DNA of 62,717 nt, filler included, from Folioceros fuciformis (Eukaryota): assembly GCA_049999805.1 (NCBI GenBank). It is 5 parts of 3 records of this genome, joined end to end, with 100 filler letters (N's around TTAATTAATTAA, not from the genome) between each part and the next. Parts side by side here need not be neighbours in the genome. Positions count along the whole stretch, not along the records: positions 47,273 to 60,389 come from JBNGIO010006339.1; 4 more parts are not named here. One strand, 5' to 3'. Both the position numbers and the translations under genes were made by a program. The notes beneath the pieces were generated by a model, which was not told the origin of the DNA, did no database searches, and saw nothing but the letters and a program-made list of their open reading frames with translations. Shown piece after piece: positions 1 through 62,717 of this stretch (within the stretch, counting starts at the first letter, position 1; each line of letters begins with the position of its first letter).

Positions 1-290
1 ATTCCCTGTCTTCCTAAGATGTGTAGAAGAGACAGACCTAGAACCAGATCCTTCTTGGCTACACATTGCTTCAATACCGCACAGAAGAGAGATTTGGAGA
101 TGCAAAGGTCTGTCTGCACCAGTCCTCCCAAAGCTTCAACAGCCTCATAAAGATGGCCCGTATGACATAGCTTACTCACGGTTTGAGGGGTTACGACGCC
201 CCCGTCGTAACCTGCAGGCCTGCGAGGGTCAGGATCACCCAGTAAGCTCCGGTCCAAGGCGTCCCCCCATATCCAGAGCAGCAAGCTGCG
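1..290 (-). pseudogene. 5' part of a PLS-class PPR gene (runs off the left edge), apparently frameshifted
   Basis: Manual minus-strand translation gives PDPRRPAGYDGGVVTPQTVSKLCHTGHLYEAVEALGGLVQTDLCISKSLFCAVLKQCVAKKDLVLG. This is homologous to the N-terminus of the PPR at 3640-6636 (RRPAGY..TVSKLCRENHLSAAVEALGVLVQTDCCISKTVFYAVLKKCV). An extra base near the G-run at ~263-268 puts the upstream ALDM out of frame. Confidence 0.7.
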
Positions 291-974
291 GATCCATCCA
301 ACCTGACTTTCGGAAGTTGTTCAACCAAATGACCTCCTGGGACTGCCTCAGAGACGAGAGGCCCTTCCTCCTTTGCCTGCAGTCCCCCGGAAGTTCCAGG
401 TCCCAGAAATCTTGTCAACCGCCGGCCACGACACTTGCTGGACACTCCGTCTCGAGCCACAAATCGAATTGGACAGGCCGGCTTTCTCACATAGCAACTA
501 CACCTCCCGATTTGATTATGAGCAAACCCATGCTTGCTTGAAGTCAGGCGTGCAGGAGCCCTTCTCAGACAACCTTTTAACCCACGTCTTCGATGGGTCC
601 TCTCTGCCCACACTGTGTTCTGCGGCCCTTCACGTGACTGAATAGCAGCGCCCCAGACAGCCATGGCTGGTAGGAGGAACCCCCTGGGCTCACCGGGAAA
701 GACTCCGCGCTTGGGACATGAGTGGAGTCAGCTCCGTCCAATGTACTCATGAGAGCACTTGACTAGTGGACTTTTTGATCCACCTGTGGGCCAGAGCCAA
801 AGCGTTGCAGCAGAATGCGACCAGGAAAGCGTGTACTTTCCTTGCTCATTGATAAGGAATACACTTAAGTACATGTATGTACGTACATTAATGTAACCTC
901 CTTCCCCTTTTCGCGGTGCTTGCAGTCCAAGCTTTGTCCCTCCGTTGCTACGTGATCCTTGGCACCAATTGGAG

Positions 975-1095
975 TGCTTGGTGGACATGTACGTAGAGCG
1001 TGGCAACCTGGAAGACGCCCGACGAGAGTTCGACGGACCTGCTGACAAGAAGGATAGGGTAACGTAGAATGCTACAACCGCAGGGTATTCCAGCC
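975..1095 (+). pseudogene. Isolated degenerate PLS-PPR motif relic
   Basis: Translates as CLVDMYVERGNLEDARREFDGPADKKDRVT*NATTAGYS, versus CLVDMYAKCGSLKDAQRVFDGLHHKNVVTWNAMIGGYS in the neighbouring PPR. The Trp codon has become TAG. Confidence 0.7.
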
Positions 1096-1149
1096 GGACA
1101 CTGGAGAGGAAGCCTTGCTTGCGCTGCGAGCTGCAGGCTGGGTCAGGGA

Positions 1150-2442
1150 ATGGCGCAGCGGATGCAGCACACCACGGATTTCTTGTCATCCCCTGCTAAC
1201 AGCGCAAATGTCTTAGTTGTTTTGAATTTTGAGCTCCCACGCTTCACGCCCTCCGTTTGGGATCAAGGTATGCACGCTAGAGAGTTCCACAGGTTCATCA
1301 CAGCAACAGCATGGCTCATTGCTTGTGACATTCAGCCAATGTTATGGAGGCGCTTAGCTGTGATACTCATCCCAAGTTGTGCGCCAGCTCGACTGCGTTT
1401 GTGCGCAGATGGTGGTGCCAACAGGCTCTATTATGATCTGCCTCGCTTGCTGCCCGAAGAGGACCCCGTGAGCATCCGGAAGAAGTACGCCATGAGTATC
1501 TACGAGTCTTTCGTGCCTGCTGTATGCCTCGGGACTGGCCACCACCAGGTCTGATTCTGCGGTACTTGTTCAGGTACAAGCCTGATGCGATCGTGGGGGA
1601 TTTGGACTCTATTCAACCGGAAGTGAGGGCCTTTTACGAGAATCTAGTGAGGCCCACCTGAACTGTGGTATAACTAAATTAGGTCATGACTTTGGCTGGC
1701 CGTGACTGATGTCCAGCTTCATCTTCCAGGGAACAACAATTGTTGATAAGGGGGAAGATCAGGACACAACCGATCTTCACAAATGTGTCACTTTCATCAT
1801 GGACAGGACACCGTTATCCGGAGGCGAACATGTAAGTGTGAGTGTTTTGAATCAAAGGGATTTCGATTCGAACCTTGTGAGCTGATTGGGATCTGTATCA
1901 TGATACTCATGGTTGCATCAATTCACAGCTCCGGCTTTTGGTGGTGGGAGCTCTCGGAGGCAGATTCGACCATGAACAAAGCAACATAAATGTGCTCTTC
2001 ACTTTCTGTGACCTGCAAATTCTTCTTCTTGGCCATGAGAGCCTCCTCTTTCTTCTTCCCAGGGGCTACCATCACGATATCCATCTCAAGCCCCCGAGTG
2101 AACACCTCCATTGTGGTCTCATCCCCGTAGGCCGTCCGTCGGCCAGCACCACCACTACCGGTTTAAAGTGGAACCTAGGTGAGAGCGGTATAATTCTTGC
2201 TGCACAGTTACACCATGGTGCATTTAGGGTTGGAACCTCCTTACTTACTCACAGTCGCTTTTAACTTCTCCGCAGATGCAACACCCATGGCGTTCGGATC
2301 CCTCATCAGCACATCAAACCGGCCCGTGAGCAACAAAGTCACGGTACACTCTGATGCCGACCTGGTGTGGACAATTGAGATCCCGAGGGCGGCGGAAGCC
2401 GACAACCTTAATCAAAACCATGTTGAGTGGTCATTAGCCTAG
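1150..2442 (+). CDS. TPK1: Thiamine pyrophosphokinase, copy A (6 exons: 1150-1267, 1388-1484, 1574-1646, 1730-1831, 1929-2178, 2276-2442)
   Basis: Spliced translation contains the TPK motifs LCADGGANRLY, YKPDAIVGDLDSI, DQDTTDLHKCV, GALGGRFDH, TTTGLKWNL and GSLISTSN. All introns are GT-AG. Confidence 0.9.
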
Positions 2443-2670
2443 GGCAATTCTTTGCAAGTTCGGAAGAACTGGGTATCGGTTCCTTCTTCCTTCCATAACA
2501 TGAGAGCTGTGTCCTCAACCAGAATATTTACCATGACGTAGGAAAGAGAGTTTCTTCCTTCCGCAAAGAGATGTGACAGGAACAGAGGCTGTGGAGGCGG
2601 AATGTCCTAGGAGCAGCTCCGCGCCCCTCTTCCTCTTCTTCTACATCTTGTCCTGCTTCCTTCAATGCTC

Positions 2671-3092
2671 CTAGACGAAGATCCCCGGGTGCTCATGGGC
2701 CAGCCGGCATAGCTGATTATGGTTGGCCATGTCTGCGCCAGGACCATTCCCACAACCAACTTAAAGACAGCACACAACAAGCGAAGCTGGTACGAGACAA
2801 CGCAGCAGGGGAACGCGGGCAGACACTAACTGAAGTTGTCGCCGAAGTTGGTGCACAGCTCGGCGCGGAGGGAAGAGTCGGACTCCACAATGCCGATGAC
2901 CTCGACGTAGGTTTGGAATCCCTGCGGCATGGCGGGCACCTGCCGCGCAGTCACCTGCTGGCCGTCGGCAGCTTCGCCGGTGATGATGCCCGCCTCCGCT
3001 CGAACCACCTTGAGCACGCATCGAACCTTGCGTCCCTTATGCTGCTGCAGGAGTTCCGCATTCACCATGGGCGCGGGCTGGCTGGTGTCCAT
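2671..3092 (-). CDS. RPA3: Replication protein A 14-kDa subunit (2 exons; intron 2733-2830)
   Basis: MDTSQPAPMVNAELL...YVEVIGIVESDSSLRAELCTNFGDNF joined to NMANHNQLCRLAHEHPGIFV* matches the plant RPA14 pattern (MDTSxPA.FVN...EVIGI...TNFGDxFD...NxLCxLA). Confidence 0.88.
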
Positions 3093-3271
3093 TATCCCGA
3101 TTCCCTCTCCTTCCCTCAGCCTCTTGGCGCCCGCCGCCGACTGCACTGCACTGCACTAAGCGCCAAGATAAAGAAACAAAAATCGTGCTTGGGGAAGTCC
3201 GGCGGCAACGTGTACCCAGACCAAGGGCATACCACATCAGTGTCGTTGCGCGGCACGGGCATCTCGTTATT

Positions 3272-3490
3272 CCCTACACTTTTGCCTATCCTAGGCTTAG
3301 AAAATATTCCCTTGTACAACTTTGGCCTATCCTACACTTGGAAAATATTCTCTTCTACAACTTTTGCCTATCCTAGCTGTGGGAACTATTTTCTTCTACA
3401 ACTTTTGCGTACCCTAGCCGTGGAAACTTTTTTCTACAACTTTTGCCTATCCTAGTTGTGGAAACTGTTCTCTTCTACAACTTTTGCCTT
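3272..3490. repeat. ~41-bp tandem minisatellite, ~5.5 copies
   Basis: Unit like acaacttttgcctatcctagctgtggaaactattctcttct; the acaacttt core recurs at 3316, 3357, 3398, 3436 and 3477. Confidence 0.85.
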
Positions 3491-3639
3491 CAGCTGCAGA
3501 GTCAAGGCATGATATCTCGTCCCATTGTCTCCCACAGACTGAAGGCACGATGATCTCTTACCGTTATCTGAAATCTACGGTATTCATTATAGAATTTGTC
3601 CATTACGCTCTCATCGAATCCCAATGTACAGCATATCCT

Positions 3640-6636
3640 TCATCCACGCAGACCCGTTTCCTGCTTTCCGACTCTACGAGAAAGCCCCAACTCCCCAGCC
3701 AAGAAGCTGTGAACCACCCCGTCCATGTTCGTCCACCAGCTCTTACCTGGCTGTTTCCATGCCCTCGTCCCTATTCTCCTTCTCTGTATTTCCTGTGCCT
3801 CCTCCCACATCTGTGCACCAGTGTATATGCCTGCCATCAACACATAAGCTGCTGCATCTTTTGAGTCTAGTTTCACTGCTTGGTTGAAGGCAACGAGGCC
3901 GACCTGCACGTTGCTCCACTTTCGACATGCCCCTAACACATTGTGCCAAACTGCGGCGTCCGGGAGTACAGACATCGTCTTCACCAAATCTAATGCCTCG
4001 TTCAGTCGGCCGGCACGGCCCAGGAGGTCCACCATGCATGTATAGTGCTCCAGTGTGGGGCTGATGCTGTGTTCTCTGCTCATAGCCTCGAAGTACAGTT
4101 TCCCCTTCCTCACCAGTCCCATGTGACTGCATACCGAGAGTACACCAAGAAAGGTGATACCGTCTGGTTGGATTCCATGGTTTCTCATTCTGACAACCAA
4201 GTTAAAGACCGCTTCACTATCTCCTTGGTGGCTGTATCCTGCAACTAGTGCATTCCAGACAACTATGTTTCGATCGCGCAATTGATCAAACACCTTCTGT
4301 GCATCACCCAAGCTCCCGCACTTCCCATACATGCTGATCAAACTACCGGCTATGAACAGATCCGCTTGAAGCCCTTGCACTTCAATCTGTGAATGGAGCC
4401 GCCTTCCCAATAGCAACGCTGCAACATTTCCGCAAGCCTGCAGGAGGTACCCAACTGTTGTGGCACTTGGCACAAGGAGGATTTCTTCTTCCGCAGCCCT
4501 ATATAGGTCAAGGGCTTCCTGGTCCATGCCCTGGCGGTAATATCCTGCAATCATTGTATTCCACGTCACAACAGTCTTTTCACTAAGTCTATCAAATACT
4601 CTCTGAGCATCTTCCAGGCTTCCACACTTAGTGTACATGTTGACCACACTGTTGGCTACAGCCATATCACTTATGTATCCTCGTTCCTTGATTTCAACAT
4701 GAAGCTGCTTTCCCTTCTTGAAAGCTGGGATGCCCACACTTGCACAGGCCTGTAGGAGGCACACAAACGTCACAGAATCGGGAACAGCCATGCCGCCTTC
4801 TTGCATATCGCTGTAAAGACAAAGGGCTTCCTGTCCCAAGCCCTGCTGTGAATATGCTGCAATGAGGGCAGTCCAGGTCACCACATCCTTGTGACTTCCA
4901 TCAAACACTCTGCCAGCATCTTCCAAGCTGCCACACTTAGCGTACATAGTGACCAAACTGTTGACTACCAACACATCGTCTTGGTGTCCTCGTACTCGAA
5001 TTTGAGTGTGAAGGTGCTTTCCCATCTCCAAAGCCAGGGTACCCATACTTCCACAAGCCTGCAAGAGGCTCACAAATGTCACGGCATCAGGTACAGCTCT
5101 GCCCTCTTCTTGCATACAAGTATAAAGAAGGAGGGCTTCCTGGCCCAGGCCACGCTGGGCATACCCTGCTATCAAGGCATTCCACGTCACCACGTCTTTG
5201 TAACAAAGTGCATCGAAAACGCTATGAGCATCCTGTAAGCTGCCACACTTTGAATACATGTCTATCAAACTGTTGGCCACAAACAATTCACCTTGGTACC
5301 CTCGTTCTCGAATTTGTGTATGAAGCTGCTTCCCCGTTTCCAGAGCTGCGATTCCCACACTTGCACATGCCTGCAGGAGGCACACAAATGTCACTGAGTT
5401 AGGAACAGCGATGCCTTCATCTTGCATAGCACTATAAAGACGAAGAGCTTTCTGGCCCATGCCCTTCTTCGAATATCCTGCAATAAGAGCAGTCCACATC
5501 ACCACATCTTTTTGACCAACTCCGTCGAACACTCTCTGGGCGTCTTCCAAGCTGTCACACGTTGCATACATGTGTACCAAACTGCTGGCTACAAACACAT
5601 CAGCTTCGTACGCTCGTTCTCTAATTTGAGCATGAAGCTGCATCCCTTTCTCCAAAGATGGGTTACCCATACTTGCACATGCTTTCAGGAGGCAAACAAA
5701 TGTTACAGAATCAGGTGCAACCACACCTTCTTCTTGCATTGCACTATAAAGGCGCAGGGCTTCATCTCCAATGCCCTGTTGGGAATACCCTCCTATCATA
5801 GCATTCCATGTTACCACATTTTTGTGATGAAGTCCGTCAAACACTCGTTGAGCGTCTTTCAAGCTGCCACACTTTGCATACATATCCACCAAGCAGCTGA
5901 AAACGAACAGATTAGGCTCCATGCCACTGGCCAACACATCACTATGCACCTGCTGCCCAGTTTCCAAGTCTCCACCCCTTGCACAAGCCTGAAGGGATGC
6001 CACAAAGACATGAGCATCTGGCTTCACACATGACCTGCGCATTCGATGATACAATTCTACAGCCTGTTTGTCCCGTCCGTGTTTAACATGAGCAGAAATT
6101 ATGGAAGACCACATGAAGGCATCCGGTTCCGCAACTACGGAAAACACATCCATCGCGTCGTCCAACCGACCGTGAGAAGAATACATTCGCAGGACGTGGT
6201 TGCACAGGAACGTGTCCTTATCGTACCCCATGTTCACTGTAAAAGCATGCACCCGGCGGCCCAGAACAAGATCTTTGTTGCCTACGCATTTCTTCAGCAC
6301 AGCATAAAAGACCGTTTTGGAAATACAACAGTCGGTTTGCACCAGCACTCCCAAAGCCTCAACGGCAGCAGAGAGATGGTTCTCACGACAAAGCTTGCTC
6401 ACAGTTACATCCGTGATAGCTCTTGCGTATCCTGCAGGCCTGCGAAACTCAGCCCCATCCAGCACGTTGCAGACGGAGTTGGAGGCAGAAAGAACTATCT
6501 CCATATCCAGAGCATCCAGCTGAACATCCACCAGAGCCAACTTGTAGGAGTTATGCAACCCGGGGACCTCCTTAAAACTGGAAGTCGGGCGGCGTACGGA
6601 CACCTTGCCTGTTTCCCCTGTTCTACCACCAAACAT
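3640..6636 (-). CDS. Intronless PLS-class PPR protein, E1/E2/E+ subgroup with WW-type PG box and no DYW deaminase (organellar RNA-editing factor family)
   Basis: 998-aa ORF of repeating P-L-S triplets (LVDMYAKCGSLEDAQRVFD / DVVTWNALIAGYSQQG / PDSVTFVCLLQAC), followed by HYTCMVDLLGRAG, E1 (PDAAVWHNVLGACRKW), E2 (AAAYVLMAGIY) and KQPGKSWWTNMDGVVHSFLAGE, then a stop. Confidence 0.93.
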   Translation of the reverse strand: MFGGRTGETGKVSVRRPTSSFKEVPGLHNSYKLALVDVQLDALDMEIVLSASNSVCNVLDGAEFRRPAGYARAITDVTVSKLCRENHLSAAVEALGVLVQTDCCISKTVFYAVLKKCVGNKDLVLGRRVHAFTVNMGYDKDTFLCNHVLRMYSSHGRLDDAMDVFSVVAEPDAFMWSSIISAHVKHGRDKQAVELYHRMRRSCVKPDAHVFVASLQACARGGDLETGQQVHSDVLASGMEPNLFVFSCLVDMYAKCGSLKDAQRVFDGLHHKNVVTWNAMIGGYSQQGIGDEALRLYSAMQEEGVVAPDSVTFVCLLKACASMGNPSLEKGMQLHAQIRERAYEADVFVASSLVHMYATCDSLEDAQRVFDGVGQKDVVMWTALIAGYSKKGMGQKALRLYSAMQDEGIAVPNSVTFVCLLQACASVGIAALETGKQLHTQIRERGYQGELFVANSLIDMYSKCGSLQDAHSVFDALCYKDVVTWNALIAGYAQRGLGQEALLLYTCMQEEGRAVPDAVTFVSLLQACGSMGTLALEMGKHLHTQIRVRGHQDDVLVVNSLVTMYAKCGSLEDAGRVFDGSHKDVVTWTALIAAYSQQGLGQEALCLYSDMQEGGMAVPDSVTFVCLLQACASVGIPAFKKGKQLHVEIKERGYISDMAVANSVVNMYTKCGSLEDAQRVFDRLSEKTVVTWNTMIAGYYRQGMDQEALDLYRAAEEEILLVPSATTVGYLLQACGNVAALLLGRRLHSQIEVQGLQADLFIAGSLISMYGKCGSLGDAQKVFDQLRDRNIVVWNALVAGYSHQGDSEAVFNLVVRMRNHGIQPDGITFLGVLSVCSHMGLVRKGKLYFEAMSREHSISPTLEHYTCMVDLLGRAGRLNEALDLVKTMSVLPDAAVWHNVLGACRKWSNVQVGLVAFNQAVKLDSKDAAAYVLMAGIYTGAQMWEEAQEIQRRRIGTRAWKQPGKSWWTNMDGVVHSFLAGELGLSRRVGKQETGLRG

Positions 6637-7691
6637 GTGAGGTCACCTGTAACGACCAGCAAGCCAGTCCCTCCCACAGGATGGGCTAGCTGTGTTGCAA
6701 CGCTGCTACACCTTTCACCTTCGGTGCGTCACAACAATTGTTTCCTCGTTGTTTGCTGTCAAGGCGAGCGGAAACCGCCCCAGCACCCTGACACCGCCGC
6801 ACAAGATGTACCTATACGACTACGGGGTTCCTGTCCAAGCAGGTGAAGGGAAGCAAGCAATCTTGTGGTCAGAACTGTTGCATCGCGTTTGCTTGGACGT
6901 GTGGACTCCCCACTGATATCGGTGTGAGCAGACCCGACTCAGATTTCTCGGGACTACGCGCCAAAGACGTATTTCTCCTCACATCCCTTGAGGCGGAAGA
7001 GGAGGTCAGATGCCACCCTATGATCGAATTTCTGCCACAGGCAGATAACCAGCTGCAGCTCTCTGCCAGCGAGCAGCTGCCGGGGCCAACAGGGGGGAAA
7101 TCCGATGCGAGAGCGCAGATCTGAGCTGTCTGCTCGTGATACCGATATGAGCGCAGAGCCGACAGGTTCAAGCAAACCACAGCCGACCCGACCGGGGATG
7201 ACAATTTACTGTACAAGGATGTCGGTATCTACACCAGGTGACTGTGGATGGCAGCAGCTTCCTGCCTACCGAGTCCGTCCTGTCAGTCGGCCTCGTCCGA
7301 GCGCTATAAGCTTTCACTAATTAATTACGCCTTAAAGGCAACAACCCACCAGCTTCCAGAAGTATTCCGAGACCACTTGAAAATGAGGGGCGGTGGGAAT
7401 CACTTGCATTCCAGCCTTTCCAGGTGGGGGACAGTGACAACCTATCCAGTTCAGTGCTCTCCGCCCAGCGACTGGCCGCATGGAACGTGGGAACAAAAAG
7501 GGGTCAGGGGACCGTTGTGGACTGTGTCAGCGGATACAAGCTGCTGTGAATTAACTATTGCAGGAAGAGCTCACGGTCGTGTGACATCAAGACCAGTCGT
7601 TGGAACAGGATGCGGTCGGAGTATGCAGCAGCTTTGGAAGGAAGACACCCATCCATGAGGCTGTAGGATAGAAGTCGGCCATTTGTGCTCA

Positions 7692-7797
7692 GGTGATTTG
7701 TTTGTCAGTGATGGCTCGGTGAACACGCATGCAAGAGATGGCAGCTTGGAAGATGCTCAGAAAGTGTTTGCCGTACTTGTCAGACAAGACGCAGTGC
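7692..7797 (+). pseudogene. Isolated degenerate PLS-PPR motif relic
   Basis: GDLFVSDGSVNTHARDGSLEDAQKVFAVLVRQDAV resembles ADLFIAGSLISMYGKCGSLGDAQKVFDQL. Confidence 0.6.
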
Positions 7798-8051
7798 GAT
7801 TGAGGATATTCCCAATTGTTGATACATCACAAGAATCTTTGATAGAACAGAGGTCCGTGCTTAGAAGACGCTAGTAGATTTTTCCACGACATTGCCCACA
7901 AAGACGTTTTTACCTGTTTCGTATTGCTGCCGCTGGCCCACTGTTATAATGTCATATGTTGTTAGAGACTGGACATGAGCGGGGTCACACATGAATCGTG
8001 TGGAACCGTTTTATATTACAGAAATAGGACAGGCAAGGCAGCATGGCGACC

Positions 8052-10077
8052 TCACCAGATGTCAACCACATGGAAAATAACGGCCAACCTCAGGAAGAGG
8101 AAAGAGCAATAGATGAACAGCAGCCCACAACCCAAGGTTTTGCTAGGATGCATTCCTCTTCGAGGCAAAAGCAACAAGGACCATAGCAACCCTGCAACCA
8201 GGAACCCCAAGGTGTAGAACAGAGAGGGGTCGGAGGGCAGGGTGAATGAGTCAGGGTATGCTTTCCCGCTGGCAAGAGCAAGAGAAAGGCCAATTCCTAT
8301 CAGTGTATTGAACATGGGACCTGCATAACATCCAGCAATGGCAATCTGCACTCCGTCTGTTCCAGAGACAGCCAACGCAAGGTTTGACATAAGATCTCCC
8401 ACAGAGTTGCCCCATGCTAGAACTGTCAGGCCCAGAATGGTTGCATCAATCTGCAAGATGACACCTAAGGCAACCAACGTGGCCACCAGCTCATTCGCAA
8501 TCACGTAGAACCACATGATGCTCATGAGAAAACCACCGACGATCCACGGGAACACAAAACTTCGAGGAGGGTGCTCTGCAACAGTTGTGATAAAGGCCGT
8601 TATCCCCAGACACGCTCCTACAACAGATCCACCCACATATACTTCCCAGCTGCTCATGAAAGGACCATTGTCCTTGCTGTCCCAAACTAGTGCAAACAAC
8701 AATGGAGCCAGGGTAGCACTGGCGACTGCAAAGGGGCGAGACCATCTCTCAGGCTCCACAACGGGGATGGTGAGGCGGCGGGGCAGAGCTAGAGGCCACT
8801 CTATCAGGTATCTGCAAAGTCCACGAGGTGTGTACCACAAGCTTCCGTGGTCGCTTTCACTCCACCCCCAGAGTGGCCGAGGGGTGTGTGGAAGCTGACC
8901 CAAGTGTGCAAACAGGGCGATGTGAGGAGCCCATCTCCATTGTGGAAGAGATGTCTGGGCTGCAAAACGAGCGAGGAACTATCAGCTCTGTTGACCAAAG
9001 CATGGTAGCAGAAGGCAAGAGTCATGTTAACGGGTGTAAACTACCTGTCAGAAGAGGCTGCAAAGCCTGTGACTTGATTAACTTATTCTTCGACACATTC
9101 TGCCTCCACTCAACATAGGCCACTGCCAATCCGTAGAGCAGATAGATGGACAGGTATGCTATTGCTCCCAGGAGAGAAATCCTGCCTACCACGAGAATGC
9201 ATGCCAAGGCAGCCACCGTGAAGATAAAGAAGAAAATATCTCGTACAAAGCTCCGCCGGTGCAGGTGCGAATCACAGTCCGAGGTTGCAACTGCGAGACT
9301 GACAGAGCCTGCCACAACAGAGCTGACAAAGAACGCTCCCCCAAGAACACTGTTGAGTCCCACCTCTCCTGCCCCTGCTCCCATGAAAGCAGCAATACTC
9401 GCAAACACGTCCGGGGCACCATTGCCAAGAGGGATAAGGGTGACACCTGCCAATGTAGGTGGCAACCGCAGAGCCTTGGCCAGCCTTTCCACAGAGCAGC
9501 AAAAGAAATCCGCGGCTGTGTTCCCCAGCATGTAGAAGAGGGCAATGAGCCATGCAGCAAACACCACATATCCCAGCACCGGAAACCCGGCAAACCTGCA
9601 AAAGAAGAAAGCCGTGTAGTCTATGACGGTTCCAGACCTGCACTTCGCATTTGCTGTCACAAAGGAACAGGAATCATTGAACCCCGGATGAGCATACGCA
9701 TCCTGACACAAGACAGCCTCCAGAAAATTGGAGGTGTCATTATTGCGAGCCACATCCTCTGCCGGAACGCCACCCGTGAAACTGTGGACCAAACCCTGCG
9801 GCCCAGCAGCAGCAGCCTGCTGTGCTTCAACAACCCGTCCCCGAGCCCCTACACCCGCAGACCCTGACGACCCCTCCTCTGAACCCAAAAGTTGTCTGGA
9901 TCTAAAGCCCGCGCCGGATGCAGTCTTGGCCCAGAATCCAAAAACACTGTGCTTGCCACCGTGTGTACCGTGCACGTGACTGGGCACAAGACGTTCCCAC
10001 AGGAAGACGATGAGCATAACCGAAGTCGCGAGGCGAAATACAGGCTGAATTCGGGTCTTCCGGAAAGCAGTCGTCAT
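8052..10077 (-). CDS. CCX: Cation/calcium exchanger (CCX, CaCA superfamily); one intron 8960-9044
   Basis: Has the alpha-1 repeat AGVTLIPLGNGAPDVFASIAAF, the alpha-2 repeat LGLTVLAWGNSVGDL, and AGCYAGPMFNTL. An 85-nt GT-AG intron joins the two ORFs in frame and restores SLPQWRWAPHIALF. First ATG is at 10077. Confidence 0.9.
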
Positions 10078-10722
10078 CCTAAAGATATCGTCACTGGTGA
10101 CCAAGCCCTGTGGCCGGTTTTCTACCAGCCATTGCCCACACCATCTTCTGCTCAAACATTTGTCAAAAACTCTACTACCCTACTCATCCACACCATCCGC
10201 GAGCAGCTCCCATTTCAACAGACCTTCGTCCACACAGCCAGCACGCGATTCAAGCAAAAGGCAAATTTTTCTTTCGACACAATCCCAGATCACCGAACAA
10301 CCGCGCCCGTCACTCCAATCCTGAAAGAAGCACTCCACACACCAACATCATCCATTGTTTTCCACAACCCACAGTCCTCCAATCCCAGCTCACCAAACAA
10401 CCACATCCGTCACTCCAACCCTGAAACAGCCACTCCACACACCAACATCGTCGACTCTTTTCCACAACCCGCAGTTCGCTGGCCGCCCCTCAGAGTGGTC
10501 GGCCGCCTCTAGTCCCGAAGGCTGGTATTCGCAGACGAGCACGATCCACCCCCGTTAGCCAAGTGAAACCAGCGGGTCCCGACGCGGGGGTCACTCACCT
10601 TACGCGGCCTCTCGCGTTCCCGGACAGGCGGCATTCAACTACTCATACACTGTATGTAGGTAACATTCCACGTGTCCTTGCCTCCGCATTACATATTACT
10701 AGTACCTGAAATCTACAAAAAA

Positions 10723-12901
10723 GTAACGAGATGTGTTGCTGCCCAGCGACATTGATGTGGTGTGTGACCTTGATCGTCCCCGCCGAGCTTCCCCAACAAA
10801 CAATTTTAGTTTTTTTATTTTGGCGCCTACTACAGTGCCGTGTATTCGGTGGCGGCCCGAGCTTCCACACAATTTTAGTTTCTGTATGTTGGCGCCTAGT
10901 ACAGTGCCTTGTAGTCGGTGACGGGCGGCAAGACTCTTGGCTGAGACAAGAAGAGACTCTTGGATAATGGATACCAGCCAGCCCGCGCTCATGGTAAATG
11001 CGGAGCTCCTGCTGCAGCTTGAGGGACGCAAGGTTCGATGCGTGCTCGAGGTGGGGTGAGCGGAGGCGGGCATCATCACTGGCGAGGCTGCCGACGGCCT
11101 GCAGGTGACCGCCATGCCGCAGGGATTCCAAACCTACGTCGAGGTCGTCCGCATTGTGGAGTCCACCTCTTCCCTCCGCGCCGAGATGTGCACCAACTTC
11201 GGCGACAACCTAGAGTCTGCCCGCGTTCCCCTGCTGCGTTAGACCTTACCAGATTCGCTTCTTTTGTGCTGTCTTTAAGTTAGTTGTGGGAATGGTCCTG
11301 GCGCAGATATGGCCACCAAAATCAGCTATGCCGGCTGGCCCACGAGCACCCGGGGATATTCGTTTAGGAGCATTGAGGGAAGCAGGGCACGAGGAAGAGG
11401 AAGAGGGGAGCGGAGCTGCTCCCAGGACATTCCGCCTTTGCACACATCTCTGTGCGTAAGGAAGAAGCTCTCTTTCCTGCGTCAGGGGTAAATATCCTGG
11501 TGGAGAACACAGCTCTCGTCATGCATGAAAGGAAGAAGGAACGGATACCCGGTTCTTCCGAATTCGCAAAGAATTGTCCTAGGCTAAGGACCACTCAACA
11601 TGGTTTTGATTAGGGTTGTCAGCTTCCGGCCTCGGGATCTCAATTGTCCACAGCAGGTCGGCATCAGAGTGTACCGTGACTTTGTTGCCCACGGGCTGAT
11701 TTGATGTGCTGATGAGAGATCCGAACGCCATGGGTGTTGCGTCTGCGGAGAAGTTAAAAGCAGCAGCTGTAAGTAAGTATGGAAGCTCCAACCCTGAAGT
11801 GTAATCGTGCAGCAAGAATTATACCGGTCTCACCTAGGTTCCACTTCAAACCGGTAGTGGTGGTGCTGGAGGACGGACCGCCTAAGGGGATGAGACCGCA
11901 ATGCAGGTGTTCACTCGGGGGCTTGAGATGGATATCGTGATGGTAGCCCCTGGGAAGAAGAAAGAGGAGGCTCTCATGGCCGAGGAGAAGAATTCGCAGG
12001 TCACAGAAAGTGAAGAGCACATTTATGTTGCTTTGTTCATGGTCGAATCTGCCTCCGAGAGCTCCTACCACCAAAAGTCGGAGCTGCGAATTGATGCAAC
12101 CATGAGTATCATCATGATACAGATCCCAACCAGCTCACAAGGTTCGAATCGAAAACCCTTTGATTCAAAACACTCACACTTACAGATTCGCCTCCGGATA
12201 ACGGTGTCCTGTCCTTGATGAAAGTGACACATTTGTGAAGATCGGTAGTGTCCTGATCTTCCGCCCTGTCCACAATTGTTGTTTCCTGGAAGACGAAGCT
12301 GGACATGAGTCACGGCCAGCCAAAGTCATGACCTAACTTATTTACACGGCAGGTCTGGTGGGCCTTACCAGATTCTCGTAAAATGCCCTCACTTCCGGTC
12401 GAATGGAGTCCAAATCCCCCACGATCACATCAGGTTTGTACCTGAACAGGTACCGCAGAATCAGACCTGATGGTGGCCAAACCCGAGCAAGACACACAAG
12501 AGGCACGAAAGGCTCCGCTCCCAGACAGTCATGGCGTACTTCCTCCGGATGCTCACGGGGTCGTGGCCGGGCAGCAAGCGAGGCAGATCATAATAGAGCC
12601 TGTTGGCACCACCATCTGCGCACAAACGCAGACGAGCTGGCGCACAACTTATGATGAGCACCACAGCTGAGCGCCTCCATAACATTGACTGAATGTCACA
12701 AGCAACGAGCTATGCTGTTGCTGTGATGAAACTGTGCCACTCCCTAGCGTGCATACCTTGATCCCAGACGGAGGGCGTGAAGCGTGGGAGCTCAAAATTC
12801 AAAACAACCAAGACATTTGCGCTGTCAGCAGGGGATGACAGGAAATCCGTGGTGTGCTGCATCCGCTGCGCCATTCCCTGACTCAGCCTGCAGCTCGCAG
12901 C
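10723..12901. repeat. Arm B of inverted segmental duplication (partner 1123-3270)
   Basis: Reverse-complement homology to arm A, including introns. It also contains an internal ~70-bp tandem duplication at ~10785-10925. Confidence 0.93.
10967..11367 (+). pseudogene. RPA3: RPA14 pseudogene (duplicate of 2671-3092)
   Basis: Reads MDTSQPALMVNAELLLQLEGRKVRCVLEVG* with a premature TGA at 11057-11059 (CGA in the intact copy). It also has a 15-nt deletion and loss of the ttca|gttag splice donor (now aacctagagt). Confidence 0.85.
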
Positions 12902-12928
12902 ACTAAGGAATCGGCGAACCAAGACCAT
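11579..12928 (-). CDS. TPK1: Thiamine pyrophosphokinase, copy B (6 exons), with an 18-aa N-terminal extension
   Basis: Same exon structure and motifs as copy A (LCADGGANRLY, VGDLDSI, DQDTTDLHKCV, GALGGRFDH, TTTGLKWNL). Begins MVLVRRFLSAASCRLSQG-MAQRMQH; splice sites are intact. Confidence 0.9.
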
Positions 12929-13289
12929 CCCGCCTTAGCGTCATCCACCACCCTCACTCCATGTCCGAATTACCCTAGCCAGCAATCCTGCTTCTGTGTG
13001 TGTCTGTGTGGGCGCCCGGTTGAGGGCATCCAAGCCCGGCCCGGAGCAGGAAGAGCCTGTGCTATAGTGTGTTTTCTATTTAGAGCAGGCGGCCCTGGGC
13101 AACTTGTCTCACGTTCGTCCAAGCATGAAAGAAGGATCCCCGTCATAAGCAGGCACATTAGGCCAGCTACCCGTACACCCCGCAACCGCTGTTGCAAATC
13201 CCCGCATTCTCCGATCGTGGAATTTGCGTGAGAAGCTCGTGCCCCCGTGTTTCAGGGAGGGAGACATGCTTACTTTGCACCCATTACAT

Positions 13290-15290
13290 ACATACATACC
13301 ATACGTACAGTACATATTGTACTATCTAGTACATACTATACTATATAGTACATTGTTTTAAACTTAACATGCTTTTAGAGAAACCCTCCTAATATGAACG
13401 TTGATATTTAAAGCTTCCATAAACAAACCTTCTCATAATCTACATAATGTACTAATAATAATAAAGAATAAGGTTTAGAGTTTAGGGTTTAGGGTACACA
13501 AAACTAACACAAAGGCTCTTAGGGTTTAGAATTTAGGGTTTAGGTTCTTCAGTCCAACATTTGCTTTGCTATGTAGGAAGTTGTTCAAACTCATGGTCTC
13601 CTGCNNNNNNNNNNNNNNNNNNNNNNNNNNNNNNNNNNNNNNNNNNNNNNNNNNNNNNNNNNNNNNNNNNNNNNNNNNNNNNNNNNNNNNNNNNNNNNNN
13701 NNNNATAGAAAAACATGTTCATAAACATGACATATAATATGCTTCCAAGACTGAATTATGACCTAGTATTTATTGGGCTAAAGACTTATATAAATCAAAT
13801 AGAATAATTTATGCATTGAATGATGTCTACATTGACAAACGTGATGTAAACAAATATTATGATACTCTAACTAGATTATTATAAAAACAAATTCTAAAAG
13901 AAGAAAATACTATATATGACATAAATTACAATGCCATGCAATTACAATATGAAGTAGGAGGAATAAAAAAATAGTTAATGAGAATAAAATAATATACAAT
14001 CTTGCTAGAATTAGATATTATTAATTTAGATCTTTTGTTATTCCACATCATCATGACATTTTTGGAGTATTAATTTAGATCTTTTGTTATTCCACATCAT
14101 CATGACATTTTTGGATATTAATTTAGATCTTTTGTTATTCCACATCATGACATTTATTCCACATCATCACATTTTGGGAGTAGTAAGTAGTTTTTGAAAA
14201 TGATATTCACAGTGAAGAATACCTCTTTTTGTCTTTNNNNNNNNNNNNNNNNNNNNNNNNNNNNNNNNNNNNNNNNNNNNNNNNNNNNNNNNNNNNNNNN
14301 NNNNNNNNNNNNNNNNNNNNNNNNNNNNNNNNNNNNCCCTAACGGGTTTGTTTCTCCAATCTCTGGAGTGGAGTAGATAAGACTTTCCATCTCTCTTTCA
14401 ATTATAGAAAATACACACATTCTACATATTATCAATATGATTAACTTCGAATAACATATGATGAATCCAACATATACCGCATCAACTTGCATATGTAGAA
14501 ATAGAAGCTTGAGATTCATAGAAGTCTCAAATAAATAATACATATACATGACCATGTTTGTAATAAAATACAAGTACTACACTTACCACAAGACATTTCA
14601 TAAATCATTAATGTTACATGGTTGATTTGGATGAATAAACACGATGAAATAAACATACCATGATATATCTACTTATTTCCGTGACTTATATCCACATGAA
14701 ATGGGGCAGAAAGTTCTGGCACAACTGGACAGCTATCCGTAAGCTCATAGGTTGAAAATCGCAAATAGCAATCAGGCACAAGTAGAGATCCCTCGTTGGG
14801 TACATCTCCACAGAGTTGGCCGAAAAATGTCCAACTTAACTCTTGCAGACATTTAAAACAACTTTGCCATGTGTTCATACGCAAGTGCTTTCTATAACAT
14901 GTGGCCACAACTCTTAATCTGGGTCTGAAGGGTTCTACAGTTGAGGTGAATGCTTGATAATAAGGAAGCCCCCCTGGCATAAACATCGTGTCGCCAAGGA
15001 TGTAAAGATTTTTGAGAAACAATCGCAATGCTGCTTTGATGAAGTCCNNNNNNNNNNNNNNNNNNNNNNNNNNNNNNNNNNNNNNNNNNNNTTAATTAAT
15101 TAANNNNNNNNNNNNNNNNNNNNNNNNNNNNNNNNNNNNNNNNNNNNCCGGAATCATTAAAATGGATTATGGAATCATCTGGAATATTTAAAGTGATGTA
15201 ATAAGTAGATTGGAAAGATAAGGAAATAGCAAAACTAGTAGATTTAATATCGTTATGTATAAATAAAATACCCTAGGTACAGTATGACGT
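13290..15290. repeat. AT-rich, gapped repetitive island (probable TE remnant) with degenerate TTTAGGG runs and ~48-bp tandem repeats
   Basis: Abrupt drop in GC content. tttagggtttaggg occurs at ~13481-13494 and ~13520-13544, and attaatttagatcttttgttattccacatcat recurs at ~14020, 14069 and 14117. Three assembly gaps lie inside. Confidence 0.5.
15048..15147. other. Scaffold gap with artificial TTAATTAATTAA spacer (also 31239-31338, 47173-47272, 60390-60489); plain 100-N gaps at 13605-13704, 14237-14336, 39732-39831
   Basis: The identical N44-TTAATTAATTAA-N44 pattern occurs four times; the spacer places stop codons in all six frames. Confidence 0.95.
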
Positions 15291-15756
15291 CTACTAGAGC
15301 GCATTATGCAGGCAGGCGACATCGTGGAGTCTTTTCGTTGCTGCGGTAAACTACAACTTGGCTCATGTCACACGACATGACAGGAGATTACGTGCCAGGA
15401 ACCTTGGGAGAGCTCTGAGGGAGAGTGATGCGGCGGTGCAAAGAATGGAAGCATTGTGACAAGGGTTGCGGCTCGGGCTCTCACACGCAATGATTCTTCA
15501 CAAGAGTCAAGGAGAAGGAAGAGGAGAAGGAGGAGGCTGCGCTGTGGCAATTCCTTTCTCTGATGCTCATCGCTCTGTCGCGGCTCAGTGGGATGGAGTG
15601 ACCGCGGGCTGCCACCAAATCAGGGGCTGGCGCAAGCCATGCCGTGCCCGTGCGTCCTTTCCAGGCAGCTTCCGGCAGGAGGGATGAGACGTGGTCTCTT
15701 CTCCCACGGATGCTGGTAGTGCAGGGAGATCGGGGCAGGCGTCTCCTCTGCCGCGC

Positions 15757-16347
15757 ATGGCGCAGACGATCACGTTTAGGGAGGCCGGGGGGGGCAGCGC
15801 CTCCACTGTCGTTGTGAAGAGCTACTATGGGAAGGGCTGCGTGAACGTGAAGGACGTGTTGGCGCAGTTCGGTGTGGAGACGCTGCGGTATAAGGACAAG
15901 AAGGGGGTGTGGCGGCCGCTGGAGCCTGGCGGGAGGAAGCGGTTGTCAGGGCTTAGCAGGGACAAGTTCAAGGTCGGGGATGTGGTGGAGGTGGATTTTC
16001 AAGACTCCTCTCCGGTGGCTCTGCCTGTTGCCCGCCAGATCTCCTCATGGGTCAAGGCCTTGGACCATTTCTCCATGTTCCTCATCGGTTGTCTGGCCGG
16101 ATGCGCCGCAGTGTGGGCCTTCGCGGATCAGCGGGTCAGGCCCATATCCCTCACCTCGCTCTTTGATCTGCTCATTACCTTCTTCCTCGGATGCTTCTGT
16201 GGCTGTTTCTTCGGCTGTGTGGCCGCTCTCGCGGTCATGGCACCACGTTTTTCCGCTGAACAGATTGTTCAGGTGAGTGGGAATGCAACGGCTTCATCAT
16301 CCAAGCCGACTACTCCAACACGCAGGAGACAACGTGCGACGTATTAG
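15757..16347 (+). CDS. Hypothetical protein with two C-terminal hydrophobic segments
   Basis: GC3-rich ORF starting at an ATG (MAQTITFRE), with a globular-looking N-terminal part followed by FSMFLIGCLAGCAAVWAFA and LLITFFLGCFCGCFFGCVAALAVMA. Possible splice donor at 16273; no family recognised. Confidence 0.45.
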   Translation: MAQTITFREAGGGSASTVVVKSYYGKGCVNVKDVLAQFGVETLRYKDKKGVWRPLEPGGRKRLSGLSRDKFKVGDVVEVDFQDSSPVALPVARQISSWVKALDHFSMFLIGCLAGCAAVWAFADQRVRPISLTSLFDLLITFFLGCFCGCFFGCVAALAVMAPRFSAEQIVQVSGNATASSSKPTTPTRRRQRATY

Positions 16348-17802
16348 GGGTACCTTGATTCAAAGGCGGGCATCATGACTTCGGTCTGTGTGACCAATAT
16401 GTTGGCATTGGACCGCTTGCACGCCTTCTTCTGCTCAGAATTTGCTGGAAGGGGCTCCACCTGGCTGCCCAGCTGCTGCCCTGGATCTCAGATCTACAAC
16501 AGTGAAGCTGGGAAGCCCAGGGGGGCCCAACCAGGTGAGTTTCACCAGGGTAGCACGGTTGACGGAACTTGCCAAACAGACGTGCTGCCCTCGTTTGAGG
16601 ATCAGAACCTCGTAGGAACATGGTGCCCACTACAGGTCAAACACAATTAAACGGAAAAGCAACCTACATCAGAGACGAAGGCAGCCAGCAACCATGGCTA
16701 TTTCCCATTTCGTCCCCATCCTGTCCAATGGAACGTGGACGACCCCTCCTCCGAGGGCGCAAGCTTGTCCAGGCCTTGTTTGCCAGAAATAGGGCCTAGG
16801 CAATGACCGCCGCCCGGATGTCGTACTCTGTGCCCCATTCCAAGGCTAGGGTTGTGGTGATGGAGTCAAACACTGCAGCCTGGAAGCAACGACATGCAGC
16901 TGTCGCATCTTGCGAGGCCAAGCAGAGCGGAAGGAACAAGGTACAGGGCGGAGGCTTCGCAAGGCTGAGACGCAGCTACCTTCGCTGCACAGAGATGGAT
17001 TCGGTACCGATCAGCCGGGCAGTGCAAGGTGGCTGACATGTTCAGAAACGTACCTGAAACAGTACATGCTCAGCTGCACATGGCACATTGTGAAAGTGCC
17101 GACGGAATCGATACTTGCAGGCAGCGTATCTCCCACTCAGCCCTATCCTCCACTTCAAGCCATCACACAAACTGATTTGGAGTCTTTGGCTGTTCTCATC
17201 CCGTTGTGGAACAGATGCTCGGCTGGACTCAAGCAAGTTACTGTACTGGCATTTACCGGAATATCTAATCTTCTGAGTTCGGTCACGCTGGCCTTCACCA
17301 CACCTGCGGCATCATTCCTTCCGGCGAACGTACCCTGCGAACCCCACAGACTACAAGTAACATACCGAGGATGAATCTGACAGCATCCAACCCAACAAGT
17401 AGCTGACACACACTTCCCCCATGGTGTCCAAACGGATGAATCGAGGATCTCCAGCCAGCTCTTCCATAACCTGCCCTTCTTGAACATCTTTCATTGACGA
17501 AATTACTATGAAATCTTAGTCGTTTCTTCGAATCCTGAACCATGTGTTTCTTAGACTTCCAAAAAAATTCGGGTTGCATGGACCGCTGCGATTGCAAAGA
17601 AAGCACGTAATTGCTTGTTGATGGAGTTCCATTGTGCGGAGGCGCTTTGTCACCCGAGAATTTTGGACTTCGGTAGAAGTAGCTGGACTTGGGGGGCGGG
17701 GAGGGGAACAGGAAGAAGAGGCTCTGATCGCCCGATGTTGGTAAAGGTCAGTCGCAGGATAACACGTACAAGCCAGCCTGGTTAGGTCCTCGGGTTGCTG
17801 CT

Positions 17803-19946
17803 ATGGATGTGGAGCTGGCCTCGGACTGGAGCTTACCTGATCAACCTGGCCCTCGCAGGCATGCAGGTCGCAGCAGTGCCACAACGGCTGAAACCGTGAT
17901 CAAGCTATGCCATCTCGCCCAGCTCGATGAGGCGGTTGAAGCTTTGGGTGGTCTTGTGCAGACGGAGCATTGTGTTTTCAAATCTCTGTTGTATGATATG
18001 CTGAAGCAATGTGTAGCTAAGAAGGAGCTTATCTTGGGTCGGCGTGTGCACGGTTTCATCTTAAAGTCAGGGTACCATGCGGACACCTTCTTGGGCTTCG
18101 ACATCCTGCGAATGTATGCTTCTCATAACAGGCTGCAAGACGCGATGGATGCATTCGACGAGGTTTCCTCACCAGATGCCTTCACGTGGTGTGCAATTAT
18201 CTCTTCCCATGTGATGCACGAACACGAAAGGCAAGCCAGACAACTGGATCATCGAATGCGCAGGTCAAGTGTGAAGCCAGACGGTCATGTATTTGTGGCC
18301 GCCCTTTAGGCTTGTGTAAGGGTGGCAGACTTGAGAACGGGGCAGCAGGTGCATGCTGATGTGTTGGCCTGTGGCGTTGAGCTTGACTTGTTTGTGTGTA
18401 ACTCCTTGGTGAATATGTACGCAAAGTGCGGCAGCTGAGAAGAGGTTCAGAGAGTGTTTGACGGACTTGGCCTAAAAGATGCGGTGACGTGGACTGCTTT
18501 GATCGCAGGGTATTCCCAGCAGGGCATGGGAGAGCAAGCCATTTGTCTCTACAGTGCTATGCAAGGGGAGGGCATCACCGTGCCTGGTTCCGTGACATTT
18601 GCGTGCCTCTTGCAGGCATGTGCGAGTGTGGGCATACAAGCCTTGGAGAAGGGAAGGCAGCTGCATGAGGAAATCAGTGAGCGAGGACATGAAGATGATG
18701 TAGCCAGCAGTTTGGTGAACATGTACGCAAAGTGTGGAAGCTTGGCAGAGGCTCAGAAAGCGTTTGATCAAAAGGATGTTGTGGCATGGAATACCATGAT
18801 AGCAGGCTATTCCCAGCAGGGAATGGGTCAGGAAGCTTTGGAAAACGGGAGGCAGCTGCATGCCCAAATCAGGAAAGGACGACACCACGCTGACATTTTT
18901 GTGGGCAACAGTTTGGTGAACATGTTTGCAAAATGTGGCAGCTTGGAAGATGCGGAAAGAGTGTTCAATCGGCTCTGTCAAAAGGATGTGGTATCGTGGA
19001 ATGCTATGATAGCAGGGTATTCCCAAAAGGGCATGGGCCAGGATGCCCTTCATCTCTATATTGACATGCAAGCAGAAGGCCTGGCTGTACCCAATTCTGT
19101 AACATTTACGTGTCTCCTGCAAGCATGTGCAAATGTGGCAGCTTTGCACATCGGAAGGCGGCTGCATGCGCAGATTGAAGAGCAAGGGCTTGAATCAGAT
19201 GTGTGTGTAGCCAGCAGTTTGATGAACATGTATGGAAAGTGTGCGAGCATGGTTGATGCGCAGAAGGTGTTCGATGCGTTGCACGAGAGACACTTCACCA
19301 CTTGGAATGCGCTGATTGCAGGCTACAGCTGTCAGGGAGACAGTGATATGGTCTTCGCTTTGGTCCATAGAATGAGCGGGTACGGCTTACAGCCAGTCGG
19401 CATCACATTCCTCAGTGTACTAACAGTGTGCAGCCACGTTGGTCTAGTCAACAAGGGGCTGAAGTACTTCGAGGCTATGAGTAGCCGCTATGGCATCATT
19501 CCCTCCGAAGAACACTATGCGTGCATGGTGGATGTCCTCAGTCGGGCAGGGCAACTATCCGAGGCCCTTGGGTTGGTAAGCACAATGCCTGTACCCCCGA
19601 ATCCTGCAGTGTGGCTAACCCTATTAGCTGCTTGTCGAAAGTGCGGAATGTTCAGGTTGCACGCCATGCTTTCAACCAAGCCGTGAAGCTGGACAACACA
19701 CAGTCCGCAACTTATCTGTTCATGTCAAACATGTACACCGGTGCCCAGCTTTGGGAGCATGCACAAAGGGCGGACCCCAGGGGAAAAATATTCAGAGCAC
19801 GAAGGCAGCCGGGTCAGAGCTGGTGGACAGACCAGCACGGACTGGTGCACAGTTTCTTGGTCGGAGATGAGAAGACCGGTCACCATCCAGCCAGGGTGAT
19901 ATCAGCCCAAGCCTTGTATCTAGATAGACATTGCTGGATTTCTTAG
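17803..19946 (+). pseudogene. PLS-E+ (WW-type) PPR pseudogene, paralogue of 3640-6636
   Basis: Same N-terminal module and PLS repeats as 3640-6636. Lesions: in-frame stops TAG 18307-18309 and TGA 18436-18438, internal motif deletions, and a 1-nt frameshift at ~19646 in E1. The shifted frame gives SATYLFMSNMY and RQPGQSWWTDQHGLVHSFLVGDE. Confidence 0.88.
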
Positions 19947-20517
19947 TATATCCTTTGTAAAATAGTTTCTAAACGGCATGGCAAATTTGATTCCTCGTCT
20001 GCGATTGGCTCTTACCCTGCTCAGAAACGTTGTGTGGGGAAGAAGCACCAATGGCTGAGGCTCAGTATGGTGATACTGTTAGTGCCACGTAAACTGCTGG
20101 GTGAAGGAATTTAGTGTACCTAAAGGGCGATGTGGCGCCAAGGGCCGCAAATGAACATTGCTGGCCTTATCATAAGCATGGCCCCACAGGCCTTCTCCTC
20201 CTAGCTGGAAGGCTAGCGTTCGCAGACCTGCTGGGGTACTGGCAGCTTTGAAGTCCTGCTGCCTATTGCGCTCCCTCTAATTTGGCGACCACGAGGTTGC
20301 GGTGGGCTGCGGCTGCATTGTTGTGGAGAGATTCGAACCACCTTTGAGATTCGGGTTTGGCACTGGTGAATCCCATTCTGTGGGAGATGCTGGCGGCTTT
20401 AGAGCTCCGCACCGACGTCGCACTGAGCCCGTGAGGCTGGCAGTGCTGGTGGTGGAAGGCGGTCGCTGGCCGGGTCTGGTGTGTCGGTGAGCTTTGGAGG
20501 GCGACAGGTGAGGTACC

Positions 20518-23317
20518 ATGAAAGTCATGTCCAAGGCAGCTGCGTTCAGCGCTGTGAATTGCAGCTCTCCCAAGGCCGGCCCTGCGTGCAACTGGAAAGG
20601 GCTCAGGTTGCGTCGCACATTTCGATGTAGGCCAATGTGTGGTTCTTTTGGGGATGCTTCTGCCAAGCTCAGGGCCGGCCCCGGCCCCGGCGGTGTGCAT
20701 TTCCCGGGTGACAGGGAATGTAGTACCTCGGATTACTGCCGGGACCTGGTGGGCTGCAACAGGAAGAGGTGCATTTTGTGCCGTGCAGGTGGGAGCAGGA
20801 GCCAGGCTGTAGAGGCGGCCAGGGGGGCTGCCTGCGTGCCTGTTGAGGAGAAGTATTCGGATGAGCAGGACTTCATCAAAGCTGGAGGGAATGAATTGGC
20901 TCTGGTACAGCTGCAGGCGTCCAAAGCAATGGAGCAGAGGAGCATAACTAGCACGGTTTGTTCTTACCTCTTGGTTTTCAGCTCGATGTCGCAGACTGCA
21001 GTGTTGAGGCATGCACGGTGATCCAGTCCCTTCCTTTGCCTTTTGTCTTCAGCTGGAAGCCCTTCTGCCTGGCGACCAGGTGTTGGACCTCGTTGTCATT
21101 GGTTGTGGCCCGGCGGGGTTGTCGCTGGCGGCGGAGGCTGCTAAACAGGGGTTGAATGTTGGCCTGATCGGTCCTGACCTTCCTTTTGTCAACAATTATG
21201 GTGTGTGGGAGGATGAATTTTCAGGTAAGGCTGGCGAGTTTGTGCATTTTATGTTCTGGTTGTATCTTGGGCCTGTGGTTCTCATTTTCAGGTGGTGTTG
21301 GTGGTAGCTCTAGGGCTGGAAAATTGCATAGAGGCCACATGGAAAGATTCGGCCATGTACTTTGAGGACGAAACTCCTCTTATGATTGGGCGGGCGTATG
21401 GTCGTGTGAGCAGGAATCTGCTCCGCGAGGAGTTGCTGAAAAGGTTAATGTCCTTTTGCTTCATTGTTGTGTTGGAGGAGATTCGGGAAGAAGTAGTGCT
21501 GGTGTATGTATGTGCTGAAGAGCCCTGTTTTCTCTGTAAAATTTGCAGATGCGCACAGGCAGGGGTTAGATACCTGGATTCTCAAGTGGAGCAGATTGTT
21601 GACACTGATGACAATGGTAGCGTTGTGGTATGCGCCACTGGGAGACAGGTTAGTTGCAGGTGAGTCAACTGTGTCCACAGCTTTTTCGCCTTTCCTTGTG
21701 TCGGTGATGGTTGGGATGTCAAATCTGAACCAGGTCAGGCATAACATATACTGAGCCTCTCTCTGGCTGGCTGATGTTGTTGGGTGGTTCAGGCTGGTCA
21801 CTGTTGCTTCGGGTGCAGCAGCTGGAAGATTTCTGGAGTACGAGGCTGGAGGTCCAGGCGTGAGCGTGCAGACAGCGTATGGAATGGAGGTGGAGGTACG
21901 TCACGTGGACAGTGGCCGTTTAGTCCATGGTCCCTGAAAGGATCGTTTGTGAACCTCTTACTGCTCTCTTGTTTCACGGTCTTCGTTCTTCAAGAGAGAC
22001 GCTTGCATCTTTCTTGATTGTGTAGGTGGAGAACTATCCTTACAGTCCTGAGATCATGGTGTTCATGGACTACCGCAGCCACACTTCGGGCACAGACAAC
22101 AGTCCTTGGGGGAAAGTCCCTACTTTTCTGTATGCCATGCCGCTCTCCTCAACGAAAGTGTTCTTCGAGGTACAATGCAGCGAGTCTGTAAGACTGGCAT
22201 AGCTGTTCACTCTTCTTCCCTCTCGCTGATGTGATCGTAACTTTTCATCCGGCAGGAGACGTGCTTAGCAGCAAGACCAGGCATGCCCTTTGAAGTGCTG
22301 AAGGAGAGGCTTGAGAATCGACTGCAAAAGATGGGTCTGAAAGTCAGTCATGTGCACGAGGAGGTACCGGAGTGCATTTCCCCCCTTCCTGAGATCTCTC
22401 CACTACCAAATTGCCTGACGTCCACAGACCATCGGCCCTTAAACTCCAGGAGTGGTCCTACATTCCCGTCGGTGGCACTCTGCCTGACACGAGGCAGCAG
22501 CACTTGGGGTTTGGTGCGGCTGCGAGCATGGTTCATCCTGCAACTGGTAGCTAAACCTCAACAGCGAACTTTGACACCAACTCTCATGCGATCGTCATCT
22601 TTGCTGCATCCCTTGGCTTGTCCCTTTTGCAGGTTATTCTGTGGTACGGTCCCTGTCGGAGGCACCGCACTATGCGGCTGCCATCGCCGCGGCCCTTCGC
22701 GTGGGTGGGAAGGGGCCCCTGCAGCCTCTTCAGAACTCCAGGAAAGCGGCTCTCGAAGGTAATACTCCCACTCACCCTTCAGGTGATGTGTGTACCGTAC
22801 CTTTGCAATCACCTCACCACACCCTGCTCAACCCGCAGCATGGGATGCCTTGTGGCCCACGGAACGGAAGCGTCAACGTGCTTTCTTTCTGTTCGGGTTA
22901 GAGCTCATCTTGCAATTTGACAAGGCAGGCTTCCAGGACTTCTTCGAGACATTCTTCAGGCTACCCGACTGGTGATTCCTCCAATCCTCTAGCCGTACAG
23001 GGCGTGCACGTTGTGCCGCGTGCCGGTGTTTGCTTAAGGCGTGCTAGTGTATGCTCACAGCGTGCTCTGCTGTGATCGGGTGTGGCAGGCTGTGGAAGGG
23101 TTTCCTGGCATGCAACCTCTCGTCGTTGCAGCTCATCTGGTTTGCATTCATGACTTTCGTGGTGGCCCCGAATCCGTTGAGATATCGTCTCATCCGTCAC
23201 CTAATGGTGGATCCGAGCGGATCAAGCTTAATTCGTGCCTACACAGGGTTAGAGGACGTCAAGCTTGCTCCCTTCCTGCTCATCTGGCGTGAAAATGTAA
23301 ATCCAGCTGTGGACTAA
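20518..23317 (+). CDS. LCYE: Lycopene epsilon-cyclase (multi-exon, plastid transit peptide)
   Basis: Exons encode EQDFIKAGGNELALVQLQASKAME (epsilon-cyclase-specific), DLVVIGCGPAGLSLAAE...PDLPFVNNYGVWEDEF, IGRAYGRVSR, VQTAYGMEVEV, PTFLYAMP, EWSYIPVGG, GAAASMVHPATGYSVVRSL and LWPTERKRQRAFFLFGL. Confidence 0.93.
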
Positions 23318-24001
23318 GCTATGCCGCTCGCCTCAGATGTCTCACTTCTCCGCCTCCAAGTTCAAAATAAAAGGCTGACAGCCTCGTTATCCTCTAGCTC
23401 AACTGGAAGGCAGCCATTGGCCTCCCTTCCCTCATCACTCCCGACGCAGGTTGCAGATGGTCTCATCTAGAACTGTAACCGACAAGCTACACAGGGTTAA
23501 CAGGACCACTGTTGAGCTCGACAGAGCAAACCAAATTGAGCACATCCATCATATAAGAGGAGAAGATACACAAGATTACCCTCCCTGAAACTGTTGTCTA
23601 CAACACATTCCCCAGGTGGCAGAATTCCACGTCCGAAAAGAGAGCCTGATCTGAAAGGCATGCACTGGTCACACCTGGCTGCCTGTCAGCTTGCCGCCTG
23701 GACGCGAACGGTCCCACGCGTCGCGCAGCGGGTTATGTTTCCCTCTCCGCTCCAGCTCTTGCCACTGCGAGCTCTGTCTGCTTCGTACTGTCGTGCTACG
23801 CGGCTGAGGATTGTGCTGTTTCATTTCGTCTGCTAGCTCGAGGTGGGAGCCCGCCTCAGCCCCGTTTACTCTGTCCTTGTGAGCATCTGCCCTGAGCTGC
23901 TGCGTTGGCCGTGTTCGTCTTTGTTTGTACATCTGATTGCGATCTGCTGCTACTCCGGACCAGGACAATCGCAAAAACAGGGTGACCGCGAGTCTGTGAA
24001 G

Positions 24002-24998
24002 ATGCCGAAGGCTAGGGTGAATGCCGAGCTGGACACGCCAACGGTAGATGTGTTGGTGGACATGGGACACCCTCTCTTGAACCGCATCGTGGACGGCTTC
24101 GTCAAAGTTGGAGGGGTGAGTTCCTGCCGCTTGAGTGCTTCTCAGAATGCTTCGATGGGCTTGCATGCATTTTGAAGTGATTCTGGGCTCTAAGTGCAAA
24201 GGCCTTCGTACTCTGCTTAGGTTGGAGCACTCCACGCTGCGAGTCAGGAGTCCTACAAATTCATTCTGGAAGGTAACAACCAGAATTTGGGTTTTTTTGT
24301 TGACGCCCATTCCTGTGTTGGCTTCAGGGAATTGCTTGCCAGTTTCATAGTTTCTGGCCCCGACACAGTTCCAACAGCACGCTTTTCTTACACGATGTTT
24401 CTTTTTCTTGCAGAGCAAACTAACAAGAAGTCTCTTGAGAACATGGTAAGTGCACTTCTCAAAATTTCTGCACACGTACTGGTGCATGCCAGGGCTGGTG
24501 TTGGATGTAACAAACTGCTGATGCTGGGAACAGGTCTCTCGGATTGGGAAGGAGACAGTGCAGTGGGGTAAGTCGAGGAATCTTCGATGCATCTCTTTCA
24601 GAGTCACACTCTCCACTATGGCCAAGCAGTGCAGTCTTTCAGGTGCCTGACAGTGGGGTTGCATTGCTCTGGACAGGACTGGTTGCTGGAGTTTATTCTG
24701 GCATGACCTATGGAATGCAGGAGGCAAGAGGTGTTCATGATTGGGTAAGCACATGCAGGGATTCTGACTTGGGATTGTCATCTTTTACATCTTTTCATTT
24801 GTAAAATGGAATGCTGTCCGCTTACAGCTTGAATGTCTCGTGTGGATGTAGAAAAATGCCCTCTTTGGAGGTGCTCTGACTGGAGCTGCTCTTGCTCTCA
24901 CGGAGTCGAACCCTCGTCATGACAGTGTAGTCCGAGGTGCCATCACCGGAGGAGCCATTGCTACCGCCGCTGAGTTTCTCAGAAACCTGACAGGCTGA
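24002..24998 (+). CDS. OEP16: Plastid outer envelope pore protein 16 (Tim17/22/23 / PRAT family), ~6 exons
   Basis: Spliced: MPKARVNAELDTPTVDVLVDMGHPLLNRIVDGFVKVGG|VGALHAASQE..|..KKSLENM|..|LVAGVYSGMTYGMQEARGVHDW|KNALFGGALTGAALAL...AITGGAIATAAEFLRNLTG*. Confidence 0.88.
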
Positions 24999-25593
24999 TC
25001 ACTCTCTCGTGTTCGCATCCGGCTTGTCAGCATTCCTCGGGAGGGAGGACTGACGGTTGTCTTTCTTCTCGGCAAGAACCAATGGTCGTGGGAGAAACTG
25101 TGCATATGTGTATGTGTCCAGTAACCTGTAAATTGGCAAACTTTTCTGGTCTTCGACATCCAATTTTTACAGTCCAGATTGTTCAACTGTATTTAAATTC
25201 GGTGAAGCACTGAACGTTGCTGAGCCTGACATTGCATTACCCTTTCAAGTACACGGGTTCGAACTTTCAACAACTGGCACCGTCTCTTGTTCCGTGCGCC
25301 TTGGACGTACGCCATCCTCCTCGGCGTGGTGATGCTTTTACTCTAAAATACCCTACACCTTCTTCCTCGGCTTGCAACAAGGCAGCCACCTCTGCCCCGC
25401 GCCGTCTGCGATGGCGATGTTGTCATTTCGTTGGAGCTCTCTGTGGTTCTCTGAACATTGTGTTCAAGCTCGACTGCTGCTCTCTGTGGCTGTGCTTGTG
25501 TGCTGCAGACTCGTTTGAGTGAGGCAACTTCACGATTGAAAAGAGGCTCGCTGCTGGCCGAAGACTCTGCTCCTTGGTGTATCAAGCGCGACA

Positions 25594-26871
25594 ATGGCAA
25601 ATGTCTCTGAACCTCTTGCTCCTAGAGGGCCGACGTCAGAAGCAGGCCAAGAGGTTTCGCGCTCTCAGAGCCATGCCGAAGAGCAGCCAGTGATGTACTT
25701 AACTCTGCTGGAGGAGGCGCTTGCTACTCCAGCCCCGGTGTTGGAGATGAGTGAAATATGGGCAGAACTTCCAGAAGCTGTGATGGAGAACGTGCTGCTG
25801 TATCTTCCAGCAGTCGTCCAAGCTCGCTTCTGTACTGTCTCCAAGCTGTGGTGGAAGCTGATCATGTCTTCCAGATTCCGGGAACAGACCGCCTTGATAG
25901 CTTTGCGTTCAGGTAAAACTATGGCTGTGTGCAGTGCCTTGGAACCGTTTGATACCGTGGAGCGTTTGAAGGTGGCCAAGATGATGCTCCCGGCGGATGT
26001 GGACGAATCAGATCTAAAGCACGAAGACAATTGGTGCGCTCAAGGTGGCCTCCTGGCACTGATCGTATGCGGCTGCAGCACGGGTGGCATGCGCATCTTC
26101 GTCTTCAACCCTGTGGAGAAAACCCCTTGTCAGGAGCTTCCGCTTCTTCCGTGGAAGGACCATGTGGGTGACCTGGCCTTGGTTGTGGAGGAAGATAGTA
26201 GCTTTCGCGTTGCCCTGTCGTACCGTACTCCGCAGGATCGCGGCGAGGAAAGCTTCTACGGCTTCTACATCTGCTCCAGCTCTGCCAACGGAAAGCCGCC
26301 GATGACGTGGAACAGATTTTCCATTTCGCGGTCGTCGATTGACAAGGCGGGATGGGATTTGGGGAACTTCGCTTTGGGCGGGCTGCGTCTGTACCTGTAT
26401 TTTCTGACTAGGCGGTTCATCTATGCCGTGATGAGGCATCGGGGCTATGGAACCGCACAGCTTTTTATATTGGTGCGCTTGAGTGCGAAGGCCGAGTATA
26501 TCAGCACAGTGTCGCCTGTCAGTCCGACCATCTGTTGGATTGATGTGCATTTCGTTCCAAGCTATCCCAGCGAGACCCTGTTCGCAGTGCTGCCCGATCG
26601 CACCATCTTCAAGTTGGATGATGGCAGTACAGTGTGGACGCTTGTGTCCAGCCCACCGGAGGAGGTGAGAGGCCGTTCGAAGGTGGCAGCCGTGGGGTTT
26701 GTTGGAGACAGACTGTTGATGCTTGTTGTTTTCAACAAGAGTACGAAGGCGGAGGTCATCGCCTATCACACCCTGACTGGCTTGTGGACGCGGGGTTGCC
26801 ATACCAACAACTCACCGTCCGACTGTTATCCCCGGTACATCGCACCCAGACGTGCGTCTGCCCACGGATAG
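25594..26871 (+). CDS. F-box protein (intronless, divergent beta-propeller/kelch-like C-terminus)
   Basis: F-box IWAELPEAVMENVLLYLPAVVQARFCTVSKLWWKLIMSSRF, followed by GGLL, IFVFNP..ELP and AYHTLTGLW motifs typical of plant F-box/kelch-like proteins. Confidence 0.8.
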   Translation: MANVSEPLAPRGPTSEAGQEVSRSQSHAEEQPVMYLTLLEEALATPAPVLEMSEIWAELPEAVMENVLLYLPAVVQARFCTVSKLWWKLIMSSRFREQTALIALRSGKTMAVCSALEPFDTVERLKVAKMMLPADVDESDLKHEDNWCAQGGLLALIVCGCSTGGMRIFVFNPVEKTPCQELPLLPWKDHVGDLALVVEEDSSFRVALSYRTPQDRGEESFYGFYICSSSANGKPPMTWNRFSISRSSIDKAGWDLGNFALGGLRLYLYFLTRRFIYAVMRHRGYGTAQLFILVRLSAKAEYISTVSPVSPTICWIDVHFVPSYPSETLFAVLPDRTIFKLDDGSTVWTLVSSPPEEVRGRSKVAAVGFVGDRLLMLVVFNKSTKAEVIAYHTLTGLWTRGCHTNNSPSDCYPRYIAPRRASAHG

Positions 26872-28271
26872 GTGGATGTATTAGATTTCACGGAATGTCG
26901 CAAGCTCGGTGAACAGGAGTGTCACCAAGATCTGAGTCTGTTGAGGGTGTTGAGGGAACTTCGGCCTCATCAGTCGTCTTGTAGGGCTCGCTTTTCATGT
27001 AGGTTCTTCCTTGGTTTTGTTTTGCAAATCATTCTGGGCACTGGATGGGCTCCTGTATCCATGGAGCCTTTGAACATGACACTCTCAACTTCCTGAACTT
27101 CCTATGGCAGATTTCTGGTCTCTTCACTCCTGGTAGCATCGGTTCATCACCAACAAAAGGCTTGCTCCCGAGAATCTATGACGTAACAAGCCAGATCCCG
27201 AGAAATAATAATGCGTTTTGTTCCACTGCCTCGCAAAAATCTGTATAGGATCTGGGAGTCTGGGACCAGGAGGTTGAGAACAGCCAAACGCATTGATCCC
27301 AGGCGACGTCTGCATCCGGACAAAGAAGTGACAGCAGCACGCCGTAAGCACGCACATACATACTTTGTATACAATGCTGTTGAGAGAGAATTCCACGAGA
27401 TTGGTACATAGCTTTCCCTTTCTTTTAAGATCAGATGACAATTGTTTTTAGCCCACACACATCACATCTGGCAAGTGTCATCAGGGTGATCAAGTTGACT
27501 GATTTCCTGGCAATTGCAGCTTTTCTTGGTATAAAGCCCAGGACCATGCGGTCTGAAAACTTTTAATGCCAATGCCCTAAAAGACCGTCACCCTCGGTCA
27601 GCCCCGCACGATCTGAGTTCGCTGATGCTTTTGTGACAAATTGTAAAGTAGACATTTTGCAGAGGGATGTATGGCAGAGGATGCTGCCCTTTGAAGAGTA
27701 GTGGGTTATATGTTGCATCATACTGTACACTGCTTACATTGTCCCTCACGTTTCACACTCACTTCTTGAACAAGCTATTTTGGATCAATCACAAAGGTTT
27801 ATTCAAGGCTAGGATGGCTGCGCTGCGGCCAAATAATCCAGATAAAAAGTGGTTTCTGCTGAGTAATTTCAGGAGGGGTCCAATGCCCTGAGGGCTGGGC
27901 TGTATGACCACTCCTTGTCTAGGGGCAACAACCCAGACTTACAGTGTCTGGACAGAATCGAAGACCCGTCCTGGAAAACTGGGCCATCTTGGTCCAAGCT
28001 GGGAGAAAAGGGGGGTTTCAGGCCATTGTCTGGAAAACTACCCAACAAGGGAGCCCACCTTACTCCCCTGTAGGCTTTACTCTCCAAATTCTAGAAGGCA
28101 TAAAAGCATAAAAAGGATATTTCAAAACAGAGGCCACTACAGAAACCCATTGATGCAATGACCGAGAACCACAAGGAAACGAAGTTACGTCCAGGGAGGT
28201 AGATGGTGAAGTACGTGTAGGGTTCAAGAAAGAAGGCTGGGCGAAGTGCCGTGGGATGCAGAGGCAGGCAT

Positions 28272-31232
28272 TCACAGTTCAAAGCTGACGGAGTGGAAAT
28301 GGAAGGCCACAGGACCTCCGAACAATGAACTGTTGGCTTGGCACTGATGGGCCACACTTTGCTGCAGGCCCGGGGGCCCGCAGACCATTACTCCCACGTT
28401 GGAACCAGCAAGTCGCTTTGCGGCGTTCTTGAAAATCTCTGTTGCGAGAGCCATTTAGCCCACGTTATCGTCACCCCAAGAGGAATACAGCCTGTCTGGA
28501 TCTGTACCTGATGAATGAAAGCAGCAGCAGCACAGGCAAACAACAAATGAATCCCCAAATGAGTCCCTTACCTTCGAGGTTTGGCCTGCAGCCGTAGTGG
28601 ATGTTGTGCCGCTTGAGCAGTCGATCTTCCAGGGAGCGCACCGATCGCATTTCAGTTGAAGGGGAGAAGCCCATGGGTTCCTTCCCGATCCGCGACTTTG
28701 AGGCAGCCACAGCCTTCCGGTTCCCCGCGTAGTACACCCAGCTCCACAGCAAAGAGGTGCCTCCACCGAAGACTGTGATTCCCAGGAACATGCTCAACAA
28801 GCTGAAGAGCCCCTTGGCCCAAGACGGGTAGTCTTTCTCGTTCTCGCCTTGGTTGATGTAGTAATGGCCGATGAAGCCCCAGACGAAGAGGAAGCCGATC
28901 AAAGATGCCACCATGACTGCTACCCCACCCCAGAGGCTGTCACGCCCGACCTCGCCGTAGAGCGGGTCGAGGGACGGGGTGGAGTTGTAGACTTGCGCCA
29001 TGCTCTCCAGGGGCACGCTCTCCATGTCCTGCAAATGCTGGCCATCCTCTCTCGTCACGTGGGCGATGATGTGCAGGTTGAGGCTGGCGCTTGGCGAGAC
29101 CTCTACCGTGTCCAGCAAATGGAGCTCGTCGGATTTGCGCACTGACCAGACGAGCGTCACGTCTGTGGGCAGGCCTGGTTGCTGGTTCTGATAGCGGTGG
29201 ACAAGGTCTTTGAGGATGGAGATGAAAGGGGAGACGCCGCTGCCCCCCGCCACGAACAAGATTGCGTCGTACCTGCCGCATATCCATTCAGCCCTTTGAA
29301 CTGCTACAATTCCTACAAGCAAGGGTTTCGATGATGGATCCATGAATGCACTTACTTGAGGAAGTAGCTGGACTGGTGGCCGTATGGGCCTTCGATGGCG
29401 GCTTTGAAGCCGAACGGGCAGCTGAGCGTCTTCTGCTCAGCGTCACTGGAACCGGCGCTGGCAACCACTTCCACCATCTTCTCCAAATCGCGAGTCCATG
29501 ATCCCTGCCGCTTCACCAGAATGGTGATGCGGTCGGGCTCGGTAAGCGAGCTGGAGGAGAGCGTGAAAGGGTGCCACTGGAGGCCATCCAGCCGGGGCAG
29601 CTGCAGGAAGATGAAGCTGGCTGCGCTATATTGGATTGCTGGGACATTCCACCACGCCACGATGTCGGGTTAATGTTAACCCGGGTTGTCACTAAGCAGA
29701 AGGAAACATAGGGCCCTCAGAAGCCCTTACTTGCCCTTGCCCCTTGCCCTGCGCTTGAGAAAGAAAACAAGGTGGGGAAAAAGCAGGTTCCAACCTGGAT
29801 GTTTGGCAAAGGTGAGCTCCATGGTGCCTCCTGGCAGGTTGCGTACGGCAAGCAAGTCGACAGATCGCCTAGACTGCATGAAGCGGAGAAAGCGGTCGAG
29901 AAAGAAGAGGAAGACGCCGGCCATGACCACGGTGAATTGCTTCTCTCCCACGTGCATCATAGCGAAGGCGACGAAGACGATGTAAAGATGGTGCGTGTAG
30001 TAGAAGGCCTCGAAGAAGCGAGCGCGCAGTTGCGGGATGGATGTGAAGACGATGAGAATGCCAGCCAGGAGCGAGATGACCCCAGCCAAATTGCTGCACC
30101 CGATCCTGTTCCACATCACAACCTTGTCCCTCAGGATGTGGACGCCATGGGCGCGCCAGAGAGCGATGAAGGCCAATCCGTGCGCGGTGAAGATGACCAT
30201 CGAAATGACGCCAACCCATTTGTGGTACTTGACTGCGCGCTCGAACGGCACGTTGATAAAGTGCAGCAGGACGGAGCCCCTTGAAACGGGGAAGAAGAGA
30301 AAAGCCATGGCCACGTATCCCAGCAGGCCTAGGCGGGTGGCCGCCGTACCCAACTTCATCTGCCATCTGAATCAATCACCATTCGCAAGCACGCAACCAC
30401 GTTCAACAATTCGTATCAAAACTTGAAGCTTGCCGTGAATTTGGAGCGAGAGTGGCGTGGGACCATAGGAGGCTTACAACTCCCCGCTGTGACGTTGGTT
30501 CGCGGTGAGCCTGCTAAATCCCACCTCAGTGTAGCTCCCGAACACGAATCCCAGGAATGCCAGAAAAAGCAGCAGCCCCAAGAGCTCCCCCATGGACACG
30601 ATCCCCAGTGGGCCGCGGGTCAAGACGGGGTAGTTCCACACTCCCACCCGAGGCCTCCTACCCTTTCCCCTGCCGATAGGCAACCCAGAGTCCCCATCGT
30701 CACGACTGTCTCGCAGTCGTTTCAATCACACAAAAGTAAAAAGTGTACTGGGGTATGGCGGTACTGGAGCTCACAGTGGCTTGGGGACCTTGTCGGGCTT
30801 GAGCTTGAGGACCAGGGCGCAGAGCAGCATGAAGACGAACACTGGCGCGTCAAACAGTAGCATCCACGCCGCTGCACACCCACAACCCGCACAGACTTGT
30901 GAGGTGATGCAGCACGGCGTCGCGTTTTTCTCACTGCCGCTATGACAGGTCATCCCTGTCGGAGCCGGATTGTCGACGTTGTCCCCGCGCTCAGCAAGGA
31001 AGGACGGGAACGGAATCTGAAAGCAATGCAAAGAACGAACTGACTCTGGGCAGGCGTATCGGCTGGGCTCACCGGAATCGCCATACACGCTGGTGGTGAG
31101 ACGCGGGGTGATCTTCTTGTTGAAGTGGGTCCAGGGTCGGGTAGAGCGGAGAATCATCATGAGGATCCAGAAGCTGAAAACTCCCGCCATGGCCAGCTTG
31201 AGCAACAACACCGCCACATTGCCGTCCGCCAT
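28272..31232 (-). CDS. FRO: Ferric reduction oxidase (FRO), multi-exon
   Basis: Motifs LFFPVSRGSVLL, FERAVKYHKWVG, FEAFYYTHHLYIVF, LFFLDRFLRF, FAD-binding LQWHPFTLSS, IEGPYG, NADPH-binding FVAGGSGVSPFISIL, VMVCGP and C-terminal FHSVSFEL*. Confidence 0.92.
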
Positions 31233-32709
31233 TGCACCNNNNNNNNNNNNNNNNNNNNNNNNNNNNNNNNNNNNNNNNNNNNTTAATTAATTAANNNNNN
31301 NNNNNNNNNNNNNNNNNNNNNNNNNNNNNNNNNNNNNNTGCATAACCTACGCCAACAGTTTGTGGAGGAGAGGGGAGGAACTACGTAGCCATGGAGCGAG
31401 GCAGGCATTAGGTGACTTCGGATGTGGAACTTGGTCTATGAAGAGATGGGGGCTAGAGGTAGGCTGTTAGGATAGTGGCAAGTGTGTCAAATTGTGTGTG
31501 AAACACTATGTACGTAGATAAGGGCCAGAAGCCTAAACCCAAAAGCTGTGTGTGCTTCCGCTTAGCAGCAGTGGGGGTAGTACAAAAGGTAGCCCGACAT
31601 TGTGGGATAACCAACACAAAATATGGACACCTGCAATTCCAGCGTCGTGTGTGTACAATTTCATCCTTGTCAGTGCACATACGTTTTTTCACAGGCCTCT
31701 GCCAATTGTCCGGTTTGGTTTTGGCCCTCTAACTCGCGTGCACGCCAAAGGGGACGCATAAACCGTGTGTTTGTAAAGACAGAGAGGGGGCGTGTCCCAT
31801 TTGGCATGCCATAGTCCAGCTCTACCTAGGTGCCGTCTTCCAACACAAGCTTGGTCTTGAGCGTGAATGCTGCACTGTAAAATGTGAGCGACAATTGCAC
31901 GTCCTCGACATGCTTCATCGTGTAGGCGTGCTTAGAGGGCCTTGCAAGTCGCCTTCTATTGGGTGGGAGTGTGCTTCAGCCATTTTCTGATTTGTCCGAG
32001 ATCACACATTGTGAGCACGAGACGATTCACGCGCTTGAGAACAATCCGCTCTACAAGGCGGAGTGCCCTGACTGTCAAGTAGCCCGGTCTATCATGCCAC
32101 TATCATTATCATAGGGCTCTAAGTTGCGTCACGTGGGTAAACCCTAAAATATGTAACGGCATTCCGTAAAACCCTGGATCATATATCGGGATCTGATTGG
32201 GAGGGGAAATTATGCTTGGATTGAATCATGAATTGCGTTTTTACGCCGTGTTTCCACTAGGTTTGTACCAGCCAAAAATCCTTGGGATTGGTTTATCTTT
32301 ATTTCATTCGCTTTCCACTAGTATGTACCAGCCAACAGATTTGTTTGGATTGGTCTACCTTGTTTTATCCTCTTTCCACTAGGTTTGTACCATCGACATA
32401 ATCCGTACACGCGGGGACATATACGGTGGCACATACATGGACGTACCTTGCAGGCTTTGGGACACGCGCCATTCATTCCTATGTTGGGCCACCAAGGGGG
32501 AGAATCATCTACATATGCTTTTCAGCCAATCGGTCTAACATAGTTGAAGCTCTAGGTAGCAGCCCACAGCCAAATACTTTAAAAGTGAGAAGGAAGAGAT
32601 GAAGTAAAGAGGAGAGCGCGACACAGAAAGAAGACACAAAACGAAGCTGTGGATGCAATTGGAAGGACCACTAGACCACAAATTTGATGCAGAGCTCCGT
32701 GTAGAGAGT

Positions 32710-32940
32710 ATGTCCATGCCTTCCGATTTGTAGGGGTATATCCATGCCTTCCAATTTGTAGGAGGTATATCCATGCCTTCCAATTTGTAGGAGGTATATC
32801 CATGCCTTCCAATTTGTAGGAGGTATATCCATGTCTTCCAATTTGTAGGGGGTATATCCATGCCTTCCAATTTCAAGGGGGTATATCCATGCCTTCCAAT
32901 TTCAAGGGGGTATATCCATGCCTTCCAATTTCAAGGGTTC
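32710..32940. repeat. 29-bp tandem repeat, ~8 copies
   Basis: Unit tatccatgccttccaatttgtaggaggta; tccatg recurs at 32741, 32770, 32799 and onward. Confidence 0.9.
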
Positions 32941-33420
32941 CTATTGTATTAATTCTTATAGAGCTCATAGCTTAGATTTTGAACATCATTAGGCTAGGGG
33001 GTATGTCCATGCCTTCTAGTTTGAAGAGGATAGGTCTATGCCTTCCAATTTCAAGGGTTCCAATTGTATTAATTCTTGCAGAGCTCATACCTAGTTTAGA
33101 TTCTAAACATCATTAGGCTCCTAAGTTTTTATGTTTCCCTAGCTTCTGCAGAGCTATGTGTATGGGCTCGTTATGTGGGTTTGTCTAGGCTTTCCAGTCT
33201 CAATAACTTCTTATTTAATTAATATTTCTTACAGAGTTATGTGTGTGGGTTTGTCCAGGCTTTCCAATCTTAATAACTTCTTATTTAATTAATATTTCCT
33301 ACAGAGTTATGTGTGTAGGTTTGTCTAGGCTTTCTCATTTCAAGAATTCTTACTAGAAATGTGTCTTGCAAAATATTTCATGAGTCTTGTTCCATAGGGG
33401 TAGACAAATAGCAGAGCATC

Positions 33421-33910
33421 TTGATAAAGCTAGTAGGAGCATGCCCCGACTTTGAAAAGGATGCTCAAGCATATCGTCAGAAGTGGAAGGACGTATACAA
33501 TGACTACAAGATTGATTGTGTGGGAAATGTATCTGGAGCTACAACCCAAGATAAGTGTCAATTTTTTGATATAGTTGATATGTACATGCATGATAGGCCC
33601 CATGTGCAATGTGAGGCCTATGCTGATTCTTGTTGTGAGGGTCTTGTGGGTTCTAGATCCAGTAATGAGGATAGTGCCAATATTACCATACTAGACCATG
33701 ATGTTGAAGCATCAGGTGCTGCAAGGAAACGCACAAATGGAAGTAGGAAGGCAAACGAGCTTATTCAAGATATGAACAACCAGGGGGCCAAAATTCTGGG
33801 GACATAAAAGAAGATAAAGAATAAAAAATTGTCTTTCATGGAAAGCATGGCACAGACCATGTCATCTATTGCAATTATTTTGGCATCATTAAAAGACAAT
33901 GGAAATTGAG
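33421..33910 (+). pseudogene. Harbinger-associated Myb/SANT (trihelix-like) DNA-binding protein, degenerate
   Basis: KDAQAYRQKWKDVYNDYK...DKCQFFDIVDMYM matches the Myb/SANT-like 'Q.R.KW..L...YK ... F...D' pattern. A stop at 33805-33807 precedes a coiled-coil-like tail. Confidence 0.6.
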
Positions 33911-33912
33911 TT

Positions 33913-35622
33913 TTAGGAGTCAGAGGACTCTAGTGAATCGGAATCCTGTGGGAATACATCTCTTATCTTCCGTTTATAATGTGCCTCATATAGAGTAGAA
34001 CTGAGAGCCAAAACTCTTGGATGTCCTTCCTTGTAGCCTTGCATTCCTAGTTTTGTTCTAGCTTTATTCTCCAACTCACCATTGCCGTGCACAATACTCA
34101 AAGTTTTTCTAGCATGTCCACTCCTACTTGAATTTGCTAGGCCAACTTCAAGTAAAGCTTGACGAGCAACTTTGCTTGCCTCTTGTGTTACATTTTGTTC
34201 GGAAAGACTTTGCCCAAGGTCCTCCATGCTAACATAATCATTCAAAGCATCTTCGGCTTGCAAGACCCACTCTTCTCGGAACTTGAGCTTGTGTACCAAA
34301 CATGTGTTATGTAGCACAAGAAAGGTAGACACTACGGAAGGCATGCTCTTCAAAGCCATGTCGCACGTTTTTAGTAGAATCCGAAAACTACACTTTAGCA
34401 TTCCAAAGGCCCTTTCGACGCACATCTTGTTGCTAAATTGTATAAAATTCTAATGAGCTTGCTCTATAGAAAGCCTATCTTTGCTCCCACGGAAGGGAGT
34501 GAACATGTATGGTTGGGGCCAATACCTAGCATCTCCAAGTAAGGCATATTCTCCCAGAGCACCTTGCTCATACATCTCTACTATACATGATTGCTTGAAA
34601 GGATTCCAATCATTACAACTCTGCTACGGCCAGCGAGCTGAACAGCAGCTCAACGAGAAGGACTGGACACCTTATCAACGTCCAGATGATGCTGTTGGCA
34701 TACGGCAAATGGTCACAATAGAGTGCGCGTAGGGCATGCCTAGGACATAGCCGCTAGAGCTAAACGAAGGAAACAAGGTTAGAATTAGAGGTTAGACTGA
34801 GCGGGATTAAGCTAACCCCAATCAGTTGCTAACCAATCCAATAGTTAAGTTAGCTCAGTAAAGAAACGGTCAGACCTGAGACGCAGGGGTACAAAGAACG
34901 AAGGGCTCCTCTAATCAGAGTCTCTTGATTCCTGGACGGGGGGGCCTCCTCGCTTTTGGTAGTCGGACCCCCAAGTTCGCGAGATGTCTCGGCACATCAG
35001 CTTACAAACTCCCACACAAACCATAATCATAATCCCAAATGAAGCCCTTAGCATTGACCACTAGCTGAAGCAAGCACGAACAATAGCCTTTTCGGTAATA
35101 ATAATCAACAACATTGTGTTTTGAGCCAAGTATGGGTATGTGAGAACCATCAATGGCACCAACTACATATGGAATGTCAAACACATCTTAAAACTCTTGT
35201 GCGCACCTTTGCATGGTTGCCTTAGAAGAAAACTTAATATAGTCATTATGCAACTCCTTTTGCACAACTTTGCAAAAGTCCAACACAGCCCTATGCACAG
35301 TGGTGACACCAACTAAAAACACATCAGCAATGACTATCAAACAATTGTCACCAACTAAAAACACATCAGCAATGACTATTAAACAATTGTCACCAGCCAA
35401 CCTGTATAATGCCATGGCCACCCTCTTGTCCATTGGTATGGCTTCGAGGAACTTCGTGTCTTGTTTCTTCATGTGTGCAACAGATCTGCACAAGTACTCA
35501 AATGTATGCCAATTTACTCGCATACGAGAGATGAACATGTCTTCCGCATATGAACCCAATAATGTGTTCCCAAAGAAGTTGTTGGATCTTAGAAATACCC
35601 AAGCTTGAGGTGCCCTCCGCAA
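33913..35622 (-). pseudogene. PIF/Harbinger DDE transposase pseudogene, interrupted
   Basis: Fragments RMRVNWHTFEYLC, IPMDKRVAMALYRLA, VVGAIDGSHIPI, LLGDA and CVERAFGMLKCSFRIL. It contains stops and frameshifts, a 42-bp internal tandem duplication (~35308-35391) and a ~380-bp insertion. Confidence 0.85.
34622..34999. mobile_element. LTR-like insertion (TG...CA) nested in the transposase
   Basis: GC-richer 378-bp block starting tgctacgg and ending cacatca. It is flanked by near-duplicated ttacaactc / ttacaaactc and splits the GSxHD motif of the transposase. Confidence 0.5.
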
Positions 35623-36799
35623 TCCAAACTGTCACCCATCCATAATTAACAATTGCAAGCCAGACACATAATGCTAGTAATATGCATGAAGTCGAAGTAA
35701 AGACAAGGTTGTGGAGGTTTCTACAAAAATAATACCTTGCATAGCCATGAGAAAGGACCAAATAAAGTGTAAAGTCATCTATCACAAACACCCTAAAGAA
35801 ACCCTAAAAAGTACCAAGCCTCACAAGAACAAAAACCGCAATGTGCAAATGCCTCATGCGGAAGCTTATTGTATAGAGGTGGCCCGCTCAAAATAGTGTG
35901 GTCCCTAGTAAATAAATATATAATATATTTTTAAAAAATTATTATATAATAAAACTACAATGGGCTAGAGTAAATAGATTAGGTGGGCCACGTTAAGTGA
36001 AGTAGTGGAAAAGGTCGGTGGTACAAACATGCATACCTGGACGGCTTATACCCGCGTGGACGACGAGCACCCGGTACAAACCGGTCTTACACCCGTTTGT
36101 ACCACCGCTAGATGGAAACGCAGCCTGAGAACCATTTTGCACTGGAGCTGAGCAACCCGGATTGCTGTTGGGGGAACGTGATTTGCAGGCTCTGATACTT
36201 ATTACGAGAATCGGGAAGCAGGTGTCTTTTGCTGTTTGGCGAGGACTTGCTGATGCCCAGCTCTTCCCGCAATTTAGCGCAGGGATGCCTCGCTGAGAGG
36301 GCTACCATCTTCGGACGGGAGCCTTCTTGGGTGAGCAGGGGCGTTTAACCCCGACGCAAGGCCTGACGGGGAGGCCGAGTTGTGGTGAACAGAGTTGCAC
36401 CAATTGTGAGCTGGAACGTCGGGTTGAGAGTAATGACATATTATGTCGAGTAGGGCAATGTCAGTTCCGTGTCGGATGTCGGAATGTCGTTATCCTTGCT
36501 ACACTTGCTGAATTGCCGAGTCTATGCAGCTAATGCGCTCCTACATGTTGACATTCAGGTTTGTGGTGAAAAAGGCAGGGTTTGCGGAAGTCGAACTAGG
36601 GTGAAAGTGACGGGGAAGAATGAGGTCGTCAAGAGCAACAGATGTTTGCCGAGTAAGAGGTCTCGATTCCGAGGGTGCCGTCCGGGGCCGGAGCCTGAGC
36701 ATGCGTTTGGGAGGGGCACCCTTAGTCCTGAGCAGGAGAAGGACGAGGGAGGGCAGCCGAATGTGGACGGCAAAGAAGCATTGGTCGGCATCAACTGGC

Positions 36800-38060
36800 G
36801 GCCGTCTTTGGTTTCCAGCTCGAAAGTCGTGGGAATAAATCTCGTGAGAAACTGTGCAATTTTCTGGAGCTAGCAGACTGGGATCATGAAAACGCAGAGA
36901 TAGAATTGGATAGTCTGATAGTACGCCTGCTGCCTGTCCATGTCTCCCATTTGTCGAAATCATGCGGATGTTGATCAAGCGTGTTTCTTCAGCGGGCAAA
37001 GGGTCAGCAAGGGTACGAACATAGTCTTGATGCATACTACGAAGCTCTGAGAGTACTGGGTCGGGCAGGGAATTTTACCGCAGCTTAGCAGATGGTTGAT
37101 GAGATGACTCGGCGGCATGGGTTTGCGACGGAGGGAACGTTGATGACCCTTCTGAAAAGTTATCTGAGGCTAAGTCAGGTCCAGCAAGCTCTGGAAGCGT
37201 TCTTTGATGTGTAGAAGTATGGTTGCAGGCCTAAGTTGTCTGGTTGGAACTATATGGTGGCCTGTCTTGTGACACGGCGTCTGCAACAAGTGTTTGAGCT
37301 ATTTGAGAAGATGACAGCTTCTGGCTGCACACCAAATACTATGAGGTGCCAGATTGTGACCGGTGAATGTTGCACTTCGTCTCTTTGAACAGATGCGACA
37401 GGAGGGATATCCGCCATACGTGGCCACATGCAGCACTCTTTCCGGAAGGGGAACATGGTATGCGCTGCTTTTGGGGTTTTTAAAAACGTGCGGTCGCAAG
37501 GGTTCGATCCTAACGTTGTTGTTGATAACAACATTATGGTTTTCCTTGGGAAAGCACATGAGTGACAGCTAGCTACTGCCATCAGGGAGCAGATGGCAGA
37601 GGGATAGCCCAACAAAGTGGTCTATAGTATGTTGGTAGCCAATCTAGGAACGACGGGAAAAGGCGATGCTGTAGTGCACATTCATGAGCACATGCAGGAA
37701 AATGGCTGTTTCCCATTGAGTTGCGGCAAGTTGGGCAGAACAGATGACGTTAATCAGCTGGTGCGGGAGATGAGGAAGTAAGATGTGGCTCCGTCTACGA
37801 AGATAGACAACGCTCTTTTGGGTTCTCCAGCTTGTGTTGGTCAATTGTATAGAGTGTTGCACCTTTTTGCAGAAATGGCGAACGGTCATGAGCTCGCTGT
37901 GGCGACAGACACCGTCCTTATCCAGTGTATCGTGAAGGCAGACACATCCAGAGTTGCTTTGGAGGTTCTGCAGGTGATTGACCACGCGGACATTTGCTTG
38001 ACGATGTGCCACTGAAAGTAAGTGAAGAGCCTGCACAGGCTTTCAAAAGATTGTGGCGAG
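36800..38060 (+). pseudogene. P-class PPR pseudogene
   Basis: Broken 35-aa repeats in shifting frames with many stops: QVFELFEKMTASGCTPNT, VALRLFEQMRQEGYPPYVATCSTL, SQGFDPNVVVDNNIM, PNKVVYSMLVANLG, APSTKIDNALL...LHLFAEMA. Confidence 0.7.
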
Positions 38061-38300
38061 TTCTAAGTCCTTAAGCAGGTGGAACAAACCACAATCAGTG
38101 GAATGAGAAATTGAGTAATTCAGTCAACATGAGCAGGACGAAACGGGGAAGTCCTTCTGGCGTTTTGTGCTTCAATCCTTGCAACAAAGTCAATTTCAGA
38201 CAGCGGCGTTGCAATGTGCCCCACATGTACACGAGGAATCCAGTGGACGAACAAGGAACCTTAGACCGTGGAAGACGTTCAAATGCAACTCCGGACAATC

Positions 38301-38945
38301 TCACTTGTCAGTTTGACCTACGACAGCACATACCAATCAAACACACAGATTAGCACTGTAAGAAGCGGCGGACACAATGGGGCAGTCCCAGGATGGAGAG
38401 TAGGCTCACCGATCTTCCCAAGCCCATTGCAGTTCTTGCACACGATCTGGGCCTGATCCTTGCGTGCAGCGTTGGCCCTCAAAGCAGAAGAAGTGTCCCG
38501 CACGAAGCCTGCTCCATCGCACACTGGGCACCTACATTGCATTCCTGAGCCATCAGGGACGGTCGGATCTGAAGAGCTGGGAGGAGCATTGGAGCGAGTT
38601 GTGTTGAGAAGCTCACAGGTCCTTGCGGGAGAAAAAGATGGGAAAGGCCGTGCCAACGATCGCAATGAGGGCAGCGCCAGCAACGAGGTACGGCGTAGCG
38701 TCAGCCGACACATCGCCTACAGCGCAGACGACGCGGGCCCTGTTGGACCCACACAGGCTCTGCCGCACACGTTGGCGGAAGCTGAGAGCGCTGTTACTCT
38801 TGGTGCAGATGTTGATGCCGCTCCCCAAGCCCGCGACGTACACAGTTTGTGCGCGACTGGGTGGTGCCCCTCCAAGGCGGGTGCCGGCGGGTGTGAGTGC
38901 AGGAGACGAGATGTTTGCAAGCTGAAGCTGGGCCAGGGACGCCAT
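38301..38945 (-). CDS. FIP: Thylakoid DnaJ-like zinc-finger protein, FtsH5-interacting protein (At5g02160)-like; 3 exons
   Basis: Transit peptide followed by AVGDVSADATPYLVAGAALIAIVGTAFPIFFSRKD|CPVCDGAGFVRDTSSALRANAARKDQAQIVCKNCNGLGKIG|QTDK*. Contains two CxxCxGxG motifs. Confidence 0.85.
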
Positions 38946-39450
38946 GGTTCAAATGGTTTGGCGCTCACTCTCTCTGCCTGCCGGTCCTGGTGCAAATTGC
39001 AAACTGCTGTAGACGGTCCAGGAGTCTGCCTACTTCCCCGAGCAGCAGGCCCAATGCACTGCCTGCAGCCACACTTTCTGGATAGCGTAAATTCCTGATG
39101 TGGCCACGGATCTTGTTGCAGATATCGCTGACGTGGCGATCGTAATGGATCCCCTTCGCCACCCTGGCGCTGCAGGCAAATCGATTTACTCTTGCCGACT
39201 CAATGCGCAATTATGGACGTCCGGTACGAGTGAACGGTCGAGGGATTTTTAAAAATTAATTTTTATTAATATACATAAAACTATAGTTAAAATAAGCAAC
39301 CTTTCTAAAGATTAATTTAACGTAATATAATGTAATTTGTAAGAAGTTAGACTGTCATGTCATTATAAGAGAGCATAGGATTATAAGCGATAGACCTAGA
39401 CCTACATAAGATGGCAAGAAGGCGGTGTGTGGTATGTCTTTTAGTCTTTT

Positions 39451-39731
39451 GCATTCTCATGTTAGTGTTTTCCATTCTTTGCATTCTCATGTTAGGGTTT
39501 TCCATTCTTTGCATTCTCATGTTAGGGTTTTCCGTTCTTTGCATTCTCATGTTAGGGTTTTCCGTTCTTTGCATTCTCATGTTAGGGTTTTCCGTTCTTT
39601 GCATTCTCATGTTAGGGTTTTCCGTTCTTTGCATTCTCATGTTAGGGTTTTCCGTTCTTTGCATTCTCATGTTAGGGTTTTCCGTTCTTTGCATTCTCAT
39701 GTTAGGGTTTTCCGTTCTTTGCATTCTCATG
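39451..39731. repeat. 30-bp satellite, >=10 copies, running into an assembly gap
   Basis: gcattctcatgttagggttttccgttcttt is repeated with exact 30-bp period. Confidence 0.95.
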
Positions 39732-40289
39732 NNNNNNNNNNNNNNNNNNNNNNNNNNNNNNNNNNNNNNNNNNNNNNNNNNNNNNNNNNNNNNNNNNNNN
39801 NNNNNNNNNNNNNNNNNNNNNNNNNNNNNNNATGTTAGGCTTTTCCGTTCTTGGTTGTCTCGTCCCATTTTCTTTGATTTTTTATTTCCTTTTTGGAGAA
39901 GAGTTTTGCTAGTTTTTGTCATATATTATGTTAAAGTTATTGTTTTGTTATTTAGTTTCCTTGGTAGAAACAATCTTCTACCAAGGTCTTGGTACCTTGA
40001 AGTTTTGAAGTGCATGGTTTCTTCATTATAGTTTTGTATGATATTTTATATTCTAAAATGATGAATACATTTGCAACCTTATGTCTTTACTTAGTTCTTC
40101 AAGTTCATCAATATATTCCTAATGCTATTCTTCAAGAGGATAATTTATTGCTTTATTCTACCATTATAGCTATTTTAATCACAATTATTGTGGCAGCCAG
40201 CATAGAGAAAATTGAATGGAAGCGGTTGTACCCTAATTTCATGGCCTTGGTTAACCATTTCAAGCCTTATATTGCGCATGTTGGGTTAA

Positions 40290-41260
40290 GAAAGCCAATG
40301 GAGTTGCACCATGTTGTTGCTATGGCGTTGCATCAACTGATTAGAGGGCTTCCCCCACAGGTTGTTATGCGCATGTATGGAGTTGGGACATCCATTGTGG
40401 TTCAGTACACTTTGTTGGTTACTAAAGTTTTAAGCAATCCTAACAAGTTTTTCTCAAGATTTATTGCTTGGCCCTTAGCAACTTGACAACGAAATATATT
40501 TGCAAAGATTTTGGTCATCACAGGATTACCAAATATGGTTGGAGCAGTAGATGGATCTCATATCAAGTTGGCTAGAAAACCTAGTGGCCTACTTGTGTCA
40601 CCATGACATTCACTCTATTCTTTTGCAATGACTTTGTGATTCTGACCACTTATTTCTTGATGTTTCATGCACTCTTCCGAGAGGTGTGCATGATGCTACA
40701 ATTTTACAAGAAAGCAATGTATGGCAAAAAATGACATAGGCACAAAATCCATAGGGACAATCACCTTCCATAAAAATTTGTGGTTCGATTACGTCATTTA
40801 TTGTGGGTGATTATGCATATCCTTTGATGCCTTTTCTTTTAAAAGCTTTTCATGCAATGGAAATGATAGAGAAAAAACTATGTTCAATAAGACTGTGCGG
40901 CATCGGTGGGTGAAGATAGAGAATGCTTTTGCACTCTTGAAGAAGAGGTTGTGCACATTGAAAAGCTTGAATGTAAGGTTGAAATATGTTTCTCAAGTTG
41001 TAATTGCTTGTAGTGTGGTACATAATTATTGCATCATGTCGAGCAAGACACATTCCCGTGACATGGATGTGGACCCATATTCTTTACATGACGGCCATAA
41101 AATGAATGTGCGGGAGGATATGTCATATAGGCGTTTGTGTAACCAAGCGAAAGAGAGGAGACATGCTTTGTTGCATGCTTGGAGAATTTCTGCACAAGGT
41201 TCCCTAGTAGTTAAAACACACAATATGGAATGGTGGAAAGTATTAAAGAAAAAAATTTAA
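40290..41260 (+). pseudogene. Second PIF/Harbinger DDE transposase pseudogene
   Basis: MELHHVVAMALHQL, LPNMVGAVDGSHIKL, GVHDATILQES, IVGDYAYPL and RWVKIENAFALLKKR, with stops and frameshifts, in AT-rich DNA. Confidence 0.8.
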
Positions 41261-42325
41261 ATGTGAAGATATGGCACACCTTCAATGAATACGTTTGCAA
41301 ATAGAAAATTGCTTTTAAAAAGCCAATAACATTAATACACAAAACTACTTCTACTCATTTGGTACACTAGGCTTGCTTTTCTTCAGTGACCACCCTACTA
41401 GGATCTTCAGAATCTCCAGTTGATTCATGAAAAAGAGTTTTTGCATCTATGAGGAATTAGCCATCTTGGCCGACTTAATTTAAGCAGGACGTTTAGCAAA
41501 ACTTGCCAGCCTAAACATGAGATCCTTTGCTAAACCACTAAATGACCTATGTCGCTTTATATTTTTGGATTGCAGTCCATTTAGAGTGCGCCTCTCATTA
41601 TTTGTTTCGAAAGATGAATGGTAGTTGTCACATGGGGTTTTAGGGACGTATGAAACCCAGCCTTCATTGCAAAATAACTACCCATATGACCTTTAAATAC
41701 TTAGCAAACTAGAATAGCAAACACATACAAGTATGGACTAGCAAATACTTACCTAACTAGATTAGCAAGCACATACTAGAATAGACTATGAGACACATAC
41801 CAAACTAGATTAGTAAGTAAGCTTACTCACAAAATTCAACAAAATCTGCAACCTACTTATGCAAAATCTACGAGAGTTGGATAGCACGCAAGAAAAGATG
41901 CCATGCACAACTTGAGAAGGACAATTGCTCACTCACAAAGTTGGCATAAGCACCTTGTGCTAGCTCTTGTTAGCAAAGGTGGAGGCGTCCTAATGTTAGC
42001 AACATGTGCCTCCTTAACTTCAGCAATGGGAGCATTGAGTCTTGTGTGTTAATGTGAGTATAGCTAGCATTAGGTTATTACTTAAGTAATTAAATTAGGC
42101 TAAATAGTTAATGGCACCATATACGAATCAATAGATTCGTATCGGTGCCGCCAATTGATTCGTATTGGTGCCGCTAAGGGTCGCACCCTAAACCAAACCG
42201 ACGCCGTTCACGGGACACAATCCCAACGGTCGCCCTCACGTGTTTTTAAGCGGCCCTACGGCCTAATGCAAATAACACTTTCTTCCAATCTGCCTCTCTC
42301 TCTCGCGATCCTAACTTAGCCTTTA

Positions 42326-45300
42326 TGGTATCACAGCAGGATGGATCCTACTACACCCCCTAGCATCTACGCCACTTGCAAGAGCAATAATTGCATCAAG
42401 AATCTCCTTCACGAGCACTTCTGGGTGGTGATTGCTGCACTGAAAAACTCTCTTAGCAGGTTTGGGGGCATGGCGGATACTTTTCTTGCAAGCGCAGTAG
42501 AGCATTACTACTCTTGAGTCCTGCGCAATGCCGAGACAGAGAGGAAGGTGCAACGCCCCATCTTGTGACCCGTTCGCAGGTAGGCCTGGACAAAGCGTCG
42601 TTGAACAGCATCGCAACTTGCAGCGTTTCTTCTCAAATCACTATCAGCCCCTTGCACAACCAAGATTGAGTCAAAACACAAGTCAGGATAGGCACGTACT
42701 GAAACCTGATCCCCTTGCCAACCTGAGGAATCAAATTCAACAAGAAATAGTAGCAGCACTCTCGATTTCAGAACAAAGAGCACAACTGCTAGTACGCACC
42801 AACCTTTGTAGTTCTTGCTCACGCAATCTTGACACTTCTTCATACACATTTGATAAGCTTTGGTCAAAGGTTCATGATCTTGTCAAGGCACAAGCAAATA
42901 GCACCAAGGAACATATTTCCTCCGTAAAAAATCAGGTTCATTCATTAAATCACCATGTTGAGTTCCTATCACGACAAGTTTATAACCTGAAGATTGCTCA
43001 GCATACAGAACCACCTGTCAGAACCTCAAATAAAACCTCAGTCGTGCAAGAACCAACAGCTGATTTCATGAAAATGTCTCAAGTATACCTATCCTCCTTT
43101 CCAACTCAACTTGAGCAATTTCAAGCTTTGGAAGTCGAGGCTTCTCAACCCCTGTGATCAGGGGCACATGTCATACAACAACCGAGGGCGGGGAATACAT
43201 AACCCAAACCAAAGAGGTAGGGGAACAGGTAGAGGCAGGGGTCGCCAATAGAATCCTAATCCAAATTTTGTAGTCGATCCTTTGTCCTTTAACCAGCCAC
43301 CCGCGTCCTCACAGTCAAGTTCAACTACATCCGTATCTGTAAACAGTCACACATCACAATTAGCTGCACTTGCAGCACATGCAGTTGTTTCAAATATGGC
43401 TCAACAGCCCAACACCGTGACTAACAACACTACTGTACATAATCTGAAAGTAGATTTTAAAGAAAAAGACAGATTTAACGGAACACAGTTTGACATTTGG
43501 GCATTACGGGTACAAACCATCCTTAAGGAACATGATCTTTGGGGTGTAGTGACAGGAACTGTACCAAACCCGCAATGGGATCTGCACAGGCAGATATTGA
43601 TGCATGAACCAAACTGGATCTGAGAGCTTTATGTGTCATCCAGTCAACATTGGATGGAACCATGATGTATCATACATGAGATGTGGACTCCACCAAAGCA
43701 GTTTGGGACTCCCTTACTCAAGTATACGAAGTAACTAATGGAACTTCGATGGTAAGTGTCACAAGGGACTTCTACAACCTAAAAATGAGGGAACATGAAT
43801 CAGTCGAATAGCATGTCATCAAGTTCAGAATGCTCGGATCCAGACTATCTTTTAGTGGCACAAAGACCACTGAGATGCAGGCTGCCATTACATTGCTGCT
43901 CTCTTTACCTGAAAGTTACAGGACTTTCGTGAGCAATCAAAGCTTGTCGCTACGAAATCTTGCCCAGGCAACTCTAGCAGGCCAAGCCCCTGCAGTCACT
44001 CTATCTGACGTGATTGGAGCTCTTCTCGAGGAAGAGTCCACACGTAAGGCAAGCAGAGGTGTCAACTCCCTCCGAAGAGAGACTTCAAATCGGGCGCTCT
44101 ACACAAACAGAGGCTCGAGGAAGCAACCACCCCGTCAGCCTTGGCCAAATAACAACAGTGGTGACAACTCACAATACAAAAAGCGACAAGCAGCATCTTC
44201 GGCAAAGAAAAAGGGTCCCTGCAACTGGTGTCTAATCCCTGGCCATTGGGAGGCTGAATGCCGTAAGAAGAAGGCTAATGAGCCCCGCCGTAGAACTCCA
44301 CCGGAGTCATATGTCGCTCACCTCAAATCCAGCACCATTCTAGCTGTCTGTAAGGTGTCAATAGCTTCTAATAAGCATGTCTGGTTCATAGACTCTAGGG
44401 CTTCATCCCATATCTGTCACTACAAGAAGTCGTTCTCTAAGTATAGGATTGTGACACCTGGTCAGTTTGTACTTCTTAGGGATGACAGTGGCCTCCAGAT
44501 CGAAGGCCTATGTCTTACTTCCAGATAGAACAACACTTGTTCTTATGGATGTCCTCCATGTACCCTCTATGGTTAAAAACCTTGTGTCTGTACGCAAGTT
44601 AACAACACACAACTGTCTAGATGTCTCTTTTAAAGGCCTGTAATGTACTGTCACAGATCCCCAGTATAAGAATAAGGTCTTAGCAACAGGTGCCCCTTTT
44701 CACGACCTGTATCAGCTGAACATTTCCTCCAAGCTTGGTCTCAAACCTGCACAAGCACATGTCAATGTCAGTCTTGAAACCAAGAAGAAAGAAGCAGTCA
44801 TGTTGTGGCACTGCAGACTTGCTCATGTTAACTTTGACAAGCTAAAGGCGATGGTGGCCAGCAACAATCTCTACAGAGAAAGATTTATGCTTCAATTTGC
44901 AAACAAACAGTTCTGTGAGTCATGTGTGCTTGGCAAACATCATCGGCTTCCATACAAGGATGTGAACCCTACTCGAGCTACCAAGGCACTAGAGCTGGTC
45001 CACATTGACCTGTGCGGGTCTATGTCCACAGCATCCCTAGGCGGAGCCCTATACTTCTTAACTTTTCTGGACGACTAGAGCAGGTACGCAATGGTGTACC
45101 TCATCAAGGAAAAAAGCCAGACCCTTGGCTGTTTCCAAGAGTATGTTCCATATGCACAATGGCAGACTGGTGAGACACTCATTGCATTGCGCAGCGACAA
45201 CGACGGTGAATTTACATCAAATGCTTTCAAGGATTATTGCAAGGAGCTGGGGATAGTCAGGCAACTCACCGAACCTTATACTTCCTCGCAAAATCCACTT

Positions 45301-47172
45301 GCTGAGCTCAGTAACAAGCATCTTTAGGAATCTGCTAAGTCCATGCTTAAGCTGTCCGGTCTTTCCCATGAGTACTGGGCAAAAGCCGTAGCTACAACAG
45401 TCTACGTCCGAAATAGGTTACCTACGAGTGCTTTCTCGGGTGCCACTCCCTTCCAGCGATGGACTAATCATAGGCCCCATATTAACCACTTAAGGATATT
45501 TGGCTCCCCAGCTTATGCACACCTGTCTGAACAACAAAGGGTCAAGTTAGATTACAAAGCTCGTAAGTATGTCTTCATTGGATATACAGAAGGCATTAAA
45601 GGGTATAAGCTATTTGATCCCTCTACTAAGACAACAACACATGCACGTAGTGTTCTGTTTAACGAGCAGTTACTTCTAAACTCCACTATGGGACATACCT
45701 TAGTAGATGAATCACAATCTGGCCCGGATGATAGCCAAGAGGGCATTACAAGTCAGTCAGCCAGCCTCCCTCATCTTCCAGTCAACCAGAACTCAACTAG
45801 TTCAAATTCACACTACTCTGATAGTGACACATAGGAGGAACTCTCGGACTTCCCTGATGATGATTATGAGGGATGTTCCAATAATGATACATCTGCGCCA
45901 GAGATGGACACTAGTCAACCCCCCGTGGAAGAGGACTCGGTAACTTAAGAACTGCAAGGTAGCATACCTAAACCCGAAGAGGCTAAAGCTCCAAGGCAAA
46001 GTTCTCGGAGACACACATCAACTCCTGCAGACTGGAAGGAACCCCGCTGACATACCAATCATTTCTCATACAAGATGGTGCTGAACCTCTTGACCTTGGA
46101 GAGCTGCAATCCTATCAAGAAGCTGTTAACTCTGCAGACAAAGAAAAATGGATTGCTGCTATTCAATCAAAGTATCAGTCCATTGTGGACAACAAGACCT
46201 GGATCCTTGAGGACCTACCCCCTGGACGAAAGCTAGTCACCTGCAAATGGGTGTTTAAAAAAAAAGTTGGCTGCAGATGATACTGTTGCACGTTTAAGGC
46301 AAGACTTGTTGCCCGAGGATACAGCCAAGTTGAAAGGTTGGATTACATGGAGACATTCTCCCCTGTGGTATGTGCTACCTCAATTCGAGCCTTGCTTGCA
46401 GTAGCTGCACAACACGATTACATGTTACACCACATGGATGTCAAAACAGCCTTCCTGAACGGAACACTTGAAGAGACTATCTATATGCGGCAACCTGAAG
46501 GCTTCGTTGACCATAAGCAACCAACAAAAGTTTGCAGACTTGTAAAACTCTGTCCAGCCTCAAACAGTCCCCTCGAGAAGGGTATAAGCGTATCAACACT
46601 TACCTGAAAAACTGTGGGTTTGTCCATAGCACTGTAGACTCCAATGTATACATGCTACATGACAATAAGGGTGTTTGTTTCCTTGCTTTATATGTCGACG
46701 ATGCAGTGATAATTGCAAGTAGTCATGAGCTGATGTCAAAAGTCAAAGCCATTTTGACATCCGAGTTTTCAATGACAGATCTTGGTCAGCTTAAGTTCTT
46801 CTTAGGTGTACAGATCCAGCAAAACTTGTCTAGACACACGGTCTTCATTCACCAAGCACACTTTGTGCATCAAGTCTTAGCACGTTTTAGGCTCCAAAAT
46901 GCATCCCCTGCAGCCACACCCATGGCAGTAGGAGAAAAACTATCCCTTGAGCAATCACCCAAAACTGAAGATGAAAGGATGCAAATGGAAAAAATACCAT
47001 ACAAATCTGCGGTGGGAGTGCTGCAATCTCATGCAGTTGGAGTCACTTCCCAATTCCTCACCAACTATGGCTCAGCTCATTGGGCAGCTGTACAAAGATG
47101 CATGTGCTATCTTGGAGGGACCCTAAAGCTTGGGCTACTATACAAACAACGACCTACAAACCTGCTCCTAAC
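42326..47172 (+). mobile_element. Degenerate Ty1/copia LTR retrotransposon internal region (truncated by gap)
   Basis: Met-tRNA-type PBS variant tggtatcacagc at 42326. Domains in copia order with many stops: Gag FNGTQFDIWALRVQTILKEHDLW, zinc knuckle CNWCLIPGHWEAEC, protease WFIDSRASSHI, LWHCRLAH, integrase ELVHIDLCG/LRSDNDGEF, RT MDVKTAFLNG and LYVDD. Confidence 0.92.
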
Positions 47173-47272
47173 NNNNNNNNNNNNNNNNNNNNNNNNNNNN
47201 NNNNNNNNNNNNNNNNTTAATTAATTAANNNNNNNNNNNNNNNNNNNNNNNNNNNNNNNNNNNNNNNNNNNN

Positions 47273-47707
47273 ATGGCACTACAATTCTGTAGGGAGTAGT
47301 GGCGAAAGAGCAGGTTTTAGGCAACAATCTGTGAGCATCAACGGGAGGATCGATGAATCGGCTGATCCAGAAGAATGGGGTTTGGCCGATTGAGATGCGT
47401 GCAAAAGCTACAAGCAAGCTAGCCTCAAAGATACAACATATGTGTAGAGCGTTTCTGATGGCACATTCTTGTAAAAATACCCAACACCCAACTCACCTTG
47501 AGTAGGGGTTCATCCGTTCATCCTCTAAACGTCTGAGTTCTAGCCCTGTCCACCATTGTGGGATGAGCATAGGTCAATCTTCAGTGGGCGAGCCAGAACA
47601 TGAAAGAGGTGTCCGAAAAGCATGCCATGGCCATTTAGATATTGACCAAGATTTTTAGTCAAAAGTTTCTCGTGCCACATCCTTTTGTGAAGCCCAGATG
47701 AGTGTGT
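47273..47707. repeat. Diverged direct repeat, copy 1 (copy 2 at 51781-52227)
   Basis: atggcactacaattctgtagggagtagtggcg...aagcccagatgagtgtg occurs twice, with scattered substitutions and a ~15-bp indel. Confidence 0.9.
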
Positions 47708-48501
47708 GATGTGTTTTCTAGCCGTTGTTGTCTCTCAAGCTTCGGTCTGAGGATAGCTTTTAGAGTCGTACAGAATCACATGGATTCGTAATTTTTGGAA
47801 TCCCAATTGCCCATGGCGAATAATTAAATGCAGCGGTAACAGCTGAGTCAACTTCCGGCAGCACGGGCTGTTCTGTTTCTGATCCAGGAGAGTATCTAGA
47901 ACCCGACTGAACATCAGCCACCCTCGGCAGAAAAGTTCTTGCCTATTTAGCCTGCTGCGCAGTCTTTGACCCAAAATGGCGTTTTAGTCTCGTTTTGTTT
48001 TGTGACAATTTGAAATATGTATTTTTAGATTATTATGTTATATTCACATAATATGTTATATATAATAGTTGTATATGTAATATATTCTGTGAATATTTTA
48101 CTAATGTATGGAATGAGGTGAGTGCATTGCTACACCTTCCTAGGTTGTATATGATTAAGAAGTGCTGCACATATTAGGGTTTGGAGGTTTTGTTTTTAAT
48201 GTTGAGACAACACGTATAGATCATTGTCATGTCAAAGAAATTATTGTCATGCAGTAAATTAAATTATGGTTTGAAATAAAATATATCATAATTAAATGAT
48301 GACATATGTGACTAAATCAGGGTCTTACAATAGAATATATCATAATTAAATGATGGCATATGTGACACCATTGTATAAATCTTACAAGGAAGTAATTTCC
48401 TATTCTTCAAAAAGAGCCGAAGATGGAGGAAGGCTAAAAAGGGTACTAGCCCTTTTCAACATCATGCCTCCCAAAATGTCATGATGTGGAATAATAAAAG
48501 G

Positions 48502-48701
48502 CCTACTTACCATTGGTGCGCGAAAGAAGCCGCTTAACTTGCTTATTTACTATCGGTGCCTGAAAGAAGCCGTTTAACTTGCCTACTTACCATCTGTGCC
48601 CGAAAGAAGTCGTTTAACTTGCCTACTTACTATCAGTGCTTGAAAGAAGTCGCTTACCTTGACTACTTTCCATCAGTGCTTGAAAGAAGCTGCTTAACTT
48701 G
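48502..48701. repeat. 40-bp tandem repeat x5, followed by a (GAAA)n microsatellite at ~48745-48782
   Basis: The gaaagaag core recurs at 48522, 48562, 48602, 48642 and 48682. Confidence 0.85.
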
Positions 48702-48747
48702 TGCTAGTTGCTGTTCTAAAAATTGGGATTTGAAGACTTTATAGAAA

Positions 48748-48784
<37 letters not shown>

Positions 48785-51780
48785 GGAAGATGGAAGATCC
48801 ATCTACCCCGTGATAAGGGGAACAACCCGCAATGGGGAAAAGCCAAGAATGAGTGTTAACCCCCTCATTCGTCTAGCCTGAAACTCCCTATAGCCCCTAA
48901 GATGTCACATTCAGGTATGAAGTATGACCTACTAACCACCGGGGCCGTTGAAGCCGTATCCGCCGCGCTTGATGTCGTCCGAAAAATCGTTGTTTGCCAA
49001 GGTCTTTTGTAGCATAATCGAAACCCGTTGCCAGAAAAATGCCACCACGCCGAATAGAGGAAGCCCTACGCCGCTCCTACTGATGTGATGGACCTTTGCG
49101 CATGTCTTCAAAAACCTGGAAAAATCCTTACCCATGGCCCGATGCGTTCTAAAAACTGTGTCGGCCATTGCTCTTTGCAAAGCAATGGGTATGTGTTGTT
49201 GAAAGAAGACCACCATAGAGGACATCATAAATTAAGCATAAATCTTACACACGATCTTTTGTTTCTATCGCTTTCTTAATTCACTACTTGCTATGCATAA
49301 CCAACCCCTATCTACACATTTCCTGCTCTTCGCCCACACACATTATTATTCTTGTTGCTTCATTTCAACTTTGAATTCTTTTGATATTTCAATCCTTTTG
49401 CCATTCCAATTAGATGTACTCTATCCATCATCACCCTTTCCTCCATTTACAAGCTCAGTCTATTCAAGGTGGCTATTATTTTTAAAGCATTAACTCTTGA
49501 TGGTGAAAGCTCTATGTCATTTAGAGTAAATGGCCTGCTATGATTCATCATATTACTTGGTTGTGCAGGACTTGGACGTTGCACTTGTGGTTGATGGTTT
49601 CTTGATCCAATATGAGGATTCCTTTGCAACATTTCCAAATACCTTTCATATTCATAATCCAAGAAGTTATCTAGTCGTTCATTCGTTGCTTTCAACAATT
49701 GAAACATTCTGGTTCTCATTTTTCTCTTTTTGAAGGGACGGACTAACTCCAATGGAATATCCAAGATGGGTTGGCCTGCCTCCGGTGGAACTTCAAAAAC
49801 ATCACGCTTGCGTTTCAAATATTGCTGCAAGAAGACAAACAAGGTATTACGACATTGTACGATTTAAATTAAAAAGTGCACAAAAAATAAAAACAAAGCT
49901 AGAAAGAATATCAATCCACTTGTTGCTATGTGAGCATGATATGGCGCACACTTACCTTGAAACAAGGCGAAAATGAAAATGCAGATTTAGCATAGTCATA
50001 ATTTGCCTGAGTCCTTTCCCGCTTGGCAAGGCTAGGTAAATCCTCCGATGCTACATCATCTTCCTCGCTCCGCTTCCGTTTCAAAGATGGCTGTAAGAAG
50101 TGAAATAATGTTATTACACGACATAGTTAAAGTAATAAAATTAATTTATCGATTATGAAAGTGTGTGTATATATATAAATAAATAAAAATAGTAATAATA
50201 ATAATAATAACTTACCCGTATCCTTTGGAGTTCAGAGGGGCCATATAACTCCTGTGGGACAGGTTCACTCTCTTCCAAAGATGCCTATAGGAATGCAAAG
50301 ATAAAATATCATTATGTTGCATAGTTAAACTACTAAAGTTAATAGACATATCTCTAGAAATAGTAAAAGCAATAGAGAGATATCTAGAAGTACTAAAATC
50401 AAAAGAGAGATATTTACAAGTGTAAACTCACTAGAGAGTTATGGAGAATTAAGTAGTGCGAATTGCATGAAAGAAGATACAAAACCAAACAAAATAAGAT
50501 CCGTTTTTGGCAATGACAATGTTATGTTAAGCACATATACCTGAATAGGGAGAGAGAATGAAGATGCTTGCTGGTCTGCTGCGTGCTCCTTGTGTTGTGA
50601 GGGCCTATAATATGCCTAGAAAAGGGAAACAACATATTTTAAATAAGGACCGTTAATACACAAATATTAAGCTAGAAGAGGATTTCTAGAGACCTTAGGG
50701 AGTGTGAAGACACAAATATTAAGGCAGTAGAGGTTAGGAATATTAGGTTATTCCGTTAGGAATATTAATACATGAGAGATTAAGATAACAAAGGATGTCT
50801 AGAAACCTTACCCTTCGAAAGAATCGAACTACATGAGATAGAAGCGTTATGTCGAATTTGCTCATGAGTTCTAGAAAGTTCATTGTCGGCAATGGAAGCT
50901 TCATGTTGAATTTGCTGATGAGTTCTAGAAAGTTTATAGTTGACAATAAAGCCTATAGGTGGCAATAGTGTACGAGATACACGACACGCATAGAAATGGG
51001 GTACTCAACACGAGGATAAGCACACAAAAAAAGTATAGGGTTAAGATTAGGGTTTAGAAAGTTTATAGTTGACAATATAGCCTATAGGTGGCAGCAGTGT
51101 ATGAGATACACGACACGGATAGAGATGGGGAACTAAGCACGAAGATAAGGACACAACAAAAAGTATACGGTTAAGCACTCTTATATACTGACACACTTAT
51201 ATACGCATATATAGTAAGTCTTAAGTTGTAAGTCCGTAAGACCGAAGCCATACTATCTCGGTACTAAGTCCATACATAGCAATTAGTAAACTTACTCAAT
51301 ACGTCATCCCCTCCATTGCACTCACTCCTCTCCTTTCCCCTTGAAAGCATTATCCCCATCCTCTCTCTCTACCCTTTCCTTCAATTGTAATATAAAATAC
51401 ATAAACTAGGTGTCATGTTTCTTCGTGATTGATGGTCTTTTTTGGCAAATGCTATATTTGTATTTCACTTTCTAACATGTCCTGCAAATTTGGCATGCTT
51501 CGAGGCTTTACAAGGATGACCAAATTGCACACATGGTGAATATCTTGGTTTGGTGTCAAGCATTCTCTTTCGAGGGACCGTACCTCAAAGTATTTAGCCC
51601 TGTGAACATGTTTCTTGTGTTCAACTTTGTTGCAAAAGAATTGCTGTGAATCTTGTTGTTGCTATGGGTATTGCTAGACGGTTGAAGCTCTAGGGGCCTT
51701 GCTATGACGTCCTTGTACATTTTGCTGCTAGTGATGCAAGTGTGTCATTCACTACTCACAGCAGAAGGGCAGCCTAGGCA

Positions 51781-52227
51781 ATGGCACTACAATTCTGTAG
51801 GGAGTAGTGGCGAAAGAGCAGGTTTTACGCAACAGTTTGTGAGCATCAGCGGGGGGATCGATGAATCGGCCGATCCAGAAGAATGGGGTGTGGTCGATTG
51901 AGATGCGTGCAAAAGCTACAAGCAAGCTGGCCTCAAAACAAAACCCAATTAAGATACAGCATATGTGTAGAGCGTTTGCGATGGCACATTTCTGAGAAAA
52001 TACGCAACACCCAACTCACCTTGAATAGGGGTTCATCCGTTCGTCCTCTAAACGTCTGAGTTCTAGCCCTGTCCCCCATTGTGGGATGAGGATAGGTCAG
52101 TCTTCGGTGGGCGAGCCAGAACATGAAAGAGGTCCGAAAAGCATGCCATGGCCATTTCGATATTGACCAAGATTTTTAGTCAAAAGTTTCTCGTGTCACA
52201 TCCTTCTGTGAAGCCCAGATGAGTGTG
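51781..52227. repeat. Diverged direct repeat, copy 2
   Basis: Partner of 47273-47707. Confidence 0.9.
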
Positions 52228-54039
52228 AAGGGCCGCATCTCTGAAAATGAGCTATACCCAGCACGCCAGCCTCTTGATGAGCTCCATCTCGGGAGGGGTG
52301 TCCGTGGAGAATGCTCTCACTGCGAATGAACATTATCCCTTACGCACTCCACAGTACAGGTTGGTGTACTGTATGTGCTTTTTGTGTACAACATACTCAA
52401 AGAATCGAACGCTCGCACGAAAGCTTTCTGTAGTCTCCAACCGACGAGTCTGTGATTGTATACAAACATTTAGGTCACCGAACTCACTCACGTGCCAAGC
52501 TAAAGTGTTCCATGGAGAGGTGGCCGTCCTGGCCTTTAGGCGATCAGCTTGAACCCTGGATGGCCACCTCCATGAAGATAGTCGCGACTACCAAATCGTC
52601 CTTAACTCAGGGACCTCTTTCCTGCCGCATCACCTGCCCCAACCACACGGTGCCTAACCGTCAGTCTTGAGAACGACGTCCATGACCCTGCCAAACATCC
52701 AGCTACCCGCAAGACCTGCAGACAAAATCCTACGAATTGGACAGGACACCATCACACAGTCACAGTCCTACCAAACAATGATGAGCCGCGGTTCGTGAAG
52801 TAGGCCGCCGAGCAAGCAGATATGCTTGAATATCAAAACTCATGCGGCTGTCGAGGATCGGGTGAGCCAAAAGATATCGAGCCAAGGCACAAACTCTTCA
52901 TGAGTATCGGAAACCTAGGCGGGACCCGGTCAATTCCTGTCCACAGTAACGCACTTGCTTCCAGTCCCAGGTCGTCTCGAAGAGGACATGAACACACCAT
53001 TTGGCGACGGGGTTGGAGTTACGCTGTCTCACAAAACCGAGGTCCCTGGATTATGCACACGCACATGTGCACTTCGGCGGGAACGTCCTGACAGTGTAAA
53101 ACTTGGATGTTTGTCGTAGTTACATTGACCAAGCGGGTGCACAAAGCGCGAAAATTGTACGCTGCTCCACTCACGGTGGCAGTAATCGAGTCGTCTGCAA
53201 AGTGTGTATCTACAGTACAAACCATGGTTGGTATGGCTTCCCGACCTTCCCGTGGTATGGCTTCCCGACCTTCCCGTCTATCTCATGGTCTTTGGGACAT
53301 GCCCTTGTTGTCCTCGTCAGATTTGCAGTGCGTATCCCTTACAAGCGACGTTGTCGAGGCAGCTTCAGGACAATTCCAGGCGGCCATTGCCCCTAATCCC
53401 TGCCTCATTTGTAGGAAGACTCACACAATCAATTATCCCTTGCCTGTTTGCCGGGGCCTTTTTGTCCAAATCTGAATACCAGAATGTGCTCCATGCTTTT
53501 TCCTCGCAATGTTTGGTGGTGTGCGTTCTTGAACCTTTTAGAGCTAAGGCTGGTTTCCACGAATGTACAGGCGCTGAGAGGACTCAGTTGGGAGAGGATC
53601 CATCGTCAATGTCGTGACCCCAAAGACAGGTGAGTGTCCCTTGAGTTTCCAGTTTTTCCGGGAACTGCTGCTGTCAGGACTGTACGCCAGCGCAGGCAGG
53701 ATCCACAAGCTTTCTCGAAATAAAAAAGAAGCTCCATTACATGTCTTATGAAATGGCCGAGTGTATAAAGGTACAAGCAGTCTAGCGGTGGTTGCGTTAC
53801 TGATGGTTGTGATGCGGATACTGACAACGTCTTCTCCCGCTGCCTGGTCGTGAGCAGGTTGCCAACAACCCATTCCGTGTCAAAACTTCACTTTACTACT
53901 GTCCAGCGCCATCGAGACCAATCACTACCAGTATGGGGTCCATCCTTGTAAGTTATTGTTTGTACGTTTACCTTGCTGTGGCTGGGCACGCTGGCCCTCC
54001 TCGTGTGTGGCTTGGGCCTGCTGGCAGAGTGCCTGTCCT

Positions 54040-54210
54040 TGTGTGAGGTCTGGGCATGCTGGTAGCTTGTCCTGCCTTGTGTGAGGTCGGGGCATGCTGG
54101 CGTCCCTTGAGAGGTCTTGGCATGCTGGCGTCCCTTGAGAGGTCTTGGGATGGTGGCGTCCTTTCAGAGGTCTTGGGATGCTGGCGTCCCTTGAGAGGTC
54201 TTGGCATGGT
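54040..54210. repeat. ~29-bp tandem repeat
   Basis: gcatgctggcgtcccttgagaggtcttgg units from ~54092, with degenerate upstream copies. Confidence 0.75.
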
Positions 54211-54908
54211 GGCATATGGGTTCTTTCCTCTCTACTTTTCGGGCATTTGGAGAATCGTTGCTATGGACTTAACGCAGGTGAAGCCCGATGGTTAATCACA
54301 TGAACAAAGCTTCCCACATCCCAAGGTGGGGCTGAAAGGTGAACTGAAACCAGATCCTGGGTTTACCAGATTCATGACATTACCAGATACTATATGTATC
54401 TTTTCCTCGGGGTATCTTAGACCGCACTTGGGGTCACGTGAAGGGAAGGGTGTATCTGGCTCTCTCTTCTTGGAGGCTAGCTGCTGAACGTGGAGGGGTG
54501 GTCGCGGATTCCCATCATCCTCCAGGGTCCACCCTCGTGTTGTGCCCCTCGGTGATGATACACTGTATGCAAAGTCTGGCTCTCATTTGTCCGTCTGCCC
54601 TCCAGCCCACTATAGGCTGTGTTGTGTTGCCTGTCCCGTTCTCCTTCCACCTGCGGATCTTTCGCTGTTCTGTTTCTGCCATGTGATTGCATCTGCCTGC
54701 ATCTCACAGTTGCTGTGTCCCAAACGAACGAACTTCGTTCCAAGGGGAGACAACAAGGAGTGGAAACTGGTACGCAGGACCGATATATTATTATTATTCC
54801 GATTATTAATATTATTATTGACTAGGGTAGCAAACTAGGGATTCCTGTCACACATGCAGCAGTAAGCCGCGATGCCAAACGCAGCAAGAGCAAATCAAAG
54901 AATCAAAG

Positions 54909-55388
54909 CTAGTCACTTCCTTTCGGCAGCAGAGAACCAAGGGCATCCGCCACGGTCCTAAGCGCGGCCTCCTCTTCCGCGTCGAAGGGATCCAGAACAT
55001 CACTATCCACATCAATCTGGCCGAGGATGCGTCCCTCCTTGTCCCGAATGAGCACCACCAACTCGCTCTTGGTGAAAAGATTGCACGCAATGTAATTAGC
55101 GCGGGCAGCAACATCACCGACGTTCTGGTCTTCGCCTTCAGCAACTGCCGTGCCGCATACTCCACAGCCGACCGCGATTCTTTTGTGCTCCGTCTCCCGG
55201 CCACTGAAAGCCTCCAGCACCAGTTCCTTCCCGTCCCTGTTCAACATGTAGAGGTAAACAGACGTGTAGGGACTCCCCGCGTTGCGCACGGCGTCGGCTG
55301 TCGCCTGGAGCATCTCCTGCCGGGACTCAGATTCCTTGGCACATAACTGCAAAGACTCGATCACTTTTCCAGGTTGAACAATGGGCAT
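54909..55388 (-). CDS. msrC: Stand-alone GAF-domain protein, free methionine-(R)-sulfoxide reductase (fRMsr/MsrC, type II)-like; intronless
   Basis: 159-aa ORF (alternative ATG at 55415) with YLYML..LVLEAFSGRETEHKRIAVGCGVCGTAV, GDV....NYIAC, TKSELVV and GQIDVDSD...FDAEEEAAL. These are the diagnostic fRMsr motifs (GVCG, [H/Y]IAC, SE[I/L]V, D[I/V]DS). Confidence 0.8.
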   Translation of the reverse strand: MPIVQPGKVIESLQLCAKESESRQEMLQATADAVRNAGSPYTSVYLYMLNRDGKELVLEAFSGRETEHKRIAVGCGVCGTAVAEGEDQNVGDVAARANYIACNLFTKSELVVLIRDKEGRILGQIDVDSDVLDPFDAEEEAALRTVADALGSLLPKGSD

Positions 55389-56299
55389 CTTGCCGCGCAC
55401 GATCGCCAGCAGCATCAGTTTCGGGAATAATGGCCCTGTCACGAGTCAATGCTGCGGCAGACCACCTCCCTTCTCCCTGTACGGTGACAGGGACGTGGGG
55501 AGGGCAGACCGGTGGACGGGGGACAATTCCTTGACATTTGTTTGCTTCTCCCATTTTTTTGAAGTTTCGAGCCCGTGCCTACTGACCCCCTTTTGTGAGT
55601 TGGTTCCTTAGCTTCACGTCAAAGACAACGGAAATCATGGTAGGTCCATATAGTGAACGAAGTCTAGAAAAGAGACGTACTGTATGTTCTCAGTCTATTC
55701 GGAAAAAGATTTTTAAATTATTTTGATATAATCTTGTACAGAAAAGAATATGAATCATTCAAAATAAACTAGTGGGGAAAAAAAAAAAATGCAAGTAACG
55801 CGTACAACCAAAACAGAGGTGGAGGGGCTAGACGTTTTTATAAATTTATTATAATAAAGAGATGATAAATCAACAAATATCAAGTCTACCATGGTTGACA
55901 TGAATATACAGCCTTGTAGGTTATTACGAAACAAGTATGATAATGGATGTGAATGGATAAGAAAAAACATGATAGTTTAATACAAATAAACATCTGGTTC
56001 CATTCAAACTCCATGATTAAACACTCCCTATAGGGGCTATATGGAAGGAAGGTAGGTAGGTAGGTATCTATCGCCTATGGACCGCAAACCATCCTAAGAG
56101 ACGTTCGAAGTTATGGAGGACTACTCGCAACATATGTATCTCGACTCGCTCTATTCTCGCCACAAAAACCTCCTAAGTTCGCGCTGGCACGTTGTGTGCC
56201 TGGATTTGTAACTACCAACGACCTAAGAGCTCAGATTCTCCAAGCTCGCTCGTTTGCAACCGAGATCTGCGAGTTGCTCGCTTGATTTGCATGCGTGAC

Positions 56300-57529
56300 T
56301 CACGACCAGCTATGATATTGCGAAGGTTTGTTGAATGAAATGTAAGAAGACGAGGAACGGAACATGGCGTCGTCCCCCTCACCATCTGCGGTCGTCCAGG
56401 AAATGTAGTTGCTATGCCTGAATCCTTGGCTCTCGTCGGTGCACACCGACGATGTGAGAACATTTTGGCCTTTGAGGCGCTGAGCCTGCTGCTGCGCAAA
56501 TTCGTGCTCCCTCTGATTGTCGGCGATGCGGTGAGGAAAGTTGAGCAGAGCGCGGGCTCCCCGCATTTTGAAAGCAGCTCGGTCGTATGCGCACGCTGCG
56601 TCTTCCGCAGTGTCGAAAGTGCCGAGCCACACCCGTGCTCCCTGGTTCTTCGAGTCCCGGATCTCGGCAGCAAATTTGCCCCAAGGTCTTCTCCTCACGC
56701 CCCGGTAATTCCTTCCAGGGGAGCTGCGGGGAGGACAGGTATCGCCGTTGTTATCGTTGTTCTTGTTGCTGTTGTTGTTGTTGTCCTTGTGTTGCACTGG
56801 CGTATCCCTCCGCAGCTCCGGCTCCTCGCTATAGCCGATGCTGTCCTGCAGTGGCTGCACACATTGATTCATCATGGCGTGCTCTTCCTCTCGGTTGCAC
56901 TGGTCGGCCGGAGCTTGGAAATTGTCCATCCGAGCCGCACCTTCGCATGGGAGCGGCAGCTGCCAGTAGCAGTGATCGGATGCCACGGTTGCAGAGCTCG
57001 GCCTGGCAGCAGTCTGTGACACCGATTCCTCCATGGCCTTCATCAATCTCTGGAACTTCTGCTTCACCTCCTGGCTTGTCTGGCTTCCGACCTTGAGCTT
57101 CTTGGCCGCAACCATCCATGCGGGAAACGCAGCTCCTCTGCTCGGGCTGCTCTCCGCGTCGCTGGAGAGAGCGGAGGAAGGCGAACTGTACGGGCTAGCA
57201 CTTGCCCCGGCATTGGAGCTCCCGCTGCTGTCCAGGATGATTTGCGCTACCCGCTGCAGCTCGTCGGGAGTGGCGGGTCCTTGCAGTTTCCCAGGCTGTG
57301 GGCTGATCCACATCTCCGAGCCGGAGACGCTACTGGTGCCGGACTCCCCGCTCGCGTACTGACTATCCTCCAGCAGCTGGTTGTAGAAGTAGTTGAGACA
57401 CTCTCTCTCTCTCACGCCCTGGCTCTGATACAGCTCGGCTCGCTTCCTCTTGGAAAGCTCGTCCCCCGAGTCCCCCAGACTCCACTGGCAGGAGCTCATC
57501 TCCAGAATTCCGTTCCCTTCCAAGGACAT
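56300..57529 (-). CDS. ERF: AP2/ERF transcription factor (ERF subfamily), intronless
   Basis: Single AP2 domain [60 protein letters not shown] with the ERF-type AAEIRD signature, preceded by a poly-Asn tract. Confidence 0.92.
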
Positions 57530-58748
57530 GATAAGGCTTTTGATCCGCTTCAGGACTTACTGCAATTGGAGCGCTCAAATGTTGCGACCGCTACTGTCAA
57601 AAGAACAATGCTGATTCCGTGACTCTATCTCATACAAACTGTCAGCAATTGGACTCCAATTGCTGCAAATCAAACGGCTCTATCGAGCTCAAATGCAGTC
57701 TGAAAGAACAGCAATTCACTTCCAATGGAATCTCGATCTCCAGCAATCGGAATGTTCCGAAACTACTAGACTAAGTGCTACAACAGCAATGCAAATTCCA
57801 ATCTGATCCCGGCCAGGAGCAATTGGCCGTGTTGAAATGCAGGTGGCACTGGCGCAACAGCGATTCTACTTCCAAAATCACAGCTTCAAATTCATCCAAG
57901 GACTTTGAGGAAAATCTGAATGCTTCCCTCCCAAGAAAAGAAAGAAACGGGACAGCAACTCAACAGAGCCTCAGGCGCGGCACAAGACCTTCTGAGCTCA
58001 CAAAGTTTGCAACCTCATTTCAAGAGCTCAAGCATTGGCAAGCATCGCCAAGATGGAAATGGGTGCAGAACGGAGCGCTGGGGTCAGAGCCAGGAACGAC
58101 AAAGGAGGGGGGGTCAGAACTTGCGATGTATGACAAGTCTGGCATGAGACACGGGTTCTCCTTAAGAAATATACGGGCCACATGGAGGCTGAGGTTTTCT
58201 GCATTGACTCCATGATTTTGTTGTCTTTGTTTACAAAAGAAGAAGAGGACACTGGGCGTGCTCAGGGGAGGGAGGGCACAGGTTGAGTCTCCCGCCGTAA
58301 GAAAGCTGAGGGGGACGTGCAGCTGCTGACCAGGACCGCCACCCACCTTCTCGGCACCTCCCACAAGGAGTCCAACTAGACGGGGACGGGCACTGAAATT
58401 CTTGAGTGGCTGCCGCGGAACGGGACTGATCGGCAGGCAGTGGAGCGTTCCGTCCGCAGGAACAGGTTTCCGTTCAGGTGGATGCTTCATGGAATCTCCC
58501 CTTCCGGGTCCTTTGGGATCTGAGTTCAACGATGGCGTCCCGACATGTCAGACCCCTCTCGGTCCTTCGCAACAGAACTGCAGTTTGCCAGATAGTCATT
58601 GACGATTGGAACTTGGGAAGCCCCTCCTGCACATCTACCACCATGAGGCAGTGCCTCCCCCTAGCGGGTGTCTGGGACCATAGATTGTCGTTGCGTCAGT
58701 GCACGGGCACCTGTGGAAGCCCACCGCCTGTTGAGGAAACTGTTTAAG

Positions 58749-60200
58749 TTACTTGCTACTGCTGGGTTTCGGGAGGCAAGAAAAACGGAATGAAATGGAA
58801 GCAGCAGTACTCACAGGGACGGAGAGAAGCAGGCCTGAAGATGACACCAGAGAAGGCAAACCCCGTCGAGCTGGAAGAGGGACTTGCTTCAGTGCACGGA
58901 GGGCTGCCCTGGCCCTACCTACTGTGTACGACGCACAGGAGGCCATGTTGGGTCCATGACAGTGACATGTAGGCAGATGAAGCCCGGTGTTAGGCGTACG
59001 AACCCCGTCCGCGGGAGTCGCGGCACCAATCTGAGAGAGATAAATCCAGTCTTTCTCCTGGAACGGGCGTACCTGGGCAGACTGATTCTTTGCAATCCAG
59101 TCGCACGGAGACGCGTCAACCTGAGGGACGCCTGCTCGTGAAGCCAAAGTCACCCAGAACCTGTCCCAAATGTAGGTTGCGTCTCCCAGCCGTAGCTCTT
59201 GGTGGCCGAAGATCTCTACTGTTGAATGAGGGGTCTTCGGGGAGTTCAACATGTCCTTCGAAGTTTCAGTGGTAAGAGTCTCTAGTGATACCTTTGAGGC
59301 GTCTGAGATGAGCCCCAGGCTCCTCGCCTTCTCTAGTATGCTGCTGTGGCTGCCTGGCAACCTGGTCTCGGAGAGAAACTTGGGTTCTGAAGTCATGTCT
59401 TGCGTGGATCGGGAGACCTCCGACAGAATCTCTGCCTTGCGCTGCCTTGCTTTGTTGAGCACGTCACATGCAGCCGCGCTGCCCAGTGTGCCCAGGAGGG
59501 GTGGACGTTGTCTGAAGGGTGACAAGACTGGGTATGTGCTGTCAGGGGACCAGGTGAACATCACTACTGATCCCTTGGTGCCTGGAGAAGCACATATGAA
59601 GCATCCTCCTGCTTCCAAGGCTCCCTGCAGCAGTCACCAGATTATGCGTGTTGCAAGCTCTGCGCTTGTTATGACGAAAGCAGGAGCGTGATTTGAAGGT
59701 TGGCAAACTGGACCACACCTTCATCCTGCCTCCACGCATCTTGTCAAGCAAAGTTTGCACAATCCTGCCTCGCGGAGGTTTCTCCCTCTGCCCCACATAC
59801 TGTAACCATGCCGAGCCAGTGCCCTGGGTGCGTAAGACACGTCCAAATTCATTACCTCTGAAACAGGTGTTGCGGACCAAGGTGAGTACCTGCCTGGAGG
59901 ATTGCCACCACCACCCTGAACTGCACTGGGGAGTCTGCATTACTCGCTGCAAGTTTTCCGATATCTAGAGTGGCATAACCGAACTCCTGCCGAAACAGAT
60001 GTTTGGTACCCCATGTCAACAGGTGGGTGACAGACACACACTGACCCAAGTTACACCGATTATAGCCATCAGGTGTTACCTCAGAGATTTTCACAGCTTC
60101 TGAAAGCAGTTTGTCTCTGGCCCTATCCAGAATTCCCCGTGTTTCTCGACAAGAAATAATAAAATTGGCCAACTCTTCCTTGAAAACTACCCCACAACAG
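58749..60200 (-). CDS. Uncharacterised multi-exon gene (partial model)
   Basis: A 289-codon ORF (58749-59618) plus upstream exon-like blocks with GT/AG boundaries (EELANFIISCRETRGILDRARDKLLSEAVKISE; EFGYATLDIGKL). Family not recognised and exon joins unresolved. Confidence 0.4.
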
Positions 60201-61424
60201 AATCTAAAATGAGGAGTCGTCATGATGCTATCTATCCTAACTACCCAGAAGAAGATACATAAGGTTATCCAGACAGTACATAATTTCAAACCACATTATC
60301 AAGAAAAAAAACGAAGTTATCCATCCAGAATATCCGGAAAGAAAGCGCGTGAGAAAGAGAGAGAATTGATACCAGGAGGCGCCTTACTCNNNNNNNNNNN
60401 NNNNNNNNNNNNNNNNNNNNNNNNNNNNNNNNNTTAATTAATTAANNNNNNNNNNNNNNNNNNNNNNNNNNNNNNNNNNNNNNNNNNNNTTCCGGATGAT
60501 CATTTCTGCATGAAGGCTGCTGAGATGGAGAGTCTGACCCTGCAGCGAAATCGCACGGTCTGGCGAAGAGGCCGGGACCGGGGACTGTGGGGACGACCTG
60601 GAATGCATGAAGACTGGTGGTGGTATTGCCTGCCTGGTCCAAAGGGAGCTCGGTCCTCGCAGCCATTTGCGAGCTGTGACGGAGCCTCGCAGATCTGCGA
60701 CTCCGACTGGTGAGTCCTTGGCTGCATAATGACTGCAAAATGTTGTTGAAATTCTGCACCGTTGTTCAAGATTGCGATCTTGAACAACGACCTGATGCGT
60801 AGCTGAATTGCAGTGAAGCCAACAGATGTGAGGGAAGAAATCCTGGCCGATTCTTCGTATAAATGGGAAAGCAGGGGCTCGTCACGGCAGGTTGAATGGA
60901 ATTCTGTGACACACGGTCCTGCGTTTTGGAAATGTGGTGGTTTCACTTAGCAATTTCAGCACTCAATCGATGTGTCAGCGGTGCAGGAGCTTGGCGACTC
61001 GTTGAGCAGCAGAAGAAGAGAGCGCGTCTGGGATGACGCGCAGCTTTTCCGTATGCATGGGCTAGCGCAGGCCCGCCCGCGTGATGGACGTCATATTCGG
61101 GATTCTCGTGAATCTGGACCTTGCAAGTCTGGTTTGACGCATTCAGTGCTTGGATGAGATTGCAGATCTCACTTTTGTTGTTCGGGAGAGCTCGCAAGTA
61201 TCAAGCTCAGAGCATGAGCAAGCTGGCACGCTTGTTTTGACGAGGTTGATTCTTGCAGGATGAAGGAGGATTTTGGACGTGGAGTCTGGAGTAAATTGTC
61301 TCAGACTGAGTGGGGACGGGTTTGTGAGTCTGTGCTGGCCTTGGAACTCCTGGTGCAAGATGATGAATATGTTCCAGATTCTGTTTTCTGTCGGGTTCTC
61401 ATCGACTTGAGGTCCAAATAGACT

Positions 61425-61595
61425 TGAAGGTACAGCCTTTCCTTGTTCTTGCATAATACTGTGAAGGTGAAGAGCCCTTTCCTTGTTCTTACATAACACT
61501 GTAAAGGTGAAGAGCTTCTTGCCCCAAGCCTTGCTGTGAATATCCTGAAATGAAGAACAGTCCGTGTCACCACATCTTTGTGATGAAGTCCATTG
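61425..61595 (-). pseudogene. Isolated PLS-PPR motif relic with internal duplication
   Basis: GLHHKDVVTRTVL / ISGYSQQGLGQEALHLYSVM*EQGK / ALHLHSIMQEQGKAVPSS matches DGLHHKNVVTWNAMIGGYSQQGIGDEALRLYSAMQEEG. Confidence 0.65.
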
Positions 61596-62073
61596 TCGTG
61601 CCCAAAAATTATGGTCCTGAAAAGGGCATCTTTCGGTATTTCGGTTTTTGCTAAATTGTGCGACGGTCCGAAAATTGCGTAGGATCGGATCTGCCGTCTC
61701 AAACTGGACTGGTTTCTGGACTAAGTCCGTTGCGACACCGGACTAAGACCATGTCCGAGAGCCCAGAGTACAACTCGGATCGGGCTGTGCTTTCGGCTCC
61801 GGGATAACTGAATTCGGCCGGACTTGGAGCTGAGATGGTTGCCGGAATCAGCTCGGGCATCGACTTCGAGACTCCGGCTAGAGAGTGGAGATGAGACGGC
61901 ATCCCCAACACCTGTGACGGACGACTGAGATCGGTCGCGGTTCTGGGTGTGGCTGGAAGACTGGGCGGTAGTGAGCTGTGGAGTCGGCGGGCGGCCATGT
62001 CCGAGATCGAGCAAGTGTTGATTGCCGTTTGCAAGACTCACAAGTTGTCCAGAAGGGGACTTGCTTTGGGATG

Positions 62074-62150
62074 AAGCACGCGGTGGATTGGTGGGCGCTG
62101 GGGATTCTGCTCTACGAGATGTTGTACGGGCGGACGTCGTTCTGCGGTTG
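62074..62150 (+). pseudogene. AGC (AGCVIII-type) protein kinase fragment, subdomain IX
   Basis: HAVDWWALGILLYEMLYGRTSF; no other kinase subdomains are recognisable nearby. Confidence 0.6.
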
Positions 62151-62670
62151 GAAGCCGGCACTCTGCCACTTCGCGTAGCCACGACCATACCAAGAGCGAC
62201 CCCATAGCCAGAGTTTCAAGGTGGACAGTGACCGCGACAGAAGACCCCACCTGTAGCATTACTCCTACAACGGTGCTTGCAGCAAGGTGATGCAGGTGCT
62301 GGACAAGGGTAGGGCGGTGGCACTGGCTGCATCCGCTGGTTCCATGTCCGTGGCGGGGGACGCTTAGGTGTGGGAGATCAGCTCGAGATTCGGGCCTCGA
62401 TGGGGGAGCCACCACAACGGTGTCGACTTGGCCGCCCCCACCTAGCTTAGCCACCTGTACGGCCTTCCTTCATGTCAATGTCAATGGATGTTTGATGTAC
62501 AAGGTACAAACGTACGCTACTCTGTCATCGCCATCGGTGTGTCTGAACAGTTACCATCACGCTTGCGCGCGCAAGGGATCACGGCTCAGATGATGGGCGT
62601 GAGCACTAGCACTACTCTCGCTCATTTTCTTGTTCTTGGTTCTTTGTCCACCACCAAAGAATTTGGCAGT

Positions 62671-62717
62671 TTCCGGATGATCATTTCTGCATGAAGGCTG
62701 CTGAGATGGAGAGTCTG
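62671..62717. repeat. Exact copy of 60490-60536, running off the window edge
   Basis: ttccggatgatcatttctgcatgaaggctgctgagatggagagtctg is present at both sites. Confidence 0.9.

What the first reader, a model, noticed from the sequence alone, without database searches (positions are those of the whole stretch)
54909..55388. Prokaryote-type free methionine-R-sulfoxide reductase (fRMsr/MsrC) gene embedded in a land-plant chromosome: horizontal-transfer candidate
Seen in the sequence: an intact, intronless 159-aa stand-alone GAF protein with all fRMsr motifs. It lies ~900 bp from a plant-specific AP2/ERF gene on the same ungapped contig (47273-60389), which argues against simple contamination. 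Established: fRMsr is known from bacteria, archaea and fungi/unicellular eukaryotes, whereas characterised plants repair Met-R-O with MsrB. The residue equivalent to E. coli Cys84 (KIACVRI) is replaced by ETEHKRI, the type II pattern seen in prokaryotes, rather than the yeast-like three-Cys type I. Inference: a horizontally acquired salvage route for oxidised free methionine in a seed-free plant.
Basis: partly seen in the sequence, partly recalled or inferred. Interest (0 to 1): 0.85.

Follow-up and report, generated by a model that had tools for sequence, protein, structure and literature searches.

The report
Bacterial-type free-methionine repair gene in plant
A small, intact and transcribed gene for a bacterial-type enzyme that probably repairs oxidised free methionine sits in a seed-free land plant, and it belongs to a gene family shared by liverworts, hornworts, lycophytes and ferns that most likely came from soil bacteria long ago.

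Summary
Window 54909-55388 (-) encodes an intact, intronless 159-aa stand-alone GAF protein. Its best sequence and fold matches are free methionine-R-sulfoxide reductases (fRMsr), closest to the type II enzyme of Thermoplasma. It carries both cysteines needed for activity (Cys78, Cys102) and has His68 where E. coli has Cys84.

The gene lies 911 bp from an AP2/ERF gene on a 13.1-kb gap-free contig. Its composition is plant-like, its DNA depth matches its neighbours, and contigs of a spliced (RNA) data set from another study cover it.

This is not a private acquisition. Orthologues at 63-71% identity occur in Marchantia (already named L-methionine (R)-S-oxide reductase), Riccia, Calypogeia, Nothoceros, Diphasiastrum and Adiantum. 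Together with Gemmatimonadota and a few Polyangia-like bacteria they form a well-supported subfamily. A single plant clade is not rejected (AU p 0.53), but the backbone is weak.

The best reading is an old bacterium-to-land-plant transfer kept in seed-free plants. The enzyme activity is inferred, not shown: this subfamily has Ser where canonical fRMsr has a conserved Trp. I found no paper describing a plant fRMsr, and reviews say the enzyme is confined to microbes. Interest is moderate.

The parts
54909..55388 (-). Coding sequence of the 159-aa fRMsr-like GAF protein (stop codon 54909-54911, ATG at 55386-55388), with no intron
   Evidence: ORF and translation; GAF_2/GAF; best sequence and fold matches are fRMsr structures; collinear with plant orthologues from first to last residue.
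55083..55085 (-). Codon of Cys102, the predicted catalytic cysteine (equivalent to Thermoplasma Cys84 and yeast Cys125)
   Evidence: Alignments. Invariant in 12 of 12 plant and 259 of 259 bacterial subfamily sequences. The role of Ta Cys84 is from passages of PMC6211008.
55155..55157 (-). Codon of Cys78, the second essential cysteine (equivalent to Thermoplasma Cys60 and yeast Cys101). Cys75, three residues before it, makes a CGVC motif seen only in the window protein.
   Evidence: Cys75 occurs in 1 of 12 plants and is not among the four commonest residues in 259 bacterial sequences.
55389..55415 (-). Possible 9-residue N-terminal extension from an in-frame upstream ATG at 55415
   Evidence: Read from the sequence and the longer frame. 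Homologues start at the position of the ATG at 55388. The RNA contig ends at 55400, which does not settle the question.
54250..54908 (-). Region downstream of the stop codon covered by contigs of the spliced (RNA) data set; a likely long 3' UTR or an adjoining transcript
   Evidence: table 8: X3 records 17-19 cover 54250-54475, 54454-54754 and 54755-55400 with no mismatches.
56300..57529 (-). Neighbouring AP2/ERF transcription-factor gene (context showing the contig is plant DNA)
   Evidence: Pfam AP2 at E 1e-14. An X3 contig of 1800 nt covers 56056-57855.
58194..60187 (-). Neighbouring spliced gene with 87-94-bp GT..AG introns (context showing eukaryotic DNA and that run X3 is RNA)
   Evidence: table 5: X3 contigs skip 58727-58813, 59624-59717 and 59986-60078, with CT..AC ends on the + strand. 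There is no Pfam match for the ORF at 58749-59633.
47173..47272 (.). Artificial linker (N44-TTAATTAATTAA-N44) marking the left end of the real contig
   Evidence: The same linker occurs at 15048-15147, 31239-31338 and 60390-60489.
60390..60489 (.). Artificial linker marking the right end of the real contig

Best explanation
The gene encodes a cytosolic, stand-alone GAF-fold thiol oxidoreductase of the free methionine-R-sulfoxide reductase family (type II-like, with two cysteines).

Proposed mechanism (inferred from the family, not measured here):
- Cys102 attacks the sulfoxide of free L-Met-R-O. This releases Met and leaves a sulfenic acid on Cys102.
- Cys78 and/or an external thiol resolves the sulfenic acid, and the thioredoxin system then re-reduces the enzyme.
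- Tyr47, Glu109, Asp126 and Asp128 bind the substrate's sulfoxide and amino-acid moiety.

Origin: a soil bacterium related to today's Gemmatimonadota or Polyangia donated the gene to an early land plant or its ancestor. The gene then passed down vertically. It survives in liverworts, hornworts, lycophytes, ferns and this plant. It appears to be missing from seed plants, where published work assigns free Met-R-O reduction to MSRB.

Shown here: the gene is intact, sits in plant DNA, is transcribed, has orthologues in several plant lineages, has bacteria as nearest kin, and has the fRMsr fold with invariant active-site residues. Inferred: the enzyme activity, the single transfer event, its timing, and the loss in seed plants.
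For: Gene and family:
- Intact 159-aa ORF with a GAF domain.
- Best PDB sequence match is the Thermoplasma type II fRMsr 4mmn at 2.6e-19.
- AF2 model has pLDDT 88.0 and pTM 0.86.
- Foldseek ranks 1-17 listed are all fRMsr-family chains. 4mmn aligns at rmsd 1.2 A over 132 columns. Generic GAF domains start at rank 19.

Catalytic residues:
- Cys78 and Cys102 align with Ta Cys60 and Cys84. Passages of PMC6211008 describe both as critical for activity.
- Y47, E109, D126 and D128 match yeast Tyr70, Glu132, Asp149 and Asp151, listed as substrate-binding or catalytic residues in passages of the 2021 preprint 10.1101/2021.02.26.433065 (alignment).
- S43, Y45, Y47, T66, H68, C78, Y99, C102, N103, E109, D126 and D128 are invariant in 12 of 12 plant and 259 of 259 bacterial sequences.

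Plant residence:
- Same gap-free contig as an AP2/ERF gene and a gene with GT..AG introns.
- DNA depth is about 10 (X1) and about 6-8 (X2) across 52-60.4 kb, fRMsr included.
- GC3 is 0.656. Six other window ORFs have 0.51-0.72, and 80 bacterial homologues have 0.73-0.97.

Transcription: run X3 comes from a different study and year and has spliced contigs. It covers 54755-55400 at 100% identity, has nothing in 55401-56055, and covers the ERF gene separately.

Plant orthologues:
- Named species are Nothoceros, Calypogeia (2 copies), Marchantia, Riccia (2 copies), Diphasiastrum and Adiantum, at 63-71% identity.
- Several lie on scaffolds of 4.7-114 Mb.

Bacterial kin:
- 556 of 600 pattern hits in species-representative prokaryote genomes encode relatives.
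- Of the best 80, 77 are Gemmatimonadota.

Tree:
- The subfamily clade of 64 rows has support 97/94. Liverworts (99/87), the hornwort pair (100/98) and ferns (100/99) each group as expected.
- The plant label needs only 2 changes on the tree, a value as low in 0 of 500 shuffles.
- The tree with plants held as one clade has a log-likelihood 1.11 higher, p-AU 0.532.

Plant-only features: a one-residue insertion at 116-119 occurs in 6 of 12 plants and 0 of 259 bacteria. Gly151 occurs in 12 of 12 plants against 16% of bacteria.
Against: - No activity was measured for any member of this subfamily that I could find.
- The Trp reported as strictly conserved in canonical fungal fRMsr (yeast Trp66; passages), and present in E. 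coli and in more distant type II-like sequences, is Ser43 here. The H[I/V]xCD motif is YIACN.
- NCBIfam gave no family match.
- The free ML tree does not recover plants as one clade. The fern trio sits apart on an unsupported branch (46/0), and only 24% of 200 bootstrap trees have one plant clade.
- No column is both near-fixed in plants (>=10 of 12) and rarer than 15% in bacteria.
- Mean plant-plant identity (68%) barely exceeds plant-bacterium identity (64%).
- With outgroup rooting, plants are not nested inside Gemmatimonadota. They lie in an unresolved grade with Polyangia-like sequences, so neither the donor nor the direction of transfer is proven.
- Absence from seed plants, mosses and algae rests on top-120 lists and on the literature, not on genome searches.
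- X3 is labelled RNA only as a guess; I infer RNA from its spliced joints.
- Bacterial gene neighbourhoods show no Msr or thioredoxin partner.
Confidence: 0.68

Rival explanations
1. Recent, lineage-specific horizontal transfer into this plant alone.
For: The gene is intronless and has the same length as its bacterial homologues, at 57-68% identity. The exact protein is not in the 15-billion-protein collection.
Against: Orthologues at 63-71% identity exist in liverworts, a hornwort, a lycophyte and a fern, and the window protein groups with them. No bacterial sequence is closer to it than the plant ones: the best plant is at 71% and the best GTDB locus at 68%. GC3 is already at host level.
Confidence: 0.04
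2. Bacterial contamination or a misjoin in a draft assembly.
For: The window is a chain of short contigs joined by artificial linkers. The DNA runs that hold the stretch may be the assembly's own source.
Against: There is no gap between the gene and the AP2/ERF gene. DNA depth is even across them. An identical sequence appears in a spliced data set from another study. Composition is plant-like. Orthologues lie on multi-megabase plant scaffolds.
Confidence: 0.02
3. Several independent transfers from similar soil bacteria into different plant lineages, for example ferns separately from the rest.
For: The free ML tree splits the ferns from the other nine plant sequences, and only 24% of bootstrap trees have one plant clade. 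Plant-plant identity between lineages (60-72%) overlaps plant-bacterium identity (56-74%).
Against: The split rests on a branch with 46/0 support. The tree with plants held together is slightly better, p-AU 0.532. The one-residue insertion at 116-119 is shared by ferns, hornworts and the window and occurs in 0 of 259 bacteria. Gly151 is in 12 of 12 plants.
Confidence: 0.1
4. Vertical inheritance from an early eukaryotic or organellar ancestor, with wide loss (no horizontal transfer into plants).
For: fRMsr occurs in fungi and unicellular eukaryotes (passages). My lists could hide weaker algal hits below thousands of bacterial ones.
Against: The nearest relatives are Gemmatimonadota and Polyangia-like bacteria, not cyanobacteria, alphaproteobacteria or fungi. 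The canonical type I enzymes tested are far more distant: yeast E 1.9e-11 and E. coli at 39% identity. No named alga, moss or seed plant is in the best 120 of either search.
Confidence: 0.08
5. The protein is a GAF-fold small-molecule binder, or a reductase of a different sulfoxide or other substrate, and not a free Met-R-O reductase.
For: The conserved Trp of canonical fRMsr is Ser, and the His and Asp of the HxxCD motif are Tyr and Asn. There is no NCBIfam match. No Msr or Trx genes lie next to the bacterial homologues; an M28 peptidase gene lies upstream in 70 of 80 loci. No member of the subfamily has been characterised, as far as I could find.
Against: Both catalytic-type cysteines and the Tyr, Glu, Asp, Asp set are invariant in 271 sequences. 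The closest solved structure is an active fRMsr with the same two-Cys pattern and a YLAC motif. JGI and a Marchantia record name close homologues L-methionine (R)-S-oxide reductase, though these are automatic names.
Confidence: 0.22

Closest known systems
[quoted passage not shown]
   Same: It is the best PDB sequence match (E 2.6e-19) and among the top fold matches (rmsd 1.2 A, TM 0.87 on the target). It is also a stand-alone GAF protein. It has the same two essential cysteines (Ta Cys60 and Cys84 = window Cys78 and Cys102) and no cysteine at the E. coli Cys84 position. It has a Y-[IL]-A-C motif and the IDxDSD acid pair (roles from passages of PMC6211008).
   Different: Identity is only about 36%. 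Ta keeps the Trp (KYDWVGFY), where the window has PYTSVYLY. Ta is archaeal, and the window gene is nuclear in a plant.
E. coli MsrC/YebR, N. meningitidis and S. aureus fRMsr, and yeast YKL069W (type I, three-Cys fRMsr)
   Same: They share the fold (Foldseek E 1e-12 to 5e-13), the catalytic and first resolving cysteine, and the Tyr, Glu, Asp, Asp substrate residues.
   Different: His68 replaces the second resolving cysteine. Ser43 replaces the Trp. YIACN replaces H[I/V]xCD. Identity to E. coli MsrC is 39% over 109 residues.
Uncharacterised GAF proteins of Gemmatimonadota and Polyangia-like bacteria (the 'YTSVYLYM' subfamily)
   Same: Identity is 56-74%, the length is the same, and all twelve active-site positions I checked are identical. 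They share one clade with the plant proteins at 97/94 support.
   Different: The bacterial genes have GC3 of 0.73-0.97 against 0.656 here. They lack the loop insertion at 116-119 seen in half of the plant proteins. They usually lie downstream of an M28 peptidase gene.
Marchantia polymorpha MARPO_0094s0043 and orthologues in Riccia, Calypogeia, Nothoceros, Diphasiastrum and Adiantum
   Same: Same orthogroup at 63-71% identity, collinear over the full length. The Marchantia record is already named L-methionine (R)-S-oxide reductase.
   Different: The window protein alone has Cys75, giving a CGVC motif, and a five-residue C-terminal tail. None of these plant proteins has been studied in any paper I could find.
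Plant MSRB acting on free Met-R-O (soybean GmMSRB2/4)
   Same: Same proposed physiological task, salvage of free Met-R-O (abstract and passages of PMC3680461).
   Different: It is an unrelated fold and family. That paper presents MSRB as the plant solution and fRMsr as a microbial enzyme.

Membership tests
fRMsr (GAF-type free Met-R-O reductase, MsrC) | Stand-alone single GAF fold of about 150-180 residues | tested here: met
   Pfam GAF_2/GAF cover residues 21-153 of 159. The AF2 model has pLDDT 88. Foldseek ranks 1-17 listed are fRMsr-family chains.
fRMsr (GAF-type free Met-R-O reductase, MsrC) | Catalytic cysteine (yeast Cys125, E. coli Cys118, Ta Cys84) | tested here: met
   Cys102 aligns with it and is invariant in 271 subfamily sequences.
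fRMsr (GAF-type free Met-R-O reductase, MsrC) | Catalytic Cys set in an H[I/V]xCD motif (canonical fungal and bacterial form; passages) | tested here: not met
   The motif is Y99-I-A-C-N103. The active Thermoplasma enzyme also has Y-L-A-C, so this is a type II-like departure.
fRMsr (GAF-type free Met-R-O reductase, MsrC) | First resolving or essential cysteine (yeast Cys101, E. coli Cys94, Ta Cys60) | tested here: met
   Cys78 in GVCG.
fRMsr (GAF-type free Met-R-O reductase, MsrC) | Substrate-binding and catalytic Tyr70, Glu132, Asp149, Asp151 (yeast numbering; passages) | tested here: met
   Tyr47, Glu109, Asp126 and Asp128 align and are invariant.
fRMsr (GAF-type free Met-R-O reductase, MsrC) | Conserved Trp (yeast Trp66) | tested here: not met
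   Ser43 occupies the column in all 12 plant and 259 bacterial subfamily sequences. E. coli and four more distant type II-like sequences keep Trp.
fRMsr (GAF-type free Met-R-O reductase, MsrC) | Stereospecific, thioredoxin-dependent reduction of free but not peptide-bound Met-R-O | not testable with these tools
   This needs an enzyme assay or complementation. No data were found for this subfamily.
Type I (three-Cys) fRMsr | Second resolving cysteine (yeast Cys91, E. coli Cys84) | tested here: not met
   His68 sits at that position and is invariant in the subfamily.
Type II fRMsr (Thermoplasma type) | Only the two cysteines equivalent to Ta Cys60 and Cys84 are conserved, and the Thermoplasma enzyme is the closest solved relative | tested here: met
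   The T-E-H motif at 66-68 is shared with other two-Cys sequences.
Gene of horizontal (bacterial) origin in a eukaryote | Physically integrated in host nuclear DNA and expressed | tested here: met
   It shares a gap-free contig with an AP2/ERF gene and a spliced gene, DNA depth is even, and a contig of a spliced data set covers it. GC3 is host-like.
Gene of horizontal (bacterial) origin in a eukaryote | Nearest relatives outside the host group are bacteria, with support | tested here: met
   Subfamily clade at 97/94 holding plants plus Gemmatimonadota and Polyangia-like sequences only. 77 of the best 80 GTDB loci are Gemmatimonadota.
Gene of horizontal (bacterial) origin in a eukaryote | Absent from the host's sister lineages (algae) and other eukaryotes in a way that excludes vertical descent | tested here: inconclusive
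   No named alga, moss or seed plant is in the best 120 of two searches. The lists are capped, and no plant or algal genome collection was available.

The most novel reading that the evidence does not exclude
Seed-free land plants keep a dedicated free-methionine-R-sulfoxide reductase. A Gemmatimonadota- or Polyangia-like soil bacterium donated it once, around the time plants moved onto land. Seed plants lost it, and MSRB took over the task there. The Ser-for-Trp active site of this plant and bacterial subfamily would mark a third, uncharacterised mechanistic type of fRMsr, possibly with altered substrate range.
Probability: 0.4. Interest if true: 0.6.

Novelty: new member of a known kind. Interest (0 to 1): 0.45.

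Why it matters
The passages I read describe fRMsr as an enzyme of prokaryotes and unicellular eukaryotes (PMC6316033; PMC3680461), later extended to multicellular fungi (2021 preprint). They describe plants as relying on MSRB for free Met-R-O.

An intact, transcribed fRMsr-type gene that several seed-free plant lineages share would correct that picture. It would add a redox-repair gene to the set of bacterial genes acquired early by land plants. It would also offer a natural test of gene replacement (fRMsr against MSRB) in a tractable model, since Marchantia carries an orthologue.

The practical stakes are modest. The family and chemistry are known, and one orthologue already carries the enzyme's name in a database.

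Tried and rejected
- Whole-genome search of the window's own assembly: none is held.
- NCBIfam scan: no family.
- Earlier notes of this scan: nothing for this genome or this sequence.
- Sequencing runs: no listed holder is on record as RNA. I treat X3 as RNA only because of its spliced joints. Parts without X3 cover are not evidence of silence.
- Taxon of the window: a search with the PPR ORF 3640-6642 (residues 400-1000) gave only paralogue-level hits. Identities were 32-48%, highest for Diphasiastrum proteins and one unnamed record. The loop insertions resemble the hornwort sequences. The lineage stays unresolved beyond 'seed-free land plant'.
- Bacterial gene neighbourhood as a clue to function: an M28 peptidase with a PDZ domain lies upstream in 70 of 80 loci, an M42 peptidase in 26 and a PolX-like gene in 24. 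There is no Msr or thioredoxin gene, so this is not informative.
- Strict plant synapomorphies (at least 10 of 12 plants and under 15% of bacteria): none. Relaxed thresholds gave Q5, T30, V34 and G151.
- ESM Atlas: the nearest clusters are bacterial GAF proteins, with Gemmatimonadota commonest in the top one. No structure search was possible.
- Literature searches:
  - 'fRMsr' + 'plants' found 15 papers, none on a plant fRMsr judging by title and abstract listing.
  - A six-term search with min_terms 2 was too loose to be useful.
  - 'horizontal gene transfer' + 'land plants' + 'Gemmatimonadetes' found 23 papers, none relevant by listing.
  - 'methionine sulfoxide reductase' + 'horizontal gene transfer' + 'land plants' found 10 papers, none relevant by listing.
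  - One search failed on term syntax.
  - The 2022 catalogue of land-plant HGT (recalled: Ma et al., Mol Plant) and Gruez et al. 2010 are not held.
  - The main texts of PMC12448838 and PMC12890914 contain none of 'GAF', 'methionine', 'sulfoxide' or 'Gemmatimonad'.
  - Supplementary tables of HGT catalogues were closed and may list this family.
- I did not run a complex prediction or a second structure job, because neither would change the reading.
Full report
**Observation.**
The minus strand holds an open frame at 54909..55442. From the ATG at 55388 it encodes 159 residues and a stop. Pfam finds one GAF domain spanning almost the whole protein: GAF_2 at E 1e-11 and GAF at 6.3e-11, both above their cut-offs. 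NCBIfam finds nothing.

A phmmer search of PDB sequences returns 10 distinct sequences at E <= 0.001. Every one that carries a specific name is a free methionine-R-sulfoxide reductase or its yeast or E. coli homologue. The best is Thermoplasma acidophilum Ta0848 (4mmn) at 2.6e-19.

I took E. coli K-12 msrC from its annotated record. BLASTP against it gives 39% identity over 109 residues, E 4e-17. That alignment puts window Cys78 and Cys102 on the E. coli cysteines of GVCG and IAC. It puts window His68 on the cysteine of IACVRI.

The neighbouring ORF at 56300-57529 (-) has an AP2 domain at E 1e-14 and lies 911 bp away. No N occurs between 47273 and 60389.

**Two corrections to the observation.**
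First, the N runs that bound this stretch are N44-TTAATTAATTAA-N44. This looks like an artificial six-frame-stop linker (my recollection of the convention). The window is thus a chain of separate contigs, and the gene's true context is one 13.1-kb contig.

Second, an in-frame ATG at 55415 could add nine residues.

**Is it plant DNA, and is it expressed?**
Other ORFs of the window encode:
- PLS-type PPR proteins, one with an E motif;
- Na/Ca-exchanger exons;
- a ferric-reductase-type NAD-binding domain;
- copia gag/pol fragments.

These lie on other contigs of the chain, so they show only what kind of genome this is.

On the gene's own contig I laid three public runs. Two DNA runs of one sample cover 52-60.4 kb at an even depth (about 10 and about 6-8), fRMsr included. 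They may be the assembly's own source.

A third run (X3) comes from another study and year. Its contigs skip 87-94 bp with CT..AC ends at 58726/58814, 59623/59718 and 59985/60079. These are GT..AG introns of a minus-strand gene, so I treat X3 as RNA, although the tool labels that a guess.
- X3 has a 646-nt contig over 54755-55400, which is the whole coding sequence, with no mismatch.
- It has further contigs down to 54250.
- It has nothing in 55401-56055.
- It has a separate 1800-nt contig over the ERF gene.

The gene's GC3 is 0.656. Six other window ORFs range from 0.51 to 0.72, and 80 bacterial homologues range from 0.73 to 0.97. Contamination or a misjoin is very unlikely.

**Relatives.**
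In the 5.8-billion-cluster collection the exact protein is absent. The top hits are plant proteins interleaved with Gemmatimonadota MAG proteins at 62-69% identity:
- the hornwort Nothoceros (68%);
- the liverworts Calypogeia (70%, two copies), Marchantia (within the cluster of P0006) and Riccia (66%, two copies);
- the lycophyte Diphasiastrum (68%);
- the fern Adiantum (63%).

Several plant records lie on scaffolds of 4.7 to 114 Mb. The Marchantia record already bears the name L-methionine (R)-S-oxide reductase.

A profile of nine plant sequences ranks nine plant-like clusters first (254-277 bits). Bacterial and metagenome proteins follow from 252 bits down. No named moss, seed plant or alga is among the best 120.

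Of the best 80, 77 are Gemmatimonadota, one is a Polyangia MAG, one is a Bacillota-labelled MAG and one is labelled 'delta proteobacterium'.

**Phylogeny.**
The careful tree has 75 rows:
- 12 plant sequences;
- 41 of the 80 GTDB loci (every second locus plus the non-Gemmatimonadota ones);
- 7 metagenome proteins;
- 15 of the 69 size-filtered representatives, chosen to leave out the longest branches.

It used 152 columns and the LG+C20+F+G4 PMSF model. Results:
- All plant sequences fall with the Gemmatimonadota and Polyangia-like sequences in one clade of 64 rows (UFBoot 97 / SH-aLRT 94) on a 0.67 stem.
- Inside it, nine plant sequences form a weakly supported clade (62/77) next to a Polyangia trio (55/77).
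- The fern trio (100/99) sits apart on an unsupported branch (46/0).
- Most Gemmatimonadota form their own clade (72/90).
- Liverworts (99/87, with Calypogeia outside Marchantia plus Riccia) and the hornwort pair (100/98) are recovered.
- The window protein joins Diphasiastrum plus the liverworts (88/62).

The plant label needs two changes on this tree, a value as low in 0 of 500 shuffles. 24% of bootstrap trees have one plant clade. Holding the plants together gives a tree with log-likelihood 1.11 higher and p-AU 0.532. A single origin is therefore compatible with the data but not demonstrated. An earlier quick tree of 100 rows had the plants as one group with support 67.

Some features occur only in plants. 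A one-residue insertion at 116-119 is present in 6 of 12 plants and 0 of 259 bacterial sequences. Gly151 is present in 12 of 12 plants against 16% of bacteria.

Against a strong signal, no column met my strict synapomorphy threshold. Mean plant-plant identity (68%) is close to plant-bacterium identity (64%).

**Function.**
The AF2 model built on the nine-sequence alignment has pLDDT 88.0 and pTM 0.86. Foldseek against the PDB lists fRMsr-family chains at ranks 1 to 17, with generic GAF domains following from rank 19. 4mmn aligns at rmsd 1.2 A over 132 columns.

Passages of PMC6211008 say the Thermoplasma enzyme reduces free Met-R-O with a thioredoxin system. They say Cys60 and Cys84 are critical, that Cys84 is the nucleophile, and that no Cys60-Cys84 disulfide forms. 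The reference they cite calls this a 'type II' enzyme. The alignment maps these residues to window Cys78 and Cys102.

Passages of the 2021 preprint on fungal Msrs list the canonical features in yeast numbering:
- catalytic Cys125 in H[I/V]xCD;
- resolving Cys91 and Cys101;
- Trp66, Tyr70, Glu132, Asp149 and Asp151.

In alignment A2 the window has Cys102, Cys78, Tyr47, Glu109, Asp126 and Asp128. It differs at three points: His68 stands for Cys91, Ser43 for Trp66, and YIACN for the HxxCD motif. E. coli and four more distant two-Cys sequences keep the Trp.

All twelve positions I checked (S43, Y45, Y47, T66, H68, C78, Y99, C102, N103, E109, D126, D128) are invariant in 12 plant and 259 bacterial sequences. 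This pattern fits a constrained catalytic site. It also defines a subfamily that, as far as I could find, nobody has assayed.

I therefore commit to free Met-R-O reduction as the most likely activity (about two in three). I mark it as inferred. The N-terminus aligns with the bacterial start and has no added presequence, which suggests a cytosolic protein.

**Comparison with what is known, and novelty.**
The papers I could read describe fRMsr in three ways:
- as 'unique to some unicellular organisms', with plants using MSRB for free Met-R-O (PMC3680461, abstract and passages);
- as found only in prokaryotes or unicellular eukaryotes (PMC6316033, passage);
- as also conserved in multicellular fungi, with plants again cited for MSRB (2021 preprint, passages).

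Four searches listed no paper on a plant fRMsr. Term look-ups in two recent papers on plant horizontal transfer found none of my terms in their main texts. The 2022 catalogue of land-plant transfers is not held, and supplements were closed, so the family may already be listed there.

The window gene is a new member of an existing but unstudied plant orthogroup of a known enzyme family. It is not a new kind of system.

**Verdict.**
The horizontal-transfer interpretation is right in kind but wrong in scale: this is an old, shared land-plant gene and not a private acquisition. Interest is moderate (0.45). The distribution contradicts textbook statements and sets up a clean test of gene replacement. 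The chemistry is known, however, and one orthologue is already named in a database.

Noticed in passing
window 15048-15147, 31239-31338, 47173-47272, 60390-60489: Each of these 'gaps' is N44-TTAATTAATTAA-N44, an artificial linker with stops in all six frames. The window is a concatenation of separate contigs, so adjacency across these points is not real. Plain 100-N gaps occur at 13605, 14237 and 39732.
   Followed up: yes
window 47273-51780: This AT-richer stretch (GC 0.35-0.42) has about 7 times the DNA depth of the rest of the contig (70 against 10). A head-to-tail joint links 51780 back to 47273 in both DNA runs. It is a tandem or otherwise multi-copy 4.5-kb element. Only two ORFs of 90 aa or more were found in 47273-52000, of 99 and 138 aa, and neither was identified.
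   Followed up: partly
window 55155-55166 (-), residues 75-78: The window protein alone has Cys75, which makes a CGVC (CxxC-like) motif with the conserved Cys78. Nine other plant sequences have His and two have Lys at that position, and Cys is not among the four commonest residues in 259 bacterial sequences. It could provide an extra resolving thiol.
   Followed up: partly
window 3640-6642 (-) and 18439-19686 (+): Two long intronless PPR ORFs, the first with an E motif (PLS-class, the RNA-editing type). Best database identities are 32-48%, highest for Diphasiastrum proteins and one unnamed record.
   Followed up: partly
window 8052-10179 (-): Two adjacent ORFs each carry a Na_Ca_ex domain (E 4e-27 and 6e-22). 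They are probably exons of one cation-exchanger gene.
   Followed up: no
window 43812-44528 (+): Copia-type gag and Pol beta-barrel fragments, a retrotransposon remnant.
   Followed up: no
window 58194-60187 (-): An expressed gene with at least three very short introns (87-94 bp, GT..AG) seen in RNA contigs. Its largest ORF (58749-59633) has no Pfam match.
   Followed up: no
window 57536: A single G>A difference between the window and the RNA-type run X3. It lies a few bases upstream of the AP2/ERF start codon, within its transcript (depth 10.4, one contig). It could be an allele, a strain difference or an error.
   Followed up: no
L001-L080 (bacterial loci): In 70 of 80 bacterial loci the fRMsr-like gene lies just downstream of, and on the same strand as, a gene for an M28 peptidase with a PDZ domain. 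A conserved 248-aa ORF family without a Pfam match lies downstream in 76 loci.
   Followed up: partly
L049 (Bacillota-labelled MAG): Its fRMsr-like protein nests inside a Gemmatimonadales clade next to L057 and L061. This suggests a mis-binned contig and not a Bacillota gene.
   Followed up: no
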